Source of the DNA: a virus
Lineage: Duplodnaviria; Heunggongvirae; Uroviricota; Caudoviricetes
Virus record (IMG/VR): IMGVR_UViG_3300024268_000001
Strand: one strand, 5' to 3'
DNA: 64,000 nucleotides
Part shown: piece after piece, positions 1-64,000 of the stretch
Layout: each line of letters begins with the position of its first letter
Position numbering within the stretch: position 1 is the stretch's first letter
Notes under the pieces: model-generated
What the model was told of the DNA's origin: nothing
Databases searched by the model: none
Seen by the model: the letters and a program-made list of their open reading frames with translations, nothing else
Made by a program: the position numbers and the translations under genes

Positions 1-404
1 CTGCCGTGCTCTATGCTGCTGAGTATTCTCGAGATACTTACCAGCATAGAGCACGGCAGTTTCGCCTTGAATAGTATCAACCATGTCTTTAATTCCAGCC
101 ATGAAAGCGGACTCATCAGATTCTTCAGTTTTTTCTATTTTTTCTTCGACATTGATATTCATCTTGTCATAGGCTTCGAACACAGCCTTATTAATCTTGT
201 CCGCAAGCGGCTTCTTAATAGGCTGGACGAAACAAAGCTCACGCTTGTTATTCACGTTCTTAGGGTAAATAACATAACGCTTGCCATAATAGTCCATCAA
301 TGTAAGGCCAGTAAGTAAGAGTTCGTGGTCAAGAATAACCTGACACTTGCCGAGCTTACCGTACTTCACATTATATGGATAAATTTTGACTTTTGTTACT
401 TCCA
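1..404 (-). CDS. SpoVG-like nucleic-acid-binding protein homolog (start at 404, 3' end runs off the left window edge)
   Basis: Minus-strand translation from ATG 402-404: MEVTKVKIYPYNVKYGKLGKCQVILDHELLLTGLTLMDYYGKRYVIYPKNVNNKRELCFVQPIKKPLADKINKAVFEAY... This follows the SpoVG pattern (MxVTxV, ..ITLDdEFvvhd.., ..YVaMPs.., ..i.hPI). The ORF is open to position 1. It is absent from the ORF track because it is incomplete. Confidence 0.5.
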
Positions 405-406
405 TA

Positions 407-862
407 TTATGGTAGATCCTTTCTGTACTCTTCAAGAGCTTCAATATCCTTGGAAACCTTCATCAGGTCAATTTCCTTAGCCACAGCTATGGAAATAATA
501 TCATTGAAGATACTCTGTACAGCCGGAACCGGTTCAACATCTGCAACCTTAATCATACGTTCTACAACTTCTGCAGGAGGAACCGGATGTTCATTAGTTA
601 CATTACCACTTCCGTCAACGAAATTCTTGAGGAAGTCATTGAGATAGAAAATCGCCTTACCGAGGTCCTGATACGGCGTAGCATGTTCAGGGTCAGTCTT
701 GGTCTTATCGAGGTAACGCATGGAATATTTCCATACATTTGCGCAGTCACAATCAAGATAGCGAGTAATCGTAATAGTTTCAATACCAGATGCGTTATTG
801 CAATAATGACTAGGATGATTAACGGCCTGGTCAATTTTCTTAAGCTGTTCTTCAGTATGCAT
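407..862 (-). CDS. conserved phage protein with NHPSHY motif (resembles the DUF3310 family)
   Basis: 151-aa ORF, overlaps the next gene by 4 nt. Contains 'AVNHPSHYC'. C-terminus is '...ALEEYRKDLP'. Confidence 0.5.
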   Translation of the reverse strand: MHTEEQLKKIDQAVNHPSHYCNNASGIETITITRYLDCDCANVWKYSMRYLDKTKTDPEHATPYQDLGKAIFYLNDFLKNFVDGSGNVTNEHPVPPAEVVERMIKVADVEPVPAVQSIFNDIISIAVAKEIDLMKVSKDIEALEEYRKDLP

Positions 863-877
863 TGTCTTTTACCTAAA

Positions 878-1276
878 TTATTTAAATGTTTCGTTTGTTT
901 TCAATGCTTTTAATATATTTTCTTGTAATTCATGAGACTTCGCAGCATGTTCAGAAAGCTTTTTATCGAATTCACGGTCCTCTTTGAGCTGCTTATTACG
1001 AGCAAGAGCTTGACTGATACGAATAGGAAGGAAAATTGCCATGAAATAACCGAATGCCATTGCAATATATGGTACAATGTCGGTCATAAAATACATTATT
1101 CCTTTCTTAAGTGTATCTCCAAACACACCAAATCCGCCTAAAACTAGGGTATAAACCAAGACCATAATAAGAGTACCGATAACCAGTCCCTTATTGGCCT
1201 TGATATTCACCCAAAAATTCTTAATTTTGGCAGGAAATTTAGACGTATTTTGATTAGATGTCTTCATTGTCTTCAA
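878..1276 (-). CDS. small membrane protein (2 predicted TM helices, coiled-coil C-terminus)
   Basis: Hydrophobic stretches LVIGTLIMVLVYTLVLGGFGVF and IVPYIAMAFGYFMAIFLPI. 3' overlap with the downstream ORF. Confidence 0.5.
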   Translation of the reverse strand: MKTMKTSNQNTSKFPAKIKNFWVNIKANKGLVIGTLIMVLVYTLVLGGFGVFGDTLKKGIMYFMTDIVPYIAMAFGYFMAIFLPIRISQALARNKQLKEDREFDKKLSEHAAKSHELQENILKALKTNETFK

Positions 1277-1583
1277 GAATTACTTCCACTGCAGAATCAG
1301 GAATCTGGTAATACTTCGTCTTAACGTAAGCACCCTTATCATTCTTTGCAGCGATATTGAGTTCGATTGCCTTCAAATCTGTAAAAATAATGCGGTCACC
1401 GACAGATACGGTGCACGGAATTCGAGAATCCGTAACGGCATTATACTTACCTGGGCCAACGGCAACAACTTCGCCATAAACAAGCTTACCCGAGCTATCA
1501 AGTTCCGGAATATAAATACCGCCTGCAGTCTTCGTATCACCGCTACGGCGCTTTACAAGCACATAGTTATCGTTCATCTTCAT
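1254..1583 (-). CDS. GroES-like co-chaperonin (Hsp10 fold; T4 gp31-type analog), copy 2
   Basis: Has the GroES-like features YVLVKR...AGGIYIP...GEVVAVGPG...VGDRIIF. It is a paralog of the upstream ORF. Confidence 0.65.
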   Translation of the reverse strand: MKMNDNYVLVKRRSGDTKTAGGIYIPELDSSGKLVYGEVVAVGPGKYNAVTDSRIPCTVSVGDRIIFTDLKAIELNIAAKNDKGAYVKTKYYQIPDSAVEVILEDNEDI

Positions 1584-1597
1584 AGTTAAATTTCCTT

Positions 1598-1927
1598 TTA
1601 CTTAATTTCTTCGTTATCGTCAAGAATGCAGGTACATTCGTTTTCGGCAACCTTGACCAACTTGAGCTTACTGACATTTCCCTGTTCATCCTTAACAGAA
1701 ACAGTTACTTCAGTTGTGACACCCGGATTATAAATCACACGGTCACCAACCTTGAGTTCAATCGGAGTAAGTTTCTTGGTAAACGGATTATACTTACCCG
1801 GTCCAAGTTTTACAACTGTACCGAGAGCCATAGGAATCGTTCCAATTCGGGGAATAAATAAGCCTCCGACAGTCATTTTGTCGAAAGGTTCCTCTTTTAC
1901 GAGTACGTTATTTTCTGTAGTTTTCAT
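1598..1927 (-). CDS. GroES-like co-chaperonin (Hsp10 fold), copy 1
   Basis: Has NVLVKEEPFDKMTVGGLFIP...GTVVKLGPGKYN...VGDRVIY...KLKLVKV. This is the classic GroES mobile-loop/beta-barrel pattern. Confidence 0.7.
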   Translation of the reverse strand: MKTTENNVLVKEEPFDKMTVGGLFIPRIGTIPMALGTVVKLGPGKYNPFTKKLTPIELKVGDRVIYNPGVTTEVTVSVKDEQGNVSKLKLVKVAENECTCILDDNEEIK

Positions 1928-1937
1928 CTCAGTTTCC

Positions 1938-2579
1938 TTAAATTTTAAATAGAAAGTCTTTCTTAGTGTATTTTGTGCTCTTATCGATGCACGAATTATT
2001 TATTAAAAACGTGTCACCGATTTCGCAAATGGACTTTTTCTTATCCTGTCCAAAATGCCAGATCTTTCCATTTACATTTAAATTCATTTTCCGTGGGTCA
2101 TAATAAGAAACAACGACGTCGGGAATAGATTCCGCAATTTTACGAAACCTATCAACTTCATCGTTGTACATCTCATTAATATCAGTGGTCCACCAATTCC
2201 ATCGTTTAATATTAACACTGGGGTCAATTCCAGTCGCTCCGCCAAAAACATGCTTATCAACCATAACTACTTGCCCATCTAACCTAATTGGCGAACAAAG
2301 TTTGCGCTGGAATGACCTCAGTGAATCTTTAACTTTTTCAAATTTCAAATCAAGCGGCATATCAGATTTCATATCACAGCCACCATAAACATACAGCACA
2401 TTTTTGTAGTGCTGTCCAAGATAAACCAGAAAACGCCTAGTCATCTCGTAATCTTCAGATATGCCGCTTATACACAATACATCAGCAGGGAGAAATTCTT
2501 CATCAAGTAGTTTCTTAAAATCAGCAAACATGTGCTTGCTGGGCTTAAGATTCAAATTATTGATGAAGAAACAATCCAT
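1938..2579 (-). CDS. hypothetical protein
   Basis: 213-aa ORF with consistent codon usage. No motif recognised. Confidence 0.5.
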   Translation of the reverse strand: MDCFFINNLNLKPSKHMFADFKKLLDEEFLPADVLCISGISEDYEMTRRFLVYLGQHYKNVLYVYGGCDMKSDMPLDLKFEKVKDSLRSFQRKLCSPIRLDGQVVMVDKHVFGGATGIDPSVNIKRWNWWTTDINEMYNDEVDRFRKIAESIPDVVVSYYDPRKMNLNVNGKIWHFGQDKKKSICEIGDTFLINNSCIDKSTKYTKKDFLFKI

Positions 2580-2757
2580 ACTTACTTAGTCCAGATAGTA
2601 GTCCACTTTCCACCGATAAACTGTTCAATCTTGACAACCGAACGAAGACGCGGATTCTTATAGGATTCCATGAGTTCTTCAGTATAGCAGTCAGAAGTAA
2701 ACGGTTCACCATACGGTGTACCAGTTTCGTCAACGTGATAACGAGTAATGCGCCACA

Positions 2758-3048
2758 TTAGGCCATAACCTCCTGTTGAAGTGTTCGATATAATGCAACC
2801 ATGTTACGGTCGAGTTCAGAACGCTTGTGCTTACCACGAAGAACCTTTTCAGCCATGAAACAAATAGTTGCTTCAGTCTGAGAAAGAGCTACGAGACTTG
2901 ACACAGCATAACGGGTATGTTCCGGTGAACGGATTTCCATACCTTCGAGCTGAACACGGTTACGGGTTTGTTCATTGCCGGTTGTGACCACATAGGCCTT
3001 ACCGGTCTTTCGATTCATTGCATAATTCATATTAATCTCCTCTATCAA
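2758..3048 (-). CDS. hypothetical protein
   Basis: 96-aa ORF. A further 58-aa ORF (about 2583-2759, minus strand) lies below the ORF-track length cutoff. Confidence 0.45.
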   Translation of the reverse strand: MIEEINMNYAMNRKTGKAYVVTTGNEQTRNRVQLEGMEIRSPEHTRYAVSSLVALSQTEATICFMAEKVLRGKHKRSELDRNMVALYRTLQQEVMA

Positions 3049-3121
3049 TTTTATCGATATTACAAATATAGTTAATCGCCTGTAAAAAATTGTTTAACAT
3101 AGGAAAAAGATTTGAGTTTTC

Positions 3122-3697
3122 TTACAGGGTTGATACGGGAAGCAATATGAGCTCATTTTTGAGAGAATACAACTTGGACATCATGTTTTTTACAAATGTA
3201 TGATGTTTATCCGAATTTTTGTCAAATATCGGATCTGTTGATTCTGTATAATTAACTATTCTACAAAGGTCACCGAGAGCCGCGTCAAATTTATTCAGAA
3301 CTTTGAAAAAGGTAAATAGCTTTTCAAAAGTAAACCAGCTCTTAAATTGAGAAATACTATCAAACCGCATGGTCTGATATTTATCGATGCCATCCTGGAA
3401 AAATTCTTGGTCAAAGTATTCATACATAGCCTTACGGCAAAGATTTTCCTCACCTTCAGTATAAAAACTTTGAATATAAGTATCGGCTACATAAACTATT
3501 CCGACTTTCTTATCATCAGTAACTGTAATTTTAATATCATGCACCCCGAAAGGTACGACAATACAGGTAGTATATACCTTAATAAGTGGAATCTGCCGTG
3601 TAGTATTATGTAGAGCAGTTTCCACTATTTCTGCTACTTCTTTATCAAATAGACCGTAGTCTAAATATTCAATTCTGTCTTTTTTAGTCATATACAC
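3122..3697 (-). CDS. hypothetical protein
   Basis: 191-aa ORF. No motif recognised. Confidence 0.5.
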   Translation of the reverse strand: MYMTKKDRIEYLDYGLFDKEVAEIVETALHNTTRQIPLIKVYTTCIVVPFGVHDIKITVTDDKKVGIVYVADTYIQSFYTEGEENLCRKAMYEYFDQEFFQDGIDKYQTMRFDSISQFKSWFTFEKLFTFFKVLNKFDAALGDLCRIVNYTESTDPIFDKNSDKHHTFVKNMMSKLYSLKNELILLPVSTL

Positions 3698-3773
3698 TTC
3701 AAAGTGTAATACATTGCATTACACTATCATAATATAGTAAAATGACGGGCTTTTGTAAACCCGCCATGCTACA

Positions 3774-4316
3774 TTATTTTAGTCTTTCAATTATCTTTTT
3801 GACAATTTCGTTATATCCGTCTTCAGTTCCGTCAGCAGTTTCATATTTCAGATTATTTGAATCCAAAAATTCCAATAATCTTCCATCGATTGCCCTAGCT
3901 TCTTCTTCAGTCTGGTTTCGACCGTTAGGATTATACTTCTTTGCACGCTTTACGAAAATATTAAAAGTATTTGGATATTTCTTTGCTTCATAAAGGCATA
4001 CATCCTGATACGGTTTTTCTTCGGTATACATAGCGCCCATTGCAATAGGACTATCTGTAACAATTACGTCAACCTTTCCGAGAAGTCTCGCAACTTTCAG
4101 GCATTGCTTACCGGTTACATATAACTGACAATACTTGAGCGGAAACTGATCATCTTGCCATACACGATCTTTCGCATATTCTGAAACATATTCACAATCA
4201 ACGCCAGCCATCTTAAGTTTCGCAAAAATATAAGCAGCTCCTGTCGACTTTCCCGAACCAGGACCCGCATAAAGATTAACCAATAGAGTATTACATGTTC
4301 TTTTCATAATTTTCAC
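3774..4316 (-). CDS. P-loop NTPase, putative nucleotide/polynucleotide kinase
   Basis: Walker A 'YAGPGSGKST' near the N-terminus. About 180 aa, the size of a small kinase. Upstream promoter-like 'aatatagtaaa' at about 4330. Confidence 0.55.
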   Translation of the reverse strand: MKIMKRTCNTLLVNLYAGPGSGKSTGAAYIFAKLKMAGVDCEYVSEYAKDRVWQDDQFPLKYCQLYVTGKQCLKVARLLGKVDVIVTDSPIAMGAMYTEEKPYQDVCLYEAKKYPNTFNIFVKRAKKYNPNGRNQTEEEARAIDGRLLEFLDSNNLKYETADGTEDGYNEIVKKIIERLK

Positions 4317-4412
4317 CTGTGATTACAAATATAGTAAATTTTTTATTGCCTATTGAAATGTTTATAAAAATCTGTATTTACAAAAACGCTTCAGTTTGCT
4401 ATATTTATTAAC

Positions 4413-5600
4413 ATGAAGATTGATTTATCGACTATCAAAAATGACCTCCTCACTTCTGGTATGAAACTCGCTTCCGCTATCGAAAGCAAGGGTTACGAAG
4501 CATATCTGGTTGGCGGTTGCGTTCGTGACATGGTTCGTTGGACTATTGGCCAATGTGGTTTTCCGGATATTCACGATATTGACATCAGCACGAACATGCC
4601 TATCGATGAACTTCAGAAAAACTTCAAAACTGCCAGTAACAATGGCGAAGCTCACGGCACTATTCTGGTTTTCCAGGACGGTGAGCCTTTTGAAGTGACT
4701 CAGTTCCGTACCGATGGCGCTTATACCGATGGTCGTCACCCGGATTCAATCAAGTTCGCCAAGACTTTCAAGGAAGACTGCTTACGCCGCGATTTTACTA
4801 TCAACGCAATGGGTCTTACCGGTCAGGGTGAAGTCATTGACTATTACGGTGGTATCGATGATGTTACGAACGGCATTATCCGAGCTGTCGGTAAGGCAGA
4901 AGACCGTTTTGCTGAAGATTATCTCAGAATTTTCCGCGGTGTTCGTTTCATGGTCAACTTCGACTATTCTTTGGCTGATAGTACCTATGAAGCGATGAAG
5001 ACAACCGTTGATACTTATACTTATAAGATTAACTCTCTGTCTTATCCTCGTATTCGTGATGAAATCAGCAAGGTCAAGAATCCTTCTAAGAATCTCGCTT
5101 TGTTTTTCACGACACTGTATCGTACCGGTATTCTGAAATACTTGGTTACTTTCGAAGATGTTGATATTCCGGGTCTGATTGCACGTTTAGAATCTGTAAA
5201 TCATCTCACTGCGGATAACATCTTTGCGGTTATCGCTTTCGGCGAATACGACGTAATGTTACATCGTCTTGCTGCTACTCGAGAAGATTCTCGTTTGCTC
5301 AAGTGGTATTATTACATGCTCAAGAAGCTGAAAGAACCTAACGAAAATACAAGCTGGGACACTATTGTTAAATTCGTCGAAGGTGATTACAAAACTCTCC
5401 TCGAACTGTCCAAGATTGTTCCTGCCTGGTATAACAGAATTCCTATCGCTTTGAAGCTTAAAAAGGATAAACCCGATTTACATGCTATCTCTGAAAGAGT
5501 TCAGAACGAATTTCATGTTAAACCAGGTCCTAAGTTCGGTGCAGCTGTTAGCTACCTGCTCGAAGAGGCTTACGAAGCAAAAGCAAGGCATCTTCAATAA
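4413..5600 (+). CDS. cca: tRNA nucleotidyltransferase (CCA-adding enzyme) / poly(A) polymerase family
   Basis: 'LVGGCVRDMV' (GGxVRD) followed by 'DIDIST'. These are the class II nucleotidyltransferase head-domain signatures. 395 aa. Confidence 0.8.
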   Translation: MKIDLSTIKNDLLTSGMKLASAIESKGYEAYLVGGCVRDMVRWTIGQCGFPDIHDIDISTNMPIDELQKNFKTASNNGEAHGTILVFQDGEPFEVTQFRTDGAYTDGRHPDSIKFAKTFKEDCLRRDFTINAMGLTGQGEVIDYYGGIDDVTNGIIRAVGKAEDRFAEDYLRIFRGVRFMVNFDYSLADSTYEAMKTTVDTYTYKINSLSYPRIRDEISKVKNPSKNLALFFTTLYRTGILKYLVTFEDVDIPGLIARLESVNHLTADNIFAVIAFGEYDVMLHRLAATREDSRLLKWYYYMLKKLKEPNENTSWDTIVKFVEGDYKTLLELSKIVPAWYNRIPIALKLKKDKPDLHAISERVQNEFHVKPGPKFGAAVSYLLEEAYEAKARHLQ

Positions 5601-5603
5601 AAA

Positions 5604-5632
5604 TAAACCCGGTTTTAAAAACCGGGTTTTCT
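5604..5632. terminator. bidirectional intrinsic terminator
   Basis: The sequence aaacccggtttt-aaaa-accgggttt forms a hairpin flanked by A/T runs. It lies between convergent genes (4413..5600 on plus, 5634..5882 on minus). Confidence 0.7.
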
Positions 5633-5633
5633 T

Positions 5634-5882
5634 TTACTTAGCGGTAGATTCCCAACTGAAAGTAATTGTGTTATTGTCTTCGTCCATTCGAAGGAACTTA
5701 AATTCAAATTCAGAGAATTCAATATCCTTACGTTTCATCGTGGGCGATTTTACTTGAACTTCAAGAACTGGCAAACAGCATTCTCGGAATCGTGTGATTT
5801 GACGAGATGCTCCAGGAGTTCCTTCAGCTTCATCTACAATAGAACATGCTTTAGTTTTCTTATTAACTCTTACAATAACCAT
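5634..5882 (-). CDS. hypothetical small protein
   Basis: 82-aa ORF packed directly against the downstream kinase gene. Confidence 0.4.
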   Translation of the reverse strand: MVIVRVNKKTKACSIVDEAEGTPGASRQITRFRECCLPVLEVQVKSPTMKRKDIEFSEFEFKFLRMDEDNNTITFSWESTAK

Positions 5883-6323
5883 TTAGATTCTCCGTTTAAT
5901 TTTAATTTCGTTTTCCAGATCCTTAAACTGTTCTTTCATGTATGCAACCTTATCTGGCGGTACATTATGAACATTTTGGAATTCGTTATCCATACGATAA
6001 ATCGTGACCTCAATGCCACGAGCTGCCGCCTCTTTCAAATACGGTTTCATATCCTTACGGGTTACAAAAGTATTTGCGACGATAACATACTGAATTCCGT
6101 CGTCTAATGCCTTAAACGCTCTTTCATAACAATTTTTATGGGCATAATAAATTCGTTTTTGGTCGAAATTATAATTACCCTTATCATCATACCAAAAATC
6201 GTCGGCCTCGAAGTGCTTGACTGTATAGCCCTGCTTTTCGAGGTCGGCTTTAAGCGCTTTGGCATAAGTAGACTTTCCGGATCCAGGGATTCCCCTGATA
6301 ATTATTAATGTCTGCTTTGCCAT
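5883..6323 (-). CDS. polynucleotide kinase-like P-loop kinase (kinase domain only)
   Basis: 'IIIRGIPGSGKSTYAK' Walker A at the N-terminus. 146 aa, like the kinase module of T4 Pnk / bacterial Pnkp. Adjacent to an RNA ligase-like gene and a metallophosphoesterase gene. Confidence 0.6.
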   Translation of the reverse strand: MAKQTLIIIRGIPGSGKSTYAKALKADLEKQGYTVKHFEADDFWYDDKGNYNFDQKRIYYAHKNCYERAFKALDDGIQYVIVANTFVTRKDMKPYLKEAAARGIEVTIYRMDNEFQNVHNVPPDKVAYMKEQFKDLENEIKIKRRI

Positions 6324-6514
6324 TTTTCTGATTTCCTATTCTGTGAACCGATATATTATCGCAACCAGTAGAACATTCAGTAAATAGAATTTAAAGAATA
6401 TTCCTAGGATTGTACGACAACATAAGTCTTTGCTTGTGGTTCCTATTGAAGATATGACTAAAAAGAAACATTCCAATAGGAACAACGCCGTTCCATATTC
6501 AAATATAGTTAAAA

Positions 6515-7783
6515 TCATTCTTCAATAGTCCTCTGCACGTTAGAAGGTTCCAATTTTTTGTGAACTGCACGCTTAACAGATGCATAATTAGTGATATTAC
6601 GATTAATGCACTTGATAGCCTGCATAATAGCCCCAATATCGCTCTTATAGTGCTCCAGAGCGTATTCGTAGCGAGAACGCTGGTCTTCGCAAGCCTTCAT
6701 GGTTTCGCGAGCCTCAGCGAGAACTTCTTCAGTACGTTCCTTAACCTGAATGCGGACACTTTCGGCGTATGCACGTAAATCAGGGAATTCTTCAGGAATA
6801 TACAGAACTTCATCATCTACAGGCTTGTAACCGTTAGTCTTGTCGACATGGGCATGGAAGAAATCCTTTTCACAGTCATACGCTACCCAGATATTCCACT
6901 CGCTGAGGCATTCGAATATCTTTGCGAGCTGGCACCATTCATCGGATTTAACCTTGACCTTGAATCCATATTCCGGGAAAGTTACAACATAACCTTCCTG
7001 AGACGAAGGAAGCTTGGTCGCAGTATTTCGAGCGTCATTGAAATTATCGTATTCATAGATTTCTGCCATCTTGATTTGCCAAGTATTGGCATAAGCGCTA
7101 AGTCCAATAATATGCTCTTCAGCACCAGTTTCATTGTCGATAACTGCCAAAAGAACAAGACCTTCAAAATCATAACGAATCGGGTGAAAATCTTCATTTG
7201 AAACAATTTCAAACAAATAAGTTTTCTTCGGATTCAAAGTTGCCGCATGAGGACCGCCGATATGCTGGTCAAACCAACGCTGTCCCCAAATTGCCTGGTC
7301 AGAATCGAAAGATCCACCGGTCTTCAACTGCCAATGCTTAAGATAAGGATTCCAGAATACAATACCTAAAGAACCGTCCACCTTTTCCATAGTCAGGAAA
7401 CGAATAGACTTGAGAATCTTTCGAATATCAATTTTCTTCTGGTACTTCATTACCTTTTTTGCAAGGTCGGTAAGTTCGCCAGTTTCGTTGTTAATCAATT
7501 CGCCATAGTTGAAGAATTTATCAAAAGGACGTGCTACAATTTCGCCGGTTTCAGAATCGAAAACAATACCACGAGCATTGAGAGTAATTTCATCCCAATC
7601 CGATGAATATACTGTTTCACGAGTATACTTGAAACCAACCAGCTTACCATACCAGTGAGCTGAAATACGTCCCTTCTTTGCTGCCTTCAAATACTTACGG
7701 AGTCTGTGCTTGTTCCGCAGTTTCCGGAGTAGGTTCTTCAGCCAAGTCATCATTTTTCTTTTCCACCTTTTTCTTAGGCTCAT
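6515..7783 (-). CDS. RNA ligase-like nucleotidyltransferase (Rnl1-type KxDG motif)
   Basis: 'FLTMEKVDGSLGIVFW' covalent nucleotidyltransferase motif I. 422 aa. The N-terminal 30 codons overlap ORF 7695..7970, so the true start is uncertain. Confidence 0.55.
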   Translation of the reverse strand: MSLRKRWKRKMMTWLKNLLRKLRNKHRLRKYLKAAKKGRISAHWYGKLVGFKYTRETVYSSDWDEITLNARGIVFDSETGEIVARPFDKFFNYGELINNETGELTDLAKKVMKYQKKIDIRKILKSIRFLTMEKVDGSLGIVFWNPYLKHWQLKTGGSFDSDQAIWGQRWFDQHIGGPHAATLNPKKTYLFEIVSNEDFHPIRYDFEGLVLLAVIDNETGAEEHIIGLSAYANTWQIKMAEIYEYDNFNDARNTATKLPSSQEGYVVTFPEYGFKVKVKSDEWCQLAKIFECLSEWNIWVAYDCEKDFFHAHVDKTNGYKPVDDEVLYIPEEFPDLRAYAESVRIQVKERTEEVLAEARETMKACEDQRSRYEYALEHYKSDIGAIMQAIKCINRNITNYASVKRAVHKKLEPSNVQRTIEE

Positions 7784-7970
7784 ACTTATGAGTCTTATCG
7801 AGTTCTACCGTTTCAATAGTACATCCAGCTTCATACTTTTCACGAATGAAACTTTCAAGTTCTCCGCGAACTTCAGTTTCCGTTTCGCCATAACGCTTAA
7901 AAACAAGCGGTCCTGGAATACCTTCAATTAAAACCAAGCACTTATAACGTTGTTTCATTATTTTTCCCAC
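7695..7970 (-). CDS. hypothetical small protein
   Basis: 91-aa ORF with an acidic low-complexity C-terminal tail. Overlaps the start region of the RNA ligase ORF. Confidence 0.4.
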   Translation of the reverse strand: MGKIMKQRYKCLVLIEGIPGPLVFKRYGETETEVRGELESFIREKYEAGCTIETVELDKTHKYEPKKKVEKKNDDLAEEPTPETAEQAQTP

Positions 7971-8650
7971 ATGGCATCGGTTTTGACCAGTTCATCAATG
8001 CTTACTGGACGATACCATGCTTCCCAGCTAACATTGTTTTCGACCATTTTGCCGTTATGGTTATCGACAACGCTAGTCTTGTTGAATTCATGCGTATGAC
8101 CATGAACGAGATAGTCAATAGGCTTACCTTCCGCAAGATACTGGTTCAATGCGGTCGGGTCACCAGTTGTACCGTCATGTTCATTAATCGTTTCATCATA
8201 ATTATAATGCTGCAACAGATAGTTCTTACCATTATACGTAAGGTAAATGTTATCCTTTACCATAGTAATGTTCGGAAACATAGTTTCCTTGACCGGATAG
8301 AGCTTCTTGAACAGAGCATAGTCATGATTACCACGAATCATATACATGTGCTTGAAATTCAACTTGTTCGTGTAATAATCGCCAAACACTTCAAGCAACT
8401 TGCTACCGGGAGTACCGAGAGTAAAATCACCGAGGAAAATGACAATATCATTCGGAGAAACAACAGAATTCCATTGCTTCACAATATCTTCATTCATTTC
8501 CTCGACGGTTACGTACTTTCGTGTACGGTCAAAATGATCCTCGTAACTCGTGCAGAGTTTACGATGATTAACGTGCAAGTCACTGACAATAAAAATCTTT
8601 TCGTTGTGTAATTCTAGTTCCATAATGCAAATATAATAAAAATAAGGCAT
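7958..8650 (-). CDS. calcineurin-like metallophosphoesterase (candidate 2',3'-phosphatase of the RNA-repair set)
   Basis: Metallophosphoesterase motifs 'IVSDLHVNH', 'GDFTLG', 'GNHDY' and 'HGHTHE'. A -10-like 'tatattt' lies 6 nt before the ATG, so the mRNA is possibly leaderless. Confidence 0.7.
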   Translation of the reverse strand: MPYFYYICIMELELHNEKIFIVSDLHVNHRKLCTSYEDHFDRTRKYVTVEEMNEDIVKQWNSVVSPNDIVIFLGDFTLGTPGSKLLEVFGDYYTNKLNFKHMYMIRGNHDYALFKKLYPVKETMFPNITMVKDNIYLTYNGKNYLLQHYNYDETINEHDGTTGDPTALNQYLAEGKPIDYLVHGHTHEFNKTSVVDNHNGKMVENNVSWEAWYRPVSIDELVKTDAMWEK

Positions 8651-8671
8651 TTTGTAAATGCCTTATTTTTT
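8644..8671. terminator. intrinsic terminator
   Basis: The sequence aaggcattttgtaaatgcctt forms a hairpin followed by attttttg. Confidence 0.65.
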
Positions 8672-8832
8672 GTCACCAGATTTTGGAAACCGGTAACAGA
8701 GCAATACTAATAAAATTGTTTCAAGAATTACATAGATTATCGAAAACTGAAGCTGTAACAATGAACAGAAAATGAACATTGTAAAGAACACTGATAAAAA
8801 CGTGTTAATAATGAATAATAACAGTTTTTCCA

Positions 8833-9039
8833 TTATTCCTCAACTTCTTCTACCAAATCCTTGATTTTTACAATTTTAGGTTTTTGACCATTCAATTCAA
8901 ACGCATGTGTATTGATATAGTCAGTACACTGTGCGGAAGAATCGAAAGTATATGCTGAGCGCGGATTTCTGGTGGTTCCCCAACCATTCCAATATTCTGA
9001 ATCAATCTTAAGAACGTAATAATATTTAAGCATAGCCAT
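8833..9039 (-). CDS. hypothetical small protein
   Basis: 68-aa ORF. Its start is 13 nt downstream of the NadM-like gene stop. Confidence 0.4.
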   Translation of the reverse strand: MAMLKYYYVLKIDSEYWNGWGTTRNPRSAYTFDSSAQCTDYINTHAFELNGQKPKIVKIKDLVEEVEE

Positions 9040-9051
9040 CTTTATATATGA

Positions 9052-10170
9052 TTACTTCTGCAGATAATCTTGAATAATCTTTTCATGATGGAAACCCATC
9101 TTCGGAAGATTACCGACACTGAACCATGCTGCATCCTTCGCATCGTCGCCGGCCTTAGCCATCTTCTTTTCCTTACCAGTAACCCTTACAGATACTGCTG
9201 TATCGATAATACGCAAGCGTGGGTCAAACATATGGCTATAGGTCTTAATCTGTTCGAACTTTTCAACTGGGAGGTTCAGAGACGTTTCTTCGCGGAATTC
9301 ACGCTGTGCTGCATGTTCCAAAGAAGCATCAGCCTTTTCAGGAAGTCCGGTTTCCTTATTGATATAATCAACCGGATTAAAGAATCCACCAGGAGTACAG
9401 AAGTAATTCATATACGGTGGTTTCCTACGGCGAATCAACAGAACTTCATCACCGGAAATACCGACAATATCAACCGTGTTTGCAAACTTTCCCCAACCCT
9501 GCTTCTTATAGTTTTCAATCCACTGCTTTTCAAGTTCAGTATAGTTGGTCGGATTCTGGTCATAAAGACTGTTTGTCTTAATCGGATTATCACGGTCATC
9601 CGTAAGTTCGCCTTCTTTTCGGATATATTCAAACACTGGCTTGCTAATCAGTGTCTTAACATCCTTATAGTGGCATTCCGGATTACGGTAGAAAATTTTA
9701 CGAGCTTCGCTACTGGAAATACCTTCAGTCTTAATACCCATGAGATAAGTACAATCATAACCGTACTTCGATTTCAATGCACCATCATTATCATCACGAG
9801 GAATAACCAAGAACTTATAGTTATTCAAAAGCTGATTACCGAACTTCCACTTTCCGTTAACCAAAGAATACCATTCGTCTTCGCCGATAACAATAGTAAT
9901 ATCCTTATCCTTGGTACCGAACTTATGGGAAATGAATTCATAAGTCCTGTTATTCTGAACGAGAATCGTAGGATTCAACTTTCGTGCAGTCATTGCGACC
10001 TTAACCATCGCGACACGTTCATCTACCGGAGTCTTATAATTCTTTTCGTCCGTATTGGAAACAAGAACATAAAGTTCATCGCCCTTACGAACCTTTTTGC
10101 TCACTGCCTTAATAATAGCTTCATGAGCGTGAGTAATCGGATCAAATGCACCACCAATCAAATACTTCAT
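9052..10170 (-). CDS. nadM: bifunctional NMN/NaMN adenylyltransferase - Nudix hydrolase (NadM-like)
   Basis: N-terminus 'GGAFDPITHAH' is the cytidylyltransferase (H/T)xGH motif. C-terminus carries the Nudix box 'LEHAAQREFREETSL'. Strong RBS 'aggaga' 6 nt upstream. Confidence 0.75.
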   Translation of the reverse strand: MKYLIGGAFDPITHAHEAIIKAVSKKVRKGDELYVLVSNTDEKNYKTPVDERVAMVKVAMTARKLNPTILVQNNRTYEFISHKFGTKDKDITIVIGEDEWYSLVNGKWKFGNQLLNNYKFLVIPRDDNDGALKSKYGYDCTYLMGIKTEGISSSEARKIFYRNPECHYKDVKTLISKPVFEYIRKEGELTDDRDNPIKTNSLYDQNPTNYTELEKQWIENYKKQGWGKFANTVDIVGISGDEVLLIRRRKPPYMNYFCTPGGFFNPVDYINKETGLPEKADASLEHAAQREFREETSLNLPVEKFEQIKTYSHMFDPRLRIIDTAVSVRVTGKEKKMAKAGDDAKDAAWFSVGNLPKMGFHHEKIIQDYLQK

Positions 10171-10172
10171 AA

Positions 10173-10565
10173 TTATCTCCTAATATTTCCACAAGATGTA
10201 TGAGCGTCACCCATAATATCGCCCTTGACTGTAATGTTTCCTGCATGGGTTTCAACATCACCTGAAACATCACCACCAATTTCGATATTACCTGCTGCAC
10301 TTTCAACATTACCCATGACGTCGCCAGAAACTGTAATGTTGTTTCCCTTACATACCTTATCTACGTCACCATAGACCGTAATGTTAATAACTTTATCTTT
10401 TACAGTAAAAGACTGATTACCAACAATAACAGTTTCACCCGAAATCTTAACAGAATCTGCGCAAATAGGTTCTTCAACCTTTTTACCGTTAATTTCAATA
10501 CTATCTGTGAGGCATAAACCTTTGAGAATATCTTCAGCCATAGTTTTCCTTATGTTTTTATACAA
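10173..10565 (-). CDS. bactofilin-like beta-helical repeat protein
   Basis: Repetitive 'NITVSGDVMGNVESAAGNIEIGGDVSGDVETHAGNITVKGDIMGD', i.e. a G-[DN]-[VI] periodicity typical of bactofilin/CcmA beta-helix. RBS 'aaggaaa'. Confidence 0.5.
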   Translation of the reverse strand: MYKNIRKTMAEDILKGLCLTDSIEINGKKVEEPICADSVKISGETVIVGNQSFTVKDKVINITVYGDVDKVCKGNNITVSGDVMGNVESAAGNIEIGGDVSGDVETHAGNITVKGDIMGDAHTSCGNIRR

Positions 10566-10577
10566 TATAGCAAAATT

Positions 10578-10596
10578 AAAGGGCTTTGTAAGCCCT
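10578..10596. terminator. intrinsic terminator hairpin
   Basis: Hairpin aagggctttgtaagccctt, with A/T runs on both sides. Confidence 0.6.
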
Positions 10597-10601
10597 TATA
10601 A

Positions 10602-10883
10602 TTATTTAATCGTATATGTTTGACCTTCGTACTCTACAACACGTTCTTTCTTAGGATTTTTAACTTCGACTGCGCACATCTTAAGAGAAAAACCACTTGT
10701 AGTTTCAGCTGTTACTTTTCGTCCAGCGTCATCATCTCGATATGCAAAGCAAGGACCCATACCAGTAATATCCGCTTTTTCATGGAGGTCGCTAAGAATC
10801 ATTATAGGAATCCCGAAAAAAAACAATCCCAAAATTAAAAACAAAACTGGAACTGTCCTATCTAATTTCCACATTATATCCAT
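10602..10883 (-). CDS. membrane protein (N-terminal TM)
   Basis: Hydrophobic segment 'VPVLFLILGLFFFGIPIMIL'. Confidence 0.45.
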   Translation of the reverse strand: MDIMWKLDRTVPVLFLILGLFFFGIPIMILSDLHEKADITGMGPCFAYRDDDAGRKVTAETTSGFSLKMCAVEVKNPKKERVVEYEGQTYTIK

Positions 10884-11293
10884 TATTTACCACCTTTAAT
10901 GAATGTTTCATATTTTGAAAGGGTATTACTGTCAATTTCCGGTTTTTTATGTGTGTGCACCAACCGATACAAAAAACAAGCAAATGTATACGGTGACTTT
11001 AAAATTGTTAAAATTAGTGCAAACAAATTATGTACTATTGCTATACCTGTAATAATTTCAGCTATTGCCAAACCTAGAAGTGCAGCACCGCTATTAATTA
11101 CAGACCATCCAAGATAGCATGCATACGAATGTTCATGCAAATAACAATTTTGTGCCGCACAAACAATTGTCTGGTTTTCATTGTACATTACAAAACAGGT
11201 TATAATGGATGCAATAATTATTGTTGGAAGCCAGTCAAAAAGAAACAGATTCAAGCTATCTGAATCGTTATCTGTCATATATTTCCAAGTCAT
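10883..11293 (-). CDS. multi-pass membrane protein
   Basis: Three or more hydrophobic segments (e.g. PTIIIASIITCFVMY, AALLGLAIAEIITGIAIV). ATGA overlap with the neighbouring gene. Confidence 0.5.
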   Translation of the reverse strand: MTWKYMTDNDSDSLNLFLFDWLPTIIIASIITCFVMYNENQTIVCAAQNCYLHEHSYACYLGWSVINSGAALLGLAIAEIITGIAIVHNLFALILTILKSPYTFACFLYRLVHTHKKPEIDSNTLSKYETFIKGGK

Positions 11294-11297
11294 TCAA

Positions 11298-11639
11298 TTA
11301 CCCCTTATGCTTAAAATATGTTCTGAACAACCATGGCGCTTTCTTAACCTTTTCGGCAAATTCTTCCATAGCTTTATATGCAAAAATTGCTCGATTATCG
11401 TCGTCAATCTTTACAGTATCTCCGTAATACAGTTCATTAAACAATGTGACAAAATCATCGGAATCCAAATACTTTCGAGTAGTATTATGTTTTTCATGAA
11501 TTTCGCCGAGAGTTTCGCGAACATGAACTGAACTGTTCTTGATAACCTGATTTGCCGCAAGATACTGGGCAAAATAAGCACCGATACCGATACCGATACC
11601 AATACTAACAATTACAAGTATTACAATAAAGACTCCCAT
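11298..11639 (-). CDS. membrane-anchored protein (N-terminal TM with GI repeats)
   Basis: N-terminus 'MGVFIVILVIVSIGIGIGIGAYFAQYLA'. Confidence 0.5.
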   Translation of the reverse strand: MGVFIVILVIVSIGIGIGIGAYFAQYLAANQVIKNSSVHVRETLGEIHEKHNTTRKYLDSDDFVTLFNELYYGDTVKIDDDNRAIFAYKAMEEFAEKVKKAPWLFRTYFKHKG

Positions 11640-11641
11640 AA

Positions 11642-12196
11642 TTACCCCTTCAGAATACCGGCGTGACGTGCCGCAGTAATTGTGGTCAAATCTGTTCCTT
11701 GTCCATCAGCAAAAGTAAGCTTCGTTGCGGAAAAAGAAACAGTATAATACGGATCCTGATTTGGCCTGCTGTTAGTCAACTCCAAAGCGCTGAGTCCACA
11801 AACCTTCACATTTTCATACTTGTACTGGCCCAAAGGCATATGCGGATTATGATTATAAATTTCAAGGGTAATCTTTGCGACTTCGTTTCCATTCTTCAAC
11901 AAATCAACCCAGAATGCGTAATCAACAATAGATGTACGCTTAAAGACGAGCTTAAAACTAAGGTTAGAAGAATCCGTAAATTCACGCATTGCATCAGATT
12001 CTCCCGGGTGACTTGCAGTAATTGCTGAACCTTGACTGGAATTAAGATGGTCGCTAAAATGACCACCCCATGCAGCAATCAAAGCATTATTGCTTGTAAA
12101 GCGAGATTCTGCATTTATATTGAAATCAAACTGTGCCTTTAAACCGTAACCGTCGGGATTTGCAACTTCTTTTTCAGGATAGACTTGATTGTTCAT
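11642..12196 (-). CDS. hypothetical protein
   Basis: 184-aa ORF. The promoter TTGACA-N18-TATATT and RBS 'aaaggaa' lie upstream at 12205-12250. Confidence 0.5.
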   Translation of the reverse strand: MNNQVYPEKEVANPDGYGLKAQFDFNINAESRFTSNNALIAAWGGHFSDHLNSSQGSAITASHPGESDAMREFTDSSNLSFKLVFKRTSIVDYAFWVDLLKNGNEVAKITLEIYNHNPHMPLGQYKYENVKVCGLSALELTNSRPNQDPYYTVSFSATKLTFADGQGTDLTTITAARHAGILKG

Positions 12197-12204
12197 ATTG
12201 GTTC

Positions 12205-12285
12205 CTTTTGTTTATGCATATAATATAGTAAAAATATTCATATTTGTCAACCTAAAAAATAAAAGGCTGACTTGCGTTAACCTTT
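12205..12285 (-). promoter_or_regulatory. sigma70-like promoter plus a degenerate copy of the conserved hairpin element
   Basis: Minus strand reads ggTTGACAaatatgaatatttttacTATATT. Upstream lies 'ggttaacgcaagtcagcc', a variant of the recurring GGTTGACGAAAGTCAGCC element. Confidence 0.5.
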
Positions 12286-12314
12286 TACCCTCACACATCC
12301 AATATTCTTTTTTC

Positions 12315-14243
12315 TTACTTCTTTGTTTCGGAGAACAAATCAATAAGAGTGTCCTTGCTCAACTGAGTCAAATCAAGTCCAACTTCAGAATCCTTATCGG
12401 AATCGTCAACAAATGTAAAGCCTGCTTTTTCAAGAATCGGCTTCAGGTTGACGAACGAACGACACTTATTCTTGAGGTTTTCAATATACACGTCTGCATA
12501 TTCATGATTTGGCACACGTCCACCACCTTGAGTAAGGTCCATGAGGAATACCTTATTGTCTACAATAAGTGCACACTGCTTTTCGCGTTCATTATCAACT
12601 GGAATGATAAATTCAGCGAGAACATTGTTCGGATCCACCTTTACATCCACACGCTGGCTATAATAAGCATCTTTCTTAAGCTTCTTCTCTTGACGAGCAA
12701 CGAAGAACTTAAACTGAGACTTAGGAGAACCATTGTACTGGTTTACCGATACCTTGCCATCAGGACACTTACAGTCAATGTAGAACAATTCTGTTGCTTC
12801 CGGACGAGCTGTAGTCATATCACCCGAGTAAATGATCTTATTCTCATGGTCCTTGTAACTTGCGTTCCAACCATAAGTACCTCCATTAATGTCATACATA
12901 TGAAGGTCAAAATCCTGGGTTCCCCATTCTCCACGCCAATAGATACCAACAACGTTGTGGTCGTCGGACATATCAACGGAAGTGCCAAACGGATAATTAC
13001 CGATGAAGTTCTTTTCAGAAGTCGGCATTGTCAGATTGACATGCTGAGGATAACGAACAGTACATGCCTTATCCTTGATAGACTTGACCAACGAATCTTC
13101 AAGAAGATTGTAGACAACCATCAAGTAGGAATTCAATTCCTGATTAGGCACCGGAGCATCCTTACGAACCCACATCTTGCCGTTACGAATTACATACATC
13201 TTTCCGCTAGCATTCTGGAGCTTAGCGAGAATACCCTGCATGAGCGTGACCTTCTTGAAATTGGTGATTTCACCCTTTGCAAGACGTTCACGAACTTCGT
13301 CCAGCTTCTTGTGTTCAGAAAGTACAGTTTCCCAGAAACCTGCAGTAAACGGCTTATGGTCAGTAACAGCCAAACGACGGATATGGTTAATAACCGAGGA
13401 GTTTGTCTTCTGTCCAACAACAACGGCCTTAAGCTTTGCTGCGGCCTTTCTGAAAGCTTCATTCTTGAAAACTGCCGGCTTACCGTCAACCTTTTGGTTC
13501 TTGAACGCTAAGAATAACGGCTTGAAACGATAGAAAATCGAAGCGAGAGCGTGTAGCTGCTCATCCGACAACTTCGTAAAGTCGACAGTTTCTGCCTTTT
13601 CCTTAATGGCCTTGATAGTCTTTCGGTCCTTGATAAGCATGGCGCTGCCAGTTGCCTTAAAGACGAAATAACGTAACATGTTGAACGGGTCCTTGCCGTA
13701 GATACCTGTTGCATCCATCAATGCTATGGAAGCTTCCTTATTCTTGATGGAATCGACGTCGAGTCCATAAGTATTGAAACGCTTATCTTGCGTAATGAAG
13801 TTCACAAGGACATTAATGGTTTCAGTTTCAAGGGCAATCCCGGACTGGAGCATCTTTACACAGCGTGTATAAATTTCCTCGTCAGTCGCAGGCATAATAA
13901 CCTTGAATGAATTGTACGGAATTTCTACGTCCGGAGCGTTGTTTGGAATATACGCATCGCCCGTATAATTTGTGCCATAAGTAGAGGCATAATGAAGAAG
14001 TTGATCTACCAACAGTTCAAAACGCGTCTTGGACGTAATGTCAGACCACTTAGCATAAAACGTCTTATTGTAATTGGTCTTAGCTTCAGCATTCACCCAG
14101 TCAAGGGCAAGCTTCGAGCAACAGTCGGGATGAATAATCCAACCATACTTTGCTGATTCTGCGTTAACCTCTTCAAAAGAGCGCTTAGAGTTACCTTCTG
14201 CCTTAGGCATGACATTGAACATTGTAATCAACTTAAGATTCAT
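12315..14243 (-). CDS. large hypothetical protein (642 aa)
   Basis: Long uninterrupted ORF with RBS 'gaggaaaaatt'. No motif recognised. Confidence 0.6.
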   Translation of the reverse strand: MNLKLITMFNVMPKAEGNSKRSFEEVNAESAKYGWIIHPDCCSKLALDWVNAEAKTNYNKTFYAKWSDITSKTRFELLVDQLLHYASTYGTNYTGDAYIPNNAPDVEIPYNSFKVIMPATDEEIYTRCVKMLQSGIALETETINVLVNFITQDKRFNTYGLDVDSIKNKEASIALMDATGIYGKDPFNMLRYFVFKATGSAMLIKDRKTIKAIKEKAETVDFTKLSDEQLHALASIFYRFKPLFLAFKNQKVDGKPAVFKNEAFRKAAAKLKAVVVGQKTNSSVINHIRRLAVTDHKPFTAGFWETVLSEHKKLDEVRERLAKGEITNFKKVTLMQGILAKLQNASGKMYVIRNGKMWVRKDAPVPNQELNSYLMVVYNLLEDSLVKSIKDKACTVRYPQHVNLTMPTSEKNFIGNYPFGTSVDMSDDHNVVGIYWRGEWGTQDFDLHMYDINGGTYGWNASYKDHENKIIYSGDMTTARPEATELFYIDCKCPDGKVSVNQYNGSPKSQFKFFVARQEKKLKKDAYYSQRVDVKVDPNNVLAEFIIPVDNEREKQCALIVDNKVFLMDLTQGGGRVPNHEYADVYIENLKNKCRSFVNLKPILEKAGFTFVDDSDKDSEVGLDLTQLSKDTLIDLFSETKK

Positions 14244-14590
14244 AATTTTTCCTCATTAAAAGTGTTAAAGCGAGAAGTAAGTATTTTGCCTAAATTATAA
14301 TGATATAGGAACATCCTTTGCTTTAACGGTGTTAAATATAGTAAATTGTTTGTGTTTTGTAAACCCTATTTTTAAAGGTTTTTTAATGCTTTTTTCCAAG
14401 CCTTTACTTTCTTCTTGGATTCTTTGCTCAGTTTTAATCCGAAAATATCCATTAGTGCATTGGCAGTATCAACACCTGCCAAACGACTTTCGAGTTCTTT
14501 CTTCTTTAACGAATTTTCCGTTTCCAATGAACTTCCCATACATGTATAATATAGCAAGTGTATTTTATTTTGTAAACCCCTAAATATAAA

Positions 14591-14622
14591 AAAGTAGAGC
14601 CGGTTGACTCTACTTTTAAATT
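14591..14622. terminator. intrinsic terminator
   Basis: Hairpin aagtagagccggttgactctactt. On the minus strand it is followed by ttttttatattt, downstream of the patatin gene. Confidence 0.65.
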
Positions 14623-14634
14623 AAAACCCGAATA

Positions 14635-15504
14635 TTATCGATTTTTTACAAAATCTAAAATATCCTTTTTAACTGATTCGTAGTAGTCATCCCAGATTTT
14701 CATAACTAAATTAATAGTTTTATCTGATACATCATCCATTTTTATCTTTTTTGTATAATTCGGAGATGCATTGAAAACATACTTATCGCCGAGAATGGCT
14801 TGTGCTTCATAAATTGGTGATTTTGAACTTCTTGCTACCCAATCTCCAATCATATATTCTGCCCATCCTAACAATGTTTTATTTCCATGTTCTGTATTTG
14901 GTGTATTCATTCCAGTATTAAAATTTAAAAGTTTAAGATTTCGATTGCCTTGTTTAAATTGACCAGCAATAACTATATCGGCAGGGTTATTTGCCCAACA
15001 GCCACCGTCCATATAAGAGTTTCCATCTTTTTCTATAACATCAAAATATGTAGGTGCTGCTGTTGATGTAAGTACAGCAAATGCCTTTGTTGTATCTTTA
15101 TCACCTAAATCCCACACTTTTTCTACAGAAGCACCATTCATAAATGTTGTTGTAATATAGATAGGTTTTTTCCAATCACTAACTTTACCTTTAAGTTTTT
15201 CTTCTAAAATTTTTTTAAGATTTGTATTATCATATGTTGGACACGTTGGTTTAAGTCGTTTATACCAGGAATTTTTTGTAAAAATTTTCTTTAAATTATC
15301 TTGGTATAATTTAAATATATCATGTGCACTCATACCTTCATTCATACATGCAGCAACTATTGAACCCGTAGAAGTACCAGTATATGCTGATACATAATCA
15401 CCTAATTTTTTACCTAGATCTTGTTCCAATCTGCACATAAATGCTAAAGGTCCCATAGCCAAGGCTCCACCACCTTCAATACTTAAACACAATTGTTTGC
15501 CCAT
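14635..15504 (-). CDS. patatin-like phospholipase
   Basis: Oxyanion-hole 'SIEGGGALAMG', nucleophile elbow 'GTSTG' and catalytic Asp motif 'YMDGGCWANNP'. Very AT-rich codon usage. RBS 'aggaga'. Confidence 0.8.
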   Translation of the reverse strand: MGKQLCLSIEGGGALAMGPLAFMCRLEQDLGKKLGDYVSAYTGTSTGSIVAACMNEGMSAHDIFKLYQDNLKKIFTKNSWYKRLKPTCPTYDNTNLKKILEEKLKGKVSDWKKPIYITTTFMNGASVEKVWDLGDKDTTKAFAVLTSTAAPTYFDVIEKDGNSYMDGGCWANNPADIVIAGQFKQGNRNLKLLNFNTGMNTPNTEHGNKTLLGWAEYMIGDWVARSSKSPIYEAQAILGDKYVFNASPNYTKKIKMDDVSDKTINLVMKIWDDYYESVKKDILDFVKNR

Positions 15505-15535
15505 AAAATTCTCCTAATATAATTTTATATTATAT

Positions 15536-16054
15536 TTATATAATTATATTATTCCGAATTTTTTCTATAAGTATATCCAACTCTTTTCTTTTTAAAATAA
15601 TAACATTATTTTTTATCATGCATTCTTGTTTTTCCAGTTGTAATTCTTTTGTAAATGGATTTATTAATTGATTATTATCATTAAAGAAAAAATCTCCTTT
15701 AACTTCATAAAATTTACCATTTATAATAAAATCTGGCTTATATTTATGTTCTTGTTCTTCTTTAATATAAGTAAACGTAATTTTTGGATGATATTCAAAC
15801 ACATTCTTACTGGACTGTAATGCTTCATATAATTCATATTCCCAGTGAGAATCGAAATATATATCATTATAATAAAAACCATATACTGTATGTGATTGTG
15901 TATTTGGATTTTGACCGGGATTTTTATAACCAGTTTTTTCATAATATGTTTGCTGACATTTAGCAAATGATTCAGGATTCGACCAATTATGGTAATACCC
16001 TGTTTTTCTAAAATATTCTTCAGAACGTTGTTTTAAATGTTCTGGATTTTTCAT
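15536..16054 (-). CDS. tandem-repeat protein (about 23-aa repeat 'xxYFxKTGYYHNWSNPES')
   Basis: Two repeat units follow the annotated ATG. A further 1.5 units continue in frame upstream to the TAA of the zinc-finger ORF at 16160. The true start or boundary is therefore uncertain. Confidence 0.5.
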   Translation of the reverse strand: MKNPEHLKQRSEEYFRKTGYYHNWSNPESFAKCQQTYYEKTGYKNPGQNPNTQSHTVYGFYYNDIYFDSHWEYELYEALQSSKNVFEYHPKITFTYIKEEQEHKYKPDFIINGKFYEVKGDFFFNDNNQLINPFTKELQLEKQECMIKNNVIILKRKELDILIEKIRNNIII

Positions 16055-16157
16055 ATTATGAGTATAACCAGTTTCTTTAAAATATGTATCTATACATTTT
16101 TGTCGTGAATCTGGATTAGACCAATTATGATAATATCCGGTTCTTTGAAAATATGTA
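15930..16157 (-). repeat. coding tandem repeat, about 69-bp units (about 3.5 copies)
   Basis: Repeated DNA 'ggattagaccaattatgataatatccggtt' / 'ggattcgaccaattatggtaataccctgtt'. Encoded units: TYFQRTGYYHNWSNPDSRQKCID, TYFKETGYTHNMKNPEHLKQRSEE, YFRKTGYYHNWSNPESFAKCQQ, TYYEKTGYKNPGQNPN. Confidence 0.7.
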
Positions 16158-16159
16158 TT

Positions 16160-16492
16160 TTATGTTCGAAGCCTAACATCTTGTTTCCATTCATCAGTAT
16201 GAGAATGCCATGTTTCTGATGCAGATAATTTTGCTTCTTCACTTTGTCTTGCACACAATGTACAACAATAACGTCTATAACCGTATGTAAAATTTATAAA
16301 TTTTGTTTCTTTACCACAATTTTTACAAATATTTTCATCAGGTTCTTTTAAATATTTATCATAATATTCACGAGAATGTATATTGTGCTTAACTAATAAA
16401 TGTGTAGAAATTCCCAATGATTTTATTTGTTTATGACAGAATTTACATTCTATTATATCATGTCTTACTATATTAAATTTACTTATACTCAT
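16160..16492 (-). CDS. zinc-finger / zinc-ribbon protein
   Basis: 'CKFCHKQIKSLGISTHLLVKH' is a C-x2-C-x12-H-x4-H (C2H2-like) finger. 'CKNCGK...YCCTLC' is a second Cys4 ribbon. The ORF ends with TAA, in frame with the downstream repeat ORF. Confidence 0.55.
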   Translation of the reverse strand: MSISKFNIVRHDIIECKFCHKQIKSLGISTHLLVKHNIHSREYYDKYLKEPDENICKNCGKETKFINFTYGYRRYCCTLCARQSEEAKLSASETWHSHTDEWKQDVRLRT

Positions 16493-16635
16493 TAAAAAAC
16501 TCCTACCTAATTCTTGCCCAATTAGATAGGAGATAATACGATAACGTATTTTTCAAATTTTTCTACTATTAAAAGGGCAAGTTTTAATAATACTTATATA
16601 GTATTTATAATATTTGCCCGTTTTATTTTGTAATA

Positions 16636-17115
16636 TTACGCTAAATTTTTCAATAATGCGGTTTCAATCTCGAAATCACTCATGGCCTTTTTATATTCAA
16701 AACTATCTTCATGTCCAGAAAGTCTCGAATATGGAACTCCCATAGAATCCCAGATTTTATGCTGCATAACTATCCAGCCATACGCAGCATAAAAATTTTC
16801 CCATCTATTAAGAAATTCAATCAGCTCATTTAGCTTAGATTTTGTCAGCCATTCCAACATTTTAAAGACATTATCTTTATAGTCAAAAATCATTATTGAA
16901 CATCTGTCTTTAATGGGCATAAGAGTACATGCGACCATAATTTCAAACTTTTCATCATCTTCGTACCAACTGAATTCAACCTCAAATCGATTATCCTTAT
17001 CGCGAAGACAAATACTATCATGGGTTTTAGAAGTATTTACCCTCATGTAATAATCATTCGGTTTAATCCGAAGAATATAGTTTTGAAAATGTTGGAATGT
17101 ATATGCTTCAGACAT
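16636..17115 (-). CDS. hypothetical protein
   Basis: 159-aa ORF in the AT-rich island. Confidence 0.5.
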   Translation of the reverse strand: MSEAYTFQHFQNYILRIKPNDYYMRVNTSKTHDSICLRDKDNRFEVEFSWYEDDEKFEIMVACTLMPIKDRCSIMIFDYKDNVFKMLEWLTKSKLNELIEFLNRWENFYAAYGWIVMQHKIWDSMGVPYSRLSGHEDSFEYKKAMSDFEIETALLKNLA

Positions 17116-17202
17116 TAATTCTTACCTAAAAGCTTATTAAAAGCATTTACAAGCTTACTGATTTCACCTTCATCGCTTGTAGGTTCATAATCAATACTTG
17201 TA

Positions 17203-17562
17203 TCATAAACCACGCGACGCTGAACTGGGGGCTTTCTTCATTTTTTCCTTATGTTCATTCATAAGTTTTTCAGCAAGTTCATATGACGGAATATAAGAAC
17301 CAACATCCCATGAAGCATCTTTTGAACAAATATGAGGTTTAGATTCTTCTTTCCAAATATGACTATCACGGTATCTTAAATATCGTTCCATATTATAGGT
17401 CAAGCGAAACCAATTCTTCGAACCGCTATTTATCTTACGATATTCAACAACAAACCATGACGGGTCTCTGTTTACAATACTTGGAGCAACATCAAAATCG
17501 AACGTCGGATATTCATATGTACCGAGTTCTATAATACGATATTCATAAAGCGATTTTTCCAT
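17203..17562 (-). CDS. hypothetical protein
   Basis: 119-aa ORF. ATGA-type junction with the ligase gene. Confidence 0.45.
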   Translation of the reverse strand: MEKSLYEYRIIELGTYEYPTFDFDVAPSIVNRDPSWFVVEYRKINSGSKNWFRLTYNMERYLRYRDSHIWKEESKPHICSKDASWDVGSYIPSYELAEKLMNEHKEKMKKAPSSASRGL

Positions 17563-18716
17563 TAGAACACATATCCTTCACGAGATTTACCGGTTGTAAC
17601 ATTACGCAAGATAGTCGGAATAATTTCACCAGCCTTCGTAATAATAACTTCATGACCGATTTCGATGCCCATATATTCAAGCATGTCAATATTGCACATA
17701 TTTGCACGCTGAACTGTAGTTCCGCAAAGTTCAACAGGTTCAACTACTGCAACCGGAGTCAAATTGCCATTCTTGATAGACCATTCAATGTTAATGAGCT
17801 TGGTCTGAGCAAGAGAATACTTCGGCTTGAGTGCAATCGAGAATTCCGGCAAATAATTGGTTTCAAGATCTTCATAATCAATCAAAGACGTCTTCCAAAC
17901 AAGACCGTCAATCTGATAATCACGTTCTTCATGCCAAATCTGGTCCATAAGAGCGACAGCCTTTTCACCGTTCATGGTTTTAAGGTCGTAAATCTTGTAG
18001 TCAACAACATCAAAACCCTGGTTTTTCATCCAATCAAGCATATCAGACTGAAGTCGGAAATGACGCTTGGTGTTAGAGGCATAGCGAGCTTCATAAACCT
18101 TGATATTAAGCTTTTCACAATCTGCACCGTCGAGATGCTTCATAATACCAGAAGCAGCATTTCGGCAGTTCTTATACTTCGGGAAATACTTTTCCTTAAC
18201 GGACTTGTAAAGCAAAATTTCGCCGCGAATAGTTCCTGTAAAATCCTTATCGACTTTCTTGACGAGACCATTCATCTTAAGAATATTATTGGTAATGTCG
18301 TCACCGTATGTACCATCACCACGGGTAGTACCCTGAACGAACTTTCCATCGACGTATTTAAGCGCAATAGAGCAGCCATCGAGCTTCAAAGGAGCAACGA
18401 CATATTCATGACCATTCATACGGCACTTATTGAACCAGACATCCATTTCTGGAGCCGTATTGGCCTTATTCTGAGAACCCATGATAATATCATGCTTGAC
18501 TTTTTCAAAACCTTCAGTATGGTCCTTACCAACTTCCTTCAAAACATCAGAATCAGGATATTTAGTCTTCAGTTCATCCCAGAGTGCATCAAATTCAATG
18601 TCGCTCATGATAGGAGAATCGGAATTATAATAGGCATCTTGTGCCTGACGGATTTTTGCTTCAAGTTCGTTCTTATTCATGTGATACAATATAGTAAAAA
18701 ATATAGGCTTTGTCAA
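17562..18716 (-). CDS. ligA: NAD-dependent DNA ligase (LigA adenylation + OB domains, short form without BRCT)
   Basis: N-terminal Ia-like 'DAYYNSDSPIMSDIEFDALWDEL'. Motif I 'PLKLDGCSIALKY'. 'TTRGDGTYGDDIT' matches LigA 'ATRGDGttGEDIT'. Confidence 0.8.
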   Translation of the reverse strand: MTKPIFFTILYHMNKNELEAKIRQAQDAYYNSDSPIMSDIEFDALWDELKTKYPDSDVLKEVGKDHTEGFEKVKHDIIMGSQNKANTAPEMDVWFNKCRMNGHEYVVAPLKLDGCSIALKYVDGKFVQGTTRGDGTYGDDITNNILKMNGLVKKVDKDFTGTIRGEILLYKSVKEKYFPKYKNCRNAASGIMKHLDGADCEKLNIKVYEARYASNTKRHFRLQSDMLDWMKNQGFDVVDYKIYDLKTMNGEKAVALMDQIWHEERDYQIDGLVWKTSLIDYEDLETNYLPEFSIALKPKYSLAQTKLINIEWSIKNGNLTPVAVVEPVELCGTTVQRANMCNIDMLEYMGIEIGHEVIITKAGEIIPTILRNVTTGKSREGYVF

Positions 18717-18735
18717 CCTATATTTTAGTTAAAGA
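18700..18735 (-). promoter_or_regulatory. sigma70-like promoter
   Basis: Minus strand reads ggTTGACAaagcctatattttttacTATATTgtatcacATG. Confidence 0.55.
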
Positions 18736-18984
18736 GTTAAGTATTATAAAATCATTCACAAATTGCATATTCTGAAATTTGTCATCGAGGTCATACTTTT
18801 TTCCATCCATTTCGACGATTATATCATGTATACCCATTAAATGTGAACTTACGTTATCTTTAACAACTATACCGCCAGCTCTATCATGATGAAGTGTCAT
18901 ACGAATAATTTTTTCAATATGACATTCAATATCTTCTTCATGTAGGCTTTTATATTTGAGTATTACCGGAATCATATTTATCAT
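18718..18984 (-). CDS. hypothetical small protein
   Basis: 88-aa ORF. Confidence 0.4.
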   Translation of the reverse strand: MINMIPVILKYKSLHEEDIECHIEKIIRMTLHHDRAGGIVVKDNVSSHLMGIHDIIVEMDGKKYDLDDKFQNMQFVNDFIILNSLTKI

Positions 18985-19360
18985 CTAATGCATGTTCGAT
19001 TTCATAAGCTTCCGTTTGATTCTTTACATACATTTGGGCTTTCTGAAAATCTTTTCCGTATTTTTGGTATAAATCGTAAAGCATATCTGTAGCGACATCC
19101 ATACCAGGATGTCTAGTATAAAACTCGTTCAATCTATAATTCGGTTTTAAATTAGTTTCAATGATATATGACATTCCGTGTTCCCACATATTTTCTATAC
19201 GAAAACCATTTCCAATCATTGCCTGTGCATATTCATACGCATGGTCACCAATCATTTTATGGTTTTCGACTATTTCTTTATAATAGCAACAACGCATTAC
19301 GTCAGTTACGTAATCTTTCCAGTCTTCTTTAGTTTTAAAATAATCTAAAAAACTAAGCAT
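18950..19360 (-). CDS. hypothetical protein
   Basis: 136-aa ORF. Confidence 0.45.
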   Translation of the reverse strand: MLSFLDYFKTKEDWKDYVTDVMRCCYYKEIVENHKMIGDHAYEYAQAMIGNGFRIENMWEHGMSYIIETNLKPNYRLNEFYTRHPGMDVATDMLYDLYQKYGKDFQKAQMYVKNQTEAYEIEHALDDKYDSGNTQI

Positions 19361-19361
19361 A

Positions 19362-19718
19362 TTATAAATTGTCCAAAGAATTTAATGTGTTAAAATACTC
19401 GATAAAAGCTCTTCGTTGGTCATCATCACGTAATTTAAATTTTTGAGTACCAATATAGACAGTTTTTGATATATCAATATTCTTTACATCAATTTGAGAC
19501 TTAGACTTTCGGCATTCACCCCAAATTTTATCACATTTACGTTTTGACGGTGGAGCCGGAGTAAAATAAAATCGACTTTTGAAATGAATTTCTAAAGACT
19601 TAGGTGAACCTGAACCAGCTAACTTTTCTCGCCATCGTCTAAATACATCATTCCAATCATATTCCCAGCTAATATCGGAAACCTTATAAATATGTCCATC
19701 TATTTTCAGCTCTACCAT
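19362..19718 (-). CDS. hypothetical protein
   Basis: 118-aa ORF. Confidence 0.45.
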   Translation of the reverse strand: MVELKIDGHIYKVSDISWEYDWNDVFRRWREKLAGSGSPKSLEIHFKSRFYFTPAPPSKRKCDKIWGECRKSKSQIDVKNIDISKTVYIGTQKFKLRDDDQRRAFIEYFNTLNSLDNL

Positions 19719-19719
19719 A

Positions 19720-20619
19720 TTAAAGTCCGGTTTGTCTTCCAGAGAAATTAACAGAACCTCTACCTTCTACTGTAAGGTAATCATCATAACTGCGCCATTC
19801 GTTTTCCTTTCCTGCATGACGAACGAAAGAAATATCACCAGTAAAATCCTTAATTACTGTAGCACACCAGTCTTTCTTCTTAAATTCTTCAACGGCATTC
19901 TTATCAAGCAACGGTTCATCAAGCGGATAAACACATACCATACCCGCATCTGCACAGAACTGTCCAATTTCTTCCTTTGTATCTAAATCGAATACAGTAC
20001 AAGACCAATCGCCATAAAGCGTATCAGTGCACATTCCAGACTTGATAGATTCAGCCTTGGAAACCCAATCATGGTCATCATTTACGATATAGCAAGGATC
20101 CGTGATAATAATATCCTTATGCTCGAAATGCATTGTTCTCGGATGTTTAATTTGATATTCTCGACGAAGAATAAATGCAATCAAATTCCAATAATCATGA
20201 GCAAATCCAAGTAATCGTTTCTTTCGCCATGTTTCAGCGGTATAATTTTTAGCTTTTTCTTTTGTACCGTCTGCACGGGTAATAAACATGTCATCATATT
20301 CCATATCATATGCAATATTCCAGTCAAGCTTTTGACACAGATTAGCCCTACGCTGGCATTCTTCATAACCGAGCTTATAGTGATATTTCTTGATATGTAA
20401 TTTCTTAAATTCAGAGCATTTAATTTTACGAAGTTCGTCATTTCGGTTAACCCAATAACGCATATTTTCTACTTCGCGCTTAGCTTTAAGAACCTCTTCA
20501 AGTTCTGCGCCTTTAAGCAAGCCCTTATCTGCCATACAGAACTTACACATAAAATTCTTAACATCCTTAACGCCTTTGGCACAATATTCGCCACCACATA
20601 CAATACACTTTGCTGTCAT
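19720..20619 (-). CDS. hypothetical protein with N-terminal Cys4 cluster
   Basis: N-terminus 'CIVCGGEYC...CKFC'. 299 aa. Promoter element at 20651-20680. Confidence 0.5.
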   Translation of the reverse strand: MTAKCIVCGGEYCAKGVKDVKNFMCKFCMADKGLLKGAELEEVLKAKREVENMRYWVNRNDELRKIKCSEFKKLHIKKYHYKLGYEECQRRANLCQKLDWNIAYDMEYDDMFITRADGTKEKAKNYTAETWRKKRLLGFAHDYWNLIAFILRREYQIKHPRTMHFEHKDIIITDPCYIVNDDHDWVSKAESIKSGMCTDTLYGDWSCTVFDLDTKEEIGQFCADAGMVCVYPLDEPLLDKNAVEEFKKKDWCATVIKDFTGDISFVRHAGKENEWRSYDDYLTVEGRGSVNFSGRQTGL

Positions 20620-20650
20620 TAAAAACTCCTTTTATAATTTTGTAATATAG

Positions 20651-20680
20651 AAAAAGGGGAGACTTTCGTCAACCCCTATA
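20651..20680 (-). promoter_or_regulatory. conserved promoter/hairpin element, copy 1
   Basis: Plus strand reads aaaaaggggaGACTTTCGTCAAcccctat. On the minus strand this gives GGTTGACGAAAGTC with flanking complementary A/G and C/T runs. Confidence 0.5.
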
Positions 20681-20881
20681 ATTCGGGTACATTCTGCAAG
20701 TGTCCCAAATATTTGCCTGTTCTTCATCTGACAAATAAATTGTCTGGTCTTCCGGAACTGACTTTCCTTCCAATCGATTCATAAATGAATTACGCATTTT
20801 TAAAATAGCATCTTGTCGTTCATCAATGCCATTGATACACATGTCGAATTTTTCAGCTAACTGTTGTGCTTTGGATTTCAT
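20669..20881 (-). CDS. hypothetical small protein
   Basis: 70-aa ORF. Its first ~12 nt overlap the conserved promoter/hairpin element at 20651-20680. Confidence 0.4.
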   Translation of the reverse strand: MKSKAQQLAEKFDMCINGIDERQDAILKMRNSFMNRLEGKSVPEDQTIYLSDEEQANIWDTCRMYPNYRG

Positions 20882-20893
20882 TCTTGTTCTCCA

Positions 20894-21322
20894 TTAATAA
20901 AGTTCTTTTGCAAAAAATTCTTTAGTAGCACTTTGCATAGCAACGGCTTTCCAATCCGATACAGTTTTGGTATTCATCCATTTATCCATATCATCAATCA
21001 TACATTGAGTTTTAGTCTTCAAACCAACAGACTTCAACAATTCACGTTGACGCCATTCATTAAAGTCTCGCTTTTTAGCATCTTGTTTTGCTCTGTATGC
21101 CAAAACCGCGGCTTCACCTTGTCTCTTTCGTCTTTCTCGTTTTTCTACACCAGTTTCCGTATCTGACAAAAGGTCATCGAATTCTTCAATCAGCTTTCCA
21201 AGCTTGTAATCTACACTATTTCGATAATCTTTTTGGAAAATGCATTCTAACATGCCTTGCATGTACAGAATAACAGCACCTATAAGAAGGACGCAAGCTG
21301 CAGAAATAATGATTGTTGCCAT
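20894..21322 (-). CDS. membrane protein (N-terminal TM)
   Basis: N-terminus 'MATIIISAACVLLIGAVILYM'. Confidence 0.5.
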   Translation of the reverse strand: MATIIISAACVLLIGAVILYMQGMLECIFQKDYRNSVDYKLGKLIEEFDDLLSDTETGVEKRERRKRQGEAAVLAYRAKQDAKKRDFNEWRQRELLKSVGLKTKTQCMIDDMDKWMNTKTVSDWKAVAMQSATKEFFAKELY

Positions 21323-21346
21323 GATGAACTCCTCTTGTTTATGTTC

Positions 21347-21386
21347 ATAATATAGAAAAAGGGCCGACTTTCGTCAACCCTTTATT
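21347..21386 (-). promoter_or_regulatory. conserved promoter/hairpin element, copy 2
   Basis: Plus strand reads cataatatagaaaaagggccGACTTTCGTCAAccctttatt. Confidence 0.5.
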
Positions 21387-21410
21387 ATTATAGGAGAAAA
21401 TATATACTTA

Positions 21411-23051
21411 TTAGCGACGACGGCGACGAGAAAGTTCAGCAATAACTGTCGGATCGTTCATCATGTCCGAAAGGCTACGTCCAATAGAAGTATTAGCTTC
21501 AGCCGGTTCCTTAGTCTTGTCAACATTCGGAGTTTCCGGACGAGCTTCAGCCTTAGGTTCATTTACGACTTCTGCTTCGGTCTTTTCAACCTTTGGAGCA
21601 CCGGAAACACCAGCGAGTCGGGCACCGAACATAGAACCGAGAACAGTCTTGAGGTCCATACCGAGAGAATCGGTCAAACCGCTAGAAATCTGAGTAAGCG
21701 TCTTGGTAATATCGCCGGTGAGCTTTGCAGTACCGCTTTCACCGTACATATTGATGTTACCAATCTTTTCCATCGGCTTAGCAACTGCACCAGCGATAGC
21801 CGGGAGCTGTTCGAAATACTTTTCAATAGTCTTGAGCTGCATTTCCTGACGAGCTGCATCACCATACTTCTTCATGGCTTCAGCCTTCTGGTCAAGAGCT
21901 GCTGCTTCTGCAAGACCCTTAGCCTTTACAGCATCAGCTTCAGCTTCACCCTTAGCCTTAGTAGCTGCAGCTTCAGCGAAAGCCTTTTCCTTATCAGCTT
22001 CAGCCTTGGCGATAATTGCCTTAGCTTGCTGCTGCTGGGTAAAGAGTGCTGCTTCAGCTTCCTTCTGCTGCTTATAAAGTTCAGCATCAGAACGCTGCAT
22101 CTGAGCCTGCTTATCGGCTTCAGCCTTCTTCTGAATTTCAGCTTCGAGTTCCTTCTGACGGACAGCTACCATGCGTTCACGAATTTCAATCTGCTTTTCC
22201 TGCTTTGCAACTTCTGCAGCTGCTGCAGTAATATTGATGGTCTTCTGCTGTTCCTGCTTCTGAATTTCATAAGCGGCATCAGCTTCGGCCTTCTTAGTAT
22301 CAGAAATTCGCTTAAGGTCAGCCTTCTTAACTTCGAGGTCGTTCTGCTTCTGAGCGATTTCAAGGTTTGCTGCAACCTGAGCATCGTTTGCTGTCTTCGC
22401 TGCTTCAGCCTGAGCAATCTTCACGTCACGTTCTGCATTTGCTCGAGAAATTGATGCAGCCTTCTGAATTGCTACAGCCTTATCAACACCGAGGTTTTCA
22501 ATTACCTTACCGTCGTCCGAGAAGTTCTGAATATTGAAGGTCTTAACGATAATACCGAGCTTTTCAAGATCTGGAATAGCATTTTCAAGAACCTTCTCAG
22601 AAACCTGCTTTCGGTCCGTAACCATGTCGACAAGATTCATCTGGCCGACAATCTCACGCATATTACCCTCAAGCACGTCAACAATCATCGCCTTAATCTG
22701 TTCAATCGGCTTATTGAGGAAGTTCTGGGCAGCTTTCTTAATTGCTTCAGGTTCATCAGAAATCTTTGCATTAACAACAGCGTCAACTGTTACATTAATG
22801 TAGTCCTTGGTCGGAACTGCCTGCTTAGTCTTGACGTCAATCGGAATCAACTTCAAGCTAAGAACGTCAGCACGTTCAAGGAACGGGATCTTGAAACCGG
22901 CATGCCCGATAATTGTTCGAAGCTGTCGGAAACCCGAAATAATAATTACTTCATCCGGCGCCGCCTTAATATAAGACGTAATGAAGAGGATAACGAGGAA
23001 AAGTACGAGCAGGCCGATACCCGCACCGATGAGGATATTTGAACTAAGCAT
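21411..23051 (-). CDS. flotillin-like SPFH/band-7 domain protein (YqiK-like)
   Basis: N-terminal TM. SPFH-like 'PDEVIIISGFRQLR...' region. Then a long Ala/Glu/Lys/Gln-rich coiled coil (AEAAKTANDAQVAANLEIAQKQNDLEV...). 546 aa. Confidence 0.75.
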   Translation of the reverse strand: MLSSNILIGAGIGLLVLFLVILFITSYIKAAPDEVIIISGFRQLRTIIGHAGFKIPFLERADVLSLKLIPIDVKTKQAVPTKDYINVTVDAVVNAKISDEPEAIKKAAQNFLNKPIEQIKAMIVDVLEGNMREIVGQMNLVDMVTDRKQVSEKVLENAIPDLEKLGIIVKTFNIQNFSDDGKVIENLGVDKAVAIQKAASISRANAERDVKIAQAEAAKTANDAQVAANLEIAQKQNDLEVKKADLKRISDTKKAEADAAYEIQKQEQQKTINITAAAAEVAKQEKQIEIRERMVAVRQKELEAEIQKKAEADKQAQMQRSDAELYKQQKEAEAALFTQQQQAKAIIAKAEADKEKAFAEAAATKAKGEAEADAVKAKGLAEAAALDQKAEAMKKYGDAARQEMQLKTIEKYFEQLPAIAGAVAKPMEKIGNINMYGESGTAKLTGDITKTLTQISSGLTDSLGMDLKTVLGSMFGARLAGVSGAPKVEKTEAEVVNEPKAEARPETPNVDKTKEPAEANTSIGRSLSDMMNDPTVIAELSRRRRR

Positions 23052-23090
23052 TTATGTTCCTTTTGTTATGTGTTTTTGTTTAGTTAAAAT

Positions 23091-23831
23091 CTAATCGTTC
23101 AGCCATGAGTTTTCCATTGCAATAAAGATACAACATATTACAATAATAACTATCGAGAAAATTATCCAGAAATACAATACTGTATGTTTCCAGCTAAAAT
23201 CCTCTACTGCTTGATCGATTTTTACATTGTCACGATATTCTGCATCATTCATTCGATGATTATCGATATTTGCATATACCGTTCCAGTAAAACTTAATGG
23301 GCGACAATAATAAACATATCGTTTATTATGTGCGAAATTGATTGTCTTTACATAATGACCGCTTGGCAATTCCGGAAACTGACCGTAGTAAAAGTCTTTC
23401 TTAATAAAATTAACTTTATCTACATTCCAGTCTTTTGCTCCATGATAGTCCCATGTCCAATAGACCTTAGTATGACAGCTACGTGTCTTTCCAGAACCAG
23501 TACAAACAAGCTTCGTATGCATCGTATAGACCTCGAGCACTCGATGGACTGACATATACTTACCTGGCAAACCGTCGTCTGTAACACTGCCTATCGCGGA
23601 AACAGTTCCGTATGCCAAAGTATGCCCAGCATTAGTATTGAATGCATATTGAAACTGTGTAGAATCGTTATCGATTTTCACAGCCTGATTGTACTTCGCA
23701 TTATGGTCATCTTGCCAAAGATCCATCCTATTACCTACGTAGAAACCTACTGCTAGGGAAATAAGAGCGAATACAAGCGCTACAATAACTTCACGCTGAG
23801 TTACTTCAATATTGGTATCACCAATATACAT
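23091..23831 (-). CDS. membrane protein (TM near both termini)
   Basis: 'VIVALVFALISLAVGFYV' near the N-terminus and 'VLYFWIIFSIVIIVICCIFIAM' near the C-terminus. Confidence 0.5.
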   Translation of the reverse strand: MYIGDTNIEVTQREVIVALVFALISLAVGFYVGNRMDLWQDDHNAKYNQAVKIDNDSTQFQYAFNTNAGHTLAYGTVSAIGSVTDDGLPGKYMSVHRVLEVYTMHTKLVCTGSGKTRSCHTKVYWTWDYHGAKDWNVDKVNFIKKDFYYGQFPELPSGHYVKTINFAHNKRYVYYCRPLSFTGTVYANIDNHRMNDAEYRDNVKIDQAVEDFSWKHTVLYFWIIFSIVIIVICCIFIAMENSWLND

Positions 23832-24388
23832 TAATTCTTTTCCTTAAGAAGTCCTGTGGGTGCGTCTACTGGCGCATTTGCAAATTCAAGAACCTTATAG
23901 TCCTTTTCCTGATAACCTAGAATACTCAAACAGATGTTTGACGGGAACATACGAACATGCTGATGATATTCGGTTACATTTTTATTATAATACTTACGAT
24001 GCGACGCAATTCGATTTTCAGTCATGGATAATTCATTCATGTACTGCTTATAATTTTCTATTGAACGCAATTCTGGATAACGTTCTACAACACCACGGAT
24101 ATATGCAGAAGCATTAACATTTCCGTTGCCTTCTGCTGGTGTACGAGCCTGTGATAGCTGTACCAAAACTTCGGCTTCATGCTTGTTATACGACATTACT
24201 GCTTCTGCCAAGTTAACAAGCAAGCCTGCACGTCGATTATATTCGGTGTTCAAATCGCTCAAAGAACTTTCAATGAGCAATTCCTTTGCGATTGCCTTAT
24301 TTTGTGAGCTTTGTACGCCAAACACTGTGGCGATAATCAATGCTACAATAATAGCAAGACTTGAAATTAAGACTGTTACGGGTTTCAT
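23831..24388 (-). CDS. lemA: LemA family protein
   Basis: N-terminal TM. 'EYNRRAGLLVNLAEAVMSYNKHEAEVLVQLSQAR' and 'TENRIASHRKYYNKNVTEYHQHVRMFPSNI' match the LemA family pattern. Confidence 0.65.
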   Translation of the reverse strand: MKPVTVLISSLAIIVALIIATVFGVQSSQNKAIAKELLIESSLSDLNTEYNRRAGLLVNLAEAVMSYNKHEAEVLVQLSQARTPAEGNGNVNASAYIRGVVERYPELRSIENYKQYMNELSMTENRIASHRKYYNKNVTEYHQHVRMFPSNICLSILGYQEKDYKVLEFANAPVDAPTGLLKEKN

Positions 24389-24400
24389 TGGTTTCTCCTA

Positions 24401-24913
24401 TTAGTTGTTATTTAAAAGCTTGGAAATGTCTTCAACGATCTTGGCTGTATCAAGTTCATTGACCGGCGGGTTATTTTTGCCTAAAAGTGTGTCTTCATTT
24501 CCTATATACTGGTAATCCCATGTAATAGACTTACCATCACTAGTTTCTAACATGGGAACAAGAACATGATAAATACCCTTATAGTTCTTATTCTTTTCAT
24601 TAAGCTGGTTTAAAATCTTATTTGCTGCGTTTTTAACAATTTTACTACGCATTTGAATACGGTCTGATTCAAATATCTTATTCAAAGAATCATTATAAGC
24701 CCAGAAACGTAATCTTTCATACCTAAACCATTCAACAACGTTAGGACCGTAATTTTCTCGCATATACGCTTCCATAGTCGGCGTAGTATCTGATTTTTCA
24801 GAAGTTCTTGAATTCAAAAGTTTTTCATAATGGTCAATATAAGCCTTAGCCGTAAGTCGATTGACCAAAACAGTCCATGCTACCAATAAACAAACAATAA
24901 TGACCGCTGCCAT
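24401..24913 (-). CDS. membrane-anchored protein
   Basis: N-terminus 'MAAVIIVCLLVAWTVLV'. RBS 'ggaga'. Downstream of promoter element copy 3. Confidence 0.5.
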   Translation of the reverse strand: MAAVIIVCLLVAWTVLVNRLTAKAYIDHYEKLLNSRTSEKSDTTPTMEAYMRENYGPNVVEWFRYERLRFWAYNDSLNKIFESDRIQMRSKIVKNAANKILNQLNEKNKNYKGIYHVLVPMLETSDGKSITWDYQYIGNEDTLLGKNNPPVNELDTAKIVEDISKLLNNN

Positions 24914-24943
24914 TTTAAATCTCCATGTTTACGTGGTAAATAT

Positions 24944-24977
24944 AAAAAAAGAGGTGACTTTCGTCAACCCCTTTTTA
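24944..24977 (-). promoter_or_regulatory. conserved promoter/hairpin element, copy 3
   Basis: Plus strand reads aaaaaaagaggtGACTTTCGTCAAcccctttttaat. On the minus strand this is TTGACG - N19 - TATATT, then RBS, then ATG. Confidence 0.55.
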
Positions 24978-24993
24978 ATAATTATTTACAGGC

Positions 24994-26304
24994 TTAGTCC
25001 TTAAATAGTGTATATCCTGCTTGTAAGAGAAGTTTCTTTGCTTCGTTGAAATCGTCGACATCAGAAATCTCTTCCTTATTTTTCCAGTATTCGGCTGTTT
25101 CCTTATCGAGCTGGTCAATCATGAATGTAGTGACTTCATCGAAAATCTTAAACAGCGTTCTTGTAGTATAGCCACGGTTGAATACAATCTTGAACTTATC
25201 GTAGAATTCCTGAATTGTACCGTCGAACGCACCCTTCTGACCGACATGGAACTTGCGGTTAAGCTGGTTCATGCAATACTTATAGCTTTCTACAACTTGT
25301 TTCTTGTCAACCTTACCAATCTTAGCCTTATCGACAGCACCATCTTCAGCGGCAACTGCTACAATCTTTCTAAGAACCGGAGTAGGAATCGAGAATCCAC
25401 CGAAGTTACCTTCAAAACTTCCGAAATAGCCGCCTTCATCATCATCATTGCTGAGATTACTGGAAGCGACACGGCGTTTTTCTTCAGCTTCAATCTGGTC
25501 AATATACTCTGGGTTATCAAGAGCTCTCATAATACGCTTTAATTCGCGGTCCAAAGCTGTTTCATCAGCGTTAATAACCTTACGGCCAAGCATTGCACCT
25601 ACAGTCTTTGCTACATAGAAGAATAGGCCCTTATTTCCGATAATACGTTCAGCATCCGGCATATTGAGAAGGTCTTCAAGTTTTTCAAGAACTGCTGTAC
25701 TGAGTGTATATTCCTTACCGTTCTTATGAGCACGGTGCCAATCCCAGAATTTGTCGATAGCACCTTCATAGCTGTTTTCAAAATCGTCGACAATATACGG
25801 AGCGAGCCAACGAGCAGCCTTTGAATAATCCTTTCCGAAAACTTCCTGAGCTTTTTCATGGTCATTCTTGAAAAGGTTAACAAGTTGCTGCATTGTCTTG
25901 TCTTGTGACGGGTCAAACGAAGAAAGATCCTTTCCTTCAGACTTGGCCTTGTAGTATGCCCAGAAAACATCAATCATATCGTCATATTTGTCTTTGTTTT
26001 CTTCGACATATGCCCAATCATCACCCAAATTAATATTATTCTTCTTTGCAATATCTTCGATTTTCCATTTCAAGTCAACTTTAGCGGTACTACCTTTCCA
26101 GAAGTTAATACCAAGCTTAGTTAACATATTTTCAGCGTCATCGCCATAATAACGTTCAATAAACTTGTAAACCTGGTTGGCTGTTACCTTTCCATTGTTT
26201 TCTGCAAAATCCTTAAGAATATAAAGGGCATTGGCAATGGAATCTCTTCCAAGAGTCCTATCAGAAGCTCTGGACATTTCATTAATAATATTCTTAAATC
26301 TCAT
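24994..26304 (-). CDS. hypothetical protein (436 aa)
   Basis: Long ORF. No motif recognised. Confidence 0.55.
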   Translation of the reverse strand: MRFKNIINEMSRASDRTLGRDSIANALYILKDFAENNGKVTANQVYKFIERYYGDDAENMLTKLGINFWKGSTAKVDLKWKIEDIAKKNNINLGDDWAYVEENKDKYDDMIDVFWAYYKAKSEGKDLSSFDPSQDKTMQQLVNLFKNDHEKAQEVFGKDYSKAARWLAPYIVDDFENSYEGAIDKFWDWHRAHKNGKEYTLSTAVLEKLEDLLNMPDAERIIGNKGLFFYVAKTVGAMLGRKVINADETALDRELKRIMRALDNPEYIDQIEAEEKRRVASSNLSNDDDEGGYFGSFEGNFGGFSIPTPVLRKIVAVAAEDGAVDKAKIGKVDKKQVVESYKYCMNQLNRKFHVGQKGAFDGTIQEFYDKFKIVFNRGYTTRTLFKIFDEVTTFMIDQLDKETAEYWKNKEEISDVDDFNEAKKLLLQAGYTLFKD

Positions 26305-26386
26305 AATAACCTCTATAACTATTTATAAAAGAAAGACTAGAACCCGAAAGTTCTAGTCTTGGATTAAATAGAGTAAATGAATAAAC

Positions 26387-27175
26387 TTACTTTTCGTAAC
26401 GTCCGCCAGTCTTCTGACGATTTACGTTTTCGATATTCTTATCACGATAGCACTTATAGATTTCAGCCGGTGTCATACCAAGATTTACGAAAATCTTCAC
26501 AAACTTGATAAACATCTTGTCACCGAGTTCCTGAATCTTAAGAGGATCTTCCTTCCATACATCGTAAGTCTTCCAATCCTTATAAGATGCACAATTCTGA
26601 TACAAGTCACCGACAGCGACAATAAAGTCGCCGATAAGATACTGAAGGCTATTGGAACCGATAGTACCGGTCTTAGTATCTTCGACTGCAATATCATAGA
26701 ACTTCTGAAGAGTCATCTTCGGACGATACTTAAGATAGAGCAACTGGTTATAAACGAAGTGTAATGCGTCAACTGCTTCAGCCTTACCTTCTGCGGTAAC
26801 TTCGAAATTGTCCTTTTCAAGCTGTTCCATGAGTTCGAACAATTCAGTGACTGTACTCATCATGAAATAACCTGAACGCTTTGCATTCTGATGGTTATCT
26901 TCCTTATTCGTCGGAGCAAGAGTACCACGCTTTGCAGCAAGAATATTTTGAAGTGCTTCCTGCATATTATACATGGTTTCAAGAGCTGTTGCTTCAATGT
27001 ATTCTTCTGGAAAATCCGGAAGCTTAATTTCAGAAGCCTTCAACTGTAACGGAAGCGGAACTGATTCTGCGAACTTCTTCGCTTCTTCTGCACGCTTTGC
27101 CAACTTTTCCTGAAGGACAACGAATTCATCCTTTTCTTCTTGTACGTTTCCGTACATTTCACCTGTACTAATCAT
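26387..27175 (-). CDS. hypothetical protein (262 aa)
   Basis: ORF with ATGA-type junction to the next gene. Confidence 0.5.
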   Translation of the reverse strand: MISTGEMYGNVQEEKDEFVVLQEKLAKRAEEAKKFAESVPLPLQLKASEIKLPDFPEEYIEATALETMYNMQEALQNILAAKRGTLAPTNKEDNHQNAKRSGYFMMSTVTELFELMEQLEKDNFEVTAEGKAEAVDALHFVYNQLLYLKYRPKMTLQKFYDIAVEDTKTGTIGSNSLQYLIGDFIVAVGDLYQNCASYKDWKTYDVWKEDPLKIQELGDKMFIKFVKIFVNLGMTPAEIYKCYRDKNIENVNRQKTGGRYEK

Positions 27176-27528
27176 TAGTTAACCTTTTCCTTTCGGCCCT
27201 TCTTTGCCGGACGAGTTTCAACTACTTCAGCCGGAACTTCGTTTCTATTCTCAAGAGATTCCAATAATTGCTTCTGCATTTTAATTGCATTGAGAATATT
27301 CTGAGATTCCTTGGTAAGAAGGTCTTGATTCAAGTTATATTCTTCTTCTGTAAGTCCCAAGAGATTCTTCAACACGAATTCCTGTGAAAGAACTGGAATA
27401 CATTCTCCACTTAAGCTAGGCATGAACGGTGCAAAAATTCCCAAAAGACCTGCAATCTTTTCTGAACGTTCGAAATCAAATTTCTTTGATTCTTTCTTTG
27501 TTGTTTTTGTTTTCTTTGTAGTTTTCAT
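27175..27528 (-). CDS. hypothetical protein with a Lys-rich N-terminus
   Basis: N-terminus 'MKTTKKTKTTKKESKK'. Promoter-like 'aatatagtaaata' upstream. Confidence 0.45.
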   Translation of the reverse strand: MKTTKKTKTTKKESKKFDFERSEKIAGLLGIFAPFMPSLSGECIPVLSQEFVLKNLLGLTEEEYNLNQDLLTKESQNILNAIKMQKQLLESLENRNEVPAEVVETRPAKKGRKEKVN

Positions 27529-27590
27529 AATATTGCAAATATAGTAAATATTTTTTAACCAATTTTATTTTGTCTTACAAACTTCTGAAA

Positions 27591-28688
27591 TTAAAGGATT
27601 TCAAAATACGGTGCATATTTTTCCATGACTTCAATAACCTTCTTGTAATCAATCTTATTAAGATTCTTCGGAAGGTCCATACCGCCCTTGTTAATCAAAT
27701 CGCCACAATTTGCAAAATAAAGAAGCTTCTTTTCTTCACGACAAATTGTTTCCTGCTGAATTACAAGATTAAATTCCTTCTTAGGAAGATACTTCTTGAA
27801 ATTGGAAATATACTTCGTATAAACAGACTTCAATTCTTCAGCATGTTCAGGATCCGTAGTTGCAGAAAGCATCAAAATACCGTTATTGACATATTCAATT
27901 ACTCCAGCACGAGACTGATATGCAAGACCACGCTTTTCTCGAATTTCATGATAAAGCGGAGAAGTCAACTTACCGTTAAGCATTTCAAGGGCAATGACTA
28001 CATACGGATAATCCTTCTTGGAAACCGGCTTCTTACAGATTGCAAAAACAGTTTCTTTTTCAGGAGCCGGAACAGGCATCAAGCTAACCTTATAATCCTT
28101 CTTCCAACGAAGCTTTGTTGTAATTTCAGGCATCTTGGTCAAGAACTTAACCTTTACGCCAGTTGTCTGGCGAGGGCCGACTTCAACAATACGAACAGGT
28201 TTGAAAAGTTCCTTAAAAAGCTTCTTAGCGTCTGCAAGAGTAAAATTCATAATATCTTCAGTCTTGCCAAGAACGAAATCGTTATTGAAATGTTGACGAA
28301 GCAGGTTATGAAGCTTACCTTCTACAGGACGGTTAAATGCATCCAAAATTTCCTGGTAAACAATCTTTTGTTCTTTTTCGAAAACTTCCTTTGTGACATA
28401 AGTATCGAAACCGGTAGTAACACGTTCAATAAGCAACTTCTTCCATTCCGGAGTAAGATACTTATCCATGCCAGTAAAATGAACTACGAGCAAATCTGTG
28501 CTTGTATAGGCATTAAAATCGATGTTATATTTCTGAAAGTCATCAAATTGGTCTTGAATAGTATTCGTAATCAAGTGTTCCATCAAATGATGACAACCAT
28601 GCTGACCATCTTTTTCATAACTAGAACCTGCCTGGAATACGATATACAAGCCAGTCTTCTTAAAAGATTTCTTCTTATAGATATACAT
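27591..28688 (-). CDS. M16 (pitrilysin/insulinase) family peptidase-like protein
   Basis: Inverted zinc motif HxxEH in 'GCHHLMEHL' near the N-terminus. 365 aa, the size of a single M16 domain pair. Confidence 0.6.
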   Translation of the reverse strand: MYIYKKKSFKKTGLYIVFQAGSSYEKDGQHGCHHLMEHLITNTIQDQFDDFQKYNIDFNAYTSTDLLVVHFTGMDKYLTPEWKKLLIERVTTGFDTYVTKEVFEKEQKIVYQEILDAFNRPVEGKLHNLLRQHFNNDFVLGKTEDIMNFTLADAKKLFKELFKPVRIVEVGPRQTTGVKVKFLTKMPEITTKLRWKKDYKVSLMPVPAPEKETVFAICKKPVSKKDYPYVVIALEMLNGKLTSPLYHEIREKRGLAYQSRAGVIEYVNNGILMLSATTDPEHAEELKSVYTKYISNFKKYLPKKEFNLVIQQETICREEKKLLYFANCGDLINKGGMDLPKNLNKIDYKKVIEVMEKYAPYFEIL

Positions 28689-28697
28689 TGTTTTTCC

Positions 28698-29192
28698 TTA
28701 TATTTTTTCAACCGTTACGCCATTTCGTTCAAGGAACTGAATTCCTTTAGACCCACGGTCATATTTGTTTACGTACATGACATTCTTGATACCTGCGGCA
28801 TAAATAAGTCTTGCACACGATTCACAAGGTTCATGAGAAATAACCATAGAAGCACCGGTTATATTCATTGTCCATTTCAAAGCATAGCCGAGACAGCTTT
28901 GCTCTGCATGGATTTCTTGTTCATTTGCGAATTCATGATGTTTAGCTCTCCATTCCATTTCTGGAACTTCCTTCCACTCTTCTTCCTTATTATCTCGCAG
29001 ATAAAACTTTCCGTTTTCAGATTTGAAAATTTCGTTACAGTTAATTTGTCCTGCTGGAGTACCATTGTAGCCACATGAAATAATACGGCCTTTTTCAACG
29101 AGCAATGCTGCAACTTTCATCCTAGAGCATTTACTAAGAGCTTGATATTCCTTAAGAACTGTTTTATAAAGATGTTTATATTTTAATTCCAT
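28698..29192 (-). CDS. dCMP deaminase (cytidine/deoxycytidylate deaminase zinc-binding family)
   Basis: 'HAEQSCL' and 'HEPCESCARLI' (H[AC]E...PCxxC). Confidence 0.8.
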   Translation of the reverse strand: MELKYKHLYKTVLKEYQALSKCSRMKVAALLVEKGRIISCGYNGTPAGQINCNEIFKSENGKFYLRDNKEEEWKEVPEMEWRAKHHEFANEQEIHAEQSCLGYALKWTMNITGASMVISHEPCESCARLIYAAGIKNVMYVNKYDRGSKGIQFLERNGVTVEKI

Positions 29193-29797
29193 AAAATAGT
29201 CCTCTTCGTAGAAAGAGTTTTAGAATAGTTTTTAATTTCAGAAAGATAGATTCTTACGAGTTGACTTTTATCCTTTATGATATTTCCATAATCATCTTCA
29301 TGACTTCCTTGAAATACTTGGCCACTCATAATTTTCATGTCAATTAAGCTAGAAATATATCCGCAATTCGGCATATATAATTCTGGCGAACCTTTATAAG
29401 CCAAAATTGATGGGATCTTTCTAAATTTGTTAACTGCATTTGTTGATTCGCCAGCGCGATTTCGAACCGTAATAGTAAGATACGATTCTGCAAATTCTCC
29501 TTGTGCAGTTTTAATTTGAACAGGAAAAGTGTTTGCCGTAAGTTTATTTACAACTACAGCATCTATTCCAGCTATATCCGCTTTTGACTTATTTTCCATT
29601 TGGACAATAGTAAAATATTTGTTATAAAGTAAATTCAAATTTTGTATAATAGATGCCTCATCGGCTAATCCATTAGCACGACCCTTATTGGTATTACCCA
29701 TATATAATTTCCTCATTAAATTGTTAAAAGAAAACAAAATAATAGGAAGTTTAATTCCTATTATTTTGCAATTAAGATTTAGAATATTTCTACCCAT
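29183..29797 (-). CDS. hypothetical protein
   Basis: 204-aa ORF. Confidence 0.45.
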   Translation of the reverse strand: MGRNILNLNCKIIGIKLPIILFSFNNLMRKLYMGNTNKGRANGLADEASIIQNLNLLYNKYFTIVQMENKSKADIAGIDAVVVNKLTANTFPVQIKTAQGEFAESYLTITVRNRAGESTNAVNKFRKIPSILAYKGSPELYMPNCGYISSLIDMKIMSGQVFQGSHEDDYGNIIKDKSQLVRIYLSEIKNYSKTLSTKRTILWN

Positions 29798-30408
29798 GCA
29801 CTCTGCGGAAGATGATTAACTGTAACATATGCCGTACATTTAATCGCTCCATTTCCAGCAGTTTTTTGAGCTGCAATATTCTTTATTTCTTTCTTCAACT
29901 TAGAGTCCGACATTGCATAGTCCCATGCAGCATCGGCATCAACTACGAACATTCTCGACCAATCCTTACTTACGCAAAGGTAAAGAGAAAATCCGTCATT
30001 TTGATGGAAATCATATAAAGAGGAGACGGGAATCGACCCAGCTACATAAGACGGAAGACCTTTACCAGTATCAACCATATCACAGGATGCTACTTTAAGA
30101 TCTACACGAAATCCGTTTTGATACCAGTCACCGTTTGTTCTATCGAAATCGGTAAATTCCCAGTTGTTCTTATCTTTAAGATGTTTGCTATACTTTACAA
30201 GATACTCAGGATTCTGAGTCTTATGCAAAATATTGATTTGCGGAGCAACCTTCTTAACGATGCTGATAAATCCCTGTTCTTCAGAATTTCCGTACGTATT
30301 CGGAATTACCGTAGGAGGATTTGCAATACATGCACCCTTAATTAAAGTTGAACTTCCATTAAACAATGTAGTAACGATGTTACCATTCATTTTATTACTT
30401 TGCGCCAA
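29779..30408 (-). CDS. hypothetical protein
   Basis: 209-aa ORF. Confidence 0.45.
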   Translation of the reverse strand: MAQSNKMNGNIVTTLFNGSSTLIKGACIANPPTVIPNTYGNSEEQGFISIVKKVAPQINILHKTQNPEYLVKYSKHLKDKNNWEFTDFDRTNGDWYQNGFRVDLKVASCDMVDTGKGLPSYVAGSIPVSSLYDFHQNDGFSLYLCVSKDWSRMFVVDADAAWDYAMSDSKLKKEIKNIAAQKTAGNGAIKCTAYVTVNHLPQSAWVEIF

Positions 30409-30505
30409 ACCACTTTTAGCGACTTCAAGATGAAAGAATGAGTTTATACCGTTATTGGTAGTTCGCTCACCCGAACGTAGTGGTAACGTTCGGTTAGATG
30501 AAACC

Positions 30506-31360
30506 TTACTTTATATTTTTTATTATATTGGTATATTCAATTAAATTGACCATTAAGAGCGAAATACCAGAATTCATAGCGAATTCATTAAACTTCTTTG
30601 CTCTCGGTTCAGGAACATATTCAAAAGAATTAACTACTCGTTTAATTGCTTCAGTATATTCCGTTGGTATATTTTCAAATGAAATAAGCTTAGAATTCAA
30701 CATGAACTTTTCAGTAAGTTGATTTTCTTCAAGCCATTTATCGAGCTCGCCAGAATTAACAATCTTTTCAGCAGTCTTAATTCCAACGCCTTTTTTAATT
30801 CCCGGAATATCATCGGATTTATCGCCTGTAATAATCTTGACAAGCAAATCTGTTTCCGGATTCAATGTACTTAAATACTGTTTTTTTATCCCGTCGTACT
30901 GGTGATAATTTGCGCAAACAAAAAGTTGCATAAAGTCTCTGTCAGAAGAAACATTATAGCATTCCCATTCAGGATGGGATTTGACAATAACCGAAATCTG
31001 GTCATCAGCTTCGGTCTTGGGTACATCTACGAAATAAATATTCGTACCTTCAAATGCAACCTTCAAGCGTTCGAGCAAATCACTCCATACTGCAAAAAAT
31101 GCGTCGAAATTAACGATTGACGCAGAACGCTTTGCGGCACGACTGGCTTTATAACCTTCAAAAATATCTTTACGCCAGCTACTTCCATCAATACAACAAA
31201 AAACCCTATTAGGATTAATTTCACTAATAGCCTTAAAGAATGATGAAAAGAATGTCGCCTTAAATAACATGAACTCCTTTTCTTCTGGTCCAGGAGTTTG
31301 CGCAAATAAGCAGCGCATAATCATGTTTGAAATATCGAGGGTCAATATCTTGTTGTTCAT
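30506..31360 (-). CDS. 5'-3' exonuclease / flap endonuclease (RNase H, T4 rnh-like)
   Basis: PIN-like N-terminus 'LDISNMIMRC'. H3TH motif 'ITGDKSDDIPGIKKGVGIKTAEKIV'. Confidence 0.75.
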   Translation of the reverse strand: MNNKILTLDISNMIMRCLFAQTPGPEEKEFMLFKATFFSSFFKAISEINPNRVFCCIDGSSWRKDIFEGYKASRAAKRSASIVNFDAFFAVWSDLLERLKVAFEGTNIYFVDVPKTEADDQISVIVKSHPEWECYNVSSDRDFMQLFVCANYHQYDGIKKQYLSTLNPETDLLVKIITGDKSDDIPGIKKGVGIKTAEKIVNSGELDKWLEENQLTEKFMLNSKLISFENIPTEYTEAIKRVVNSFEYVPEPRAKKFNEFAMNSGISLLMVNLIEYTNIIKNIK

Positions 31361-31401
31361 GTCCTCAAATATAGGTAAAAATAATTTTTTAGTTTTATGC
31401 T

Positions 31402-31893
31402 TTATGGCATTTTATCTGACTTTTTAACATGGCTCATTATGCAACGGCCAATAAAGCCTTCAATATCGCTGACATCGGTATCAATATAATAATATTCCTT
31501 TTTCAGCTCTTCAATACTTCCATAAAAATACTTCTTAATATAGCATTGAGTATTTACATCAACCATGGAATATCCAGAATTGTTGACAAAAGTATAATAA
31601 TTGAGCATTTCATTTCCGTTATAGTATTCGCGGACTTTGAATGCCTGACTTATAACACCTTCCGTATTTACCTTATTATACGTATTGGTATCGATTACAT
31701 ATTCATAAAGGTTTTGCTTCATGTCGATAACCGTTACCTTAGTTTTTGTAGCGGAAATCTTAGATTCAGTAGGCATTACTGCACAATACCGAATATCATC
31801 GACCGCAGTGCATATTGCATAGGTATTGAATGTCTTAGCCTGTGCGAAAATACAAACTACAGAAAAAAGAATAGGTAATACGAACTTAATCAT
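31402..31893 (-). CDS. secreted protein or lipoprotein (signal peptide)
   Basis: N-terminus 'MIKFVLPILFSVVCIFAQA'. Confidence 0.5.
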   Translation of the reverse strand: MIKFVLPILFSVVCIFAQAKTFNTYAICTAVDDIRYCAVMPTESKISATKTKVTVIDMKQNLYEYVIDTNTYNKVNTEGVISQAFKVREYYNGNEMLNYYTFVNNSGYSMVDVNTQCYIKKYFYGSIEELKKEYYYIDTDVSDIEGFIGRCIMSHVKKSDKMP

Positions 31894-32062
31894 ATTACCT
31901 AATATAGAAAAATATCGTAATTTTGTAAATAGTTAAATTAAAGCGAACATAACGATAATACCGCCAATCAATCCTACAAGGATAATAGTCGCTATTATCT
32001 TCAGCGCCAATTCTTCTATACCGCCGCCGAATAGATTTTTATCTTCGTCTTTTGTCATACAA

Positions 32063-32479
32063 TTAACCTGTTGTATAAAGCATTTTCTTATAGTCTAAAT
32101 AATTCTTAATAGTAAATCCAAGATTCTTAATATTCGTCAATGTTTCTTCGATAAAATCAAAGTAATACTTCTGTGTATCGTATTCTTTTACTGCTGCAAG
32201 ATATTTCGGATCCTTATAAATTTGGGATTCGATTTCTTTTGTAGTTCCCCAGCTCACATTATCGTTAAACTTATAATAATAATAGCATTCTCCATATATC
32301 TTATTCAAATTAACCTTGAGCTGAGATATAAGATACTTTTGTGTCGTATATAGTTTTGTCCATTTCTGAACAGTAGAAGGTAAAAGGTTATTTACTTGCA
32401 TTACCTGTTCAATATTGTCAGGCAATGCAGTATCTTCTTCAGCGTATTTCTTTAATGTCTCAAAATCTTCTACTTTCAT
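32063..32479 (-). CDS. hypothetical protein
   Basis: 138-aa ORF. A 44-aa single-TM ORF also sits at about 31930-32062 on the minus strand. Confidence 0.45.
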   Translation of the reverse strand: MKVEDFETLKKYAEEDTALPDNIEQVMQVNNLLPSTVQKWTKLYTTQKYLISQLKVNLNKIYGECYYYYKFNDNVSWGTTKEIESQIYKDPKYLAAVKEYDTQKYYFDFIEETLTNIKNLGFTIKNYLDYKKMLYTTG

Positions 32480-32987
32480 AACTTATCCTTAACAATTAAA
32501 TATAGCAAAACTGTAACAAATAGTTTACAACCTATATATAAAAGTTCTATGATTTTTAAAACGACAGAATATTTTATTTTTAGTTAAAAAAATTTTTACA
32601 AAAACTTTCTATTATTGTTTTCACATATTCAAGTCTGATTCCTCGGAACGAAAACCAATCCAATGGAATTATCGGTAGAGGGTCAGCCATTGAAAACTTC
32701 AGATACGGGTTTTCCAGAAATGAGCTGGAATATCGTTTTGAAATATACTCGGTAACAGCTAGTGAAAGTATCAGCGAAGTACAGATTAGCAATCTGCACG
32801 TTTAGCCGCCATGGTTTTAACGGATGTAGCCGAAGTACAGGATGACCGCCTCGTAAGCCGTTATGTAAATCCCTAAAGATTGACGATGAAGCTTTATACC
32901 AAAAGTGGAATAGTCATAGTCTGGAAGTTCCTTCTAGGCTTATGATCTCTGAATCGCATTACCCAAAAGATAGAACAGATAAAAATA

Positions 32988-33011
32988 AAACCTAGTTTAA
33001 CAACTAGGTTT
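32988..33011. terminator. intrinsic terminator
   Basis: Hairpin aaacctagtttaacaactaggttt. On the minus strand it is followed by ttttatttttat. Confidence 0.65.
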
Positions 33012-33028
33012 TAAAATTAAAGATATTT

Positions 33029-33181
33029 GAATTATTCTACTGATAAATCGATTTCATCAGAAAGTTCTTGTAATTCATCAAGCTCTTCTTCAGAATATTT
33101 CTTTTTCTTCTTATTCAAGACTGTTTCATCAATCTGAATCGAATCCAACTCGACGAAATTTTCTTCTGTATTATACATCAT
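33029..33181 (-). CDS. small acidic protein (50 aa)
   Basis: 'ggagaaatttATGATG' RBS plus start. Sequence MMYNTEENFVELDSIQIDETVLNKKKKKYSEEELDELQELSDEIDLSVE. Below the ORF-track cutoff. Confidence 0.35.
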
Positions 33182-33191
33182 AAATTTCTCC

Positions 33192-34076
33192 TTATTTTAA
33201 CTCACCGATAGGTTCTTCTTTTCTAATCATGCCCTTAGGGAATCTTGAATCTCTATAATATTTTGTCATATCCCTACTTGCACGAATATTAGTGAATTCT
33301 TCCGGTTTCAATGTTGGCCATTCTCTGGTCCATTTTCCTTTATAATAACTAGGTATACCAGCTTCGCTTGCAGATTTTCCATCCTTTATAGCATTTAGGA
33401 TTTTATTAAGCTGTGTGTTATTTTTAGAAATACAGAAATAGCAAGTTCCCAAAGGACCGCCTTCAACTTTTACAATAACGTTTTTAAGACAGAAATCAAC
33501 AACGTACTTTTTATCCATCATTGCAACGCCAGTTTCTGTATTTTGAACCGCATATCTTTCAATATTGCCAAGTTCTGGATATTTAAGCGACATTTCATCT
33601 GCTAATTGTTTCCAAACACCAGTATGAGCAGTTTCGGCAGTATTATTCAGAATCTGGCGATAACGTGTAATAGCACGATAGCTTAAAGCACGTCTAGCGG
33701 CATCCCATTCAGCTTCCGTAAAACCTACAACGCAGTCACGGTAATAGTGAAGCATTTCATGAACAAATGTATTTCTAAAAGCGGCAAAAGTACCACAAGC
33801 ATTGATATTAAGTTTAATTTCGACACCTTCAACTTTACTTTCGTAAACATTCGGTCTCGGTCTAAAATAGCCATGAACACTTGTACCCTTGAACCAGCCT
33901 AATGAAATCGGTTGAAGCTTACCTCCGAAGTAAGTATCGTTAAATTCATTAAAATACTTCTTTAACGCTGCGTCATTCTTTTCGAATTCTTCGCCGGTAT
34001 CTGGGTCTGTAAGCTTAAAGCTTTCGTCTAATAAAAATTCTTCATTTTCCATATTATATTTATGACAATTCTTCAA
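33192..34076 (-). CDS. putative zinc metallopeptidase (HExxH, SprT/zincin-like)
   Basis: Single HExxH motif in 'NTFVHEMLHYYRD'. No other zincin features checked. Confidence 0.4.
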   Translation of the reverse strand: MKNCHKYNMENEEFLLDESFKLTDPDTGEEFEKNDAALKKYFNEFNDTYFGGKLQPISLGWFKGTSVHGYFRPRPNVYESKVEGVEIKLNINACGTFAAFRNTFVHEMLHYYRDCVVGFTEAEWDAARRALSYRAITRYRQILNNTAETAHTGVWKQLADEMSLKYPELGNIERYAVQNTETGVAMMDKKYVVDFCLKNVIVKVEGGPLGTCYFCISKNNTQLNKILNAIKDGKSASEAGIPSYYKGKWTREWPTLKPEEFTNIRASRDMTKYYRDSRFPKGMIRKEEPIGELK

Positions 34077-34875
34077 CGAAGGTAATGAACTTCATCGGAA
34101 TGTTTTGGTTAGTAAAGCATGCACATGAAGACAATTCGTCATCGTCGTCGAATTCCGGATCTTTATGAACAGGCCAGTTTTCAGGAAGGTCGATTCTGTA
34201 CATATACATCTGCGGCATTGATTCATCATGGTCTTCTTCCCATTCAATGACTATCTGGCCGAACATAGACTGTGCGAGGTTGTACATTTCGTCATTAAGC
34301 TTATGCTGGGCTGTTCTTACGTTCGTGTCTATATCTATATCACCTCTGAGGATAAGGACCTTTAAAGCCATCTTACCGTTAATCATATAGATACGAGGAG
34401 GATAGTTGACCTTCATAGACTTCCTCTTACAACGAAGACCACCGGTTTTGACCAAATCATCCGGCGATGCACTGCTTATATGATAGAACTTCGTAAAATC
34501 GAGTTTTCCAAGGAACTTATTGAATGTAGCCATATATTCCTTGTTTTTGAAAAGCTCAAGTTCGTAATAAGGCTTTACATTATCGACATCTTCTCTTCCT
34601 TGGCGGAAAATAAGTTCATCTGTCGTATATTGTCCTTTAGAATTGACTAGAGAACAATCATCCCAACCGTTAGCGGCGAAAAACTTCGAAATTTCGTCGA
34701 CTTCAAGTCCTTTATCCGTTAAGGTTGAAATTGCGAACTTAACTTCCATGCCGTTCAAAATGAGACGCTTTGCACAGTCTTGTAATGGAATATGAAATCT
34801 TACTCTGAACTTCTTTACTAATTCAGGCAAATCTACAAATTTAAGCGATTCTGTCAAAATATTTAAAAGTCTCAT
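34060..34875 (-). CDS. hypothetical protein, paralog pair member A
   Basis: Its C-terminal region '...YRIDLPENWPVHKDPEFDDDDELSSCACFT' parallels the 34876..35598 product. Confidence 0.5.
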   Translation of the reverse strand: MRLLNILTESLKFVDLPELVKKFRVRFHIPLQDCAKRLILNGMEVKFAISTLTDKGLEVDEISKFFAANGWDDCSLVNSKGQYTTDELIFRQGREDVDNVKPYYELELFKNKEYMATFNKFLGKLDFTKFYHISSASPDDLVKTGGLRCKRKSMKVNYPPRIYMINGKMALKVLILRGDIDIDTNVRTAQHKLNDEMYNLAQSMFGQIVIEWEEDHDESMPQMYMYRIDLPENWPVHKDPEFDDDDELSSCACFTNQNIPMKFITFVEELS

Positions 34876-35598
34876 TTATTCTCCAATCATTTTCTTTAAC
34901 TTTTGAATTGTATCTGCATATTTATCATTAGAACTTACGAGTTCAATCCAAGAAGGGTCAATCTTATGCGTTGTAAAACAGGCACCAGTCGAAACTTCTT
35001 CTTCTAACTCTGTATATTCCGGGTCTTTATAAACTTTTACTGTATCTGGCAATCTTACAAGGTAAATATTCTTGCCATACGGTCTCATTGCTTCGATGAC
35101 ATAGTAAACATTGTCCCAAAATTCAAACTTATTCTTTGTATGTGCTGCAATTTCTTCGAGACTCCAAAGATATACACGAGCTTCGTTATAAATCGGACCA
35201 ACCTTTGTATCGTTAGGATGTTCGTCGTCCCAGCTGTTATACTTTGCCGGACGAAATCCAATCTTAGAAAATACTTCAATATTTCTATGTGCGGCACGAA
35301 GATATAAACCGTGGAATTTCTTGGCGAACTTGGAATCTGTCTTATATTCTGTTTTAGAATTTCTCAAAACCAATGACCAATCGCTATAGGCTCCGATTCT
35401 CCAGCCATAAGCGTCCAATAGTTCATCGAATTCTTTAACAGTGTATTTAATCTTGTCAAAAATGGAAGGATCCATTTCAATAACACCGTCGTTTTCGTCA
35501 AGGACATAATGTGCCACATCGATTCCTAGTTTTCCCTTTAGGAATCCAACCAACTGCTGTGGTGTTGTTGTATGTGTAAGAAATTCAACTAGACGCAT
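34876..35598 (-). CDS. hypothetical protein, paralog pair member B
   Basis: '...YLVRLPDTVKVYKDPEYTELEEEVSTGACFT' is homologous to the C-terminus of the neighbouring ORF. Confidence 0.5.
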   Translation of the reverse strand: MRLVEFLTHTTTPQQLVGFLKGKLGIDVAHYVLDENDGVIEMDPSIFDKIKYTVKEFDELLDAYGWRIGAYSDWSLVLRNSKTEYKTDSKFAKKFHGLYLRAAHRNIEVFSKIGFRPAKYNSWDDEHPNDTKVGPIYNEARVYLWSLEEIAAHTKNKFEFWDNVYYVIEAMRPYGKNIYLVRLPDTVKVYKDPEYTELEEEVSTGACFTTHKIDPSWIELVSSNDKYADTIQKLKKMIGE

Positions 35599-35900
35599 TC
35601 TTTACCTATAATCATCTTGACATTTTTCTCAATTTCATAAGTCAAAGTTTCTGGGACAATCGGAAGAACCTTTATTGTACTGTCGTCAATAACCATGGTA
35701 ACATGACTGTTTCCGAAAATATAGTAGAAGTTAATTTCAGTTCCGCATTCTTCAATCGAAAGTGAAAGTGCTTTCGTACTTTTATTTTCATTTGTTTTTG
35801 ACATTATAACGTTTCTATCTCGAATAGCCTTGTCCATATCGACAAAAACTTTCTTGACATTATCGTAATTGAGTGCTCGCCAGTTTATATTGTCGTTCAT
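35589..35900 (-). CDS. hypothetical small protein
   Basis: 103-aa ORF. Confidence 0.4.
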   Translation of the reverse strand: MNDNINWRALNYDNVKKVFVDMDKAIRDRNVIMSKTNENKSTKALSLSIEECGTEINFYYIFGNSHVTMVIDDSTIKVLPIVPETLTYEIEKNVKMIIGKECV

Positions 35901-35970
35901 ATCATATTTATAAGTATAAAAAGAGCATAGAACTTTTCATCTATGCTCTTAAACTTAAAATTTATAGTTG

Positions 35971-37122
35971 TTAGGCTACATTGTCTCGTTTTACGAAAAT
36001 GGTAAATCCAAGGAAACCAATAAAATAGAGAAGTGCCAAAACAAGATATAAAGTATTGTCAGTAAACAAGTTTCCAAGAATAGGTCCCGCAATTCCAGCA
36101 AATCCCCAGGCACTAAGCGTCATAGAGTGAACTGTAGAAAGACAACTATCTCCGAATCTCTTAGCAAGTAAACTTGGCAAACAACTGAATCCTCCGCCGT
36201 AGTTCCATTCAATCATCAAAATACCAGCTACAAGCAAAATCGGATTTTGTGTATAACACAAAAACGCACCAAGAATACCCAAACTTGCAACCCAATGATA
36301 AGCAGCCTTTCTACCAATCGAATCACTAGCCGTACTCATTCCAAATCGACCACCGACATTTGCAACAGCTGTAGCAGCCATAAGTGAAGCGATAGCAGTA
36401 TATCCAGCATTTAAAAACAGGCTCTTTTCCTGAGAAATAAGTGCAAGGCCGCATGTAATGTTGATAAAGAACATAAACCAAATCGAAATATATTCTTTAG
36501 TCAAAAATTTGGCCTTTATAAGAGTCTTATACGGAATAGCAGTATATTTTGTAGAAATATATGCAGGATTAGGTTTATATAGCCATGAAGAGAAACTCAT
36601 TACAACTAAGAAAATCAATCCCATGAGTAAGAATACAACTGGCAACGTAAAGGTTGCAAGCAAATACTCAATCATAGGAGCCGCAACGAACTTTCCCAAT
36701 CCGAAACCGGTAATAGCCAATCCGGAAGCGAGTCCTTTATGATTACTGAAGTTTGCAAGCAGCTGTTTAATTGGTGCCGTATAGCCTATGCCGGTACCGC
36801 AACCCATAAATGAACAGCCGATATAATAAAGTGGTAAAAATCCAGTATAGGTTGCAAACGAAAGTAGCAATAATCCTATTGCAAACAGAATTGTTGAAAC
36901 TATCGCCATTCGTTTCGGGAACATTTCAACGAATCTTCCGAAAACCGCAGCACCCATGCCAAGGAAGAAAATAATCAGAGTAAATCCAATATCAGCTGAG
37001 AATTTCGAAATATCAAAAGTCTCCATGATATTCTTGGCATATTGTGAATAGTTATAAACTGAACCTAAACTGACAGGTAACAAAATACCCGGAATTAAAA
37101 TATTGAGAAATCTATTTGTCAT
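35971..37122 (-). CDS. MFS-type transporter (about 12 TM)
   Basis: 383 aa. Hydrophobic helices are spaced regularly throughout (e.g. LNILIPGILLPVSLGSVY, GFTLIIFFLGMGAAVFG, LVLALLYFIGFLGFTIFV). Confidence 0.7.
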   Translation of the reverse strand: MTNRFLNILIPGILLPVSLGSVYNYSQYAKNIMETFDISKFSADIGFTLIIFFLGMGAAVFGRFVEMFPKRMAIVSTILFAIGLLLLSFATYTGFLPLYYIGCSFMGCGTGIGYTAPIKQLLANFSNHKGLASGLAITGFGLGKFVAAPMIEYLLATFTLPVVFLLMGLIFLVVMSFSSWLYKPNPAYISTKYTAIPYKTLIKAKFLTKEYISIWFMFFINITCGLALISQEKSLFLNAGYTAIASLMAATAVANVGGRFGMSTASDSIGRKAAYHWVASLGILGAFLCYTQNPILLVAGILMIEWNYGGGFSCLPSLLAKRFGDSCLSTVHSMTLSAWGFAGIAGPILGNLFTDNTLYLVLALLYFIGFLGFTIFVKRDNVA

Positions 37123-37123
37123 A

Positions 37124-37498
37124 TTAATTGAATGCCGTAGTAATAGGGTCTTTGAATACTTCCTTGAATTCGTGTTTGAGTTTCATATTGAAATGCCAAT
37201 ATGGGTCGAATAATGGATCCGTATTTTCAATCAATCCGATAGTATCAGATTCTTCCTTTGGAATGTCCCATGAAATATCAAATATTCCATTATCAAGAAC
37301 ATTTAAAGTAAACTTTATATTCGGACAAGTACCATCCCGGTCAAATATATGACCGAAAATACCAGCAATATCTTCAGTAATGAAATTGCTAGGTGGTTTG
37401 ATAAGTAATTTGTATACGCCTGTTCTGAATTTTATATTATTATCATCTATCTTGTCACGCCAAGTAGATGAATATGTTGAATCATATGTCATTTTCAC
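37124..37498 (-). CDS. hypothetical protein
   Basis: 124-aa ORF. Coupled to the methyltransferase C-fragment. Confidence 0.45.
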   Translation of the reverse strand: MKMTYDSTYSSTWRDKIDDNNIKFRTGVYKLLIKPPSNFITEDIAGIFGHIFDRDGTCPNIKFTLNVLDNGIFDISWDIPKEESDTIGLIENTDPLFDPYWHFNMKLKHEFKEVFKDPITTAFN

Positions 37499-38274
37499 CT
37501 CGTCTTATAACCAAAGGGCAACATTTCGTCCTTTATAAATTCTTTATATTTATACAGTCCGATTTCTTCAATTACCCAATTTTCATCGACGGGTTTAGTA
37601 AAGTCAAAAACAGGAATACAGTCATATTTCGTATGCTGATTAAACTTATAGAGGTAGTTTAAGAACATAGCAATATCAGTATTGCAATAATCTATAAAAT
37701 TTTTGCACTCATCTACCGTAGCAAATCCGATATACTGATTTTTGAGTTTTAAGGCACTTTCGGGGACGTTTTGAACTGGAGTATATCTTTCCTTGGACAA
37801 AAGCGTACACCAGTCCCAGGCTCGTCTATGGCCTCTTATATCGCTTAATTGGATATACCAGGTATTCTTCTTTCCCTGTTCGGTTCCAATAGTCTTTTTT
37901 CCAACCAGATATGCATCTACAATCTTCGTAATTTCCTTATATTTCTCAGGATCCGAAAATCTGTTAAATCGTAAATCATAGAGGTCAAGTTTCTTTTGGT
38001 CAAACTTGAAAATACCTACATCCGAGAAAAATTCAGCATCTTCAAACTTTGCATCACCGACAACGGTTTCAATACGGCTAAAAGACTCAAATCTTTCATT
38101 GAGAATTTCGATATGCTTATTGTTGATATTTTCCTTAATACGATGATTGTCTACAAAATCAGTAGGTACAAGCCAAACGGCGGAATCTGCGAATTTCTCA
38201 CATTCCGACATTACTTTTAAATAAAGCTTTTCGCCTTTACCGATATATGGTGGATTTCCGATTATTGTAAACAT
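37495..38274 (-). CDS. N6-adenine (or N4-C) DNA methyltransferase, C-terminal fragment (motif IV + target-recognition region)
   Basis: Begins 'MFTIIGNPPYIGKG', which is catalytic motif IV (NPPY). The rest is a TRD-like region. Confidence 0.7.
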   Translation of the reverse strand: MFTIIGNPPYIGKGEKLYLKVMSECEKFADSAVWLVPTDFVDNHRIKENINNKHIEILNERFESFSRIETVVGDAKFEDAEFFSDVGIFKFDQKKLDLYDLRFNRFSDPEKYKEITKIVDAYLVGKKTIGTEQGKKNTWYIQLSDIRGHRRAWDWCTLLSKERYTPVQNVPESALKLKNQYIGFATVDECKNFIDYCNTDIAMFLNYLYKFNQHTKYDCIPVFDFTKPVDENWVIEEIGLYKYKEFIKDEMLPFGYKTR

Positions 38275-38663
38275 AGAAGGTCACGTTCAGCTTGTAGATT
38301 AGAAATAACTTTTAAAAAATCTCCGTCGTTATTTATTGTAATGGTCCAATCCTTACCGCTAACTACGTCGCCGTGCAAAAATTTGACATCACAAGAACTC
38401 GGTTGAATACTGAAAACTTTATCATCATATTTTTCTTGACTTTCATAGATGGCTTTAAATTTCTTTGAACAAAAACCAACACCAGAATATAAATTCGGGG
38501 CTTTAAATAAACCATAACAACATGGCAATCTTCCAAGGTTACTACTATAGTCCTGGCTTGAGAAATAACAGACTCTATCTATTAAATCGGAAGTAACAGA
38601 ATGTTTAATTGTCTTATCATTTCGAACAATCGAGAATTTAATCTTTTTCTTAAACCAAAGCAA
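38262..38663 (-). CDS. small protein, member of a 3-gene paralog insert
   Basis: '...LHGDVVSGKDWTITINNDGDFLKVISNLQAERDLL'. Compare the 38650 and 38975 products. Confidence 0.5.
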   Translation of the reverse strand: MLWFKKKIKFSIVRNDKTIKHSVTSDLIDRVCYFSSQDYSSNLGRLPCCYGLFKAPNLYSGVGFCSKKFKAIYESQEKYDDKVFSIQPSSCDVKFLHGDVVSGKDWTITINNDGDFLKVISNLQAERDLLCLQ

Positions 38664-39045
38664 TTTCAGTCTCCAGGTTATAAATCAATTTTTCAAAACT
38701 AAATTGAGAATCTAATGTAATCGTCCAGTCATGGCATTTAACAGTATCGCCAAGCTTGAAACTCGCGCCACAATCATCAAGATTCTTATAGCTAGAGCCA
38801 AACATTACATCCTGATATTCTTCCGGGTACAATACCATGTATTTTGTAAATTCTTGATTATCATTAGTAAAACTTAATCGGGTATCGTCTTTTCGAGAAG
38901 AATTACAAAGGTAATATTTTCGTGTTTTACCGTTATGAACAATCTTTACTCTTAAAGTATTAGAACTATGTCTTCTACTGCAATACATATTCCATTTCCA
39001 AGTTGTTGAAGAGACGTTTAAAATCACCAGTAGTATTAAGTTCAA
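38650..39045 (-). CDS. small protein, member of a 3-gene paralog insert
   Basis: '...KLGDTVKCHDWTITLDSQFSFEKLIYNLETEIALV'. Confidence 0.5.
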   Translation of the reverse strand: MNLILLVILNVSSTTWKWNMYCSRRHSSNTLRVKIVHNGKTRKYYLCNSSRKDDTRLSFTNDNQEFTKYMVLYPEEYQDVMFGSSYKNLDDCGASFKLGDTVKCHDWTITLDSQFSFEKLIYNLETEIALV

Positions 39046-39433
39046 TAGTCCAGGTAGGAAATACTACCTTATCGCCACGTTTGAGAATATATGTTGCATC
39101 ACATGGATATACATGAGAACCATAATGTACACGTGTTTCAACTTCATCATGTTCAGACATATATCTTACACCAAATCCATAAATTTCTTCAGGTGTTGGA
39201 TTATGCAGCTGACCCATCGAAAGAATATCATAATATTGCGACATACTATCAAAACGTTGTGTCAAATCCGGCTTATATTTATCGCTGCTATAAATTGTAG
39301 TCTTAAACCAAGGCGCATATTCGAGACGACTTGAACGACCATTTCGAAAAACAGTAAATAAAACCGGTTTTTCATGTTTCACCGATTCTTTGGTTTCAGG
39401 CTCATCATAGATATGTTTATAATCTGTCAACAT
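38975..39433 (-). CDS. small protein, member of a 3-gene paralog insert
   Basis: '...LKRGDKVVFPTWTIELNTTGDFKRLFNNLEMEYVLQ'. Confidence 0.5.
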   Translation of the reverse strand: MLTDYKHIYDEPETKESVKHEKPVLFTVFRNGRSSRLEYAPWFKTTIYSSDKYKPDLTQRFDSMSQYYDILSMGQLHNPTPEEIYGFGVRYMSEHDEVETRVHYGSHVYPCDATYILKRGDKVVFPTWTIELNTTGDFKRLFNNLEMEYVLQ

Positions 39434-39879
39434 ACAAATTCCGCAAATCCGCTATTTTCAATTTTTGTTTCATCGACTTCTTCTTTAGGTTTCCAGTTTT
39501 CAAAATCCCACTTAAAGAAATCGGCACATACAATATTTTTGTTTACAATTTTACTGTATTTAGGTCCAACAATTTCAAGAATTCTTTGGACACACAAATC
39601 TCTGTTATCCTGCATTAATTCAACACCGTAAAGTGTCTTTACTGCATCTTCAACCGAAATTCCAGAAGCAAGACGTTTTTCAAGCATACGAACAAGGATG
39701 TTTCCGCTTCCCGCTGTAGGATCCAAAAATGTGGCTTTAGGGTCTTTCCATTTTTCTTCAGGAATTTTAGTAATCATTTGGTCAATAACTGCAAATGGTG
39801 TAAATACTTCACCGTTCTTGGTGATACGTTCTTTAGAACGTTGAATTCCATCATTAGTAGTAAATAACTCTTTAGACAT
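39427..39879 (-). CDS. DNA methyltransferase, N-terminal fragment (SAM-binding motifs X/I-III)
   Basis: 'GEVFTPFAVIDQMI' (motif X-like), 'FLDPTAGSGNIL' (motif I, FxGxG) and 'IVCADFF' (motif III). Ends 25 aa later, and the NPPY motif is missing. Confidence 0.7.
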   Translation of the reverse strand: MSKELFTTNDGIQRSKERITKNGEVFTPFAVIDQMITKIPEEKWKDPKATFLDPTAGSGNILVRMLEKRLASGISVEDAVKTLYGVELMQDNRDLCVQRILEIVGPKYSKIVNKNIVCADFFKWDFENWKPKEEVDETKIENSGFAEFVC

Positions 39880-39916
39880 AATTTAAATATAACAATTTTT
39901 CTTAATTTTGTAAGCG

Positions 39917-40699
39917 CTATCGTGATGCATAGCTTTCAGACCAGTCTTCTTTTTCGATAGCATGCATTTTTGCATATGAATCTTTACTGTCACCTTCAAA
40001 TTTAGCCAAATCACTTAGTAAATCACAGTTATGCATAATTGCTTTTGCGGTACATTCCTTAAATCTTCTAACATCATCACTGTTTTTAATTGAAAGTATG
40101 GCATTCAAGTTATAGAAAAAACAATCCATATCTTCTTTATCTGAATTTACTCTAATAGTCTGACATGTATGATAAAAACCTTTTGTTTTTCCAATAGAAT
40201 ATATACAATTTTTTATAATGTTTGCTCTGGCAGAATTTTTATTTACAAACATTTTTCCAAGTTCATAAGTATCAAAACTATATTCTAGTTCATAAAATCT
40301 ATATTCATATCTATATGTTTTAGGGTCATTTTTCAAATGATATTTTCCAACTCTTTTATTATATCTTGCACGTATATTTAAAATAACATCATTATCCGAA
40401 TGTTTTATATTGAAAATGATGGTAGAATATGGTATAATATCTGTAACTTCTTCAGGTTCAATTATAGAACCATTATATGTTACTGGTGCTTTATTAAATG
40501 CCGAAACATCATAACCGCATACTTCAATACCATATTTTTCAAACAGTTTAATAATCTGAAAAATTTCACCTTTTCTAGCTGTTATTTCTTTCTTTGTCTG
40601 TTTGATTTTATCAATAACTTTATTATACTGCTTGATGGGTTTATCAAGAAGTTTGTTAATATCGTTTCCAATTTTAATATCTAAATCTTTCATAATCAA
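39917..40699 (-). CDS. family-B protein (paralog of the 41096 and 42054 products)
   Basis: Shares the block 'D.FF.L...L.......RF...T.KA...N...L' with the 41096 and 42054 products. Confidence 0.5.
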   Translation of the reverse strand: MIMKDLDIKIGNDINKLLDKPIKQYNKVIDKIKQTKKEITARKGEIFQIIKLFEKYGIEVCGYDVSAFNKAPVTYNGSIIEPEEVTDIIPYSTIIFNIKHSDNDVILNIRARYNKRVGKYHLKNDPKTYRYEYRFYELEYSFDTYELGKMFVNKNSARANIIKNCIYSIGKTKGFYHTCQTIRVNSDKEDMDCFFYNLNAILSIKNSDDVRRFKECTAKAIMHNCDLLSDLAKFEGDSKDSYAKMHAIEKEDWSESYASR

Positions 40700-41094
40700 C
40701 CAGGCAAAACATCAAATGTTTGTTCAACAGCATGCATTTTTAAACGTAAATCGATTTTATAAAAATCAACCTCTCCATCATAGATAGCTTTCAAAAAGAT
40801 TTTAAGATCTTCTCTTTCCATCTTATTAAACCAGAACATATGCATATCATCGTTCGGTTTATTTCCATTATGGATTGACATAGCGCTACTGTGAAGTTTT
40901 ACGCACAACTGATGTCCTGGTAAATGATAATAAACCGAATGATAACCCTTTATAAATCCAAAAGTTTTCAAAAATGCATCCATAATATCACGTATATGGT
41001 CAGCAAACGCTGGAGCTTCATCCAGACATTGCATAAAATACGCAAGTTTCATCTCTTTTGGCATATCTGCAAAATTTGAAAGTTTAAATTTCAT
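40696..41094 (-). CDS. family-C small protein (paralog of the 41672 product), C-terminus '...VLPG'
   Basis: 132 aa. Ends 'FDVLPG'. Confidence 0.5.
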   Translation of the reverse strand: MKFKLSNFADMPKEMKLAYFMQCLDEAPAFADHIRDIMDAFLKTFGFIKGYHSVYYHLPGHQLCVKLHSSAMSIHNGNKPNDDMHMFWFNKMEREDLKIFLKAIYDGEVDFYKIDLRLKMHAVEQTFDVLPG

Positions 41095-41095
41095 A

Positions 41096-41668
41096 TTATT
41101 CGAGTTTGTTAATTGATTTTAACATCAATAAGTTTTGTTTTGCTGCCTTACATGTAAAATCTCTGTATCTGATAAAATCATCTTCAGTAGTTATTTCGGT
41201 TAATGCATCAATTAGCATAAAGAATGTATCTACCTTTTCTGGTTCGGTATCGGCAAAAATCTGAATGAACGGTGTTTCATTAGTAGCCCTAGCGTAATGA
41301 TATTTTATTGTATCTTTCTTAGCTACATATCCGCCTTTATGACGAATAGACAAATATAGACGACCATTTAATTCTTCTTTTTTAGAAGCAGAAACATTAT
41401 AATTTAAAACTACAGAATGTGTATTTTCTTTACGAATATGAATTGCTGCAAACTTATTATCATTAACTGCATCAATAGATGGTTCTATTACTTCATGGTA
41501 TATAATTTTATATCCTCTTGAAGTAATCATATTTTCAAGAATTTCTGCATCTTCTTTATTTTTCTCATATATAGAACGAAACCGGTTAATAGCCCGGTCG
41601 CGTAAATTATTATAATATTCTTTTATACGCTCAATATTGTCGTCTACTATATTTGAAAATTTACACAT
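41096..41668 (-). CDS. family-B protein
   Basis: 'DTFFMLIDALTEITTEDDFIRYRDFTCKAAKQNLLMLKSINKLE'. Confidence 0.5.
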   Translation of the reverse strand: MCKFSNIVDDNIERIKEYYNNLRDRAINRFRSIYEKNKEDAEILENMITSRGYKIIYHEVIEPSIDAVNDNKFAAIHIRKENTHSVVLNYNVSASKKEELNGRLYLSIRHKGGYVAKKDTIKYHYARATNETPFIQIFADTEPEKVDTFFMLIDALTEITTEDDFIRYRDFTCKAAKQNLLMLKSINKLE

Positions 41669-41671
41669 ATA

Positions 41672-42070
41672 TTACCCAGGTAATTTGTCGATTGCTTCTT
41701 TCACTTCGGCTTCTTTAATTGCTAAACAATACTTTCTGTAATATTCTAAAAAGTCTTCTTTAGATTCGTCATCTACATAATGCATTATAACCGCTGGAAG
41801 AAGAGTCATTTCATCACTGCAAATTTTAAAACTCTGCTCAAGATTTATTATCTCCAGCAATGTACAAAAATTATTAGTCTTTGCAGATTCAATAGCTGCA
41901 TTTTCCGGCGCAGTTACAACAATATTTCCATCAATGTAAAATTTTACTAATTCTTTATAAAGATTACTAACTTCACATGTAATAACTTTGCATTTGGCAA
42001 AATTTAAACACGTGTATTTATTAGTACCAGGTGAAGAATGTAGTAACAGCATATTAATCCAGCTTTTCAA
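41672..42070 (-). CDS. family-C small protein, C-terminus 'EAIDKLPG'
   Basis: 132 aa. Ends 'KEAEVKEAIDKLPG', the same tail as the 57-63 kb array. Confidence 0.5.
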   Translation of the reverse strand: MKSWINMLLLHSSPGTNKYTCLNFAKCKVITCEVSNLYKELVKFYIDGNIVVTAPENAAIESAKTNNFCTLLEIINLEQSFKICSDEMTLLPAVIMHYVDDESKEDFLEYYRKYCLAIKEAEVKEAIDKLPG

Positions 42071-42647
42071 TGCATTTCAATGTTTCCATATCTTGACGTG
42101 CCATATAGCATACGCCAGTTCTGTAACGTTCTGAATTCTGGTTTTTACGTACTTCTTCCAATTCGTTGAGCAAATTGAAGAAAATATCCTTCAATTCTTT
42201 CGGGCTGTCGACACGTACATGACAACGAGGACGTGCATTCATAGCGCTAATCATAACATTTCGCTGTGCTTCCCAATCATCGCTATATGCATTGTTGTAC
42301 ATGGTATCGTCGAATGTCGCACGCATAGTTACATAGTAACGGCCGGTTTTCTTCTTGTTGTTACTGGCCATATCGATATGGTGCTTAATTCCGTCTTTTC
42401 CCTTTTGAACAATAAACGGAACACGGTTTGATTCAAAATTGAAAACAGAAAAACCGATAATGGAATATCCATATTCAGCAAACATGGTTTCAAAATGCTT
42501 AAGCTGATTTTCATAGATCTCTTGGAGTTCTATGCTTCTACGACGCTTGGAGTCGATAGCATGCTTAATATGCTCGATTTGTTCAAGCATTTTGTTTTCG
42601 TCTTTTGTAACTGCGGCATTTACTGCTTCTAAGAAATTTTTATACAT
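42054..42647 (-). CDS. family-B protein
   Basis: 'DIFFNLLNELEEVRKNQNSERYRTGVCYMARQDMETLKCIEKLD'. A -10 hexamer lies 6 nt before the ATG. Confidence 0.5.
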   Translation of the reverse strand: MYKNFLEAVNAAVTKDENKMLEQIEHIKHAIDSKRRRSIELQEIYENQLKHFETMFAEYGYSIIGFSVFNFESNRVPFIVQKGKDGIKHHIDMASNNKKKTGRYYVTMRATFDDTMYNNAYSDDWEAQRNVMISAMNARPRCHVRVDSPKELKDIFFNLLNELEEVRKNQNSERYRTGVCYMARQDMETLKCIEKLD

Positions 42648-42661
42648 GACTATAATATAAT

Positions 42662-42690
42662 AAAAAGGCTGACTTTCGTCAACCTTTTTT
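42662..42690 (-). promoter_or_regulatory. conserved promoter/hairpin element, copy 4
   Basis: Plus strand reads aaaaaggctGACTTTCGTCAAcctttttt. On the minus strand this is GGTTGACgaaagtcagcctttttatTATATTatagtcATG. Confidence 0.55.
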
Positions 42691-42710
42691 ATTTTAACTA
42701 TTACAGTGTG

Positions 42711-44027
42711 TTAATCTTGTTTCAAAGTTACATTAATTTCATAACCCTTACCGTACTTATAGTTAGGAATATACTTAGTAATGAATTCTTCGAAATATTC
42801 CTTATTTTCCGGATAAGTAAGGTTATAAGTATTACCGTCCATATCTTCTTCAGCTAGGTCGTAATTCAATTCTTTACTACAGAACTTAGTCCAGTTTTCC
42901 GGAGTTCCTGTAATCTTGAGAGCCCAGGTTCTTTCGGAATATGTGGTAAAGTAAGTAATATAGTTGGAATTTTCACCATATGGACCATAGTGACCCCAGT
43001 CTGCAACCGGTTCTTCATCAACATCCTGAGAAACAGTAGCTTGTGTATGCTGTTCGGAAACATTCAAACCGAAATCGGCAAAGAAATCCTTGATAGCAGC
43101 AGTATCTACCCATGTCCAAGATTTACTAGAATCAAAATCGGCCTTTCTGTGAATCATACCAATGGTAGTGCTACCCATTTGTTGAGCATCCTTACCGAGT
43201 GCATTAGCTTCAGCACGTTTTTTCATAGCACGCTGAAGCATTTCCTTACGGGTTTCAGCAGTCTCCTTCGGAGCTTCTTCACCCTTCTTAGGTCTGTAAT
43301 CTTCAAGACCATAGGCCTTTGCATTCATGTGATATGTTCTACGGCCTTCCGGTGTACGATTGTCCGCAGCCTTTGTCGTTTCGTGCTTAATGTAAGTATT
43401 GACAATAAGAGTAATTTCGTTAGTTGCTTCGTTGAGAACCGCTTCATAGCCTAGACGCTTGAGGGTTTCAAGTGCTTCTTCAACTTTGTTTTTACCCTTA
43501 TCAGACTTCTTAGACTTAAACGCAAACCACTTGGACTTCTTGTTTTTCTTCTTACCTCCACAGCAGCAACTTTCGTTTTCGAGGTTCGTTTCTGGATCCA
43601 CATAGGAATCATCTTCGAGACCTGTTTGCTGTTCGTCCTGGACTGCCTGTTCTGGAGTACCGAACATCTTAACGAATTCATCATAAGAAGTTTCATTGAA
43701 CCATACCGGAATTTCAGTATCGTTCATTTCCGCCTTCCAAAGTTCATCGTCACCGTCAAACGGATAATTGAGGTCCTGTAAACCATTTACCGGCAATGCG
43801 TCATGCCAAAGAGTATACTGGTCATCTTTACCGCCGAGTGCTTCGTATTCTTCGAACCAATCATTACCGGTCTTTCCGGAATTATCACAAGAACCGTCAG
43901 CACAAGAACCGTCGCCGCATTCATTTATGAAATTATTGCGGAAAGCACGGAATTCATTCCTGAACTTGAATTCTGCAGGAAGTGAATCTAAATGTTGTTC
44001 ATCGTGAGAATACATTAACACCTCCAA
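42711..44027 (-). CDS. acidic, Cys-cluster-containing hypothetical protein (438 aa)
   Basis: 'CGDGSCADGSCDNSG' and 'SCCCGGKKKNKKSKW'. Confidence 0.5.
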   Translation of the reverse strand: MEVLMYSHDEQHLDSLPAEFKFRNEFRAFRNNFINECGDGSCADGSCDNSGKTGNDWFEEYEALGGKDDQYTLWHDALPVNGLQDLNYPFDGDDELWKAEMNDTEIPVWFNETSYDEFVKMFGTPEQAVQDEQQTGLEDDSYVDPETNLENESCCCGGKKKNKKSKWFAFKSKKSDKGKNKVEEALETLKRLGYEAVLNEATNEITLIVNTYIKHETTKAADNRTPEGRRTYHMNAKAYGLEDYRPKKGEEAPKETAETRKEMLQRAMKKRAEANALGKDAQQMGSTTIGMIHRKADFDSSKSWTWVDTAAIKDFFADFGLNVSEQHTQATVSQDVDEEPVADWGHYGPYGENSNYITYFTTYSERTWALKITGTPENWTKFCSKELNYDLAEEDMDGNTYNLTYPENKEYFEEFITKYIPNYKYGKGYEINVTLKQD

Positions 44028-44030
44028 AAA

Positions 44031-44408
44031 TTAAGCGGTGAAAGTATTCTTAGCGTTAGAAATGTCAACACCAATGTGACGGAAAAGGTCAACCATTGTA
44101 CCACCGGCAGTAAGACCGATTTTCTGGTCAACGAAGTTTTCGTACTTGGCCTTGGCGTCAATAGAATCGAACTGGTCTTCGGAAACGACCTGATTCTTAG
44201 CATAGTCGACAATAGCCTGAACGAGGTCCTGAGCAAGGTTCTTGAAACCTTCCTTAAGGTCACCATTCTTAACATACTGTGCAATCATGCTAGCGGCACC
44301 ACCCATCGGAGCTGCAGCAGGCTGAGCCTGAGGAGCAGCGGCAAGAGCAGCTTCTTCGTCGAGCTTCTGACGCATATAGGTCTTGAAATCTACATCTTTT
44401 AAATCCAT
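44031..44408 (-). CDS. hypothetical protein with an Ala/Pro/Gln-rich linker
   Basis: 125-aa ORF. 4-nt gap to the upstream gene. Confidence 0.45.
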   Translation of the reverse strand: MDLKDVDFKTYMRQKLDEEAALAAAPQAQPAAAPMGGAASMIAQYVKNGDLKEGFKNLAQDLVQAIVDYAKNQVVSEDQFDSIDAKAKYENFVDQKIGLTAGGTMVDLFRHIGVDISNAKNTFTA

Positions 44409-44434
44409 AATTGTTTCTCCTAATTTTTTATTAT

Positions 44435-44785
44435 TTATAGTTCCTTGGCCAGTTCCTTAACTGCGTCCTTGTATTTCTTGATAAGAATACGAGATTCCGC
44501 ACCGACTTCAAGCAAAGCCTGTCCAGCCTTAAAAATTCGCTTGTTTGCCTTCATCAATGTCTTGATTTTGCCCTTATTTTTACTTCCGGTAAGAGTGAAT
44601 GTTACTTCGCCTCCCTTAGAAACAGTAATAGAACCAATTTCTCCGGTTTCATCGGTACAAGTCATTGAATTGTCGACGATTTTAATCTTGGAGTCCCTAT
44701 AAAAACTGTACTTGAATCCAGCCTTTGTAAGAATATCCAAGATTTTGTTTAATTTTGGGTCAATTTCTTTAAAATCTCTAGTCAT
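44435..44785 (-). CDS. hypothetical protein
   Basis: 116-aa ORF. Confidence 0.45.
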   Translation of the reverse strand: MTRDFKEIDPKLNKILDILTKAGFKYSFYRDSKIKIVDNSMTCTDETGEIGSITVSKGGEVTFTLTGSKNKGKIKTLMKANKRIFKAGQALLEVGAESRILIKKYKDAVKELAKEL

Positions 44786-44802
44786 ATATTATTTATAGAA
44801 GG

Positions 44803-45318
44803 TTAGTAAAATTTGGCATTTTTATATACATAGAAATCGACGTCAAAATCGTCTCCTTCCTGACCATGTGCTTCACCAGTCTTTTCCTTTTTCCAAAATT
44901 TTTCATCTACTTCTGGAAAGAAAACGTCTGCTTCCGGGAATTCCTGATTTACTTCCGTAATATAGAGATAGTCTACACAGCCCGTATTCATCATCTGGCG
45001 ATATATTGTAGCTCCGCCTATAACAAATACTTCCGTCTCGTTTTTTGAGGCCACGTAGTCCATTGCGAGCTGTAAAGTGGGCTTTACGACACAACCTTCT
45101 GCCTTATATTCAGGATTGCTTGAAACTACTACATTTGTTCGATTCGGAAGAGCCTTGCCTATAGATTCAAAACAGCGACGGCCCATAATGACACAGTGTC
45201 CGCTGGTTAGTTCCTTGAAATGCTTCAAGTCAGATTTGATATGCCAAGGCATACAATTTTTGGAACTTATACCGATTTCGTTTTTAAGCCCCTTGGCAAC
45301 GATTAAACTAATTTTCAT
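44803..45318 (-). CDS. folA: dihydrofolate reductase
   Basis: 'MKISLIVAKGLKNEIG...MPWHIKSDLKHFKELTSGHCVIMGRRCFESIG...RTNVVVS'. Canonical DHFR N-terminal signature. Confidence 0.85.
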   Translation of the reverse strand: MKISLIVAKGLKNEIGISSKNCMPWHIKSDLKHFKELTSGHCVIMGRRCFESIGKALPNRTNVVVSSNPEYKAEGCVVKPTLQLAMDYVASKNETEVFVIGGATIYRQMMNTGCVDYLYITEVNQEFPEADVFFPEVDEKFWKKEKTGEAHGQEGDDFDVDFYVYKNAKFY

Positions 45319-45640
45319 ATTCTAGTCCTTCAAATTCAAGTTGTCGTTCTTTATACATTTTACGACTTTCACGAGTTTTAATTTTTCGTTTTTCTGTTTC
45401 TTTCATCTTAATATATTGATGAGCATTAACATGCCTGTAACAATACTTAAGACACTTACCCATTTTAATAAGCAGCAAATGACAGATATGATGTTCTTTC
45501 GGAGAAAGCTCGATTTTATTTTCTTTCTTGTTACTTCCGCCTTCAGACCTTGGAATTATGTGATGGTTTTCTATTTGTCCTATTAATAATCTGTTTTTTG
45601 CTCTTTCAATTATTCTATTATAGATTTTCTCGTAATCCAA
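45308..45640 (-). CDS. HNH endonuclease (putative homing endonuclease)
   Basis: 'HHIIPRSEGGSNKKENKIELSPKEHHICH'. Overlaps the DHFR gene by 11 nt. Confidence 0.65.
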   Translation of the reverse strand: MDYEKIYNRIIERAKNRLLIGQIENHHIIPRSEGGSNKKENKIELSPKEHHICHLLLIKMGKCLKYCYRHVNAHQYIKMKETEKRKIKTRESRKMYKERQLEFEGLEYEN

Positions 45641-45641
45641 A

Positions 45642-46103
45642 CTAATATCCTTTGTTGGAGGTTGTAGACAATTCTCTCAGAGCGTTCTTTTGAATGTCAT
45701 TCGACATAAAGAATTCTGACGGAATACCAAGTATTTCACCGATGTATTCGTTTTTAATTCGATAACAGCTTCTAACTCTCTCCTTTCTATACATTTTCAA
45801 GCCATAACCAATATTTGAATAACATCTATTGAGCTCATAGCCATTGAAAATAGTTGGAACGTCCTTATCCATAATATTCTTCATTTTCTGCATATTAACA
45901 AGTATCTTCATAACAATATCGGTATTGAAGTAATGAAAATTTATTCCAGCAAAATGCGGATCCATCGGAGGTGCAAAAGCACAGTAAATAACTGGCGATT
46001 TATCACTTCCGATAATATCTTTTGCCTGATAATTGAATGTATAAAAATAGCCAGCAATAACTTGACTGGTATATACAAGCGCTTCATTAGTATCAACTGC
46101 CAT
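45642..46103 (-). CDS. hypothetical protein
   Basis: 153-aa ORF. Confidence 0.45.
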   Translation of the reverse strand: MAVDTNEALVYTSQVIAGYFYTFNYQAKDIIGSDKSPVIYCAFAPPMDPHFAGINFHYFNTDIVMKILVNMQKMKNIMDKDVPTIFNGYELNRCYSNIGYGLKMYRKERVRSCYRIKNEYIGEILGIPSEFFMSNDIQKNALRELSTTSNKGY

Positions 46104-46147
46104 ACGTTATTTATGTTAATATAGCTTTATTTTAATAACAATAAACA

Positions 46148-46174
46148 AAAAACTCAGTAATAATACTGAGTTTT
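46148..46174. terminator. intrinsic terminator
   Basis: Hairpin aaaactcagtaataatactgagttttt, with U-runs in both orientations. Confidence 0.65.
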
Positions 46175-46198
46175 TGAATATAAAGGATTGTTTATCTA

Positions 46199-47065
46199 TT
46201 ACTTCTTAAGAGCAGCCTCACGAAGTTCCTTCTTAGCTTCTTCGATACGCTTTCTGATTTTTGCATTGATAGCAGTCATAATCGGATCAAAGAGTAAGTC
46301 AAAACGGGATTCGTTGAGCTTACCGATGAGGTAATCGCTCTTGGCGTTCAAGTAACGACCCTTACGATGCCAGTAGTTATAGGCTTCAGACTTAGTAGCG
46401 TCGTCTTCAGAAGTATCTTCTTCTTCAGCTTCGCCTTCGCCTTCGGAACCTTCTTCAGATTCACCTTCGCCTTCAGTACCTTCTTCGGATTCGCCTTCAC
46501 CACCTTCAGTACCTTCTTCGGATTCGCCTTCGCCTTCAGCACCGTTATCTTCGTCGCCGAGTTCAGCATCGCCGAAATCTTCAGTAGCAGCATCTTCGGA
46601 TTCGCCTTCACCTTCACCTTCAGAACCTTCGTCGTTATTGTTACCAAGGTTTTCTACCTTGTCAGACAAAGTTTGAATAGCGGTGGTAAGGGTGGTAAGA
46701 ATGTCCTTAAGTTCGGTAGTAACTCCGGATTCGTCTTCCTTAGAAGAACCGTCGTCTTCTTCACCTTCGCCCTTGAAATCTTCGAGGTTGTCGGAATTTT
46801 CTTCGCCTTCACCTTCAGTGCCTTCTGCATCAGAAGCAGATTCATCGTCAGAAGCACCTTCGCCTTCAGCACCTTCTTCTGGTTCTTCAGAAATATCGAG
46901 ATCTGAATTCTTTTCGTCCTCGTTAGAAAGTTCTTCGAGGTTTTCTTCACCAGTAGAATCGTCGGAAGTTACCGGCTTTTCTTCGTCACCATCCAAGAAA
47001 CCTTCGTTGAGGCCCTTCTTGTTGGCACGCTTCCATTCTTCAAAAATTTGCTGTTCGTTTTTCAT
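46199..47065 (-). CDS. highly acidic low-complexity protein with Gly/Glu-rich (GEGE/TEGE-type) tandem repeats
   Basis: 288 aa, more than 40% D/E. About 30-bp DNA tandem repeats at 46440-46560. Confidence 0.55.
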   Translation of the reverse strand: MKNEQQIFEEWKRANKKGLNEGFLDGDEEKPVTSDDSTGEENLEELSNEDEKNSDLDISEEPEEGAEGEGASDDESASDAEGTEGEGEENSDNLEDFKGEGEEDDGSSKEDESGVTTELKDILTTLTTAIQTLSDKVENLGNNNDEGSEGEGEGESEDAATEDFGDAELGDEDNGAEGEGESEEGTEGGEGESEEGTEGEGESEEGSEGEGEAEEEDTSEDDATKSEAYNYWHRKGRYLNAKSDYLIGKLNESRFDLLFDPIMTAINAKIRKRIEEAKKELREAALKK

Positions 47066-47125
47066 AATTTAAAATCCTCTATATTCTTATTTATAAAAAT
47101 TTTAAAAAGGCTCGTTTTTGCAAAA

Positions 47126-47530
47126 TTAAAGGGTATTTCTAAATGTTAACATTTCTGGAGAATTATACATTTCGTTAAATTTCTTGGTAAGTTCTACACA
47201 CTTCATGAAACTTGTCGTGTTATTTGTAATAATATCACGGAAATCCATGTAATATTCATCAAGAGTAGTCTTATAGTTCTTGCTGAGCTTGAACATATCC
47301 AGAACTGCTGCATTCTTAAATTCCTTCTTGAGCTGCTTGATAGTTGCCGGAGTCAAAGTCTTGATATAGCGTTCAACACAGTCAACTGCAACCTTAAGAA
47401 CAACATCAGCCTTAATTTCTTTCTTATCGGCACAAGTGATAAGACGTGGGCTAATGAGAGTGTAAATCAATGGATTGTTTTCCATCGAACTAAACTCTGC
47501 AGATTCATTCATTAAGTAGTCTCTTAACAT
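47126..47530 (-). CDS. hypothetical protein
   Basis: 134-aa ORF. Confidence 0.45.
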   Translation of the reverse strand: MLRDYLMNESAEFSSMENNPLIYTLISPRLITCADKKEIKADVVLKVAVDCVERYIKTLTPATIKQLKKEFKNAAVLDMFKLSKNYKTTLDEYYMDFRDIITNNTTSFMKCVELTKKFNEMYNSPEMLTFRNTL

Positions 47531-47877
47531 ATTATTTTTCCCTTCGAACTCTTATATTGGTATTTTGCCGCAATGCTAGCAAGCGACAAAGCCATTTGAT
47601 TCAATGTTTCCTTGATGTCTTTAATATCAGCCTTAACTGTGGATGTTTCATCTTTCAAATACGAAATATCCTTTTGCATCAATTCTTTTTCAATTTCTAA
47701 CTTATTAATTTTATCTTTGTACTTGTCATCAAGTGCCTGGATTTGAGACTCTCTCGAAGCACTTGTAGACTTACGTTGGAAGTAAATAACCAAATACACA
47801 AATGCACAACAAAAAATAGTAACCACTATAGCCAATGCGTTTCCTGAATCAATAATTTTTAAAACCAAATTCTCCAT
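47524..47877 (-). CDS. membrane-anchored coiled-coil protein
   Basis: N-terminal TM 'ALAIVVTIFCCAFVYLVIYF', then a coiled coil. Confidence 0.45.
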   Translation of the reverse strand: MENLVLKIIDSGNALAIVVTIFCCAFVYLVIYFQRKSTSASRESQIQALDDKYKDKINKLEIEKELMQKDISYLKDETSTVKADIKDIKETLNQMALSLASIAAKYQYKSSKGKIIC

Positions 47878-47892
47878 AATGCGAACCTCCTT

Positions 47893-48672
47893 TTAATTAT
47901 TTATTTTATTTTTTAAAGCGTTCACATCTTGTTTTAGAACCGTATTTTCGTTCTTAAGTGCATCAATTTCAATCTGTAATTCATGAACTTTATTGTATAA
48001 AGTTTGAATAGATGCGAAATTATCACTAAGTGCAGAAAATACCTGGTCACATTCTTTATTAGTTACGAGAGTCCATGGATAACTAGCCTCGTCTAATGGA
48101 TTTCCAGAACCAGCATATGTAACATCTAAAACTTTATCTATTGCAATTCTTGCATTAGGCGAAAGTCTTAATACGTTATTTCTAGTTCCGTTTCCAGCAA
48201 AATAGTTTGGATCTGCATAAACAGCACTAAGATGTGCGCTAGCTGCAGAACAATATTCCTTTTGGTCAACTTTAGCAGAAATAGCAGAAAGTTGCTCATA
48301 AATGTTTGGAACATATTGCGCAGAAGACCACATTTCATAGTTGTCACCAACAATCAATGCAGCCGAAACCATTTCAGAAAGACCAGATAAAGCGGTTAAT
48401 CCACTAAGAGCCCCAATATCGAGCTGTGCAAAGGCACTAACTGCAGAAATTGTATTCCACATGTCAATATCTTGATATGTCACACAAACACATTCATCAG
48501 CAGAAGGCGGACAACAAGGCATATTCCAAGGAACTAGCGCAGCTGGTTCAGAATCATTCCAATGATGCCAATATCTATAATGCGGCCAGTCAGGATGAAC
48601 GTGCGGACCTGGCCAATCCGGGCCGTATGGACTCGGATAATGTGGTGGAAATGGTGGATAACCGTTATTCAT
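47893..48672 (-). CDS. Pro/His/Trp-rich protein with C-terminal coiled coil
   Basis: 'YPPFPPHYPSPYGPDWPGPHVHPDWPHYRYWHHW'. Heptad-like C-terminus. Confidence 0.5.
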   Translation of the reverse strand: MNNGYPPFPPHYPSPYGPDWPGPHVHPDWPHYRYWHHWNDSEPAALVPWNMPCCPPSADECVCVTYQDIDMWNTISAVSAFAQLDIGALSGLTALSGLSEMVSAALIVGDNYEMWSSAQYVPNIYEQLSAISAKVDQKEYCSAASAHLSAVYADPNYFAGNGTRNNVLRLSPNARIAIDKVLDVTYAGSGNPLDEASYPWTLVTNKECDQVFSALSDNFASIQTLYNKVHELQIEIDALKNENTVLKQDVNALKNKINN

Positions 48673-48692
48673 ATTATATTTATAAATTTTGA

Positions 48693-48715
48693 AAACACCC
48701 TGATTTTGGGTGTTT
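48693..48715. terminator. intrinsic terminator hairpin
   Basis: The sequence aaacaccc-tgattttg-ggtgttt forms a hairpin. Confidence 0.5.
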
Positions 48716-48741
48716 CAAAACTTTTTATATAAATTATTCTA

Positions 48742-49152
48742 TTAAAGATACCTAGAAGCAATGTCCATAGAATAATCAAATGCTGTCTTCTTTGGCTGTT
48801 CTTCAGCAGGAGCAGGAGCCGGAGCAGCAGATGTTTCTGTGCCAGTCGGAGCCGGAGCTGGATTTGCTTCAGGAGCCGCAGGAGCAGCAGGAGCCGGAGC
48901 AGGATTTGCTTTAGGTGCAGGAGCAGCGGCCGGTTTTGTTTCCGGAGTAGCAGCCGGAGCCGGAGCTTCAGCAGGCTTAGCGGCAGGAGCCGGTTCATCA
49001 GCCTTACGAACATTATAACCAGCAGCCATTGCGATATTGCGAGCCTGTTCTACTTCATCCTTCGGGAGTTCAACGGTATAACCGCTGTTGCGAACAATAC
49101 GCTTTGCTCTAATAATATCTTCAACACTGTAATCACTCATATTTTTCCTCAC
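48742..49152 (-). CDS. protein with a Pro/Ala-rich low-complexity linker
   Basis: 'EPAPAAKPAEAPAPAATPETKPAAAPAPKANPAPAPAAPAAP'. Local GC spike. Confidence 0.5.
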   Translation of the reverse strand: MRKNMSDYSVEDIIRAKRIVRNSGYTVELPKDEVEQARNIAMAAGYNVRKADEPAPAAKPAEAPAPAATPETKPAAAPAPKANPAPAPAAPAAPEANPAPAPTGTETSAAPAPAPAEEQPKKTAFDYSMDIASRYL

Positions 49153-49179
49153 TATGTTTTAATTGTTATAACTTATTTA

Positions 49180-50589
49180 TTAAATTTTTGCGGTGCCATA
49201 TTTCTTGGCAGTATCATCATTCTTTGCCCAGGCATTTAATGTTCTCCAAATCTTTTCACAACGTTTTGCGATTTGGGAATCCGGTTCTTGAATGATTTTA
49301 ATTGCAGTCTGAGTAACAGAAAGGAATTCACCAGTTTCCTTATCATAAAGAACTGAATTACTTCCTGTATCATCACTGAAATATTCAACTTCAATAGGTT
49401 CTTCAAGTCTATCAGGGTAAATCTGAACTAAGTCACAACCCTGTCTCATATATACATTTCCTTCTGCGTCGACTTCAAGACCATCTGCAAGTTCATCAGT
49501 TGTAAATAACTGATTATTAACGGATCTGTCTCTATTCCATGCAGCTTGAATTGCATCTTTCTTTTGAGAATAATATTGAACCATTTTGTTCTTTTTCCAG
49601 GTTTCTTTACTTGTAAGTTTAGTCCAGCTAAACTTACCGTCTTCAGTAGTCACATCGGACCAAGAAATTCCGCCCGGGAAAATATTTTTAGAAAGGTCAA
49701 ATGCATTATTTGCCTTGCTTAATTCTGTCGGATTAACCAGAACATCACACATCGTATCAATGTCATTTATACAGTCATTGATTGTCGACGTACTTCCTTC
49801 GATTGCACCATAAGTGCTATTTTTATATTCCGGGTCAACATACCAAGTATCTCCGCTCTTCGTAATGTGCATTGTGGCGCATGCATTAGCATAATAATTA
49901 CTGGAAGTTGCGATAGAAGCACATGTTTCATCGGAATCAATAACGCAGTTAAACAAACCTTCGATTTTGTTAAGATAATCGACAATACCTGTACTGAAAG
50001 TCCATTCAAGGAACTGTTCCAAGAATTTTTTAATAGATTCAATTTTCTTGTTTACTAATTCACGATTGACAAGAAGTTGTTTTTTGAGACCCAATAAAAT
50101 TTGCTTAATAGTTTCAACACCGAAACTAAATGTAAAACCGTAATTACAAACCGTTTTCTGGAATGTTTGAATATCTGAAAGAATTTCACGAATATTATTA
50201 AATAAATCCGCATTTACAAAATTATCTTTACATTGCTTTGTAAACCATTTATCCAACTGTTTAAAAAGTAAGGAACTTGGGTCAAGAAGTTCATTAACGA
50301 AAGTCAAGCAGTCGAAAAGACGGTTACACCAGATATTATGTCCAGCACTGTCTTGAGCTGACGGATCATATATCATATCCGCCAGTTTCTTTTGATATAG
50401 TCGCACCGCATCTACAGCGGTTTCAATTAACTTTGCAACTGTATAATTCCATAAGGTAATAAGAGACTGAGCCAAAGCTTCAATCTTTTCGAGCATACCT
50501 TTTGCCATTTCCTGATATGCTTCAATAGCACCGCAAATGACCTGAAAGGTTCCGTAAATATATGTACATATTAAAGATGTAACGCTCAT
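49180..50589 (-). CDS. hypothetical protein (469 aa)
   Basis: Long ORF. No motif recognised. Confidence 0.55.
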   Translation of the reverse strand: MSVTSLICTYIYGTFQVICGAIEAYQEMAKGMLEKIEALAQSLITLWNYTVAKLIETAVDAVRLYQKKLADMIYDPSAQDSAGHNIWCNRLFDCLTFVNELLDPSSLLFKQLDKWFTKQCKDNFVNADLFNNIREILSDIQTFQKTVCNYGFTFSFGVETIKQILLGLKKQLLVNRELVNKKIESIKKFLEQFLEWTFSTGIVDYLNKIEGLFNCVIDSDETCASIATSSNYYANACATMHITKSGDTWYVDPEYKNSTYGAIEGSTSTINDCINDIDTMCDVLVNPTELSKANNAFDLSKNIFPGGISWSDVTTEDGKFSWTKLTSKETWKKNKMVQYYSQKKDAIQAAWNRDRSVNNQLFTTDELADGLEVDAEGNVYMRQGCDLVQIYPDRLEEPIEVEYFSDDTGSNSVLYDKETGEFLSVTQTAIKIIQEPDSQIAKRCEKIWRTLNAWAKNDDTAKKYGTAKI

Positions 50590-50615
50590 TATTATCCTTG
50601 TTGTAGTATATATAG

Positions 50616-51167
50616 TTATTTATCTTCTAAGTTCTGTAACTGCAATTCGATAGTTTCGTAATCGAATGTGCAAGCAAAAGTACAAATATCCGAAGTACCA
50701 TATTCAAGAGAGACATTTTGAAGGTTAGTCAAAATTGCATGCTTGAATTTCATCTTTGACTGAATCTTATTGTCATTGTTTAACGAAACGATTTCAATGG
50801 CGTCGATACAGTCCATACGTAAAAGTTCTTCGCCTTTAAGGCTCTTCTTTCCGCAAGTTTCACCATGACGCATAGCGTCAATCCAACAATAGAAATAATA
50901 AAAATTCTTTAACTCTTCATCAAGCTTGAATTCGACAGTAATAGACTGGAGTTCACGAGCACCAATCGGATTCGGGTGCAACTGACGTTCATGCATATAC
51001 ATGGAAGTAAGCATGGGAATAGACAAATCCGGAATACTGACCGAGCGAACATAGTTGTCAAGAATATGAGTATCTAAGTCGATACCTGTAAAATTAACAA
51101 GATTCGAGAATCGCACCACGAATTTGTTTTTATTAAAATCATTAATACTGGTTGTAATTCCTGCCAT
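50616..51167 (-). CDS. hypothetical protein
   Basis: 183-aa ORF. Confidence 0.5.
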   Translation of the reverse strand: MAGITTSINDFNKNKFVVRFSNLVNFTGIDLDTHILDNYVRSVSIPDLSIPMLTSMYMHERQLHPNPIGARELQSITVEFKLDEELKNFYYFYCWIDAMRHGETCGKKSLKGEELLRMDCIDAIEIVSLNNDNKIQSKMKFKHAILTNLQNVSLEYGTSDICTFACTFDYETIELQLQNLEDK

Positions 51168-51199
51168 AATTATCCTCTGATTATATTTATAAACGAAAA

Positions 51200-51227
51200 A
51201 ATCACCCCTCCAGGAAGGGTGATTTTT
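51200..51227. terminator. intrinsic terminator
   Basis: The sequence atcaccc-ctccaggaa-gggtgat forms a hairpin, followed by ttttt. Confidence 0.65.
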
Positions 51228-51242
51228 GGAAATGAATAAAAA

Positions 51243-51947
51243 TTACTTATTACTTACAGAAGTATCAACCTTGGAAGTATTTGCGAAGTTGTAAATAAAT
51301 CCGTATGGTGCTTTCTTCTTAATAAGCGTTGTTAAGCGGCTAATAAACTTCTTAAAGAAATTTTCTCCTGCTCCAGAAATAGTCAACTTAATGAAGTCTT
51401 GTTTTTCATCGCCTTCGATTAAATCAACGTTTATTTTAACAGGATTGTCTTCCTTATCAAGATTTTCCAAATAATTATCGGAAATTACCTGAATTGCTTC
51501 CTTAAGATTCTGTTCGATTTTTTGAACAACAACGCCCCTAAGTTTTTCATTAGAGAAATCAAAACCAGTTTCTTTTTCGGCTTCAAGAATAATACTATCC
51601 AAATCTAAACCAAAAGCTTCAGAAACATTAATTTCGATAAGTTTGATGTTGGAAAAACTTTTAATCTTATTGATAATTTCAGTATATTTTTTATTTGCAC
51701 CAGCCTTATCAAATTCGCCTTCCGGTGTCTGCATATTACCAAGGGATTCAATAGCTTGCTTAATATTTGACTTATTGATAGCAACTTTATAGACAAAATT
51801 ACGGCTGTTCATTTCCTTAACTTTGTCCTGCTTATCCTGTTCGTCTTTTTCTGCCTGTGCAATGTCGAATTTATCTTTTGCAATCTTTGCAACACGATCG
51901 AAAAGTTTTTGTGCTTTAAAAACGGATGCTTCAAATAAATTTGTCAT
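51243..51947 (-). CDS. hypothetical protein
   Basis: 234-aa ORF. Confidence 0.5.
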   Translation of the reverse strand: MTNLFEASVFKAQKLFDRVAKIAKDKFDIAQAEKDEQDKQDKVKEMNSRNFVYKVAINKSNIKQAIESLGNMQTPEGEFDKAGANKKYTEIINKIKSFSNIKLIEINVSEAFGLDLDSIILEAEKETGFDFSNEKLRGVVVQKIEQNLKEAIQVISDNYLENLDKEDNPVKINVDLIEGDEKQDFIKLTISGAGENFFKKFISRLTTLIKKKAPYGFIYNFANTSKVDTSVSNK

Positions 51948-53047
51948 TATGCTTCTCCTCGATTCATGTTCTTCTTAATAATCATTGTGTTAACCTTGAC
52001 TTCCTTCGGTTCACCGAATTCGCCAATGATATTTTCATCATCGATTTCATCAAGGAAGTTCTGACAGTCGGCAACAGTTTCGAAATTCAAGAACACATTG
52101 CCCTTCTGAGAACCACGACCATACAAGAAGTGACCAACGTCTTCAGCTTTCTTATTGATTGCTGCAAAGAGTTTATTAAGTTCTTCGCCGATACCAGACA
52201 AGTCGATATTCGGATTTTCTTTACGCTTTGCTTCGATAAATTCTTCAATATCACTATCGGAAAGCTTCCAAACAATACGTCCAATCTTTCTATCGTTACC
52301 ATAGCGGTTATTCTTTACTGCATCCATAATTTCATCTTTGATTTTGTCAAAGATAACTTCGGAACTCTTGTCAGTAAACTTAGCCTTTTCAATGGTCTTA
52401 CTCTGCTTCCAACCGCGGTTTTCACTTTCAACCTTGTCGTAAACAATTCCCTTACGGCGAGTACATTTTTCAATTTTAATCATCGCCTTAAGAGTATCTT
52501 CCGAAACTTCAAGAATCTTCTGTTCGAACAACTTTTCATTCATGAAATCTTCAGCATGGTCCTTGGAATCATAATACATGTACAAATGACCGTCCTGAAC
52601 CCAAGAATACTTATAGCCCTTGATAGCGTCAGTGTAAAGTTTTTCGTCTTCATCACTTCCGGGATTAGTATCTGGACTATCGTATTTTGTATTGGCACCA
52701 CGAGCAAATCCGACAATTTTATCGATTGTGCTATTGACTGTATCTGTAATAGTCTTTATAATTTCAGTCTTAGCATTGTCAATATCGTCGCTGTTTTTGC
52801 TGTCCTTAAGTGTCATAGCACACTTTTCGATAAGGCCTTGACGGAAATTACGATTACTGAAATCGAAATTCAAACGCCAAAGTTCAATCTTTTCATCCGA
52901 AAGATTACCGGTAAGGTGCTTCTTTGTATTATGCCAGCTTTTCTTAAAAATATCACCAATGCCTTCGTCAAGCTGAAGGTCGTAGGTATAATTACCCTTT
53001 AGCTTTTCTTTCGCTAAATACTGTGAAAATGTTGTATCTTTATTCAT
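51947..53047 (-). CDS. hypothetical protein (366 aa)
   Basis: ATGA overlap with the downstream gene. Confidence 0.55.
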   Translation of the reverse strand: MNKDTTFSQYLAKEKLKGNYTYDLQLDEGIGDIFKKSWHNTKKHLTGNLSDEKIELWRLNFDFSNRNFRQGLIEKCAMTLKDSKNSDDIDNAKTEIIKTITDTVNSTIDKIVGFARGANTKYDSPDTNPGSDEDEKLYTDAIKGYKYSWVQDGHLYMYYDSKDHAEDFMNEKLFEQKILEVSEDTLKAMIKIEKCTRRKGIVYDKVESENRGWKQSKTIEKAKFTDKSSEVIFDKIKDEIMDAVKNNRYGNDRKIGRIVWKLSDSDIEEFIEAKRKENPNIDLSGIGEELNKLFAAINKKAEDVGHFLYGRGSQKGNVFLNFETVADCQNFLDEIDDENIIGEFGEPKEVKVNTMIIKKNMNRGEA

Positions 53048-53079
53048 TCCGGAATTCCTTTTAAAATCTTTTATATTAT

Positions 53080-53442
53080 TTATAAAGATTCAAAAGTTTC
53101 GAGATCCTTGGCGAAATGCTTACGGTTAGCCTTAATCCAGGATTTTATATCCTGAAGTGCCCTGTGCATATCGTTCCAATCGATAGTTGTACCCTTTGGG
53201 ACATCCTCTTCACGAATATCCATAGCCCAATTACCGGAATTGAACCTAAATGTATGATTATCAAGACTATCAGAAATACGGTCACACTCTTCAAGAGCCC
53301 AATCCGGGTATCTCTTGACAGTATCGACACAAAGTTTCAGAAGTGGGTTAAAAGTCGGCATCTGAAGGATGTTTTCCATAGTTCTAAAGCCAGTGAACTT
53401 TGCAATAGTGTAAAATCTTAGAATTTGTACAATCGGTCTCAT
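53080..53442 (-). CDS. hypothetical protein
   Basis: 120-aa ORF. Confidence 0.45.
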   Translation of the reverse strand: MRPIVQILRFYTIAKFTGFRTMENILQMPTFNPLLKLCVDTVKRYPDWALEECDRISDSLDNHTFRFNSGNWAMDIREEDVPKGTTIDWNDMHRALQDIKSWIKANRKHFAKDLETFESL

Positions 53443-53469
53443 TTTAATTTCTCCTATAAAAATAAATGA

Positions 53470-53493
53470 AAGCCTAATTTGAAAATTAGGCTT
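53470..53493. terminator. intrinsic terminator
   Basis: Hairpin aagcctaatttgaaaattaggctt. Confidence 0.6.
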
Positions 53494-53524
53494 CTTTAAC
53501 GTTATGTCTTATTATATATGAAAA

Positions 53525-54217
53525 TTAATCCTGGATTTTTGTCGCTGTAAAGTTATGTTTTTTGAGGACCAAAAGAGCTTCTTCCAGATTTTTATCCATT
53601 TCTTCGGATTTGTCTTCTTGTTCTGGTTGTTCCTTAGTTTCTTCTTCCTTTTCTTCAGCAATTGGACTGTCTACAGGCATTATATAAGTAATAGCCTCAT
53701 CCCAAGACATACCCTTATATTTTGAATCTGGTTCAAAATATGTGGACTGATTTTCTTTACCAAGGTCTGCACGATAAACGAGCTTCGCACCGTCGGCATA
53801 TTCAAGGAAGTTGTTTCCGTCGACTAACTTACCCTTTCCAATAACACCGTTAGTGACCTTTGCATTTGCAACATCTTCAACATCGGATTTCATTCCAGCT
53901 GCAAACTGCTTAAATCTTCCAAGAATTTCTTCAGCCTTTTCGATACCTGCCGTTATACGAGAATTGATAGCTGACATATTCGGAGATTCCTTTGCGTTTC
54001 CAGAAGTATTAAGGAAAAGGACTGCCGCGACGATAGTGCTCAAGAGAATCTGTGTAAGATTGTTATCTACATTAGAATTCTGAATTTCCTGTTTAATATC
54101 ACCGGCATCAGACATAAGCTGTTCTTTTTCGTTTTCGGTTTTTGCGCCTTTTGCAAAATTTACAAATGTCTTAACCTTGTTAAATAGATTGTCTAGTTTC
54201 TGTGCTTCGTTAATCAT
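53525..54217 (-). CDS. hypothetical protein (230 aa)
   Basis: ORF with an acidic C-terminal region. Confidence 0.5.
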   Translation of the reverse strand: MINEAQKLDNLFNKVKTFVNFAKGAKTENEKEQLMSDAGDIKQEIQNSNVDNNLTQILLSTIVAAVLFLNTSGNAKESPNMSAINSRITAGIEKAEEILGRFKQFAAGMKSDVEDVANAKVTNGVIGKGKLVDGNNFLEYADGAKLVYRADLGKENQSTYFEPDSKYKGMSWDEAITYIMPVDSPIAEEKEEETKEQPEQEDKSEEMDKNLEEALLVLKKHNFTATKIQD

Positions 54218-54237
54218 ATCTTATTTATAAATATCGC

Positions 54238-54519
54238 ATGGATATTATTTTGGTGAATAAAAAATATGGTTACGAATCAAAGATCCCGTTTCCGTTAGTA
54301 GAACCGGTTAGACTTTGGGAAAACACTGCAATGATTTTAAACGGCGGTAAAAAGAACTATAGTATATGGGCATCGGATTTTGAAGATTTGAACCTTATTC
54401 TTCCAAATAATACAAAATTAGTTCTTAAAGATTTTAAAAATGTAAAGGAACTATATGATTATATAGTTCCTATCCTAAACAACGAAGAAAACAAATTTGT
54501 ACTTGAAAACTATATTTAA
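54238..54519 (+). CDS. hypothetical small protein
   Basis: 93-aa plus-strand ORF convergent with the downstream minus-strand gene. Confidence 0.4.
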   Translation: MDIILVNKKYGYESKIPFPLVEPVRLWENTAMILNGGKKNYSIWASDFEDLNLILPNNTKLVLKDFKNVKELYDYIVPILNNEENKFVLENYI

Positions 54520-54917
54520 AGTTCGTCAAGCTTATTCATGGTTTTTGCGAATTCAAGATTATCCTTTATAATATCGTGAAAACCAGAAACACTGTCATTA
54601 AATTCGTAATCATTTATTCCGTATTTCAATTTAAGTTCTTTATAATCATTTTTCGTTTTATCGGTTAACACGAATATCATAAATTGACTGGTAAGATAAA
54701 AACGATTATTTAATAGTAAAATTTCACGTCCACTTACTTGTAATATCTCATTGACGTTTTCTTCATTGACAGCAAGTGCCTGAAAATAAACCGTAGGCTT
54801 ATCTTTATATGAATACGTAATATATGGAACTTCTGAAATTACGTTCGTAATGTCAACGGCCGTTTTACCATTGACTACTGCTGTACTAACACGATGTTTA
54901 TGAAATTTTAAACCCAT
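54516..54917 (-). CDS. small protein with a '...MNKLDEL' tail (family-related)
   Basis: Start taken at the internal ATG 54915-54917, 1 nt downstream of the stop of the upstream gene (stop at 54919-54921, then a, then ATG). Confidence 0.45.
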   Translation of the reverse strand: MGLKFHKHRVSTAVVNGKTAVDITNVISEVPYITYSYKDKPTVYFQALAVNEENVNEILQVSGREILLLNNRFYLTSQFMIFVLTDKTKNDYKELKLKYGINDYEFNDSVSGFHDIIKDNLEFAKTMNKLDEL

Positions 54918-54918
54918 T

Positions 54919-55230
54919 TTAAAGCTTCTCGATAGCATTATTAGTTCTAAATTTTTCGACAGCGACGGTAAACTTATCATAATTTTCCTTATTATAAAGG
55001 TCCCCGTATTTTGTACCATTCAGAATAACACAATCATTCTTGTTCTTGGTTATCATATACCACGATTTGGTATTATTCATTTGGTCTACTTTAATTTGAA
55101 TAACACCACCTTTTACGATTAAACTCGTAATATCGGTGAATTCCACACGTTTTTGTGAATAACGACCCGTACTTATAAATAGTTCATTTTTCATATTATA
55201 TAATATAACAAACTTAATCCAGTTTGTCAA
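54919..55230 (-). CDS. small protein with a '...NNAIEKL' tail (family-related)
   Basis: The ORF-track start at 55230 is a TTG, inside a TTGACA hexamer. The likely ATG start is at 55194, preceded by TTGACA-N17-TATATT. Confidence 0.45.
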   Translation of the reverse strand: MTNWIKFVILYNMKNELFISTGRYSQKRVEFTDITSLIVKGGVIQIKVDQMNNTKSWYMITKNKNDCVILNGTKYGDLYNKENYDKFTVAVEKFRTNNAIEKL

Positions 55231-55528
55231 TAGCTTTTTCTACGTTATATTTTTCAATATACGGCGAAATCAGGTCTATAAATTCATGTATAGGTTTTGT
55301 TTTGTCAAAATGTATGCTAATATCATTATACATGAAATAGGCTTCAGCTTCTATATCGTTTGGGTCTATCATAATAGATATTCTTTGATGAGTAAATTCA
55401 TCTTCATAACAACAGCCCAAATAACCGTCTGCGTCATTAGCATATATCAATTCTCCGACACTCCACATAACCCGGTGGTTTCTATTAATCATACGTAATT
55501 TTATAGTAGGCGGTCTCTGCATACTCAT
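55214..55528 (-). CDS. small protein with a '...VEKAIDKLD' tail (family-related)
   Basis: A promoter TTTACA-N17-TATATT abuts the ATG, so the mRNA is possibly leaderless. Confidence 0.45.
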   Translation of the reverse strand: MSMQRPPTIKLRMINRNHRVMWSVGELIYANDADGYLGCCYEDEFTHQRISIMIDPNDIEAEAYFMYNDISIHFDKTKPIHEFIDLISPYIEKYNVEKAIDKLD

Positions 55529-55561
55529 AATATAGTAATTCAGTTCTTATTTGTAAACCCG

Positions 55562-55590
55562 TTGACGGTTTTAAAATATTTTGCTATATT
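55562..55590 (+). promoter_or_regulatory. sigma70-like promoter (TTGACG-N17-TATATT), 6 nt before the ATG
   Basis: Sequence cccGTTGACggttttaaaatattttgcTATATTattagcATG. A divergent promoter for the minus-strand block lies immediately to the left. Confidence 0.55.
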
Positions 55591-55596
55591 ATTAGC

Positions 55597-55923
55597 ATGA
55601 CAAAACCTAAGATTTTAATCTATCATTTTTCGTATGACCCAGAAGAGTTCGATATTGATAGGTTTAATGATTTCGTTATCAGAGAGAATTTGTCAACGGG
55701 TACAGCTTTAGCTGTACCGTTGACTTCTCCAAAATTACGTAGTATTAGGAACAGAATTGCATTTATTCCGCAAAGTCATTTTAATCATAAAGATGTATAT
55801 TTTATGATAGATGACGTAAAATATGAGTTTCCCGGTAAACCGCTTCATGAAATTTATAAAACAATGTCAGAAGCAATATATGAAAAAATAGTAGAATATA
55901 AGCTTTCGGTGTTAAATGGCTAA
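55597..55923 (+). CDS. small protein (family-related, plus-strand block gene 1)
   Basis: 108 aa. C-terminus '...EAIYEKIVEYKLSVLNG'. Confidence 0.5.
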   Translation: MTKPKILIYHFSYDPEEFDIDRFNDFVIRENLSTGTALAVPLTSPKLRSIRNRIAFIPQSHFNHKDVYFMIDDVKYEFPGKPLHEIYKTMSEAIYEKIVEYKLSVLNG

Positions 55924-56257
55924 TATAGTAGCGTTTAGATATACAGAAAAATACAAGCCACTTTTAGGTGGTAAAGAAATCCCAGTAAGTCAAATGAATT
56001 TCAATGACGAAATTCATGCATATTCCAATTTATATAAAGGATATACAACAGTCGCTTTTTGCGGTATAAAGAAATGGGCCGAGGCTGAATATACTCTTTA
56101 TTATTATGTCAAATGGTTTGCTACTGAAGAGATAAGATTGAGCTGGGACGATAATTGCTATGTCATTTATGATGGTGTCAAATATACTACTGTAGAAAAA
56201 CTGTATGCCGCGATAGAAAATAAGAAAAATCTAGCAATACTTGATACTTACCTATAA
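55916..56257 (+). CDS. small protein (family-related, '...KLYAAIENKKNLAILDTYL')
   Basis: 113 aa. 8-nt overlap with the upstream gene. Confidence 0.5.
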   Translation: MANIVAFRYTEKYKPLLGGKEIPVSQMNFNDEIHAYSNLYKGYTTVAFCGIKKWAEAEYTLYYYVKWFATEEIRLSWDDNCYVIYDGVKYTTVEKLYAAIENKKNLAILDTYL

Positions 56258-56260
56258 AAA

Positions 56261-56284
56261 ATGACGGACCGCCAGATCCGTCAT
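56261..56284. terminator. intrinsic terminator hairpin
   Basis: Hairpin atgacggaccgccagatccgtcat, with a T-run on the minus strand. Confidence 0.55.
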
Positions 56285-56335
56285 GAATTATCATATTGTT
56301 GAAACGTGTTCGACAAAGAACCAATATGATAAAAT

Positions 56336-56914
56336 TTAAATTGCGTCAGTACCAGAACGATTTTCGATAATCTTGAAGATTGCTTCAAGCTTCGGTTTTA
56401 AAGTTTCCTCTGCCTCGTCGAAATCTTCAGCCATATACGGAATCATTTCCTTGATGGCTTCTGTAACTTTAGCACGGATAGAATCCTCTTTTTCTATAAC
56501 TTCTGTTTCGCCCCAACCTGGGTCATAGGTTCCGAAATCACGTCCATCCCAGCTTGGTTCTTCGCCAGTATAGCGAACTTCGACTTCGATTGAATTACCG
56601 TCACCGCCTGTAGAATCATACTGCTCATCGAAATCCTTAACAAAACCAGGAAGGATCTCTTCGATTTTGGCGACTTCTTCCTTTGTAACGCCCAAGCGAC
56701 AAGTCAAATCAAAAGACTTCTTAAGCGGATTACCATGATAATCCAGCAATTTATCAATATAGATAGGAACTTTTACTGTGTCATCATTATAATGTTCACA
56801 GACATATCCGTTATTTTCCAAAATAATCAAAGATTCGCTTACTTTCATTATAACCTCATTTTTATTATTTATAGCATTGACGAAAAGTGAATCTCTTGCT
56901 ATATTTAGTAACAT
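56336..56914 (-). CDS. hypothetical acidic protein (192 aa)
   Basis: Lone minus-strand ORF between the two plus-strand blocks. Confidence 0.5.
   Translation of the reverse strand: MLLNIARDSLFVNAINNKNEVIMKVSESLIILENNGYVCEHYNDDTVKVPIYIDKLLDYHGNPLKKSFDLTCRLGVTKEEVAKIEEILPGFVKDFDEQYDSTGGDGNSIEVEVRYTGEEPSWDGRDFGTYDPGWGETEVIEKEDSIRAKVTEAIKEMIPYMAEDFDEAEETLKPKLEAIFKIIENRSGTDAI
56877..56905 (+). promoter_or_regulatory. sigma70-like promoter (TTGACG-N17-TATATT) for the array operon
   Basis: Sequence caTTGACGaaaagtgaatctcttgcTATATTtagtaacATG. The -35 region resembles the conserved GTTGACGAAAGT element. Confidence 0.55.
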
Positions 56915-57194
56915 GACACGAAATACGCAAAATACAATTTCAACTATCTGGATTTTTCTTGCATCATTCGTATTTACCTTTATGGTAGGCTGGATTGTTT
57001 ATGAAATGATTGAAAAATCTCCAGATATTGATTATACGAAGAGTTATAGTGTCGAAGAAGTACAGAAGCTTGTTGATGAAAAAGTTACTAATGTAACCTG
57101 TGGAGTAATCAATAATGAAATTCTGTGTATCTATACTAATCACAAAACTTCTCGTAATCCGGTATTTTGTACTGTTAAATGGAATGGTAAATAA
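56913..57194 (+). CDS. small membrane protein (1 TM), first gene of the array operon
   Basis: 'TISTIWIFLASFVFTFMVGWIVY'. The ORF-track start at 56877 is the TTG of the -35 hexamer. The ATG at 56913 is preferred. Confidence 0.5.
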   Translation: MTRNTQNTISTIWIFLASFVFTFMVGWIVYEMIEKSPDIDYTKSYSVEEVQKLVDEKVTNVTCGVINNEILCIYTNHKTSRNPVFCTVKWNGK

Positions 57195-57203
57195 AGGAAA
57201 ATC

Positions 57204-57491
57204 ATGGTACCTCTCAAATATACAATCGGAATTCTGGCAATTTATGTAGCCTTGTTCATAATTCTTGGTTTTATAAGTCTGCCGACACTTTTATTGGTGT
57301 TAGGTATAATGTTCGTTATTTCGACAATTATCTATGTTGTCATACTCATTGAAGAAAGGATTTGGACATATTCGCTTATCTGGGACAATCTTATTGGATA
57401 TGCCGCAATGGCCTACGGTATCGTATTCTTCCTTCTTCCGATTATCGTCCTTAATTGCATCGAAGACAGAATAGAACGTAACGAAAGATGA
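57204..57491 (+). CDS. small membrane protein (3 TM)
   Basis: 'IGILAIYVALFIILGFISLPTLLLVLGIMFVISTIIYVVILI' and 'GYAAMAYGIVFFLLPIIVL'. Confidence 0.55.
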   Translation: MVPLKYTIGILAIYVALFIILGFISLPTLLLVLGIMFVISTIIYVVILIEERIWTYSLIWDNLIGYAAMAYGIVFFLLPIIVLNCIEDRIERNER

Positions 57492-57492
57492 T

Positions 57493-57822
57493 ATGATTAA
57501 TGTTATTTTTACAAATGACGGATATACACAACAACATGATGTTGCTGAAATTGATAACGTCAATATAGACGAACATCCTAGTTTTGTAGAAGCATGTGAG
57601 CAAAAAGACATCGTTAATAATACCATGATAACTCTTACATGGAGATCTTCAGATTATCATGGATTATATGTTTTAAAGCTTGGAACATTTCCGCTTTATA
57701 AGGCATATTTAGAAATTGACGGAAAGAAATATATGTATACCGACATAATGAAAAATATTGAAAAATTCAAAGCCAGGATTGAACAGGAAAAAGTTAAACT
57801 TGCATTGGAGACATTAGCATGA
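57493..57822 (+). CDS. array family member 1 (conserved C-terminal helix)
   Basis: Ends '...YTDIMKNIEKFKARIEQEKVKLALETLA'. Its stop overlaps the next ATG. Confidence 0.6.
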   Translation: MINVIFTNDGYTQQHDVAEIDNVNIDEHPSFVEACEQKDIVNNTMITLTWRSSDYHGLYVLKLGTFPLYKAYLEIDGKKYMYTDIMKNIEKFKARIEQEKVKLALETLA

Positions 57823-58106
57823 TTAAGTTTACACTTGATGGTAGAAACTATGAAATCGAATCCATGCAAGATTTTTCTCTTTGGGTTCATTACGAATCAA
57901 AACATAGAAAACGAGAAAACTATATTAAAGCAGAAGTACGTCCTGTAGGTTATGAAGCACATCATGTTTTTGAACTGAGAAACGAAGATAGTATACAGAT
58001 TGACGATAAAAAGTTTGACCTTCCATATATTTGTGAACATTTTGATTTGATTAAATCTAAAATTTTACATAATCTTGAACTTAAATGCCTGGATAATTTA
58101 GCATGA
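57819..58106 (+). CDS. array family member 2
   Basis: Starts MIKF. Ends '...ICEHFDLIKSKILHNLELKCLDNLA'. Confidence 0.6.
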   Translation: MIKFTLDGRNYEIESMQDFSLWVHYESKHRKRENYIKAEVRPVGYEAHHVFELRNEDSIQIDDKKFDLPYICEHFDLIKSKILHNLELKCLDNLA

Positions 58107-58387
58107 TTAAACTTATTAGAGAATATCATTATTCGCGTTCAGATGACCATTATGTAGTAAAGCAACTGTTTGGTTTTGAAAAATCTAGTAATGGCATAAG
58201 TCTTTTCTTTGAAGACCAAATGGGAAAAAACCAAATGATAAATACAGCCGATACAGAAAAAACAGAAACAAAACTGTATATAAACGACATTCTTTATACA
58301 AACAAAGATATTATGTGGAAATTTGATAAAATTTCTGCACTGTTAACTCAAGATATAAATTTGACAGCTATTGAGTCTCTTCCATAG
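58103..58387 (+). CDS. array family member 3
   Basis: Starts MIKL. Ends '...KDIMWKFDKISALLTQDINLTAIESLP'. Confidence 0.6.
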   Translation: MIKLIREYHYSRSDDHYVVKQLFGFEKSSNGISLFFEDQMGKNQMINTADTEKTETKLYINDILYTNKDIMWKFDKISALLTQDINLTAIESLP

Positions 58388-58395
58388 AGGAATAT

Positions 58396-58764
58396 ATGGA
58401 TTTTGAAAAAATAAAGAAAAATGAATGTTTTTCGAAACAGATGATTCTGGATAATCCAAATCAGCCATATATTTTTAGATATGATAAATGGGATAATTAT
58501 GACCTGATTATACCAATAGAAACCAATGATTCTACTACCCATATACTTGGTGCGGTTTTCCATTATGAAGATGAAAATACATATTTATACAACGGTTGTT
58601 CTTATATAAATCTTCTCGGTGTAAATCTTAAGAGTATGAAATTGTTTACTCCGCAAAAAGAAATCGAATATGATGCATCTGTTGATGATTATCATGATTT
58701 TAGAGATAAAGTTATTATGGTGTTAAATCAATTCGAATCCATAGAGGCCGTGGATAGATTATGA
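58396..58764 (+). CDS. array family member 4
   Basis: Ends '...FRDKVIMVLNQFESIEAVDRL'. ATGA junction. Confidence 0.6.
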   Translation: MDFEKIKKNECFSKQMILDNPNQPYIFRYDKWDNYDLIIPIETNDSTTHILGAVFHYEDENTYLYNGCSYINLLGVNLKSMKLFTPQKEIEYDASVDDYHDFRDKVIMVLNQFESIEAVDRL

Positions 58765-59108
58765 AGTTCATTGTAAAAATCGGTAATAATATAGCCATAA
58801 CATATGAGATGATAGCTCTCGAAGGCATATTTATCGAAAGGCCGAGTACTAAATTTACAAATTCACAACAGGACATGATTGATTACAAAACAATCTATAT
58901 CCATTTTCATTATTCAAAGAGAAACAACCGCGAAGTACATGCCAATATAACTATGCCTATTGGTGAATTTCTTGACGGTAATAAAATGATGTATATAGAT
59001 GCTGGAAAAGAACAGATTTATTACAAAGATATTGTTGCAAATCCGGCAAAAGCAGCAGTCAGGATAAATAACCTCATTTTACTTGATACTATCGAGGCTT
59101 TGCCATAA
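58761..59108 (+). CDS. array family member 5
   Basis: Ends '...YYKDIVANPAKAAVRINNLILLDTIEALP'. Confidence 0.6.
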   Translation: MKFIVKIGNNIAITYEMIALEGIFIERPSTKFTNSQQDMIDYKTIYIHFHYSKRNNREVHANITMPIGEFLDGNKMMYIDAGKEQIYYKDIVANPAKAAVRINNLILLDTIEALP

Positions 59109-59118
59109 CAGTATTACT

Positions 59119-59406
59119 ATGTTAATAGAGCTTTATCCAAATAAAAAATATAGAGTGCCATCTAAAATTAAGCACGTCAATAAAATTGTTGCCGAAAAAA
59201 CGGAACCTCTTTCATTTATTGATTTTATAGATACAGATGATAAACCGCATATCATGGTTATCGGTACAGAATCTATAATAGTAGTTGACTATGGACCGGT
59301 TGAATTACCTTTAATATTTAGTTATAAAGATATATTAGAAAATCCGGAAGCTATTACAGCAAAACTACATAATTTAGAAAACGAAGCTGTACTTGACAGA
59401 TTATAG
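59119..59406 (+). CDS. array family member 6
   Basis: Start taken at ATG 59119 (MLIELYP...). Ends '...YKDILENPEAITAKLHNLENEAVLDRL'. Confidence 0.55.
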   Translation: MLIELYPNKKYRVPSKIKHVNKIVAEKTEPLSFIDFIDTDDKPHIMVIGTESIIVVDYGPVELPLIFSYKDILENPEAITAKLHNLENEAVLDRL

Positions 59407-59409
59407 CCA

Positions 59410-59438
59410 TTGACAAAAATGAGATTTTTTGCTATATT
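59410..59438 (+). promoter_or_regulatory. internal sigma70-like promoter (TTGACA-N17-TATATT)
   Basis: Sequence ccaTTGACAaaaatgagattttttgcTATATTaaaaccATG. Confidence 0.5.
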
Positions 59439-59444
59439 AAAACC

Positions 59445-59762
59445 ATGATTAGACTTATCATGGAATCAAAACCTCATGAACAATGGGAACAGCATAGGCA
59501 GTTTAAAGTAAAATCTGCCGTTCTTATTAAGCAAAAAACTCATAGTCAATATGAGTCGGATTTGATTGTCCAATATACGTCGTTTAATAATAGTTCTTAT
59601 AATAGTTATGGATTTGAAGCTCAATTTGAAAAAGAAACGCATAGATTATTGCTTGAAATCGGCGGCGAAGTTTACGGGCATGATGATTTGATTAAAAACG
59701 TCGATAAGTATAATGCATTGCTGGAAAACGAAGCTATAAAAGAAGCAATAGACAGATTATGA
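59445..59762 (+). CDS. array family member 7
   Basis: Starts MIRL. Ends '...HDDLIKNVDKYNALLENEAIKEAIDRL'. Confidence 0.6.
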   Translation: MIRLIMESKPHEQWEQHRQFKVKSAVLIKQKTHSQYESDLIVQYTSFNNSSYNSYGFEAQFEKETHRLLLEIGGEVYGHDDLIKNVDKYNALLENEAIKEAIDRL

Positions 59763-60055
59763 TTCGAATAATATACAGACAATATAATGAAAAAACCAAG
59801 AAATGGGAAATGAATTTAGCATTTCCCGTTTATCAAGCGGAATTGTCTGTTAATACTAATAAATTAATCGATATTAAATATAAAAATTATTACGGTCATG
59901 ATTTCTTAACAACATTCAAGAATTCTAATGATACACAGATGACGCTTGAATTTGATGATGAAGAATATAGTATTCTTGATATGATTAATAATTTTGATAA
60001 AGTAAAGTCAAAAGTTTATAACGAATACCTACATGATATTTTGGAAGCATTATGA
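59759..60055 (+). CDS. array family member 8
   Basis: Starts MIRI. Ends '...ILDMINNFDKVKSKVYNEYLHDILEAL'. Confidence 0.6.
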   Translation: MIRIIYRQYNEKTKKWEMNLAFPVYQAELSVNTNKLIDIKYKNYYGHDFLTTFKNSNDTQMTLEFDDEEYSILDMINNFDKVKSKVYNEYLHDILEAL

Positions 60056-60390
60056 TTAAAGTTGTCAGAAAAATGACATATGATAATGAACCCACGACCA
60101 CGACATTTTATGTTCTTGGTCCTTATGTTTTTCGTACAGTAGTAAGTTCTAGACAATATATTTGTTTAGGCTATACTGATATTAAAAGAGAAATTAAAGA
60201 GCCGTATGAACATAAACCAAATTATTTTATTTTAGGAATTGTTACCAATTCCTCAGGTAAAAATTATAATACATGGCTTGAAACAGACGCTGGCACGTTT
60301 ACTGACCAATATATAGATAAACATCTGGATAAAGTCAACGCTATATTGACTCAGGAATCCAACAAAGAAATTCTTGATTGCCTACCATGA
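60052..60390 (+). CDS. array family member 9
   Basis: Starts MIKV. Ends '...DKHLDKVNAILTQESNKEILDCLP'. Confidence 0.6.
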   Translation: MIKVVRKMTYDNEPTTTTFYVLGPYVFRTVVSSRQYICLGYTDIKREIKEPYEHKPNYFILGIVTNSSGKNYNTWLETDAGTFTDQYIDKHLDKVNAILTQESNKEILDCLP

Positions 60391-60686
60391 TTAGTGTGAC
60401 CCAATATAAGAAAGATAATACGTTCCATTCAAAAGTGGATTTGCCGACCTATACTAATAAAAATTGGAATCCTTATTTAAGTAATAATCCGTATCATCAA
60501 TATAGGCTTTATATAGCATATGTTTCGCCAGTAGGTAGACTTGAATCCGTATATCTGGATCCTCGAAGTATATTAAGAATCGGCGACCAAACATATGATT
60601 TTAATTATATGCAAAAAAATATGGACCGTATCAATACGTTGATAGAACAGGAAATAACTCGAGAAGCTATAGAGAAACTGCCATGA
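60387..60686 (+). CDS. array family member 10
   Basis: Start at the ATGA overlap (MISVTQY...). Ends '...NMDRINTLIEQEITREAIEKLP'. Confidence 0.6.
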   Translation: MISVTQYKKDNTFHSKVDLPTYTNKNWNPYLSNNPYHQYRLYIAYVSPVGRLESVYLDPRSILRIGDQTYDFNYMQKNMDRINTLIEQEITREAIEKLP

Positions 60687-61003
60687 TTAAACTTGCTATT
60701 TATCATTTAGACGAAGGTATAGACGCTAAAATAATAGAATGGGGAGAAATACAAGAAATCGGTTATGGCGATTTTTATTTTTGTTATAGAGTGAATAATG
60801 GAAATCATCCGCAATATATCTATTTAACAAATACTGAACATAGATATGTTTCAGTTTTTATTAACGAAAAAGAATATATTATTACAAATCCTCACAGCCC
60901 ATCTGGACCCACAATTAGCCGACTTTTAAAAATTAAAGATAAAATTAATGCTTTAATAGTACAAGAAAATATTAAAACTGCAATCGATTCTTTGCCGGGG
61001 TAA
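60683..61003 (+). CDS. array family member 11
   Basis: Starts MIKL. Ends '...IKDKINALIVQENIKTAIDSLPG'. Confidence 0.6.
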   Translation: MIKLAIYHLDEGIDAKIIEWGEIQEIGYGDFYFCYRVNNGNHPQYIYLTNTEHRYVSVFINEKEYIITNPHSPSGPTISRLLKIKDKINALIVQENIKTAIDSLPG

Positions 61004-61005
61004 TA

Positions 61006-61353
61006 ATGGTTGAAATTATAACAAAACGACATACCAATTCAAAAGATTATATCAATCGTAAAGTTTCTGGGCTTTATTTAACTGCTAGAGATGAATATTC
61101 AGATGGCCAAATAGATAAAATGAACGGTATCGTAGTAACTGCAACATTTAAATATGTTGATAATGACCAAAAGAGTTATTCATGGATTCTTGGGCATTTT
61201 AAATATTGGACAGGTACAGCAATTCATAATTATACTAATTATATTAAAGTAGGTAAACTAAGTTTTTGGTATAAAGATATAATTGAAAATGTTGATAGAA
61301 TCAATGCACTCATTCAGCAAGAATATTTAAAAGACGCATTGGAGAAATTATAA
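61006..61353 (+). CDS. array family member 12
   Basis: Ends '...YKDIIENVDRINALIQQEYLKDALEKL'. Confidence 0.6.
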   Translation: MVEIITKRHTNSKDYINRKVSGLYLTARDEYSDGQIDKMNGIVVTATFKYVDNDQKSYSWILGHFKYWTGTAIHNYTNYIKVGKLSFWYKDIIENVDRINALIQQEYLKDALEKL

Positions 61354-61739
61354 TGAGCGAAAACTTGATATACATGGAATATATGGGAAGTCAACATGTA
61401 TTTGTTCCAGATAATGAAATAGTTAAGTGTATTGAAAAGAGTTCTGACATTACGGATATATATTTGCCTGGAAAATTTTATAATTTATCTAATAACAAAA
61501 AGTGGTTAGTTTATGACCCTCTTTTAATAGGTACTGAGCTATATTTAAATATATGGCGTGATTGGACATACCATGACGGTTCATTTGAAATAAAATTTGT
61601 TCATAAATCGGCAGATGATGATGACCTGTATGCTAAAATTAGAGATGCTAACAAAAAAGAATTTCTTATCTGCATTAACAAACTGTATATTCATTATAAG
61701 AATAAAGAAACTTTGGATATTATAGAAAAACTACCATGA
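61353..61739 (+). CDS. array family member 13
   Basis: 128 aa. Ends '...KNKETLDIIEKLP'. Confidence 0.55.
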   Translation: MSENLIYMEYMGSQHVFVPDNEIVKCIEKSSDITDIYLPGKFYNLSNNKKWLVYDPLLIGTELYLNIWRDWTYHDGSFEIKFVHKSADDDDLYAKIRDANKKEFLICINKLYIHYKNKETLDIIEKLP

Positions 61740-62020
61740 TTGTACTTTACGACGGTTTTACAAGATTACGTGCTCGAAATGTAACTGTTACGGCATTACA
61801 TGATAATGCGCCGGATCCAAGATATTTTTATAAAGTTGATTTTTATGACATAGGAAATCTTCATAAAGATTCTTTTACTATTTCCATTTATGACGCTGAT
61901 GCATATATTCAAATTAATAATACCAAATATACTTATTGTGACTTGGAACATGATTTATCCAATATACAAGTAGAATTGGAAAAAGAAAATATTTTACATG
62001 CGATTGAGAATTTACCATGA
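61736..62020 (+). CDS. array family member 14
   Basis: Starts MIVL. Ends '...DLSNIQVELEKENILHAIENLP'. Confidence 0.6.
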   Translation: MIVLYDGFTRLRARNVTVTALHDNAPDPRYFYKVDFYDIGNLHKDSFTISIYDADAYIQINNTKYTYCDLEHDLSNIQVELEKENILHAIENLP

Positions 62021-62298
62021 TTAAAGTTTATCATAAAGGTAATAAAATATCAATTTCTGAAATTACTAAGTTTGAAAAGTATCTTGAGGTTGATACTGGT
62101 AAATATTATTTTGAAGTTAAATATTTTCCTGAACGTTCGTATGTACAGTCGAGCTGTATTTTTTCAGAATCTAAACAGTTTAACTATATTGAAATTAACA
62201 GAGAACGATTTAACTATAAAAAGATGCTTGCACATTTTGAAAAAGTAAAAGCACTTATAGAACAAGAAAAAATCGTAAAAGCTATTGATGCATTATAA
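62017..62298 (+). CDS. array family member 15
   Basis: Starts MIKV. Ends '...MLAHFEKVKALIEQEKIVKAIDAL'. Confidence 0.6.
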   Translation: MIKVYHKGNKISISEITKFEKYLEVDTGKYYFEVKYFPERSYVQSSCIFSESKQFNYIEINRERFNYKKMLAHFEKVKALIEQEKIVKAIDAL

Positions 62299-62302
62299 GG
62301 GT

Positions 62303-62330
62303 TGACAATTACTTTATCGTTTACTATATT
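62303..62330 (+). promoter_or_regulatory. near-consensus sigma70 promoter (TTGACA-N16-TATATT)
   Basis: Sequence ggGTTGACAattactttatcgtttacTATATT, followed by RBS 'aaaggaacaatc' and ATG 62357. Confidence 0.6.
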
Positions 62331-62356
62331 AACGGTATAAACAAAAAGGAACAATC

Positions 62357-62800
62357 ATGTTTAAAGTAATTTATACCAAGGCTGTTGATGGAAACGGACG
62401 TTATGCATATGTCGGTGGCGACAAGATGACATATGAATATGCGGACGTACCTGATGAAGAAACTTTCCAAAAGCTTAAGAACGAAATTGTCGAAGAACTT
62501 AAGAAGGAAGATTCCCCGCTTGTAAAGGCTTCGTTCTATAACGAAAAGGGAGTTCCTTTTGAAATCAGTTTCGACGATATTAACGAAGAAGATGAATATT
62601 GTCTCATCGATACTGTCAATAACATGACGCTTAAGAAGCTTGAAGAACGTACCGACGGTATGACCAAGGGACAATGGGAACTGTTTAACGGTTCTTATGA
62701 CGATAACCTTAAGATTCCGGAAGATCTTGCCGAAGCGGATGAAAATTCTGACCCGCTTTATGATTATCTTAAGAGCGTTGGACCGACACTTTTGAAGTAA
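62357..62800 (+). CDS. strongly acidic protein (147 aa), unrelated to the array family
   Basis: About 30% D/E. Higher GC than flanking genes. Has its own promoter and RBS. Confidence 0.6.
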   Translation: MFKVIYTKAVDGNGRYAYVGGDKMTYEYADVPDEETFQKLKNEIVEELKKEDSPLVKASFYNEKGVPFEISFDDINEEDEYCLIDTVNNMTLKKLEERTDGMTKGQWELFNGSYDDNLKIPEDLAEADENSDPLYDYLKSVGPTLLK

Positions 62801-62812
62801 GGAGAAACTACC

Positions 62813-63112
62813 ATGATTCATGTATATGACAACTGTAAACTATATACCAATGTTATAAATCCAAAGCTGGAATATGTTACAGACAGTATCTGGCCGCCTT
62901 ATAATCCCTATTTCTGGATAACTTTCAAGGAAAGCCCTAATGCACAATTTAATAGGGTAGACTTCCGAGATTTCACTGAGGAAATGAATAACAATTATAT
63001 CGAAATCAATAACCAGCGATTCAAATATAAAGATATAAAAGAAAACCTGGAATATATCCAAGCCCTAATCGAAAACGATATTAACCAGGAAGCTATCGAG
63101 TCCCTCCCATGA
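62813..63112 (+). CDS. array family member 16
   Basis: Ends '...YKDIKENLEYIQALIENDINQEAIESLP'. Confidence 0.6.
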   Translation: MIHVYDNCKLYTNVINPKLEYVTDSIWPPYNPYFWITFKESPNAQFNRVDFRDFTEEMNNNYIEINNQRFKYKDIKENLEYIQALIENDINQEAIESLP

Positions 63113-63399
63113 TTGAAGTCTACGATACAAATAATAAAAAATCAGAAGTAATAGAAGTCATAAGGCTGGATAAACTGACTGACAAATGCGTTAAACCTCC
63201 CTATGTCTATTTTTCTCTAATGTATAAAGACTCTTCTAACCAGAAGGGCTTTACTATATTCTCTATAGGCAGTTCTGAAAATTACCTGTCTATTAACGGA
63301 AGAAAATTCAAATATAAAGATATGATAGAAAAAGAGGGCCTCATAGACGCCCTCCTTACCCAAGAAGAAACCCTTGAAACACTAAATAAGCTACCCTAG
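63109..63399 (+). CDS. array family member 17
   Basis: Starts MIEV. Ends '...YKDMIEKEGLIDALLTQEETLETLNKLP'. Elevated GC. Confidence 0.6.
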   Translation: MIEVYDTNNKKSEVIEVIRLDKLTDKCVKPPYVYFSLMYKDSSNQKGFTIFSIGSSENYLSINGRKFKYKDMIEKEGLIDALLTQEETLETLNKLP

Positions 63400-63713
63400 A
63401 GCTTCTTTAGGGCCCTTTCTATATCATACTTGTTAAATATACTATAGGCATTTTCGGGGTGCCTTATGGCCTTCTTCATGATTGCCATGGGTATGTTCTT
63501 AAACTGGAACGCCAACATCTCATTAGTAGTCCCGATACAGACAGCCTGCTCTTCTTCTATATTCCGAAAATATACGGTAGGGGTAGAATCATAAATGTAC
63601 AGACATACCGAAAATCCGTCCTTCCGGTAATCTACAGGATAGGGCTCGTATGTGCTCATAGGGACATATCCACATCTAACCACCAAATCGCGAACCTTCT
63701 TAAGCGGATCCAT
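63396..63713 (-). CDS. family-related small protein on the minus strand ('...KYDIERALKKL')
   Basis: 105 aa, convergent with the array. Elevated GC. Confidence 0.5.
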   Translation of the reverse strand: MDPLKKVRDLVVRCGYVPMSTYEPYPVDYRKDGFSVCLYIYDSTPTVYFRNIEEEQAVCIGTTNEMLAFQFKNIPMAIMKKAIRHPENAYSIFNKYDIERALKKL

Positions 63714-64000
63714 TATCCCAATACCTCCAAAGCCTTTTCTGTCTCATATTTGTGAAAATCAAAAGTCAGCCTCTTGAATTCCTCAGGGTCGTCTATACAT
63801 ACATTGGTTTCGATATACCCCCTGTACATCTTCCCGTTCCAGATAATAAACTCGTAATCGGTAATATAGTAAAGCCCCTCCCATACGTCTTCGAAAATTT
63901 CGTGGACATATGTGAATCCTACGGCTCGCCTTTCCAAATCAATATCGGTAATATCTACAAATTCCCTAACGGCATTCTTGGAATGATAATGCGGGGTAAT
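63713..64000 (-). CDS. family-related small protein ('...YETEKALEVLG'), 5' end beyond the window
   Basis: The ORF-track start at 63937 is a TTG. The reading frame stays open to position 64000. Confidence 0.45.
   Translation of the reverse strand: MTPHYHSKNAVREFVDITDIDLERRAVGFTYVHEIFEDVWEGLYYITDYEFIIWNGKMYRGYIETNVCIDDPEEFKRLTFDFHKYETEKALEVLG

Follow-up and report, generated by a model that had tools for sequence, protein, structure and literature searches.

A short intergenic element of 30-44 nt was found to recur in the window (the whole 64,000-nt stretch of viral DNA that was analysed), and we give a probability of about 80% to the reading that its copies serve as composite, maximally overlapped terminator-promoter cassettes on the coding (minus) strand. 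The bases of each copy predict a hairpin shaped like an intrinsic terminator, joined to a consensus sigma70/sigmaA-type promoter. The closest known system, as judged by this predicted anatomy, is the composite promoter/terminator cassette termed PeSL, the promoter-early stem-loop of the T4-type phages RB49/phi1, T4/PST, and KVP40/nt-1 (Arbiol et al. 2010, PMC2839356; Comeau et al. 2014, PMC4122927).

Recurrence and anatomy of the element

The 14-mer GACTTTCGTCAACC was detected on the + strand of the window at four exact sites (20661-20674, 21366-21379, 24956-24969, and 42671-42684) and, with two mismatches, at 12269-12282. These five matches at ≤2 mismatches compare with 0.30 expected, and five were reached in none of 100 shuffles. 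The recurrent intergenic element that an earlier sequence-only reading had pointed out is thus real. All of its copies are intergenic and oriented with the coding minus strand, and three are clustered inside 4.3 kb. Searching the window with a covariance model made from 26 distinct copies (see below) returned exactly four strong matches, all on the minus strand (21348-21391, 42653-42696, 24938-24981, and 20643-20686; 59-66 bits, E ~1e-11 to 1e-12). The next-best matches scored 15-20 bits and included two sites formerly listed as variants (12261-12286 and 18687-18730). Rfam at gathering score matched nothing at the element, the only match in the window being cow-rumen-2 at 32773-32877.

Read on the minus strand, each copy is ordered as an A-run, GG(G)TTGAC, GAAA, GTCnnCC(C), a T-run, and TATATT. 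The palindromic frame reported previously, with an A-run and GG facing CC and a T-run, was present in four of four copies, and the gap between TTGACG and TATATT was exactly 17 nt in all four instead of the 17-19 nt first given. The invariant 14-mer, which had been taken for a loop, is composed of the 5′ arm containing the -35 TTGAC, a 4-nt GNRA loop, and the beginning of the 3′ arm. Hairpins of the core copies were predicted at -13 to -16 kcal/mol, and all six sites named in the sequence-only reading had a predicted minus-strand hairpin with a U-tract (-11.8 to -16.2 kcal/mol; z -2.3 to -6.4). The earlier suggestion of a weak, bidirectional terminator-like hairpin was therefore upheld in its terminator-like shape but not in its weakness or its symmetry, as the sense hairpin was the more stable in 26 of 26 copies (-14.9 versus -10.7 kcal/mol for the antisense). 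The U-tract has an interruption (UUUUUCUAUAUU), and the stems of copies 1 and 3 contain an internal mismatch or bulge. All composite copies are located 0-30 nt past a co-directional stop codon; in related phages the element also follows tRNA arrays, starting ~10 nt beyond their final tRNA gene.

The four core copies were mapped on the minus strand as follows. Copy 1 (20644..20677; dG -13.2, z -2.3; covariance model 59.0 bits) is predicted to fold from 20676 to 20656 as GGGG-UU-GAC GAAA GUC-U-CCCC, with a U-tract at 20655-20651, and has its -35 TTGACG at 20672-20667 and its -10 TATATT at 20649-20644. The TGA stop of the upstream 70-aa ORF sits within the TTGAC of this copy, and on the 3′ side are the Shine-Dalgarno site AAAGGAG and then the ATG (20619) of a 299-aa gene, as placed by independent gene calls. 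Copy 2 (21349..21383; dG -16.2, z -4.2; 65.6 bits) has a predicted hairpin of 11 pairs, 5 of them G-C, with a GAAA loop (21383 to 21358), a -35 at 21377-21372, and a U-tract that runs into the -10 (21354-21349). This copy, which drew independent flags as a terminator-like and as a promoter-like site, is positioned between an SPFH/flotillin gene upstream (21411-23051) and a 142-aa gene downstream (ATG 21322). Copy 3 (24939..24976; dG -14.4, z -5.1; 61.3 bits) has a single U·C mismatch in its hairpin (24976 to 24946), with the -35 at 24967-24962 and the -10 at 24944-24939; a 436-aa gene (24994-26304) lies upstream, and downstream the gene order is a 170-aa gene (ATG 24913), a LemA gene, a 246-aa gene, and the SPFH/flotillin gene. 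Copy 4 (42654..42689; dG -16.0, z -6.4; 63.4 bits) has a perfect stem (42689 to 42662), a -35 at 42682-42677, and a -10 at 42659-42654, just 6 nt past which is the ATG (42647) of a 197-aa gene whose mRNA is predicted to be leaderless. Copies 1-3 have a GGAG-type site followed by an ATG 24-26 nt past the -10; copy 4 and a variant at 18716 have no Shine-Dalgarno site and an ATG 6-7 nt past the -10.

Further cassettes on the minus strand bring the window totals to eight overlapped and two tandem. The 18716 variant (18688..18726; dG -11.8, z -5.3) is a composite with the predicted hairpin AUAGGUU-GACAA-AGCCUAU plus an A/U extension (18726 to 18698), a -35 TTGACA (18716-18711) abutted by the TAG stop of the upstream ORF, and a -10 at 18693-18688. 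Its ATG (18680), 7 nt past the -10 and also chosen by an independent gene caller, opens the 372-aa NAD-dependent DNA ligase, for which a leaderless mRNA is predicted. A tandem variant (12222..12292; dG -13.8, z -4.1; 19.8 bits) has a hairpin from 12292 to 12255, in which the loop is GCAA (GNRA) and TTAAC replaces TTGAC, then a U-tract, and a separate promoter, GGTTGACA-17-TATATT, at 12250-12222. The variants first noted at 12260 and 18706 were thus recovered by the covariance model, but the latter has only GGTTGAC in common with the core element and a different hairpin (ATAGGTTGACAAAGCCTAT). Three composites are of unlike sequence: (i) 3731..3772 (dG -17.3; 17.8 bits), where the hairpin GGCGGGUUU-ACAA-AAGCCCGUC (3772 to 3737) encloses the -35 TTTACA (3759-3754) and is followed by UUUUAC and the -10 TATATT (3736-3731); (ii) 8630..8670 (dG -15.3; 18.2 bits), where AAAAAUAAGGCAUUU-ACA-AAAUGCCUUAUUUUU (8670 to 8638) encloses the -35 TTTACA (8658-8653), with the -10 TATATT at 8635-8630 and an ATG 6 nt past it; and (iii) 10564..10603 (dG -11.4; 15.5 bits), where AAGGGCUU-ACA-AAGCCCUU (10603 to 10574) encloses the -35-like CTTACA (10592-10587) and the tail UAAUUUUGC supplies an extended -10 TGn ahead of the -10 TATATT (10569-10564). 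The other tandem arrangement (14548..14617) consists of a terminator hairpin of 12 pairs with a U-tract (14617-14590) and the promoter GGGGTTTACA-17-TGCTATATT (14576-14548). Site 56877, which had been said to carry a related -35, is promoter-like and shares the general class of the element's promoter (TTGACGAAAAGT...TGCTATATT); lacking a hairpin, it is not a copy of the element.

Covariation and the promoter class

In a pattern scan, 16 viral contigs (12-415 kb) yielded 20 stretches, and two rumen MAG contigs were also matched, a Bacilli bacterium and a Treponema, which disagree about the host. From the related large phage contigs and the MAG contigs, 26 distinct copies were obtained, in which the 5′ arm is invariant and the 3′ arm variable (AGCCC, AACC, GGCCC, ACCTC, TCCCC, and others). 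Across these copies 92.7% of stem cells were paired, compared with 24-58% once the partner columns were slid; relatedness among the sequences inflates the shuffle statistics. The non-Watson-Crick stem cells include 30 G·U and no A·C, an argument that is weakened by the invariant, G/U-rich 5′ arm, since 3′-arm transitions then give G·U automatically; at the five variable pairs, 22 wobble cells were found versus 10 true mismatches. The loop was GNRA in 26 of 26 copies, as demanded by the collecting search, and GAAA was the commonest (22/26), a dominance that is in part ascertainment as the loci were fetched by a GAAA-requiring pattern; GAGA and GUAA were also seen, as was GCAA at the 12269 copy. 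Copy 4 and its counterpart in three of the contigs (L006, L008, and L012) are identical at 31 of 32 positions, the sole change being an A to G by which a U-A pair becomes U-G, while the proteins encoded downstream share only 31% identity and another gene lies upstream there.

The promoter half of the element was found to belong to a wider class. TTGAC-N18-TATATT occurs 11 times versus 0.12 expected, always in the orientation of the local genes, which agrees with the recurrent promoter class proposed earlier; the member within the element is a sigma70-type promoter on the minus strand. TTGACG-17-TATATT was present in 26 of 26 distinct copies with both hexamers invariant, and columns 3-11 of alignment A1, upstream of the GGG, are A-rich (consensus AAAAAAA). 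The same GGTTGACA...TATATT promoters also occur unstructured (0 to -3 kcal/mol) or with unrelated hairpins (-11 to -19 kcal/mol), and the latter likewise contain the -35 and are closed by a T-run ahead of the -10. Because promoters of this class exist without the hairpin or with unrelated ones, GAAAGTC appears to serve the hairpin and not -35 recognition. The consensus TTGACA was found in 21 of 23 other promoters; the element spells TTGACG because the final G doubles as the opening base of the GNRA loop. The class members 55562, 56877, 59410, and 10569 contain TGn. The gap separating the -10 from an ATG that opens an ORF was bimodal over 84 distinct promoters, at 6-7 nt in 23 and ~17-30 nt in ~33; with the ATG 6-7 nt past the -10 in about a quarter of promoters, leaderless mRNAs are predicted.

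By the proposed mechanism, a polymerase arriving from the upstream gene would transcribe the A-run, the arm GG(G)UUGAC, the GAAA tetraloop, the arm GUCnnCC(C), and then 5-7 U, and given this intrinsic (Rho-independent) terminator shape, the upstream transcript should end within the U-tract. The same DNA would act as a near-consensus sigma70/sigmaA-type promoter with (i) the A-run at the place of an UP element; (ii) TTGAC of the 5′ arm as the -35; (iii) the 3′ arm plus T-run as the 17-nt spacer; and (iv) TATATT directly after the T-run as the -10, with transcription restarting ~7 nt beyond. The restart product would be a short leader with a Shine-Dalgarno site for copies 1-3, and a leaderless mRNA starting at the ATG for copy 4 and the 18716 variant. 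The invariance of GGTTGACGAAAGTC may be explained by this double duty, as promoter recognition would fix GG and TTGAC and pairing to GAC would fix GTC. In this region, which is dense in genes that all run one way, the cassettes would thereby delimit short, insulated transcription units, successive ones beginning at 24967, 21377, 20672, and 18716. Their promoters are probably read early in infection by the host polymerase; an early, host-polymerase class is, by analogy, a plausible form of the temporal class, and a phage-encoded sigma factor may be used at these promoters.

Alternative explanations

The sequence-only reading had viewed GAAAGTC as part of an extended -35 and the element as a possible regulator binding site. 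By such an account, a phage regulator or sigma factor would bind GGTTGACGAAAGTC, or the sequence would be an extended -35; either would mark a special temporal class, with the hairpin incidental. The 14-mer is invariant in the 4 window and 26 distinct copies, GG ahead of TTGAC is kept in promoters that have no hairpin, and some cores form a perfect 7+4+7 inverted repeat of the shape typical for dimer sites. We nonetheless find this account quite improbable, and taken together the observations do not support a dedicated regulator site: in GGTTGAC and TATATT promoters devoid of GAAAGTC, the spacer is A/C-rich or the hairpin is an unrelated one; perfect palindromes make up only 5 of 26 copies; and only 5 of 26 have the 3′ half GTCAACC with the 5′ half invariant (both counted on alignment A1). 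The operator of a dimeric regulator would have both half-sites conserved, but across the 26 copies the 3′ half varies, and its substitutions break the DNA palindrome while preserving the RNA pairing, including through the G·U cells; stem length also varies, reaching into the A and T runs, which fits a hairpin and not a fixed protein site. It is likewise improbable that the GNRA hairpin is an RNA recognition site, either a boxB-like antiterminator target or a processing or stabilizing site, that would make termination timed and not constitutive. Phages with proteins ~30% identical still show strong conservation of the loop and its closing pairs, and the 18716 variant has a GACAA pentaloop, which resembles the P22 boxB loop; however, the -35 and the pairing already account for all conserved positions, and AAAA, ACUA, AUUA, AUUU, or a -35-containing loop of 5-7 nt can occupy the same position. 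The hairpin also differs from nut sites in lying upstream of its own promoter's start with a U-tract after it, and no candidate binding protein was identified. That the element is a terminator only, with TTGAC and TATATT arising as by-products of AT-rich DNA, we consider extremely improbable. TATATT could be read as the far end of a U-rich tail, and the window is 32-40% G+C, but the spacing of the invariant hexamers is exact in all 26 copies, TTGAC-N18-TATATT is far in excess of expectation, the ATG lies at a constant 6-7 nt or, after a Shine-Dalgarno site, at 17-30 nt, and the stand-alone terminators of the window are free of these boxes.

Recombination was weighed as a role that would add to the terminator and promoter functions. 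The repeats would then be mainly portable sites of the kind described for PeSLs as mobile regulatory cassettes, with homologous exchange between copies shuffling, deleting, or inserting the flanked genes, a role documented for PeSLs (PMC2839356, PMC4122927). Near-identical islands of 32-44 nt were found beside unrelated flanks, the cassette precedes the homologs of 42054-42647 in L006, L008, and L012 next to a different upstream neighbour, and the homology between L005 and L019 starts exactly at the 5′ edge of one cassette. Of 86 similarity breakpoints, 11 were ≤40 nt from a promoter element versus 3.7 expected by random placement, although these breakpoints are non-independent, with both partners counted and some loci overlapping on one contig. 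However, gene-boundary mosaicism of any kind would also put breakpoints in intergenic regions, the other 75 breakpoints are away from any element, no cassette-bounded indel was detected at copies 1-3 when the window was compared with its close relative L020 (96.7% identical over 10 kb), and identity over 32-44 nt offers little length for efficient homologous recombination. We therefore regard this added role as possible but on balance unlikely. A wider version, in which the cassettes are mobile regulatory modules common to diverse uncultured rumen phages of 165-415 kb, is more doubtful; if true, recombining copies would move genes together with their own terminator, promoter, and often leaderless start, and PeSL-type modular shuffling would reach beyond T4-like phages.

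Relationship to known systems

The affiliation of this phage is only hinted at by its genes. Of 10 flanking proteins, 9 had no Pfam match and none had a PHROGs match, megablast against 50,697 phage records gave no match for the nucleotide sequence, and the window has no structural genes. T4-type RNA ligase and RNase H domains and TATAAATA motifs are present in the window and are hints only of a T4-type affiliation; the best phage matches of the RNA ligase, to Streptomyces, Bacillus, and Moorella phages, are <30% identical, and none is T4-like. Most likely, the window presents cassettes of a sort already described in T4-like phages, here in an uncultured ~225-kb rumen phage. The mechanism proposed is conventional and predicted, and nothing is overturned by it. 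The cassettes nevertheless provide a ready-made predicted transcription map for a phage with almost no annotated genes, on which unit boundaries, the probable consensus of early promoters (A-run, GGTTGAC, 17 nt, TATATT), and probable leaderless genes are marked. Cassette-mediated gene shuffling becomes testable in a second lineage, and the compact 44-nt element is a candidate part for use as insulator plus promoter.

Canonical intrinsic terminators can carry stable tetraloops (GNRA, UUCG). The element resembles them in its G+C-rich stem of 8-12 pairs, its 4-nt GNRA loop, the 5-7 U right after the stem, and its place immediately behind a tRNA array or a stop codon in the same direction, and the A-run 5′ of the stem is a likeness to bidirectional terminators; it differs in that the 5′ arm is invariant, as it doubles as the -35, and the U-tract runs into the -10. 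With strong phage early promoters built as UP/-35/TGn/-10, such as T4 early promoters (Hinton 2010, PMC2988021), it shares the A-rich tract, consensus -35, 17-nt spacing, near-consensus -10, and, in several cases, TGn, whereas the -10 here is TATATT and not TATAAT, GG precedes the -35, and many ATGs are at the predicted start site. The likeness to PeSLs extends to (i) a short repeated intergenic cassette in which an AT-rich upstream tract and a near-consensus sigma70-type promoter, TTGACA-N17-TATAAT in RB49/phi1 (PMC2839356, PMC4122927), are combined with a G-run/C-run stem-loop of terminator type; (ii) the nt-1/KVP40 stem consensus A3-4G3-loop-C3T3-4, which equals the frame AAAAGGG...CCCTTTT here; (iii) clustering of copies in variable regions, where they separate small genes whose functions are unknown; and (iv) the stem-loop directly upstream of the promoter, as in PST/nt-1, which is found here at 12292-12222 and 14617-14548. 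The differences are that the core-copy stem encloses the -35 and the U-tract fills the spacer, whereas the stem of PeSLs covers the -10, sits upstream, or falls in the interval from the -35 to the -10; that the loop here is a GNRA tetraloop; and that some copies predict leaderless mRNAs, while PeSLs are described as ending in a Shine-Dalgarno site and start codon. For PeSLs, experiments demonstrated promoter activity, terminator activity, and mini-circle formation (PMC2839356), whereas the cassettes here are predicted from sequence. The comparison points to cassettes of overlapped terminator and promoter, described until now in T4-type phages, as a strategy of wider use among large phages.

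Copies and anatomy of the repeated element

The exact 14-mer GACTTTCGTCAACC was detected on the plus strand at 20661, 21366, 24956, and 42671, within minus-strand cassettes at 20644..20677, 21349..21383, 24939..24976, and 42654..42689 (copies 1 to 4, respectively), and a copy with two mismatches was located at 12269. Five sites were thus found at two or fewer mismatches compared with 0.30 expected, a number reached in 0 of 100 shuffles. A pattern scan identified the composite motif in 20 stretches of 16 viral contigs (12 to 415 kb), and the same pattern also matched two rumen MAG contigs. The 26 distinct copies derived from these viral and MAG scans, in which the pattern contained GAAA, served as input for a covariance model that was used to scan the whole window with filters off. 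Exactly four strong matches (59 to 66 bits) were returned; the remainder scored 25 bits or less, led by the antisense image of copy 4 (24.8 bits). Both the 14-mer count and the covariance search confirm the repeated element described in the sequence-only reading, including its four full copies; the two additional copies that it termed degenerate, at 12269 and 18716, were weak (18 to 20 bits). Likeness between copies was limited to about 35 to 44 nt, and the flanks did not align. The possibility that a promoter and its gene were duplicated together to give copies 2 and 3 was rejected on the basis of unrelated downstream proteins (E = 4) and a flank alignment ending at about 44 nt. No Rfam family matched the element, and the literature hits for a 12-mer were all unrelated primer sequences.

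All copies were found to have the same order on the minus strand: an A-run, GG(G)(G)TTGAC, GAAA, GTC plus 4 to 5 nt complementary to GGTT, T5-7, and TATATT. The GAAA forms a GNRA tetraloop closed by GAC/GTC, with GCAA in its place in the 12269 copy. RNA folding of six sites yielded hairpins of −11.8 to −16.2 kcal/mol (z −2.3 to −6.4), with a U-run directly 3′ of the hairpin in all six, and copy 2 was flagged by a consensus scan as both terminator-like and promoter-like. TTGACG sits within the 5′ arm of the hairpin, exactly 17 nt from TATATT. Because of this placement and the closure of GAAA by GAC/GTC, the 14-mer is not the loop that it was previously taken to be; instead, it is composed of GG, a predicted −35 (TTGAC) in the stem arm, the GAAA loop, and GTC, which pairs with GAC.

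Hairpin and promoter as separable parts

Among the 26 copies, the 5′ arm and both hexamers were invariant and the 3′ arm was variable. Standard pairs accounted for 92.7% of the pair cells, compared with 24 to 58% when the partner columns were slid, and the non-Watson-Crick stem cells included 30 G·U and 0 A·C, where the fixed G/U-rich 5′ arm makes every 3′-arm transition a G·U. The hairpin was more stable in the sense than in the antisense orientation in all 26 copies (means of −14.9 versus −10.7 kcal/mol). All composites of the window lie 0 to 30 nt past a co-directional stop codon, and in relatives the element begins about 10 nt past the final gene of long tRNA arrays. Taken together, the folds with their U-run, the extent of pairing, and the positions after stop codons point to a terminator-like hairpin. 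A stand-alone terminator was also noted at 26360-26333 (minus strand), with a C(UUCG)G tetraloop, 12 pairs, and then TTTATAAATA; stable GNRA and UUCG tetraloops are recurrent among the terminators of this phage.

The promoter component was examined by the occurrence of TTGAC-N18-TATATT, which was found 11 times in the window compared with 0.12 expected, in each case on the local coding strand, including the plus-strand block after 55,500. This agreement with local genes is consistent with a promoter on the coding strand, as had been proposed. GGTTGAC(A)...TATATT promoters were detected in three forms: (i) structureless (0 to −3 kcal/mol); (ii) with hairpins of unrelated sequence (−11 to −19 kcal/mol) that likewise enclose the −35 and are closed off by a T-run ahead of the −10 (in the window, 3772-3731, 8670-8630, 10603-10564, and 18726-18688); and (iii) as a tandem terminator then promoter (12292-12222 and 14617-14548). 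TTGACA was present in 21 of the 23 hairpin-less promoters, and the GNRA loop begins with the final G of TTGACG; thus, GAAAGTC is part of the hairpin and not of −35 recognition. The extended −35 of the sequence-only reading is, therefore, not upheld, as the same promoter boxes occur without a hairpin or with unrelated ones. Similarly, no sign of a regulator-binding site was found, and a DNA palindrome serving this role was rejected in view of the asymmetry of the half-sites. What stands of the earlier interpretation is the promoter and the terminator-like hairpin. Separately, hairpin-less promoters with A/C-rich spacers were observed to carry a palindrome, TTTAAC-N3-GTTAAA, at the predicted start site, followed by a conserved leader, GCAAAGRATGTTCCTAT, which together may act as an operator-like site or form a conserved 5′ UTR. 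This arrangement was seen in the window at 14340-14290 (minus strand), upstream of a 642-aa gene (12315-14243), and in related contigs L005 (4797-4814, 8833-8850, and 10158-10175), L013 (1729-1746), and L019 (2183-2200 and 2428-2445).

The distance from the −10 to the ORF-opening ATG was found to be bimodal in 84 distinct promoters of the class collected from the window and related loci. In the short-distance group (6 to 7 nt, 23 of 84) there was no Shine-Dalgarno site and the A of the ATG was the predicted start site, while in the long-distance group (about 17 to 30 nt, some 33 cases) a Shine-Dalgarno site was present. Such a constant 6- to 7-nt offset would be difficult to account for if transcripts did not start there, and the promoters with this spacing, about one quarter of the TTGAC/TTTAC-N17-TATATT class, are predicted to give leaderless mRNAs beside genes led by Shine-Dalgarno sites. 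Candidates on the minus strand include copy 4 (−10 at 42659-42654, ATG at 42647), the 18716 variant (−10 at 18693-18688, ATG at 18680, DNA ligase), 8630, and −35 starts at 31929 and 55230; those on the plus strand have −35 starts at 4377 (gene 4413-5600), 55562, 56877, and 59410. An external gene call of the 372-aa ligase placed its start at the same ATG, and leaderless-type promoters were also found in many related loci.

Comparison among relatives revealed that the copy 4 cassette is identical at 31 of 32 positions to those of viral contigs L006, L008, and L012, the sole difference changing a U-A pair to U-G. The protein encoded downstream in these contigs has only about 31% identity, and a different gene lies upstream. 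In L020 (96.7% identical), the changes in copies 1 and 3 preserve the pairing and the 17-nt spacer. Two clean single cases of a similarity edge at a cassette were seen (L005/L019, and copy 4 versus L006/L008/L012). In a crude test of a role in gene shuffling, similarity breakpoints fell no more than 40 nt from a promoter element in 11 of 86 instances compared with 3.7 expected (P about 0.002), an enrichment that is not relied upon because the points are non-independent and intergenic bias is uncontrolled.

Genomic setting and additional features

The window belongs to a contig of some 225 kb (ERZ27248314 k141_2224112) and carries almost all of its genes on the minus strand from 1 to about 55,500; gene calls around the elements were the same with an independent gene caller. 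A Megablast query with 19000-26000 retrieved no match from 50,697 phage records, and protein searches with the RNA ligase gave distant matches only (<30% identity), which therefore provide no taxonomic placement. Recognizable genes were of early/metabolic type and included those for a T4-type RNA ligase, NAD-dependent DNA ligase, CCA-adding enzyme, cytidylyltransferase-NUDIX fusion, dCMP deaminase, dUTPase-like protein, RNase H-like 5′-3′ exonuclease, patatin, LemA, SPFH/flotillin, MFS transporter, and M16 peptidase. When 10 proteins flanking the elements were searched, none matched PHROGs and the SPFH/flotillin protein alone matched Pfam; thus, no link between the element and a functional gene class was found in these searches. 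The unit between copies 3 and 2 (21411-24913, minus strand) encodes a 170-aa protein, a LemA-family protein, a 246-aa protein, and a 546-aa SPFH/Band-7-flotillin protein, a membrane-associated module unusual in phage. The cassette was also present in L021 (JAFSVH010000086.1, Bacilli bacterium MAG, goat rumen) and L022 (JAFNQK010000326.1, Treponema sp. MAG). As L021 shares 88 to 95% identity with viral contigs L001 and L010, it may be phage sequence that was assigned to a bacterial MAG, or it may point to the host. Assignment of a host from these matches was rejected, with Bacilli and Treponema in conflict and L021 resembling viral contigs; both contigs are probably mis-binned phage DNA.

Several other features were observed. 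A plus-strand block at 57493-63399 holds some 20 small ORFs (93 to 128 aa) packed tightly in tandem, 14 of which have in-block paralogs and many of which start MIK, MIR, or MIE. Predicted TTGAC-17-TGCTATATT promoters were located at 56877, 59410, and 62302, the first agreeing with the related −35 previously suggested to drive this array operon. A second upstream motif, TATAAATA, which is the T4 late-promoter consensus, occurred 18 times compared with 9.9 expected (3 of 100 shuffles reached 18) and may represent a second promoter class, late or middle. Eleven minus-strand copies were positioned 4 to 29 nt ahead of a start codon (15533-15540, 26320-26327, 35905-35912, 44432-44439, 44790-44797, 47088-47095, 48677-48684, 51184-51191, 53077-53084, 54222-54229, and 56866-56873), four of them exactly 4 nt before the ATG, and copies were often preceded by an ordinary terminator hairpin. 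A full-length match to the cow-rumen-2 RNA (Rfam RF02947, 102.8 bits, E = 1e-18), here phage-borne, was identified at 32773-32877 on the plus strand, opposite to all neighboring genes and in and beside a 239-nt gap between minus-strand ORFs. Related contigs were found to carry large tRNA arrays of up to 17 tRNA genes in 12 to 15 kb, with duplicated Gly, Ala, Glu, and Leu genes (L004 9-332; L005 3335-4761 and 7499-8280; L016 1672-2405; L019 697-1561 and 10686-14767; L017 11306-11846); the window itself has no tRNA genes.

Proposed function and comparison with PeSLs

Overall, the sequence and comparative evidence provides good support for the element as a composite terminator/promoter cassette of a kind already known. 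The cassette would end transcription of the upstream unit inside the U-tract and allow re-initiation about 7 nt past the adjacent −10, such that the region would be split into short insulated transcription units. The unit from 24967 would extend to the terminator at 21383, that from 21377 to the one at about 20676, and that from 20672 to the one at about 18726, with the unit from 18716 having the ligase gene first. Based on the promoter consensus and on T4-type early promoters (PMC2988021), we infer that the cassettes may be read early by the host primary-sigma holoenzyme.

The closest known system is the promoter-early stem-loop (PeSL) of T4-type phages, a repeated intergenic cassette of an AT-rich tract, a sigma70-like promoter, and a G-run/C-run stem-loop, for which transcription termination has been demonstrated; PeSLs show enrichment in variable regions and have been linked to modular shuffling (PMC2839356). 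The PeSL stem consensus of nt-1/KVP40, A3-4G3-loop-C3T3-4 (PMC4122927), has the same frame as the cassette reported here. Unlike the PeSL, however, this cassette has (i) a −35 enclosed by the stem, (ii) a GNRA loop, and (iii) some copies that are predicted to be leaderless. Furthermore, PeSL activity has been shown experimentally in T4-type phages, whereas the activity of the present cassette is predicted from sequence, in a phage not placed among the T4-type.

Follow-up and report, generated by a model that had tools for sequence, protein, structure and literature searches.

Why would a bacteriophage carry a flotillin, a LemA protein and further small membrane proteins side by side, and do these genes act as one set? 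The question is raised by a block at positions 20894..24913 of a 64,000-nucleotide stretch of viral DNA (IMGVR_UViG_3300024268_000001), hereafter the window. The original prediction read the block as a complete phage-borne set of five membrane proteins that deliberately remodels the host membrane. All five ORFs lie exactly at the coordinates given there, all on the minus strand, and each encodes at least one hydrophobic segment. The genes are phage-borne, being found on viral contigs, and four of them form a conserved operon.

The boundaries of this operon are set by a repeated element that is predicted to be a hairpin terminator and a sigma70-type promoter in one. The 14-mer GGTTGACGAAAGTC is found four times without mismatch, where 0.28 occurrences would be expected, and always on the minus strand. 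Every copy of the element also resembles an intrinsic terminator in having a hairpin with a U-run after it (dG −13 to −19 kcal/mol, z −2.1 to −6.3). Element 1 (24917..24980, minus strand; repeat family D5; promoter scan TTGACG-17-TATATT; fold −14.9 kcal/mol, z −4.2) precedes the first gene of the operon, encoding the protein we call TM170. It runs from a GAAA-loop hairpin, with the −35 hexamer TTGACG within the 5′ arm, through the U-run and N17 to the −10 hexamer TATATT, GGAG and the ATG of TM170. Element 2 (21327..21390, minus strand) was recognized by the same repeat family, the promoter scan and its RNA fold (−18.7 kcal/mol, z −4.8), and was additionally called as a terminator with an 11-bp stem. 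Two copies had been placed at the two ends of the block; the element is real, but its second copy sits inside 20894..24913, between the flotillin gene and the gene for TM142, where it closes the four-gene operon and opens the TM142 unit. Element 3 (20622..20685, minus strand; repeat family, promoter scan, 14-mer and RNA fold) lies downstream of the p70 gene, beyond the block. No promoter or terminator copy was found within TM170–LemA–p246–flotillin, where the LemA stop and the p246 start overlap by 1 nt and the remaining gaps measure 12 and 39 nt. Because the copies bracket only TM170 to flotillin, the predicted transcription unit consists of these four genes, and TM142 stands apart. TM142 (20894..21322, minus strand), an ORF with an N-terminal TM helix and a charged helical region, gave no family matches in Pfam, PHROG or NCBIfam profile searches, and its homologues are restricted to the two closest relatives (L002 and L003). 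Together with p70 (20669..20881, minus strand), a small soluble protein of 70 aa whose TGA stop falls within the −35 box of element 3, it forms a separate, predicted co-transcribed unit outside the conserved module, and so does not belong to the block in which it had been counted.

The flotillin gene (21411..23051, minus strand) encodes a FloT-type protein of 546 aa in which an N-terminal hydrophobic anchor is followed by the SPFH domain, a long Ala/Glu/Lys-rich region and the flotillin C-terminal domain. Both Band_7 (PF01145; 6.7e-22, 78.8 bits against a cutoff of 23.6, residues 30–207) and Flot (PF15975; 4.6e-10, 40.1 against 27 bits) exceed their Pfam cutoffs. The protein aligns along its length with human flotillin-1 (9l3g_A; E 2.8e-47, query residues 29–469) and aligns to positions 7–475 of the 477 of the NCBIfam FloT model with 247 bits, a score that makes it a family member only, as the cutoff for an equivalog of Bacillus subtilis FloT (NF058507) is 700. 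The domain searches that had been named as a possible refutation thus strongly support the SPFH assignment, as they do that of LemA. The domain architecture is the same as in bacterial FloT (B. subtilis FloT/YuaG; WP_088629361) and eukaryotic flotillin-1/2. Fibrobacter WP_088629361 and the phage protein share 73% identity in a 474-aa alignment that takes in the SPFH, coiled-coil and C-terminal oligomerization regions, and the Fibrobacter chromosomal flotillin resides in a housekeeping gene context. The GC content of the phage gene (0.465, with raised GC3) stands out against that of the window (0.36), and the gene was probably acquired from a Fibrobacter chromosomal gene. In a neighbour-joining tree, however, the phage clade branches as the sister group of Fibrobacter rather than from within it, which leaves the direction of transfer unsettled.

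What distinguishes this clade from its chromosomal relatives is a conserved tail. The extension (flotillin residues 484–546 plus stop; 21411..21602, minus strand) was delimited by comparing tail lengths: 49–86 aa follow the KLAGV motif in the phage clade, against 9–16 aa in Fibrobacter chromosomal flotillins. In it, a linker rich in Pro, Glu, Ala and Lys leads to a short conserved segment (SLSDMMNDPTVIAELS) and then RRRRR; across sublineages the end is kept as RRRRR, RKRK or KLPWE. A polybasic-ended extension of about 64 aa in a phage-encoded flotillin thus contrasts with its absence from the Fibrobacter proteins. Neither this tail nor the close kinship with a Fibrobacter gene had been recognized in the original prediction.

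The LemA-family protein (23831..24388, minus strand) combines an N-terminal TM helix (hydrophobic stretch at residues 4–24 of the translation) with a four-helix-bundle domain. Its assignment is borne out by Pfam LemA (PF04011; 8.8e-28, 97.4 bits against a cutoff of 26.2, residues 43–165), phrog_1383 (6.6e-29) and PDB 2ETD, ‘lemA protein’ (E 1.2e-19). It is 44–48% identical to LemA of Enterococcus Schiekvirus and Lysinibacillus phages, and at 59.4 bits against an NCBIfam cutoff of 250 it is not a MamQ equivalog. The single N-terminal TM helix and four-helix bundle are shared with the LemA family at large (Thermotoga TM0961, PDB 2ETD; Listeria LemA; MamQ), from which the window protein differs in being phage-borne and in having a p246-family gene directly after it. 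The usual neighbours of bacterial LemA genes are TPM, DUF2207 or peptidase partners. The p246 gene (23091..23831, minus strand) encodes two TM helices on either side of a beta-rich domain of about 150 aa, an order also seen in the AF2 model (TM, beta domain, TM), and the protein belongs to PHROG 3886, whose profile it matches full-length (E 3.2e-50, residues 7–244). The beta domain is probably extracytoplasmic; positive-inside statistics are not decisive for the topology. Cys110 and Cys119 are all-or-none across homologues, with either both or neither present, in keeping with this topology.

LemA and p246 form an autonomous pair, in which p246 is the obligate partner of phage LemA. Of 80 viral loci, 79 have LemA upstream of p246, as have all six genome loci; the gap is typically −4 to +5 nt. 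A flotillin stands beside the pair in just three of the 80 viral loci. The pair occurs without flotillin in hundreds of phages, temperate and virulent alike, and on hundreds of viral contigs phage LemA is thus tied to a two-pass membrane partner that had gone unnoticed. The surroundings of the pair are early, replication or nucleotide-metabolism genes on the lytic-gene strand, and lysis genes are not its direct neighbours; in temperate siphophages, it lies in the accessory portion of the early genes, with the late activator and terminase shortly after it.

How, then, do the two parts of the operon belong together? TM170 (24401..24913, minus strand), the first gene, encodes a bitopic protein, anchored by a TM helix at its N-terminus, whose small domain is of the alpha/beta type; the structure model reaches moderate confidence only and its fold match is weak. 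TM170 is a recurrent upstream neighbour of phage flotillin and holds the place of NfeD/YuaF in bacterial flotillin operons, yet is not homologous to them; an NfeD/YuaF/YqiJ partner and a TPM domain are both absent from the block at Pfam E ≤ 0.1. TM170, LemA, p246 and flotillin are colinear in five related viral contigs (L002–L005 and L020) at 31–99% identity, and the block is not a chance juxtaposition, since this colinearity persists even where TM170 is only 31% identical. A second gene order, LemA–p246–p136–flotillin, is found in L008 and L121. The p136 protein of these sister phage lineages, encoded directly upstream of flotillin and outside the window, is a Toastrack-like protein of 136 aa (20 bits, below the Pfam threshold of 22.9). 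The majority of phage flotillin loci are without LemA, and the genes around flotillin, like those around LemA–p246, are highly variable. The claim of a complete set therefore does not hold. With LemA–p246 and flotillin mostly apart, NfeD and TPM absent and TM142 outside, the block is best described as two modules brought side by side in particular lineages. In envelope-stress PSP systems, Band-7/flotillin proteins have Toastrack proteins as partners (PMC11237479), and the Toastrack-like protein beside flotillin in the sister lineages is a point of likeness to this setting; the block itself differs in having no PspA, PspC, YuaF/YqiJ, AAA+ or CesT/Tir gene. An SPFH protein brings PspA to the membrane (PMC8581546).

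The window is part of a jumbo phage from rumen and gut metagenomes: contigs of up to 411 kb encode the identical LemA protein, and the loci that match are viral contigs of IMG/VR. Its host is probably Fibrobacter, a call based on the similarity of one gene and on inconsistent MAG binning: L024, from a Prevotella bin, and L025, from a Fibrobacter bin, show equal identities to each of the three query proteins, which suggests one sequence, or two that are almost identical, assigned to different bins. For a jumbo phage that is uncultured and exceeds 400 kb, flotillin similarity in this way provides a candidate host link. Flotillins are carried repeatedly by large gut and rumen phages.

Literature searches returned nothing on what phage flotillin or phage LemA does, and the physiological roles of bacterial flotillins and LemA proteins, to which this locus is relevant, are themselves unsettled. 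It is reasonable to infer a deliberate remodelling of the host membrane, as originally predicted, although the data discriminate none of the purposes suggested with it (a compartment, lysis timing or exclusion). The reading that we favour, with a probability of roughly 40%, is that the operon supplies early-expressed phage scaffolds that stabilize and partition the host inner membrane. Transcription would start at a sigma70-type promoter and be bounded by hairpin terminators. The first module would be the FloT-type flotillin with TM170 as its small bitopic neighbour. On membranes, flotillin assembles into domes or cages (PMC11260169, PMC13000311); by homology to the 44-mer structure (PMC13000311), the phage protein may likewise assemble into a large membrane cage. 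If this architecture is conserved, the extension, with its flexible linker, short helix and RRRRR, would project from the apex of the assembly, and at 73% identity co-assembly with the host flotillin could take place. In the second module, LemA would be a membrane-proximal four-helix-bundle scaffold, in line with the membrane-face scaffold role proposed for LemA-like domains (bioRxiv 10.64898/2026.07.15.738315), and p246 would span the membrane twice and display a beta-rich, disulfide-stapled domain outside the cytoplasm. The four proteins may interact physically. By installing its own scaffolds early in infection, the phage could keep the inner membrane intact, energized and organized for its membrane proteins throughout a long jumbo-phage cycle.

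Superinfection exclusion or inter-phage competition, in which the membrane proteins, chiefly LemA and p246, would block the DNA entry or receptor use of secondary phages as the small membrane Sie proteins of other phages do, appears unlikely to be the main role. The presence of the pair in temperate and virulent phages, on the lytic strand and in an accessory early region is compatible with it, the region before the late activator and terminase often carrying accessory or competition genes, as is the large, probably extracytoplasmic domain of p246. An arms race could also explain the fast evolution of TM170, which is 31–50% identical in relatives whose flotillins are 88–96% identical. LemA and p246, however, are well conserved rather than diversifying (919 clusters align full-length) and show no homology to any known Sie protein. 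The PADLOC defence models gave no significant match, only marginal ones (best PDC-M04A, E 9.5e-4, 16.6 bits; RTasTM and LmuB, E ~6e-3). Moreover, the pair lies in a lytic early operon, whereas prophage exclusion genes are usually expressed in the lysogen, and we know of no exclusion system that features a 546-aa flotillin scaffold.

It is similarly doubtful that the phage flotillin acts chiefly as a mimic that co-assembles with Fibrobacter flotillin and retargets or poisons host rafts through its polybasic tail. Secretion, proteolysis or envelope synthesis would then be redirected, or the membrane would become an anchor for phage nucleic acid or for a site of replication or assembly. Identity of 73% across the SPFH, coiled-coil and C-terminal oligomerization regions, and a tail that is restricted to the phage clade with a conserved end, fit this scenario, as does the contact of the narrow end of flotillin cages with a second membrane that one study reports (PMC11260169). 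The argument is nevertheless purely inferential, with Fibrobacter a candidate host only, and the flotillins of pig-gut T4-like phages, 58% identical, have no extension, which suggests that the tail is dispensable for a useful phage flotillin. A bolder version is decidedly improbable: hybrid cages of phage and host flotillins, their apex showing dozens of polybasic tails, would form with TM170 and LemA/p246 a phage-defined compartment that tethers nucleic acid or assembly machinery, or shields the membrane from abortive-infection effectors. If true, bacterial viruses would have their own equivalent of the raft hijacking practised by eukaryotic viruses, and the role of bacterial flotillins could be approached through a natural gain-of-function handle.

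We regard it as very improbable that the module organizes or restrains holins and membrane lesions, delaying lysis of a slow jumbo-phage infection until assembly is complete. All operon products are predicted inner-membrane proteins, and SPFH proteins are regulators of proteases and complexes in the membrane, HflK/C-FtsH being an example; p246 homologues give a few weak holin-family Pfam matches, for which TM segments alone account. Against this role, no endolysin or holin was identified beside the block, either in the window or at related loci, the block and its immediate neighbours give no lysis-related Pfam or PHROG matches, the temperate-phage pair lies at the genome end opposite the usual site of the lysis cassette, and the neighbouring early or metabolic genes have promoters of the same host-type class as the block. 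Finally, LemA–p246 and flotillin are usually unlinked among highly variable neighbours and their adjacency could be a genomic accident in an accessory-gene hot spot, but an absence of any joint function is hardly probable given that the adjacency recurs in two gene orders and in lineages whose flotillins are about 70% identical, and that the four genes lie at very short gaps under one predicted promoter and one predicted terminator.

For the favoured scaffold reading, the LemA–p246 pair of cultured, genetically tractable Enterococcus phages offers a testable entry point. EFDG1 gp156/gp157 (PHROG 1383/PHROG 3886; Enterococcus Schiekvirus) and their counterparts in Lysinibacillus, Latilactobacillus and other Firmicutes phages have the same order, strand and overlap and lie in early or nucleotide-metabolism regions. 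They differ from the window in having neither flotillin nor TM170, and their p246 homologues, about 25–36% identical, are without the Cys pair. Literature searches found no functional study of a Schiekvirus-type pair. The deposited annotations of these genes disagree, ranging from ‘virion structural protein’ and ‘putative repressor’ to ‘transmembrane protein 43’ and ‘RING-type E3 ubiquitin transferase’.

Upstream of the operon, p436 (24994..26304, minus strand) has no Pfam or PHROG family matches. A 58% identical homologue in L124 is followed by a TM170-like gene and then flotillin, and a 33% identical homologue occurs in the same arrangement in L006, L007 and L009. Given this synteny in other phage lineages, p436 is possibly linked in function to the TM170-like and flotillin genes.

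The membrane-protein block of this phage is a lineage-specific joining of a phage-modified, Fibrobacter-related flotillin module with a LemA/p246 cassette. Its five minus-strand genes have exactly the coordinates originally claimed for them: TM170 (24401-24913), LemA (23831-24388), p246 (23091-23831), a 546-aa flotillin-like protein (21411-23051) and TM142 (20894-21322). The SPFH and LemA assignments, on which the original prediction had staked itself, are upheld, with Pfam scores far over the curated thresholds for LemA (97.4 bits, cutoff 26.2), Band_7 (78.8 bits, cutoff 23.6) and the Flot domain (40.1 bits, cutoff 27), and with concordant reference alignments. The flotillin can be aligned over its full length with the NCBIfam FloT model (247 bits, under the equivalog cutoff of 700), with human flotillin-1 from the solved 44-mer (E 2.8e-47, residues 29-469) and, more weakly, with QmcA and stomatin. 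LemA aligns with 2ETD (E 1.2e-19), which we take to be the only solved LemA protein. The notion of a complete membrane set fared less well in its details, as Pfam detected neither of the suggested NfeD and TPM partners in any of the five proteins, and LemA/p246 is a separate, widespread cassette. YuaF/YqiJ is a typical member of bacterial flotillin operons, which sometimes also carry PspA, CesT/Tir or AAA+ proteins (PMC11237479); the phage block has none of these.

The sequence GGTTGACGAAAGTC occurs in four exact copies, against 0.28 expected, every one on the minus strand. Three are clustered around the block within 20.6-25.0 kb, before TM170 (24917-24980), between flotillin and TM142 (21327-21390) and after p70, the 70-aa gene that follows TM142 (20622-20685); the fourth lies at 42632-42695, and a weaker copy near 12269-12282. 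On the coding strand, each copy consists of a GAAA-loop hairpin with TTGACG (-35) in its 5' arm, a U-run and then TATATT, which starts 17 nt past the -35 box. The RNA hairpins are stable (-13 to -19 kcal/mol, z -2.1 to -6.3). This combination of hairpin, U-run and TTGACG-17-TATATT reads as an intrinsic terminator combined with a sigma70-type promoter, and a GGAG-type ribosome-binding site comes next; p70 has its TGA stop within the -35 box of the 20661-20674 copy. The conserved promoter element that had been placed at both ends of the block does exist, but its second copy (21327-21390) sits inside the interval. Copies before TM170 and after flotillin argue for a four-gene transcription unit, TM170-LemA-p246-flotillin, with intergenic gaps of 12 and 39 nt and a 1-nt overlap of LemA and p246; TM142 and p70 would form the next unit.

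The reading we favour, with a probability of roughly 0.4, is that the phage expresses two inner-membrane scaffolding modules from a host-type promoter. A flotillin cage with TM170 as its small partner would be the first and a trans-membrane LemA/p246 pair the second, and both would jointly stabilize and partition the host inner membrane through a long infection. Flotillin complexes have been solved and are reported to form cages (PMC11260169, PMC13000311), and by homology the phage flotillin may well form a cage too. The membrane-protective frame draws on SPFH proteins being linked to PspA recruitment (PMC8581546) and on the PSP-system neighbourhoods (PMC11237479). A scaffold role for LemA is proposed because of MamQ and a recent prediction-based preprint that presents LemA-like domains as scaffolds (10.64898/2026.07.15.738315). 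That the block instead serves superinfection exclusion we consider unlikely; PADLOC gave marginal matches only, none significant, and the reading of the block as a defence system was rejected on these grounds.

Among 7,849 flotillin homologues, the closest named ones of cellular origin come from Fibrobacter, for example WP_088629361 (73% identity over 474 residues). In Fibrobacter these genes occupy a stable housekeeping context with panD, ArgRS, RsfS and Fib_succ_major paralogues. The phage flotillin gene has the highest GC of its region (0.465) and a GC3 of 0.43; GC3 is 0.29-0.33 in its neighbours and 0.63 in the Fibrobacter gene, a pattern compatible with incomplete amelioration following transfer out of a higher-GC genome. 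Transfer from Fibrobacter to phage is the likely direction, although it is not proven, since in a neighbour-joining tree the Fibrobacter clade and the main long-tail phage clade are sisters, the latter not being nested inside the former. A separate group of three members with 81-86-residue tails falls on the Fibrobacter side. Two MAG contigs with a LemA-p246-Flot locus show equal identities to all three queries, one being binned as Prevotella and the other as Fibrobacter. We tentatively regard Fibrobacter as the host.

Fibrobacter flotillins end 9-16 residues past a 'KLAGV' motif, and those of the phage clade run 49-86 residues past it, with few exceptions: tails are 21-24 residues long in three members and 39 in one variant, and the motif was undetected in two more. 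In the phage extension, a Pro/Glu/Ala/Lys linker leads to a conserved short segment, and the end is basic (RRRRR, RKRK or KLPWE). Such a tail could in principle serve to subvert host rafts, a role to which we give little credence, on a par with superinfection exclusion.

As regards the second of the two putative scaffolding modules, AF2 models p246 confidently (pLDDT 88.8), with one TM helix at each terminus and, between them, a beta-rich domain (residues ~51-201) in which two strands are very long. Cys110 and Cys119 (window 23475-23504) lie on either side of the long-hairpin tip. They occur all or none among 175 family members (both in 36, neither in 139, a single one in 0), and both positions are Thr or Ser in the distant homologues P0029-P0032. 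This pattern argues for a disulfide and therefore, we infer, for a beta domain outside the cytoplasm, both protein termini being cytoplasmic; positive-inside counts did not decide the topology. The protein belongs to PHROG 3886 (function unknown, E 3e-50), and no Pfam family was found for it, for 24 family members at E<=1 or for longer representatives. A nanobody, its sole match in a profile search of PDB sequences, was discarded as spurious, and the 387-aa family member P0067 is not a LemA-p246 fusion, since the extension at its N-terminus lacks a LemA domain.

An exhaustive profile search resolved the p246 family into 919 clusters (50% identity), whose lengths are 230-290 aa with few exceptions, and IMG/VR has >520 matches. 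LemA is present at 79 of the 80 best viral p246 loci, on the same strand wherever coordinates are listed, and the one locus that does not have it is missing upstream room. Gaps between the two genes at these loci are mostly -4 to +5 nt; about 11 loci have gaps of 197-330 nt, with a small inserted ORF in those inspected. A strict adjacency filter passed 61 loci and rejected 17, in all of which LemA ends just within an over-extended p246 start. The order LemA then p246 holds at six of six genome loci, and a flotillin occurs at just three of the 80 best viral loci. LemA and p246 are also adjacent in cultured phages, namely Enterococcus Schiekvirus (EFDG1 gp156/gp157), Lysinibacillus LC76P1, Latilactobacillus TMW 1.46 P1 and Lactococcus PLg-TB25, where they lie on the lytic strand, amid early/nucleotide-metabolism genes or immediately ahead of the late activator and terminase. 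Judged by gene order, LemA/p246 is an autonomous, widespread and uncharacterised phage cassette. A part in lysis timing is very improbable: the pair does not adjoin lysis genes in the cultured phages, and Pfam and PHROG revealed none adjoining the block among its genes and immediate neighbours. The deposited names of the cultured-phage genes contradict one another, and one paper mixes up the LemA family with the unrelated Pseudomonas LemA/GacS kinase.

In related viral contigs, the order TM170-LemA-p246-Flot is kept at five loci (L002-L005 and L020), across which TM170 falls to 31% identity and flotillin stays at 88-99%; we hold it very doubtful that the block genes have no joint function. Homologues of TM142 occur in L002 and L003 only. 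A second order, LemA-p246-p136-Flot, is found in L008 and L121, where p136, a soluble 136-aa protein with repeated 'SGDV.V.G.V' motifs, stands between p246 and flotillin (L008 5578-5988, L121 3578-3988; also L120 204-614). Its matches to Toastrack/DUF4097 are sub-threshold (the better one E 4.7e-4, 20 vs 22.9 bits; Bactofilin E 0.07) and give a hint of a protein of this type, a domain proposed as sub-membrane assembly platform of envelope-stress systems (PMC11237479). A third order, p436-TM170-like-Flot without LemA-p246, characterizes two lineages (L006/7/9 and L124), p436 being the gene upstream of the operon; in L006/7/9 the stop of the TM170-like gene TM163 overlaps the flotillin start. 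More distant phage flotillins (41-44% and 58% identity) are solitary with variable neighbours, including an IF3-like gene (IF3_N and IF3_C; 3292-3981) immediately upstream of flotillin in L122 and L123. Pig-gut contigs of up to 221 kb (L110-L113) are T4-like phages (neck protein, RegA, NAPRTase) whose flotillin, 58% identical to that of the window, has no C-terminal extension and no accompanying LemA; flotillins therefore recur across several large gut-phage groups. Our literature search found no functional study of phage flotillin, phage LemA, LemA partners or jumbo-phage flotillin, and the block offers tractable ways into the still unsettled functions of bacterial flotillin and LemA.

The genome is that of a jumbo phage from rumen and gut assemblies. 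Megablast found no close DNA relative among deposited phages; near-identical and related contigs are present in IMG/VR, and MAGs from the rumen and from water-buffalo cecum contain related ones. An identical LemA protein is found in 47 collection blocks; in 24 of them the contig that carries it measures 0.2-1 Mb, and at 411,269 bp JGI 3300024269 Ga0257076_10000013 is the longest among the matches listed. Window neighbours are phage-type nucleic-acid enzymes, including a MazG/dUTPase-like protein. A CCA-adding tRNA nucleotidyltransferase (4413-5600, plus strand) and, on the minus strand, an RNA ligase (6515-7783), a NUDIX/cytidylyltransferase fusion (9052-10170), a T4 RNase H-like 5'-3' exonuclease (30506-31360) and a SprT-like protein (33192-34076) make up an accessory and nucleic-acid repair region typical of jumbo phages. 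The 64-kb window, searched for tRNA genes as a host clue, has none. Also on the minus strand, an M16 (insulinase-like) peptidase homologue (27591-28688) matches both active and inactive domain models, and a Major Facilitator Superfamily transporter (35971-37122; MFS_1, E 4e-26) is a further inner-membrane protein of this phage. A patatin-like phospholipase (14635-15504, minus strand; E 5e-20), with a very low GC3 of 0.18, is a lipid-modifying enzyme that may be relevant to membrane remodelling. Three 69-nt tandem-like repeats of 63-75% identity (15925-16154) lie over the 5' part of ORF 15536-16054. Two low-complexity repeats assigned to minus-strand ORFs are highly acidic and Glu/Gly/Asp-rich (46384-46885, ORF 46199-47065) or Ala/Pro/Gly-rich (48801-48990, upstream of ORF 47893-48672). 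The coding strand switches near 56 kb, and short repeats at start codons ('...CCATGATTAAA...') together with repeated 'TATAAAGATAT' segments at 57781-63344 (plus strand) suggest a tandem array of paralogous small genes.

Follow-up and report, generated by a model that had tools for sequence, protein, structure and literature searches.

An OFA/SfMCT-like MFS transporter gene in a huge T4-like phage and its possible connection with formate

Secondary transporters are, to our knowledge, rare in phage genomes. One described case is that of the PnuC nicotinamide-riboside transporters, which are found in gastrointestinal "NAD-jumbo phages", where they are clustered with nadR/nadM (PMC11662467). The solved structures closest to the protein described here are instead those of two carboxylate carriers. 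SfMCT is an L-lactate/H+ symporter from Syntrophobacter fumaroxidans (PDB 6G9X/6HCL; NF049980), and the roles of its carboxylate-site residues have been described (PMC6573034), while OxlT is the oxalate:formate antiporter of Oxalobacter formigenes (PDB 8HPJ/8HPK; TCDB 2.A.1.11, OFA). MFS genes annotated as OxlT also adjoin cooS in Mitsuokella (PMC11338639). Our literature search returned nothing specific on an MFS formate carrier or on a phage OFA transporter.

The window, by which we mean the whole 64-kb stretch of viral DNA that was analysed, contains on its minus strand a gene (35971..37122) that is a single ORF with an ATG start and encodes a protein of 383 amino acids. An initial annotation had read the product as an MFS transporter with about 12 hydrophobic helices, and both parts of this reading hold. 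The Pfam family MFS_1 (PF07690) matches residues 29–347 with an E-value of 4.2e-26 and a score of 92.1 bits, compared with a gathering cut-off of 33.4. The AlphaFold2 model (pLDDT 92.7, pTM 0.90) has 12 long helices in a 6+6 arrangement, with those of the N-terminal half at residues 4–36, 40–67, 69–93, 96–124, 126–157 and 160–181, those of the C-terminal half at residues 209–238, 244–269, 271–290, 294–323, 328–352 and 355–376, and a short cytoplasmic linker helix (198–206) between the halves. The predicted loops contain 16 lysines and arginines on the inside and one on the outside, which fits an N-in/C-in topology. Two six-helix bundles, cytoplasmic termini and TM-scores of 0.84–0.88 to solved MFS carriers place the protein within the MFS superfamily. 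There are motif-A-like loops between TM2 and TM3 (GRFVEMFPKR, with E66, K70 and R71) and between TM8 and TM9 (SDSIGRK, with D267, R271 and K272), and an alignment shows E66 and D267 to be almost invariant among relatives. Judged from sequence and model together, the ORF encodes what looks like a working 12-helix MFS transporter, and it is the sole polytopic membrane protein in the window.

OxlT and SfMCT alone make up the top 11 Foldseek matches (TM-score 0.84–0.88, E ~1e-14), while the second tier (~1e-9) includes FLVCR2, MCT8, MCT1 and MCT2. Full-length alignments are also obtained to both SfMCT (6G9X, E = 9e-13) and OxlT (8HPJ, E = 4.6e-10). The best named HMM is NF049980, the SfMCT L-lactate transporter, which scores 204.5 bits (E = 1.9e-60) and so falls below its equivalog cut-off of 320. 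The protein also misses the cut-offs of TIGR00890 for the OFA subfamily (132.8 bits against 374.85), TIGR04259 for the OxlT type (70.4 against 335) and TIGR00892 for SLC16 (17.2 against 586), and yet the source databases name its homologs "OFA family oxalate/formate antiporter-like". An OFA-type assignment therefore stands by structure and by the invariant TM8 arginine R259, but not by the curated OFA HMM. On these comparisons the protein belongs to an uncharacterised, distinct branch of the OFA/SfMCT group.

The key residues of the protein are V22, Y114, K119, I137, F140, N255, R259, E305, Y308, F312, H332, L336 and W339. Five of the nine ligand-site residues of SfMCT (L28, Y119, L145, N276, R280, Y331, F335, F359 and C362) are identical: Y119, N276, R280, Y331 and F335 correspond to Y114, N255, R259, Y308 and F312, which form the carboxylate site and are invariant in 119 clade members. 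The four ligand-site positions that differ are V22, F140, L336 and W339. Relative to SfMCT the pocket is distinguished by F140 (L145), H332 (Y355), L336 (F359) and W339 (C362), and in the alignment W339 and F140 are bulkier than the SfMCT residues while L336 and H332 are smaller. A signature of nine residues (Y114, F140, N255, R259, Y308, F312, H332, L336 and W339), all present in the window protein, is invariant in the 119 clade members and likewise in 78 viral loci and 79 bacterial genomes, with a few single-sequence exceptions, and one substrate class would therefore be expected across the subfamily. A dicarboxylate substrate is unlikely, because the second basic residue of OxlT, K355, is replaced by an invariant tryptophan (W339) in the clade. 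The TM7 proton-site residues of SfMCT, H250, R256 and D257, correspond to Q231, L237 and N238, while the equivalent of D378 in TM11 is ambiguous, as it is D355 in the pairwise alignment but a gap in the multiple alignment. E305 in TM10 is specific to the window clade, with N, S or I found elsewhere, and could alter coupling or specificity.

The phage of the window is T4-like and very large, and it comes from metagenomes of gut or rumen type. The window encodes a T4-type RNA ligase, an RNase H-type 5'-3' exonuclease, a NadM-Nudix protein (9052-10170) and an NAD-dependent ligase (17562-18716), as well as DHFR, dCMP deaminase and dUTPase, and the MFS gene shares a T4-like nucleotide-metabolism region with the last three. 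A flotillin/SPFH protein, LemA and a patatin-like phospholipase are also encoded in the window. The annotation placed the gene among phage genes of consistent composition, and this agrees with what we found: 81 of the 108 ORFs lie on the same strand, the GC content of the gene is 0.378 (z = 0.34) and its GC3 is 0.315 (z = -0.08), and its codon preference correlates with the rest of the window at 0.84, where other long genes average 0.81. A tRNA search of the window, made for host inference, found none.

A terminator-like hairpin on the minus strand (35921..35950; consensus match only), with an 11-bp stem, an 8-nt loop and a T-rich tail, begins 21 nt past the MFS stop codon and suggests that the gene closes a transcription unit. 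Terminator-like sites in the region number four, compared with 1.6 ± 1.5 expected from shuffles, while a promoter scan of the region gave no excess over shuffled sequences. Upstream lies an ORF of 124 amino acids (37124..37498, minus strand, GTG start) without a family match, whose stop codon ends 1 nt ahead of the MFS ATG; it is given as context and no link to MFS function is implied. It is a small insertion in the window genome, because a segment of ~365 bp is missing at this point in the syntenic relative L001, between the MFS gene and the next upstream gene. The latter, an ORF of 259 amino acids (37495..38274, minus strand) that also has no family match, is a conserved neighbour on the upstream side of the MFS gene among close relatives. 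It is kept there in L001, in L004 and in a 415-kb genome (L011/L012) whose local overlap with the window consists of these two genes only. In L005, where the MFS protein is ~70% identical, it is not beside the MFS gene.

Relatives of the MFS gene are found on at least 133 IMG/VR contigs of up to 424 kb with GC contents of 26–56%, and more than 100 homologs with 70–96% identity occur on contigs as long as 431 kb. The gene is phage-encoded, as annotated: the locus shows synteny to viral contigs from IMG/VR that range from 27 kb to 424 kb, and also to contigs from metagenomes on which UvsY, RNase H, DHFR and dCMP deaminase are encoded. The dN/dS values of 0.05–0.14, from a set that excludes the L028 pair as a frame-recovery artefact, show that the gene is under purifying selection, and synteny comparison shows it retained while flanking genes turn over. 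The number and identity of the homologs, together with these dN/dS values, put the observation well beyond chance. No cellular protein exceeds ~40% identity to the window protein, and its nearest sequences are all viral in a distance-based NJ tree that carries no support values. Deposited phages contain no near-identical DNA and only six weak protein matches of at most 27% identity, PHROGs gives a weak match to a family of unknown function, and a BFVD structure search has no phage protein among its MFS-fold matches. No cultured relatives of the phage lineage were found. A profile search of bacterial genome contigs with an eight-sequence MFS alignment identified bacterial members in Bifidobacterium, Leuconostoc, Veillonella and Megasphaera, which are lactate producers or consumers. 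The MAG labels "Bacilli" and "Candidatus Coprovivens" on close homologs were rejected as evidence of host or donor because the contigs themselves look phage-like; they are a weak binning hint at most.

Members of the subfamily that share the pocket are linked to enzymes that make or use formate. The neighbours of the MFS gene include formate dehydrogenase alpha in 15 Bacillales genomes (TIGR01591, 844 bits; cut-off 666) and FdhD in 13 (240 bits; cut-off 141), although these clusters all come from a single phylogenetic group and do not count as 15 separate events. A Clostridia MAG has PFL (PF02901, E = 8e-202), PFL activase and the MFS gene in this order on one strand. In phage L087 an FNT gene follows the MFS gene with 28 bp between them, and in phage L009 the two are separated by 2.7 kb. 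Linkage to nrdD, as nrdD-nrdG-MFS or MFS-nrdD, is found in 7 of 24 viral lineages in these two gene orders, and also in Megamonas and Endomicrobiaceae MAGs. The MGCR finger loop, which marks formate-type NrdD (bioRxiv 10.1101/2022.04.23.489257), is present in the linked NrdD of six viral loci from five lineages (L084/L085, L096, L086, L091 and L055) and of two MAG loci (L108 and L179), while that of L090 has the SCCR motif of the thioredoxin type and those of L088 and L072 are without an assigned type. An NAD-dependent ligase directly adjoins the MFS gene in seven viral loci from ~3 lineages.

While formate enzymes are enriched beside family members, lactate or pyruvate enzymes are not, apart from four neighbours with a 2-hydroxyacid dehydrogenase domain, and neither oxalyl-CoA decarboxylase nor formyl-CoA transferase is among the enriched neighbours. 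Most bacterial neighbourhoods (Bifidobacterium, Veillonella and Leuconostoc) are uninformative on substrate. The formate-linked members are only 31–39% identical to the window protein, and within its own clade (at least 52% identity) no nrdD, PFL, FDH or FNT gene is found in the 64-kb window or in the 8–10 kb flanks of relatives.

The explanation that we tentatively favour, at slightly less than even confidence, is that the gene encodes a functional transporter of the OFA/SfMCT branch that carries a small monocarboxylate, most likely formate, and so gives control over the host formate pool. Formate is the likely substrate because relatives with the same pocket adjoin enzymes that produce or consume it. 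We infer the substrate from gene neighbourhood and pocket conservation; the direction of transport, the coupling and the link to ribonucleotide reductase in the phage of the window are likewise inferences. The huge T4-like phage would make the carrier during infection and insert it into the cytoplasmic membrane of the host. Formate, or another small monocarboxylate, would be bound by R259 of TM8, which N255 holds in position, and by Y114, in a pocket that the alignment suggests is narrowed by F140, W339, H332, Y308 and F312, and it would be carried through the usual MFS rocker-switch cycle. The carrier could then control the formate pool of the infected cell, above all by uptake of external formate. 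Formate serves the class III (anaerobic) ribonucleotide reductase as reductant and also donates one-carbon units, so that an anaerobic host taking it up could keep dNTP and nucleotide synthesis going; possibly, then, the carrier supplies formate for anaerobic DNA-precursor synthesis. The more specific proposal, that large gut and rumen phages carry their own formate importer within a viral nucleotide-synthesis module and draw on extracellular formate for the stoichiometric reductant of a phage class III reductase and for one-carbon units, is possible but on balance doubtful.

Other substrates and directions have to be weighed against this. A proton-coupled transporter of lactate, pyruvate or short-chain monocarboxylates, similar to SfMCT or to the SLC16 MCTs, might import fermentation acids for carbon and energy or export lactate in support of glycolysis and pH homeostasis. 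Such a role would agree with NF049980 as the top named HMM, with the conserved carboxylate-binding core of SfMCT and with members in genera that produce or consume lactate. We nevertheless consider it unlikely, as the HMM score is well below the equivalog level, the four pocket positions unlike SfMCT, including the bulkier W339 and F140, are invariant in the subfamily, the proton-site residues are replaced, and it is formate enzymes that are enriched beside members. MFS carriers are reversible, and a formate carrier might work outwards, either in FocA-like release of host PFL formate under hard-driven fermentation or in pH/PMF homeostasis. The Clostridia operon of PFL, PFL activase and MFS genes mirrors focA-pflB-pflA, and FNT channel genes adjoin phage MFS genes. 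Transport direction is not readable from sequence. Links to enzymes that consume formate in the cytoplasm (FdhA-type FDH in Bacillales, NrdD in phages) outnumber those to PFL, and efflux as the main role seems distinctly improbable. Nicotinate is also a monocarboxylate, and the annotation had suggested that nucleosides or NAD precursors are taken up, which could serve the NadM-Nudix protein and the NAD-dependent ligase of the window. The ligase genes adjoining the MFS gene elsewhere are consistent with this, as is the binding of aromatic carboxylates by SfMCT (PDB 6ZGR and 6ZGS, titles). The co-occurrence with NadM that the annotation proposed to test holds at the level of lineages, where homologs of both share the same large contigs, but not as close linkage: the genes are separated by ~65–80 kb in relatives where both were placed and by ~26 kb in the window, and their identities do not run in parallel across contigs (95% for MFS with 61% for NadM, and 70% with 83%). 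There is also no match to nucleoside, NiaP, PnuC or NupG/CNT families in Pfam, NCBIfam or PHROG, and the transporter that has been reported for NAD-jumbo phages is PnuC (PMC11662467). The structural neighbours are carboxylate carriers, the family has the TM8 Arg/Asn pair of OFA/SfMCT-like carriers, and the invariant pocket is shared with members whose surroundings feature FDH, PFL, NrdD and FNT but lack NAD genes. The neighbourhoods point to formate, and we regard nucleosides or NAD precursors as very unlikely substrates.

A true OxlT-like exchange of oxalate2- for formate-, generating proton-motive force through decarboxylative antiport, would account for the co-best structural match (TM-score 0.86–0.87) and for the names that source databases give to homologs. 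It is hard to reconcile with the replacement of K355 by an invariant W339, with the 70 bits obtained from TIGR04259 against its cut-off of 335 and with the absence of oxalyl-CoA decarboxylase and formyl-CoA transferase among enriched neighbours, and is in our view highly improbable. Equally remote is a role other than transport, such as superinfection exclusion, receptor masking or membrane remodelling, or an origin in host or assembly contamination. The flotillin/SPFH, LemA and phospholipase genes indicate that the phage remodels membranes, and some homolog contigs are binned in bacterial MAGs. However, substrate-site residues held invariant under strong purifying selection would be needless in a protein that does not transport, the gene is carried by the many IMG/VR contigs described above with phage-like synteny and composition, and the MAG-binned contigs L107 and L017 have phage-like, ORFan-rich surroundings.

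The OFA-type MFS gene is recurrent and strongly conserved across many large-phage lineages, while deposited phage genomes contain no such gene. Should the carrier indeed transport formate, this would provide a function for a widespread bacterial MFS subfamily now annotated only as "oxalate/formate antiporter-like", and would add a new class to the auxiliary metabolic genes of viruses, one that supplies substrate for anaerobic dNTP synthesis. Phage productivity in the rumen and gut would then be tied to the formate pool that also feeds methanogens. If the carrier is in addition an importer, phage DNA synthesis would be independent of formate production by the host and replication would be coupled to the cross-feeding of formate between species, and the family would be the first of the MFS (OFA branch) to be assigned as dedicated formate carriers, analogous to FocA.

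Among known systems, virus-encoded counterparts in fold are the MFS proteins of giant viruses in BFVD (Orpheovirus, Indivirus and Pandoravirus; TM-score up to 0.79), but these have at most 14% identity, belong to viruses of eukaryotes and are not OFA-type. Like PnuC, the protein would be a secondary or facilitative transporter that acts as an auxiliary metabolic gene of huge gut phages, but it belongs to another protein family, probably has another substrate, and its gene is not clustered with NAD genes. The resemblance to FocA/FNT channels (PF01226) is one of analogy only, in the proposed translocation of formate and in similar genomic partners, with PFL, activase and transporter genes in an order like that of focA-pflB-pflA and FNT beside MFS in two phage loci; a monomeric 12-TM carrier and a pentameric channel are unrelated in fold and mechanism. 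With OxlT the protein shares co-best structural similarity and the TM8 arginine (R272 in OxlT, R259 here), and formate is among the substrates of OxlT, but K355 has become W339 and the TIGR04259 and TIGR00890 cut-offs are missed. SfMCT has the same 12-TM MFS fold (TM-score 0.84–0.88), aligns over its full length and shares five identical carboxylate-site residues. It differs in being only 22–23% identical, in the changes L145 to F, F359 to L, C362 to W and Y355 to H, and in the proton-relay residues that are lost here, and unlike SfMCT the protein described here is encoded by a phage and has relatives whose links are with formate enzymes rather than with lactate metabolism.

The putative transporter gene is a single ORF with an ATG start at 35971..37122 on the minus strand, encoding 383 amino acids, and a terminator-like hairpin, a consensus-type match, begins 21 nt past its stop codon. 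A profile search matched residues 29-347 to Pfam MFS_1 (E=4.2e-26), and an AlphaFold2 model built from a 30-sequence alignment was confident (pLDDT 92.7, pTM 0.90), its twelve long helices forming two six-helix bundles connected through a cytoplasmic loop that contains a short helix. Lysines and arginines number 16 in the predicted cytoplasmic loops versus one in the external loops. These helices and this charge bias bear out the initial annotation, which had described about 12 evenly spaced hydrophobic helices. No other ORF in the window encodes a polytopic membrane protein. The fold is ordinary; the location in a phage genome is unusual and the distribution unusually informative.

Minus-strand ORFs make up 81 of the 108 in the window, which encodes T4-type RNA ligase, NAD-dependent DNA ligase, NadM-Nudix, DHFR, dCMP deaminase, dUTPase, an RNase H-type 5'-3' exonuclease and an M16 peptidase. 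Many ORFs lack a family match, and no close relative was found among deposited phages. IMG/VR relatives of the window measure 230, 415 and 424 kb, and one IMG/VR contig (L010) shares 94-97% nucleotide identity with it across ~20 kb. The MFS protein also occurs, at 92-96% identity, on metagenomic contigs as long as 431 kb, alongside UvsY, RNase H, DHFR and dCMP deaminase. The gene had been described as embedded among phage genes of consistent composition, and this holds: neither GC, GC3 nor codon preference sets it apart from its neighbours. The gene is resident in the phage and is not contamination.

The MFS gene is kept even as the genes around it turn over. In the 415-kb genome the only local matches to the window are the MFS gene and the 259-aa gene upstream (37495..38274, minus strand); at 70-78% protein identity DNA-level alignment survives for the MFS gene only, and in relatives of ~70% identity it can run antiparallel to every neighbour. 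Within the window's clade (proteins at least 52% identical to the window protein) dN/dS is 0.05-0.14. A 124-aa ORF (~365 bp, 37124-37498) separates the 259-aa and MFS genes and is missing in the syntenic locus L001 (9993-10001); L001 and L004, for their part, carry an inserted 421-aa gene on the opposite strand immediately downstream of the MFS gene, which is absent from the window. A related phage whose MFS protein is 70% identical (L005:1043-6138 and L006) encodes a GH10 xylanase, with CBM6 added in L006, an SLT lytic transglycosylase and a Thg1-like tRNA-His guanylyltransferase.

Within its 64 kb the window also holds two separate Cpn10 (GroES-like co-chaperonin) genes, a PolyA_pol/CCA-adding-type nucleotidyltransferase gene and a patatin-like phospholipase gene (14635-15504; PF01734, E=5e-20). 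In a run of membrane-associated genes at 20894-24913, a 546-aa SPFH/Band-7 and flotillin protein (21411-23051), unusual for a phage, precedes several small proteins that each have one or two hydrophobic segments; the window encodes a LemA-family protein as well. Just upstream of the 259-aa gene, three successive, slightly overlapping ORFs of 133, 131 and 152 aa (38262-39433) have in common the C-terminal motif GD.V....WTI.L......F..L..NLE.E and are therefore a tandem paralog triplet. At 55597-63399 the strand switches to ~20 short (95-130 aa) plus-strand ORFs, head to tail, with ~30% GC and a sign change in both GC and AT skew, a block that differs in composition and architecture from the rest of the window.

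When 1.84 billion representatives were searched exhaustively, the window's clade fell into one 50%-identity cluster, with the next relatives at 40% or less. The nearest of these (P0124, P0128, P0129, P0131 and P0132) lie on viral contigs (89-99% identity to IMG/VR loci), in phage-like contexts (T4 portal, gp25, NAD-dependent ligase, RtcB, T4_Y16D, many ORFans). At least 133 IMG/VR contigs encode relatives, identity running continuously from 100% down to 33%, and GC spans 26-56% across the 78 viral loci analysed. All 41 leaves closest to the window in a distance tree are viral, and the best cellular match among 185,579 species genomes is 39% identical, one exception aside. The exception, a 69% match on a 28.5%-GC contig binned as 'Candidatus Coprovivens', was rejected as cellular because the contig carries homologs of window genes and is thus phage. 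MFS-bearing phage contigs have been deposited in bacterial MAGs labelled 'Candidatus Coprovivens sp.' and 'Bacilli bacterium' (L107, JBJEXV010000017.1; L017/L018, HOC98189.1), and such contamination gives the protein a bacterial appearance in public databases. At best, the labels hint weakly at uncultured Bacilli as hosts. No phage MFS was present in BFVD, and no description of this phage subfamily was found in the literature searched.

The best profile match was the SfMCT L-lactate transporter model (204 bits, cut-off 320), followed by the OFA subfamily model (133 bits, cut-off 375) and OxlT (70 bits, cut-off 335), none of them above its curated cut-off. A sequence search of solved structures returned only SfMCT and OxlT, each aligned end to end, and Foldseek placed these two alone on top (TM 0.84-0.88, E ~1e-14), with FLVCR2 and the SLC16 MCTs in a second tier (E ~1e-9). 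The protein belongs to an OFA-branch MFS subfamily that recurs in large phages and is so far uncharacterised. SfMCT binds carboxylate through Y119, R280 (positioned by N276), Y331 and F335 (PMC6573034), equivalent to Y114, R259, N255, Y308 and F312 here, whereas the second basic residue of OxlT, K355, is W339, and at the proton site of SfMCT H250, R256 and D257 are replaced by Q, L and N. The protein is thus very unlikely to be an oxalate antiporter, and it is not an SfMCT orthologue. Conservation of the carboxylate site with loss of these residues predicts a carboxylate carrier with one positive charge in its pocket.

Import of NAD precursors or nucleosides, as initially suggested, is unsupported: the family is wrong, and in jumbo phages PnuC fills the NAD-precursor transport role (PMC11662467). 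Co-occurrence with NadM stands at the genome level but does not extend to closer linkage, the genes being ~26 kb apart in the window and ~65-80 kb in relatives. The MFS and NadM-Nudix proteins are 95% and 61% identical to those of the window in the 415-kb IMG/VR genome, and 70% and 83% in the 424-kb one (L101-L104 versus L022-L027), a discordance that implies mosaic histories. An NAD-dependent ligase gene adjoins the MFS gene in seven viral loci; we regard this adjacency as shared membership of replication modules, and nicotinate is a conceivable though unlikely substrate.

Nine pocket positions (Y114, F140, N255, R259, Y308, F312, H332, L336 and W339) show little or no variation among 119 clade proteins, their 20 closest relatives outside the clade, every viral group and 79 bacterial genomes, and because of this invariance neighbourhoods anywhere in the subfamily are informative. 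Among 145 genes immediately flanking bacterial members, the top families were FdhD/NarQ (8), MpsC (5), 2-hydroxyacid dehydrogenase (4) and molybdopterin oxidoreductase domains (4). When the three genes on each side were clustered, a conserved set emerged in Bacillales, in clusters phylogenetically related to one another: a protein of 790-990 aa in 15 genomes, one of 267 aa in 13 and one of 130 aa in 6. The first is formate dehydrogenase alpha (TIGR01591, 844 bits versus 666) and the second FdhD (240 bits versus 141). Other examples include a Clostridia MAG with an operon that combines pyruvate formate-lyase (E=8e-202), its activase and the MFS gene, and Megamonas and Endomicrobiaceae MAGs in which nrdD/nrdG adjoin it.

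In viral loci the commonest recurring neighbour family is the anaerobic ribonucleotide reductase NrdD (PF13597, matched at up to E=2e-136), which has ATP-cone and glycyl-radical domains and is accompanied by its radical-SAM activase NrdG. The order is nrdD-nrdG-MFS, with gaps of 0-40 bp, in L084, L096, L090 and L086, and MFS-nrdD in L072-74 and L055; linkage occurs in 7 of 24 viral MFS lineages at 70% identity (4 of 13 at 60%). These loci are large-phage replication and nucleotide modules holding ThyX, dUTPase, topoisomerase II, ligases, Pol III alpha, DnaB and homing endonucleases. In the operons (L084:5087-9176, L096:5264-9179, L072:7989-12008, L055:8001-12184) nrdD is broken into 2-4 ORFs in L072 and L055, which, with the GIY-YIG and HNH homing-endonuclease domains of nrdD-MFS loci, suggests intron or intein-type interruptions. 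Formate is the reductant of E. coli-type class III RNR, marked by a single-cysteine MGCR finger loop, while thioredoxin-dependent NrdD has SCCR, the methionine missing (bioRxiv 10.1101/2022.04.23.489257). Among MFS-linked NrdDs other than those of L088 and L072, MGCR was found in L084/85, L096, L086, L091, L055, L108 and L179, and the thioredoxin-type SCCR in L090.

In further phage loci a formate/nitrite transporter (FNT) gene follows the MFS gene after 28 bp or 2.7 kb. In putative huge phages (L087:7974-9887, L009:8001-12603; contigs of 162-351 kb) the FNT-family channel follows directly, so that two different organic-anion translocators lie side by side. In another phage lineage (L007:6918-9206, 126-kb contig, MFS 40% identical) only 4 bp separate the start of the MFS gene from a preceding formyltransferase-domain (Formyl_trans_N/C) gene, with adenylosuccinate synthase nearby, a one-carbon/purine context.

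The sole theme common to the formate dehydrogenase, pyruvate formate-lyase, NrdD and FNT contexts is the production, oxidation, channelling and consumption of formate, and the genomic evidence converges on formate as the most likely substrate. The formate-linked members are only 31-39% identical to the window protein, and within the window's own clade no formate enzyme was found anywhere in the 64 kb of the window or in the 8-10 kb around the MFS gene. One neighbourhood does not fit: in L019:6872-15679, a bacterial, SLH-domain, Negativicutes-like context, a same-pocket MFS gene comes after an AstE/AspA-family gene and faces a cluster of D-Glu cyclase, 5-oxoprolinase (PxpABC) and biotin carboxylase.

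We propose that the protein would act as a monomeric rocker-switch carrier, expressed from the phage early/nucleotide-metabolism region ahead of the terminator-like hairpin, binding formate or an equally small monocarboxylate at R259, N255 and Y114, and could thereby control the formate pool of an infected anaerobe. The most attractive role would be uptake that feeds one-carbon metabolism and a formate-dependent RNR, with FocA-like efflux as the main alternative. The formate hypothesis is specific, ecologically relevant and open to routine assays.

K119 is invariant across phage members and variable in bacteria, while E305 (TM10), about one helical turn from Y308, occurs only in the window's clade; with invariant H332 it may be a candidate for proton coupling. 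Compared with SfMCT, four of the nine pocket positions differ in the subfamily (L145 to F, Y355 to H, F359 to L and C362 to W), and the tryptophan and phenylalanine are bulkier than the residues replaced; the alignment leads us to infer a tighter, more aromatic pocket.
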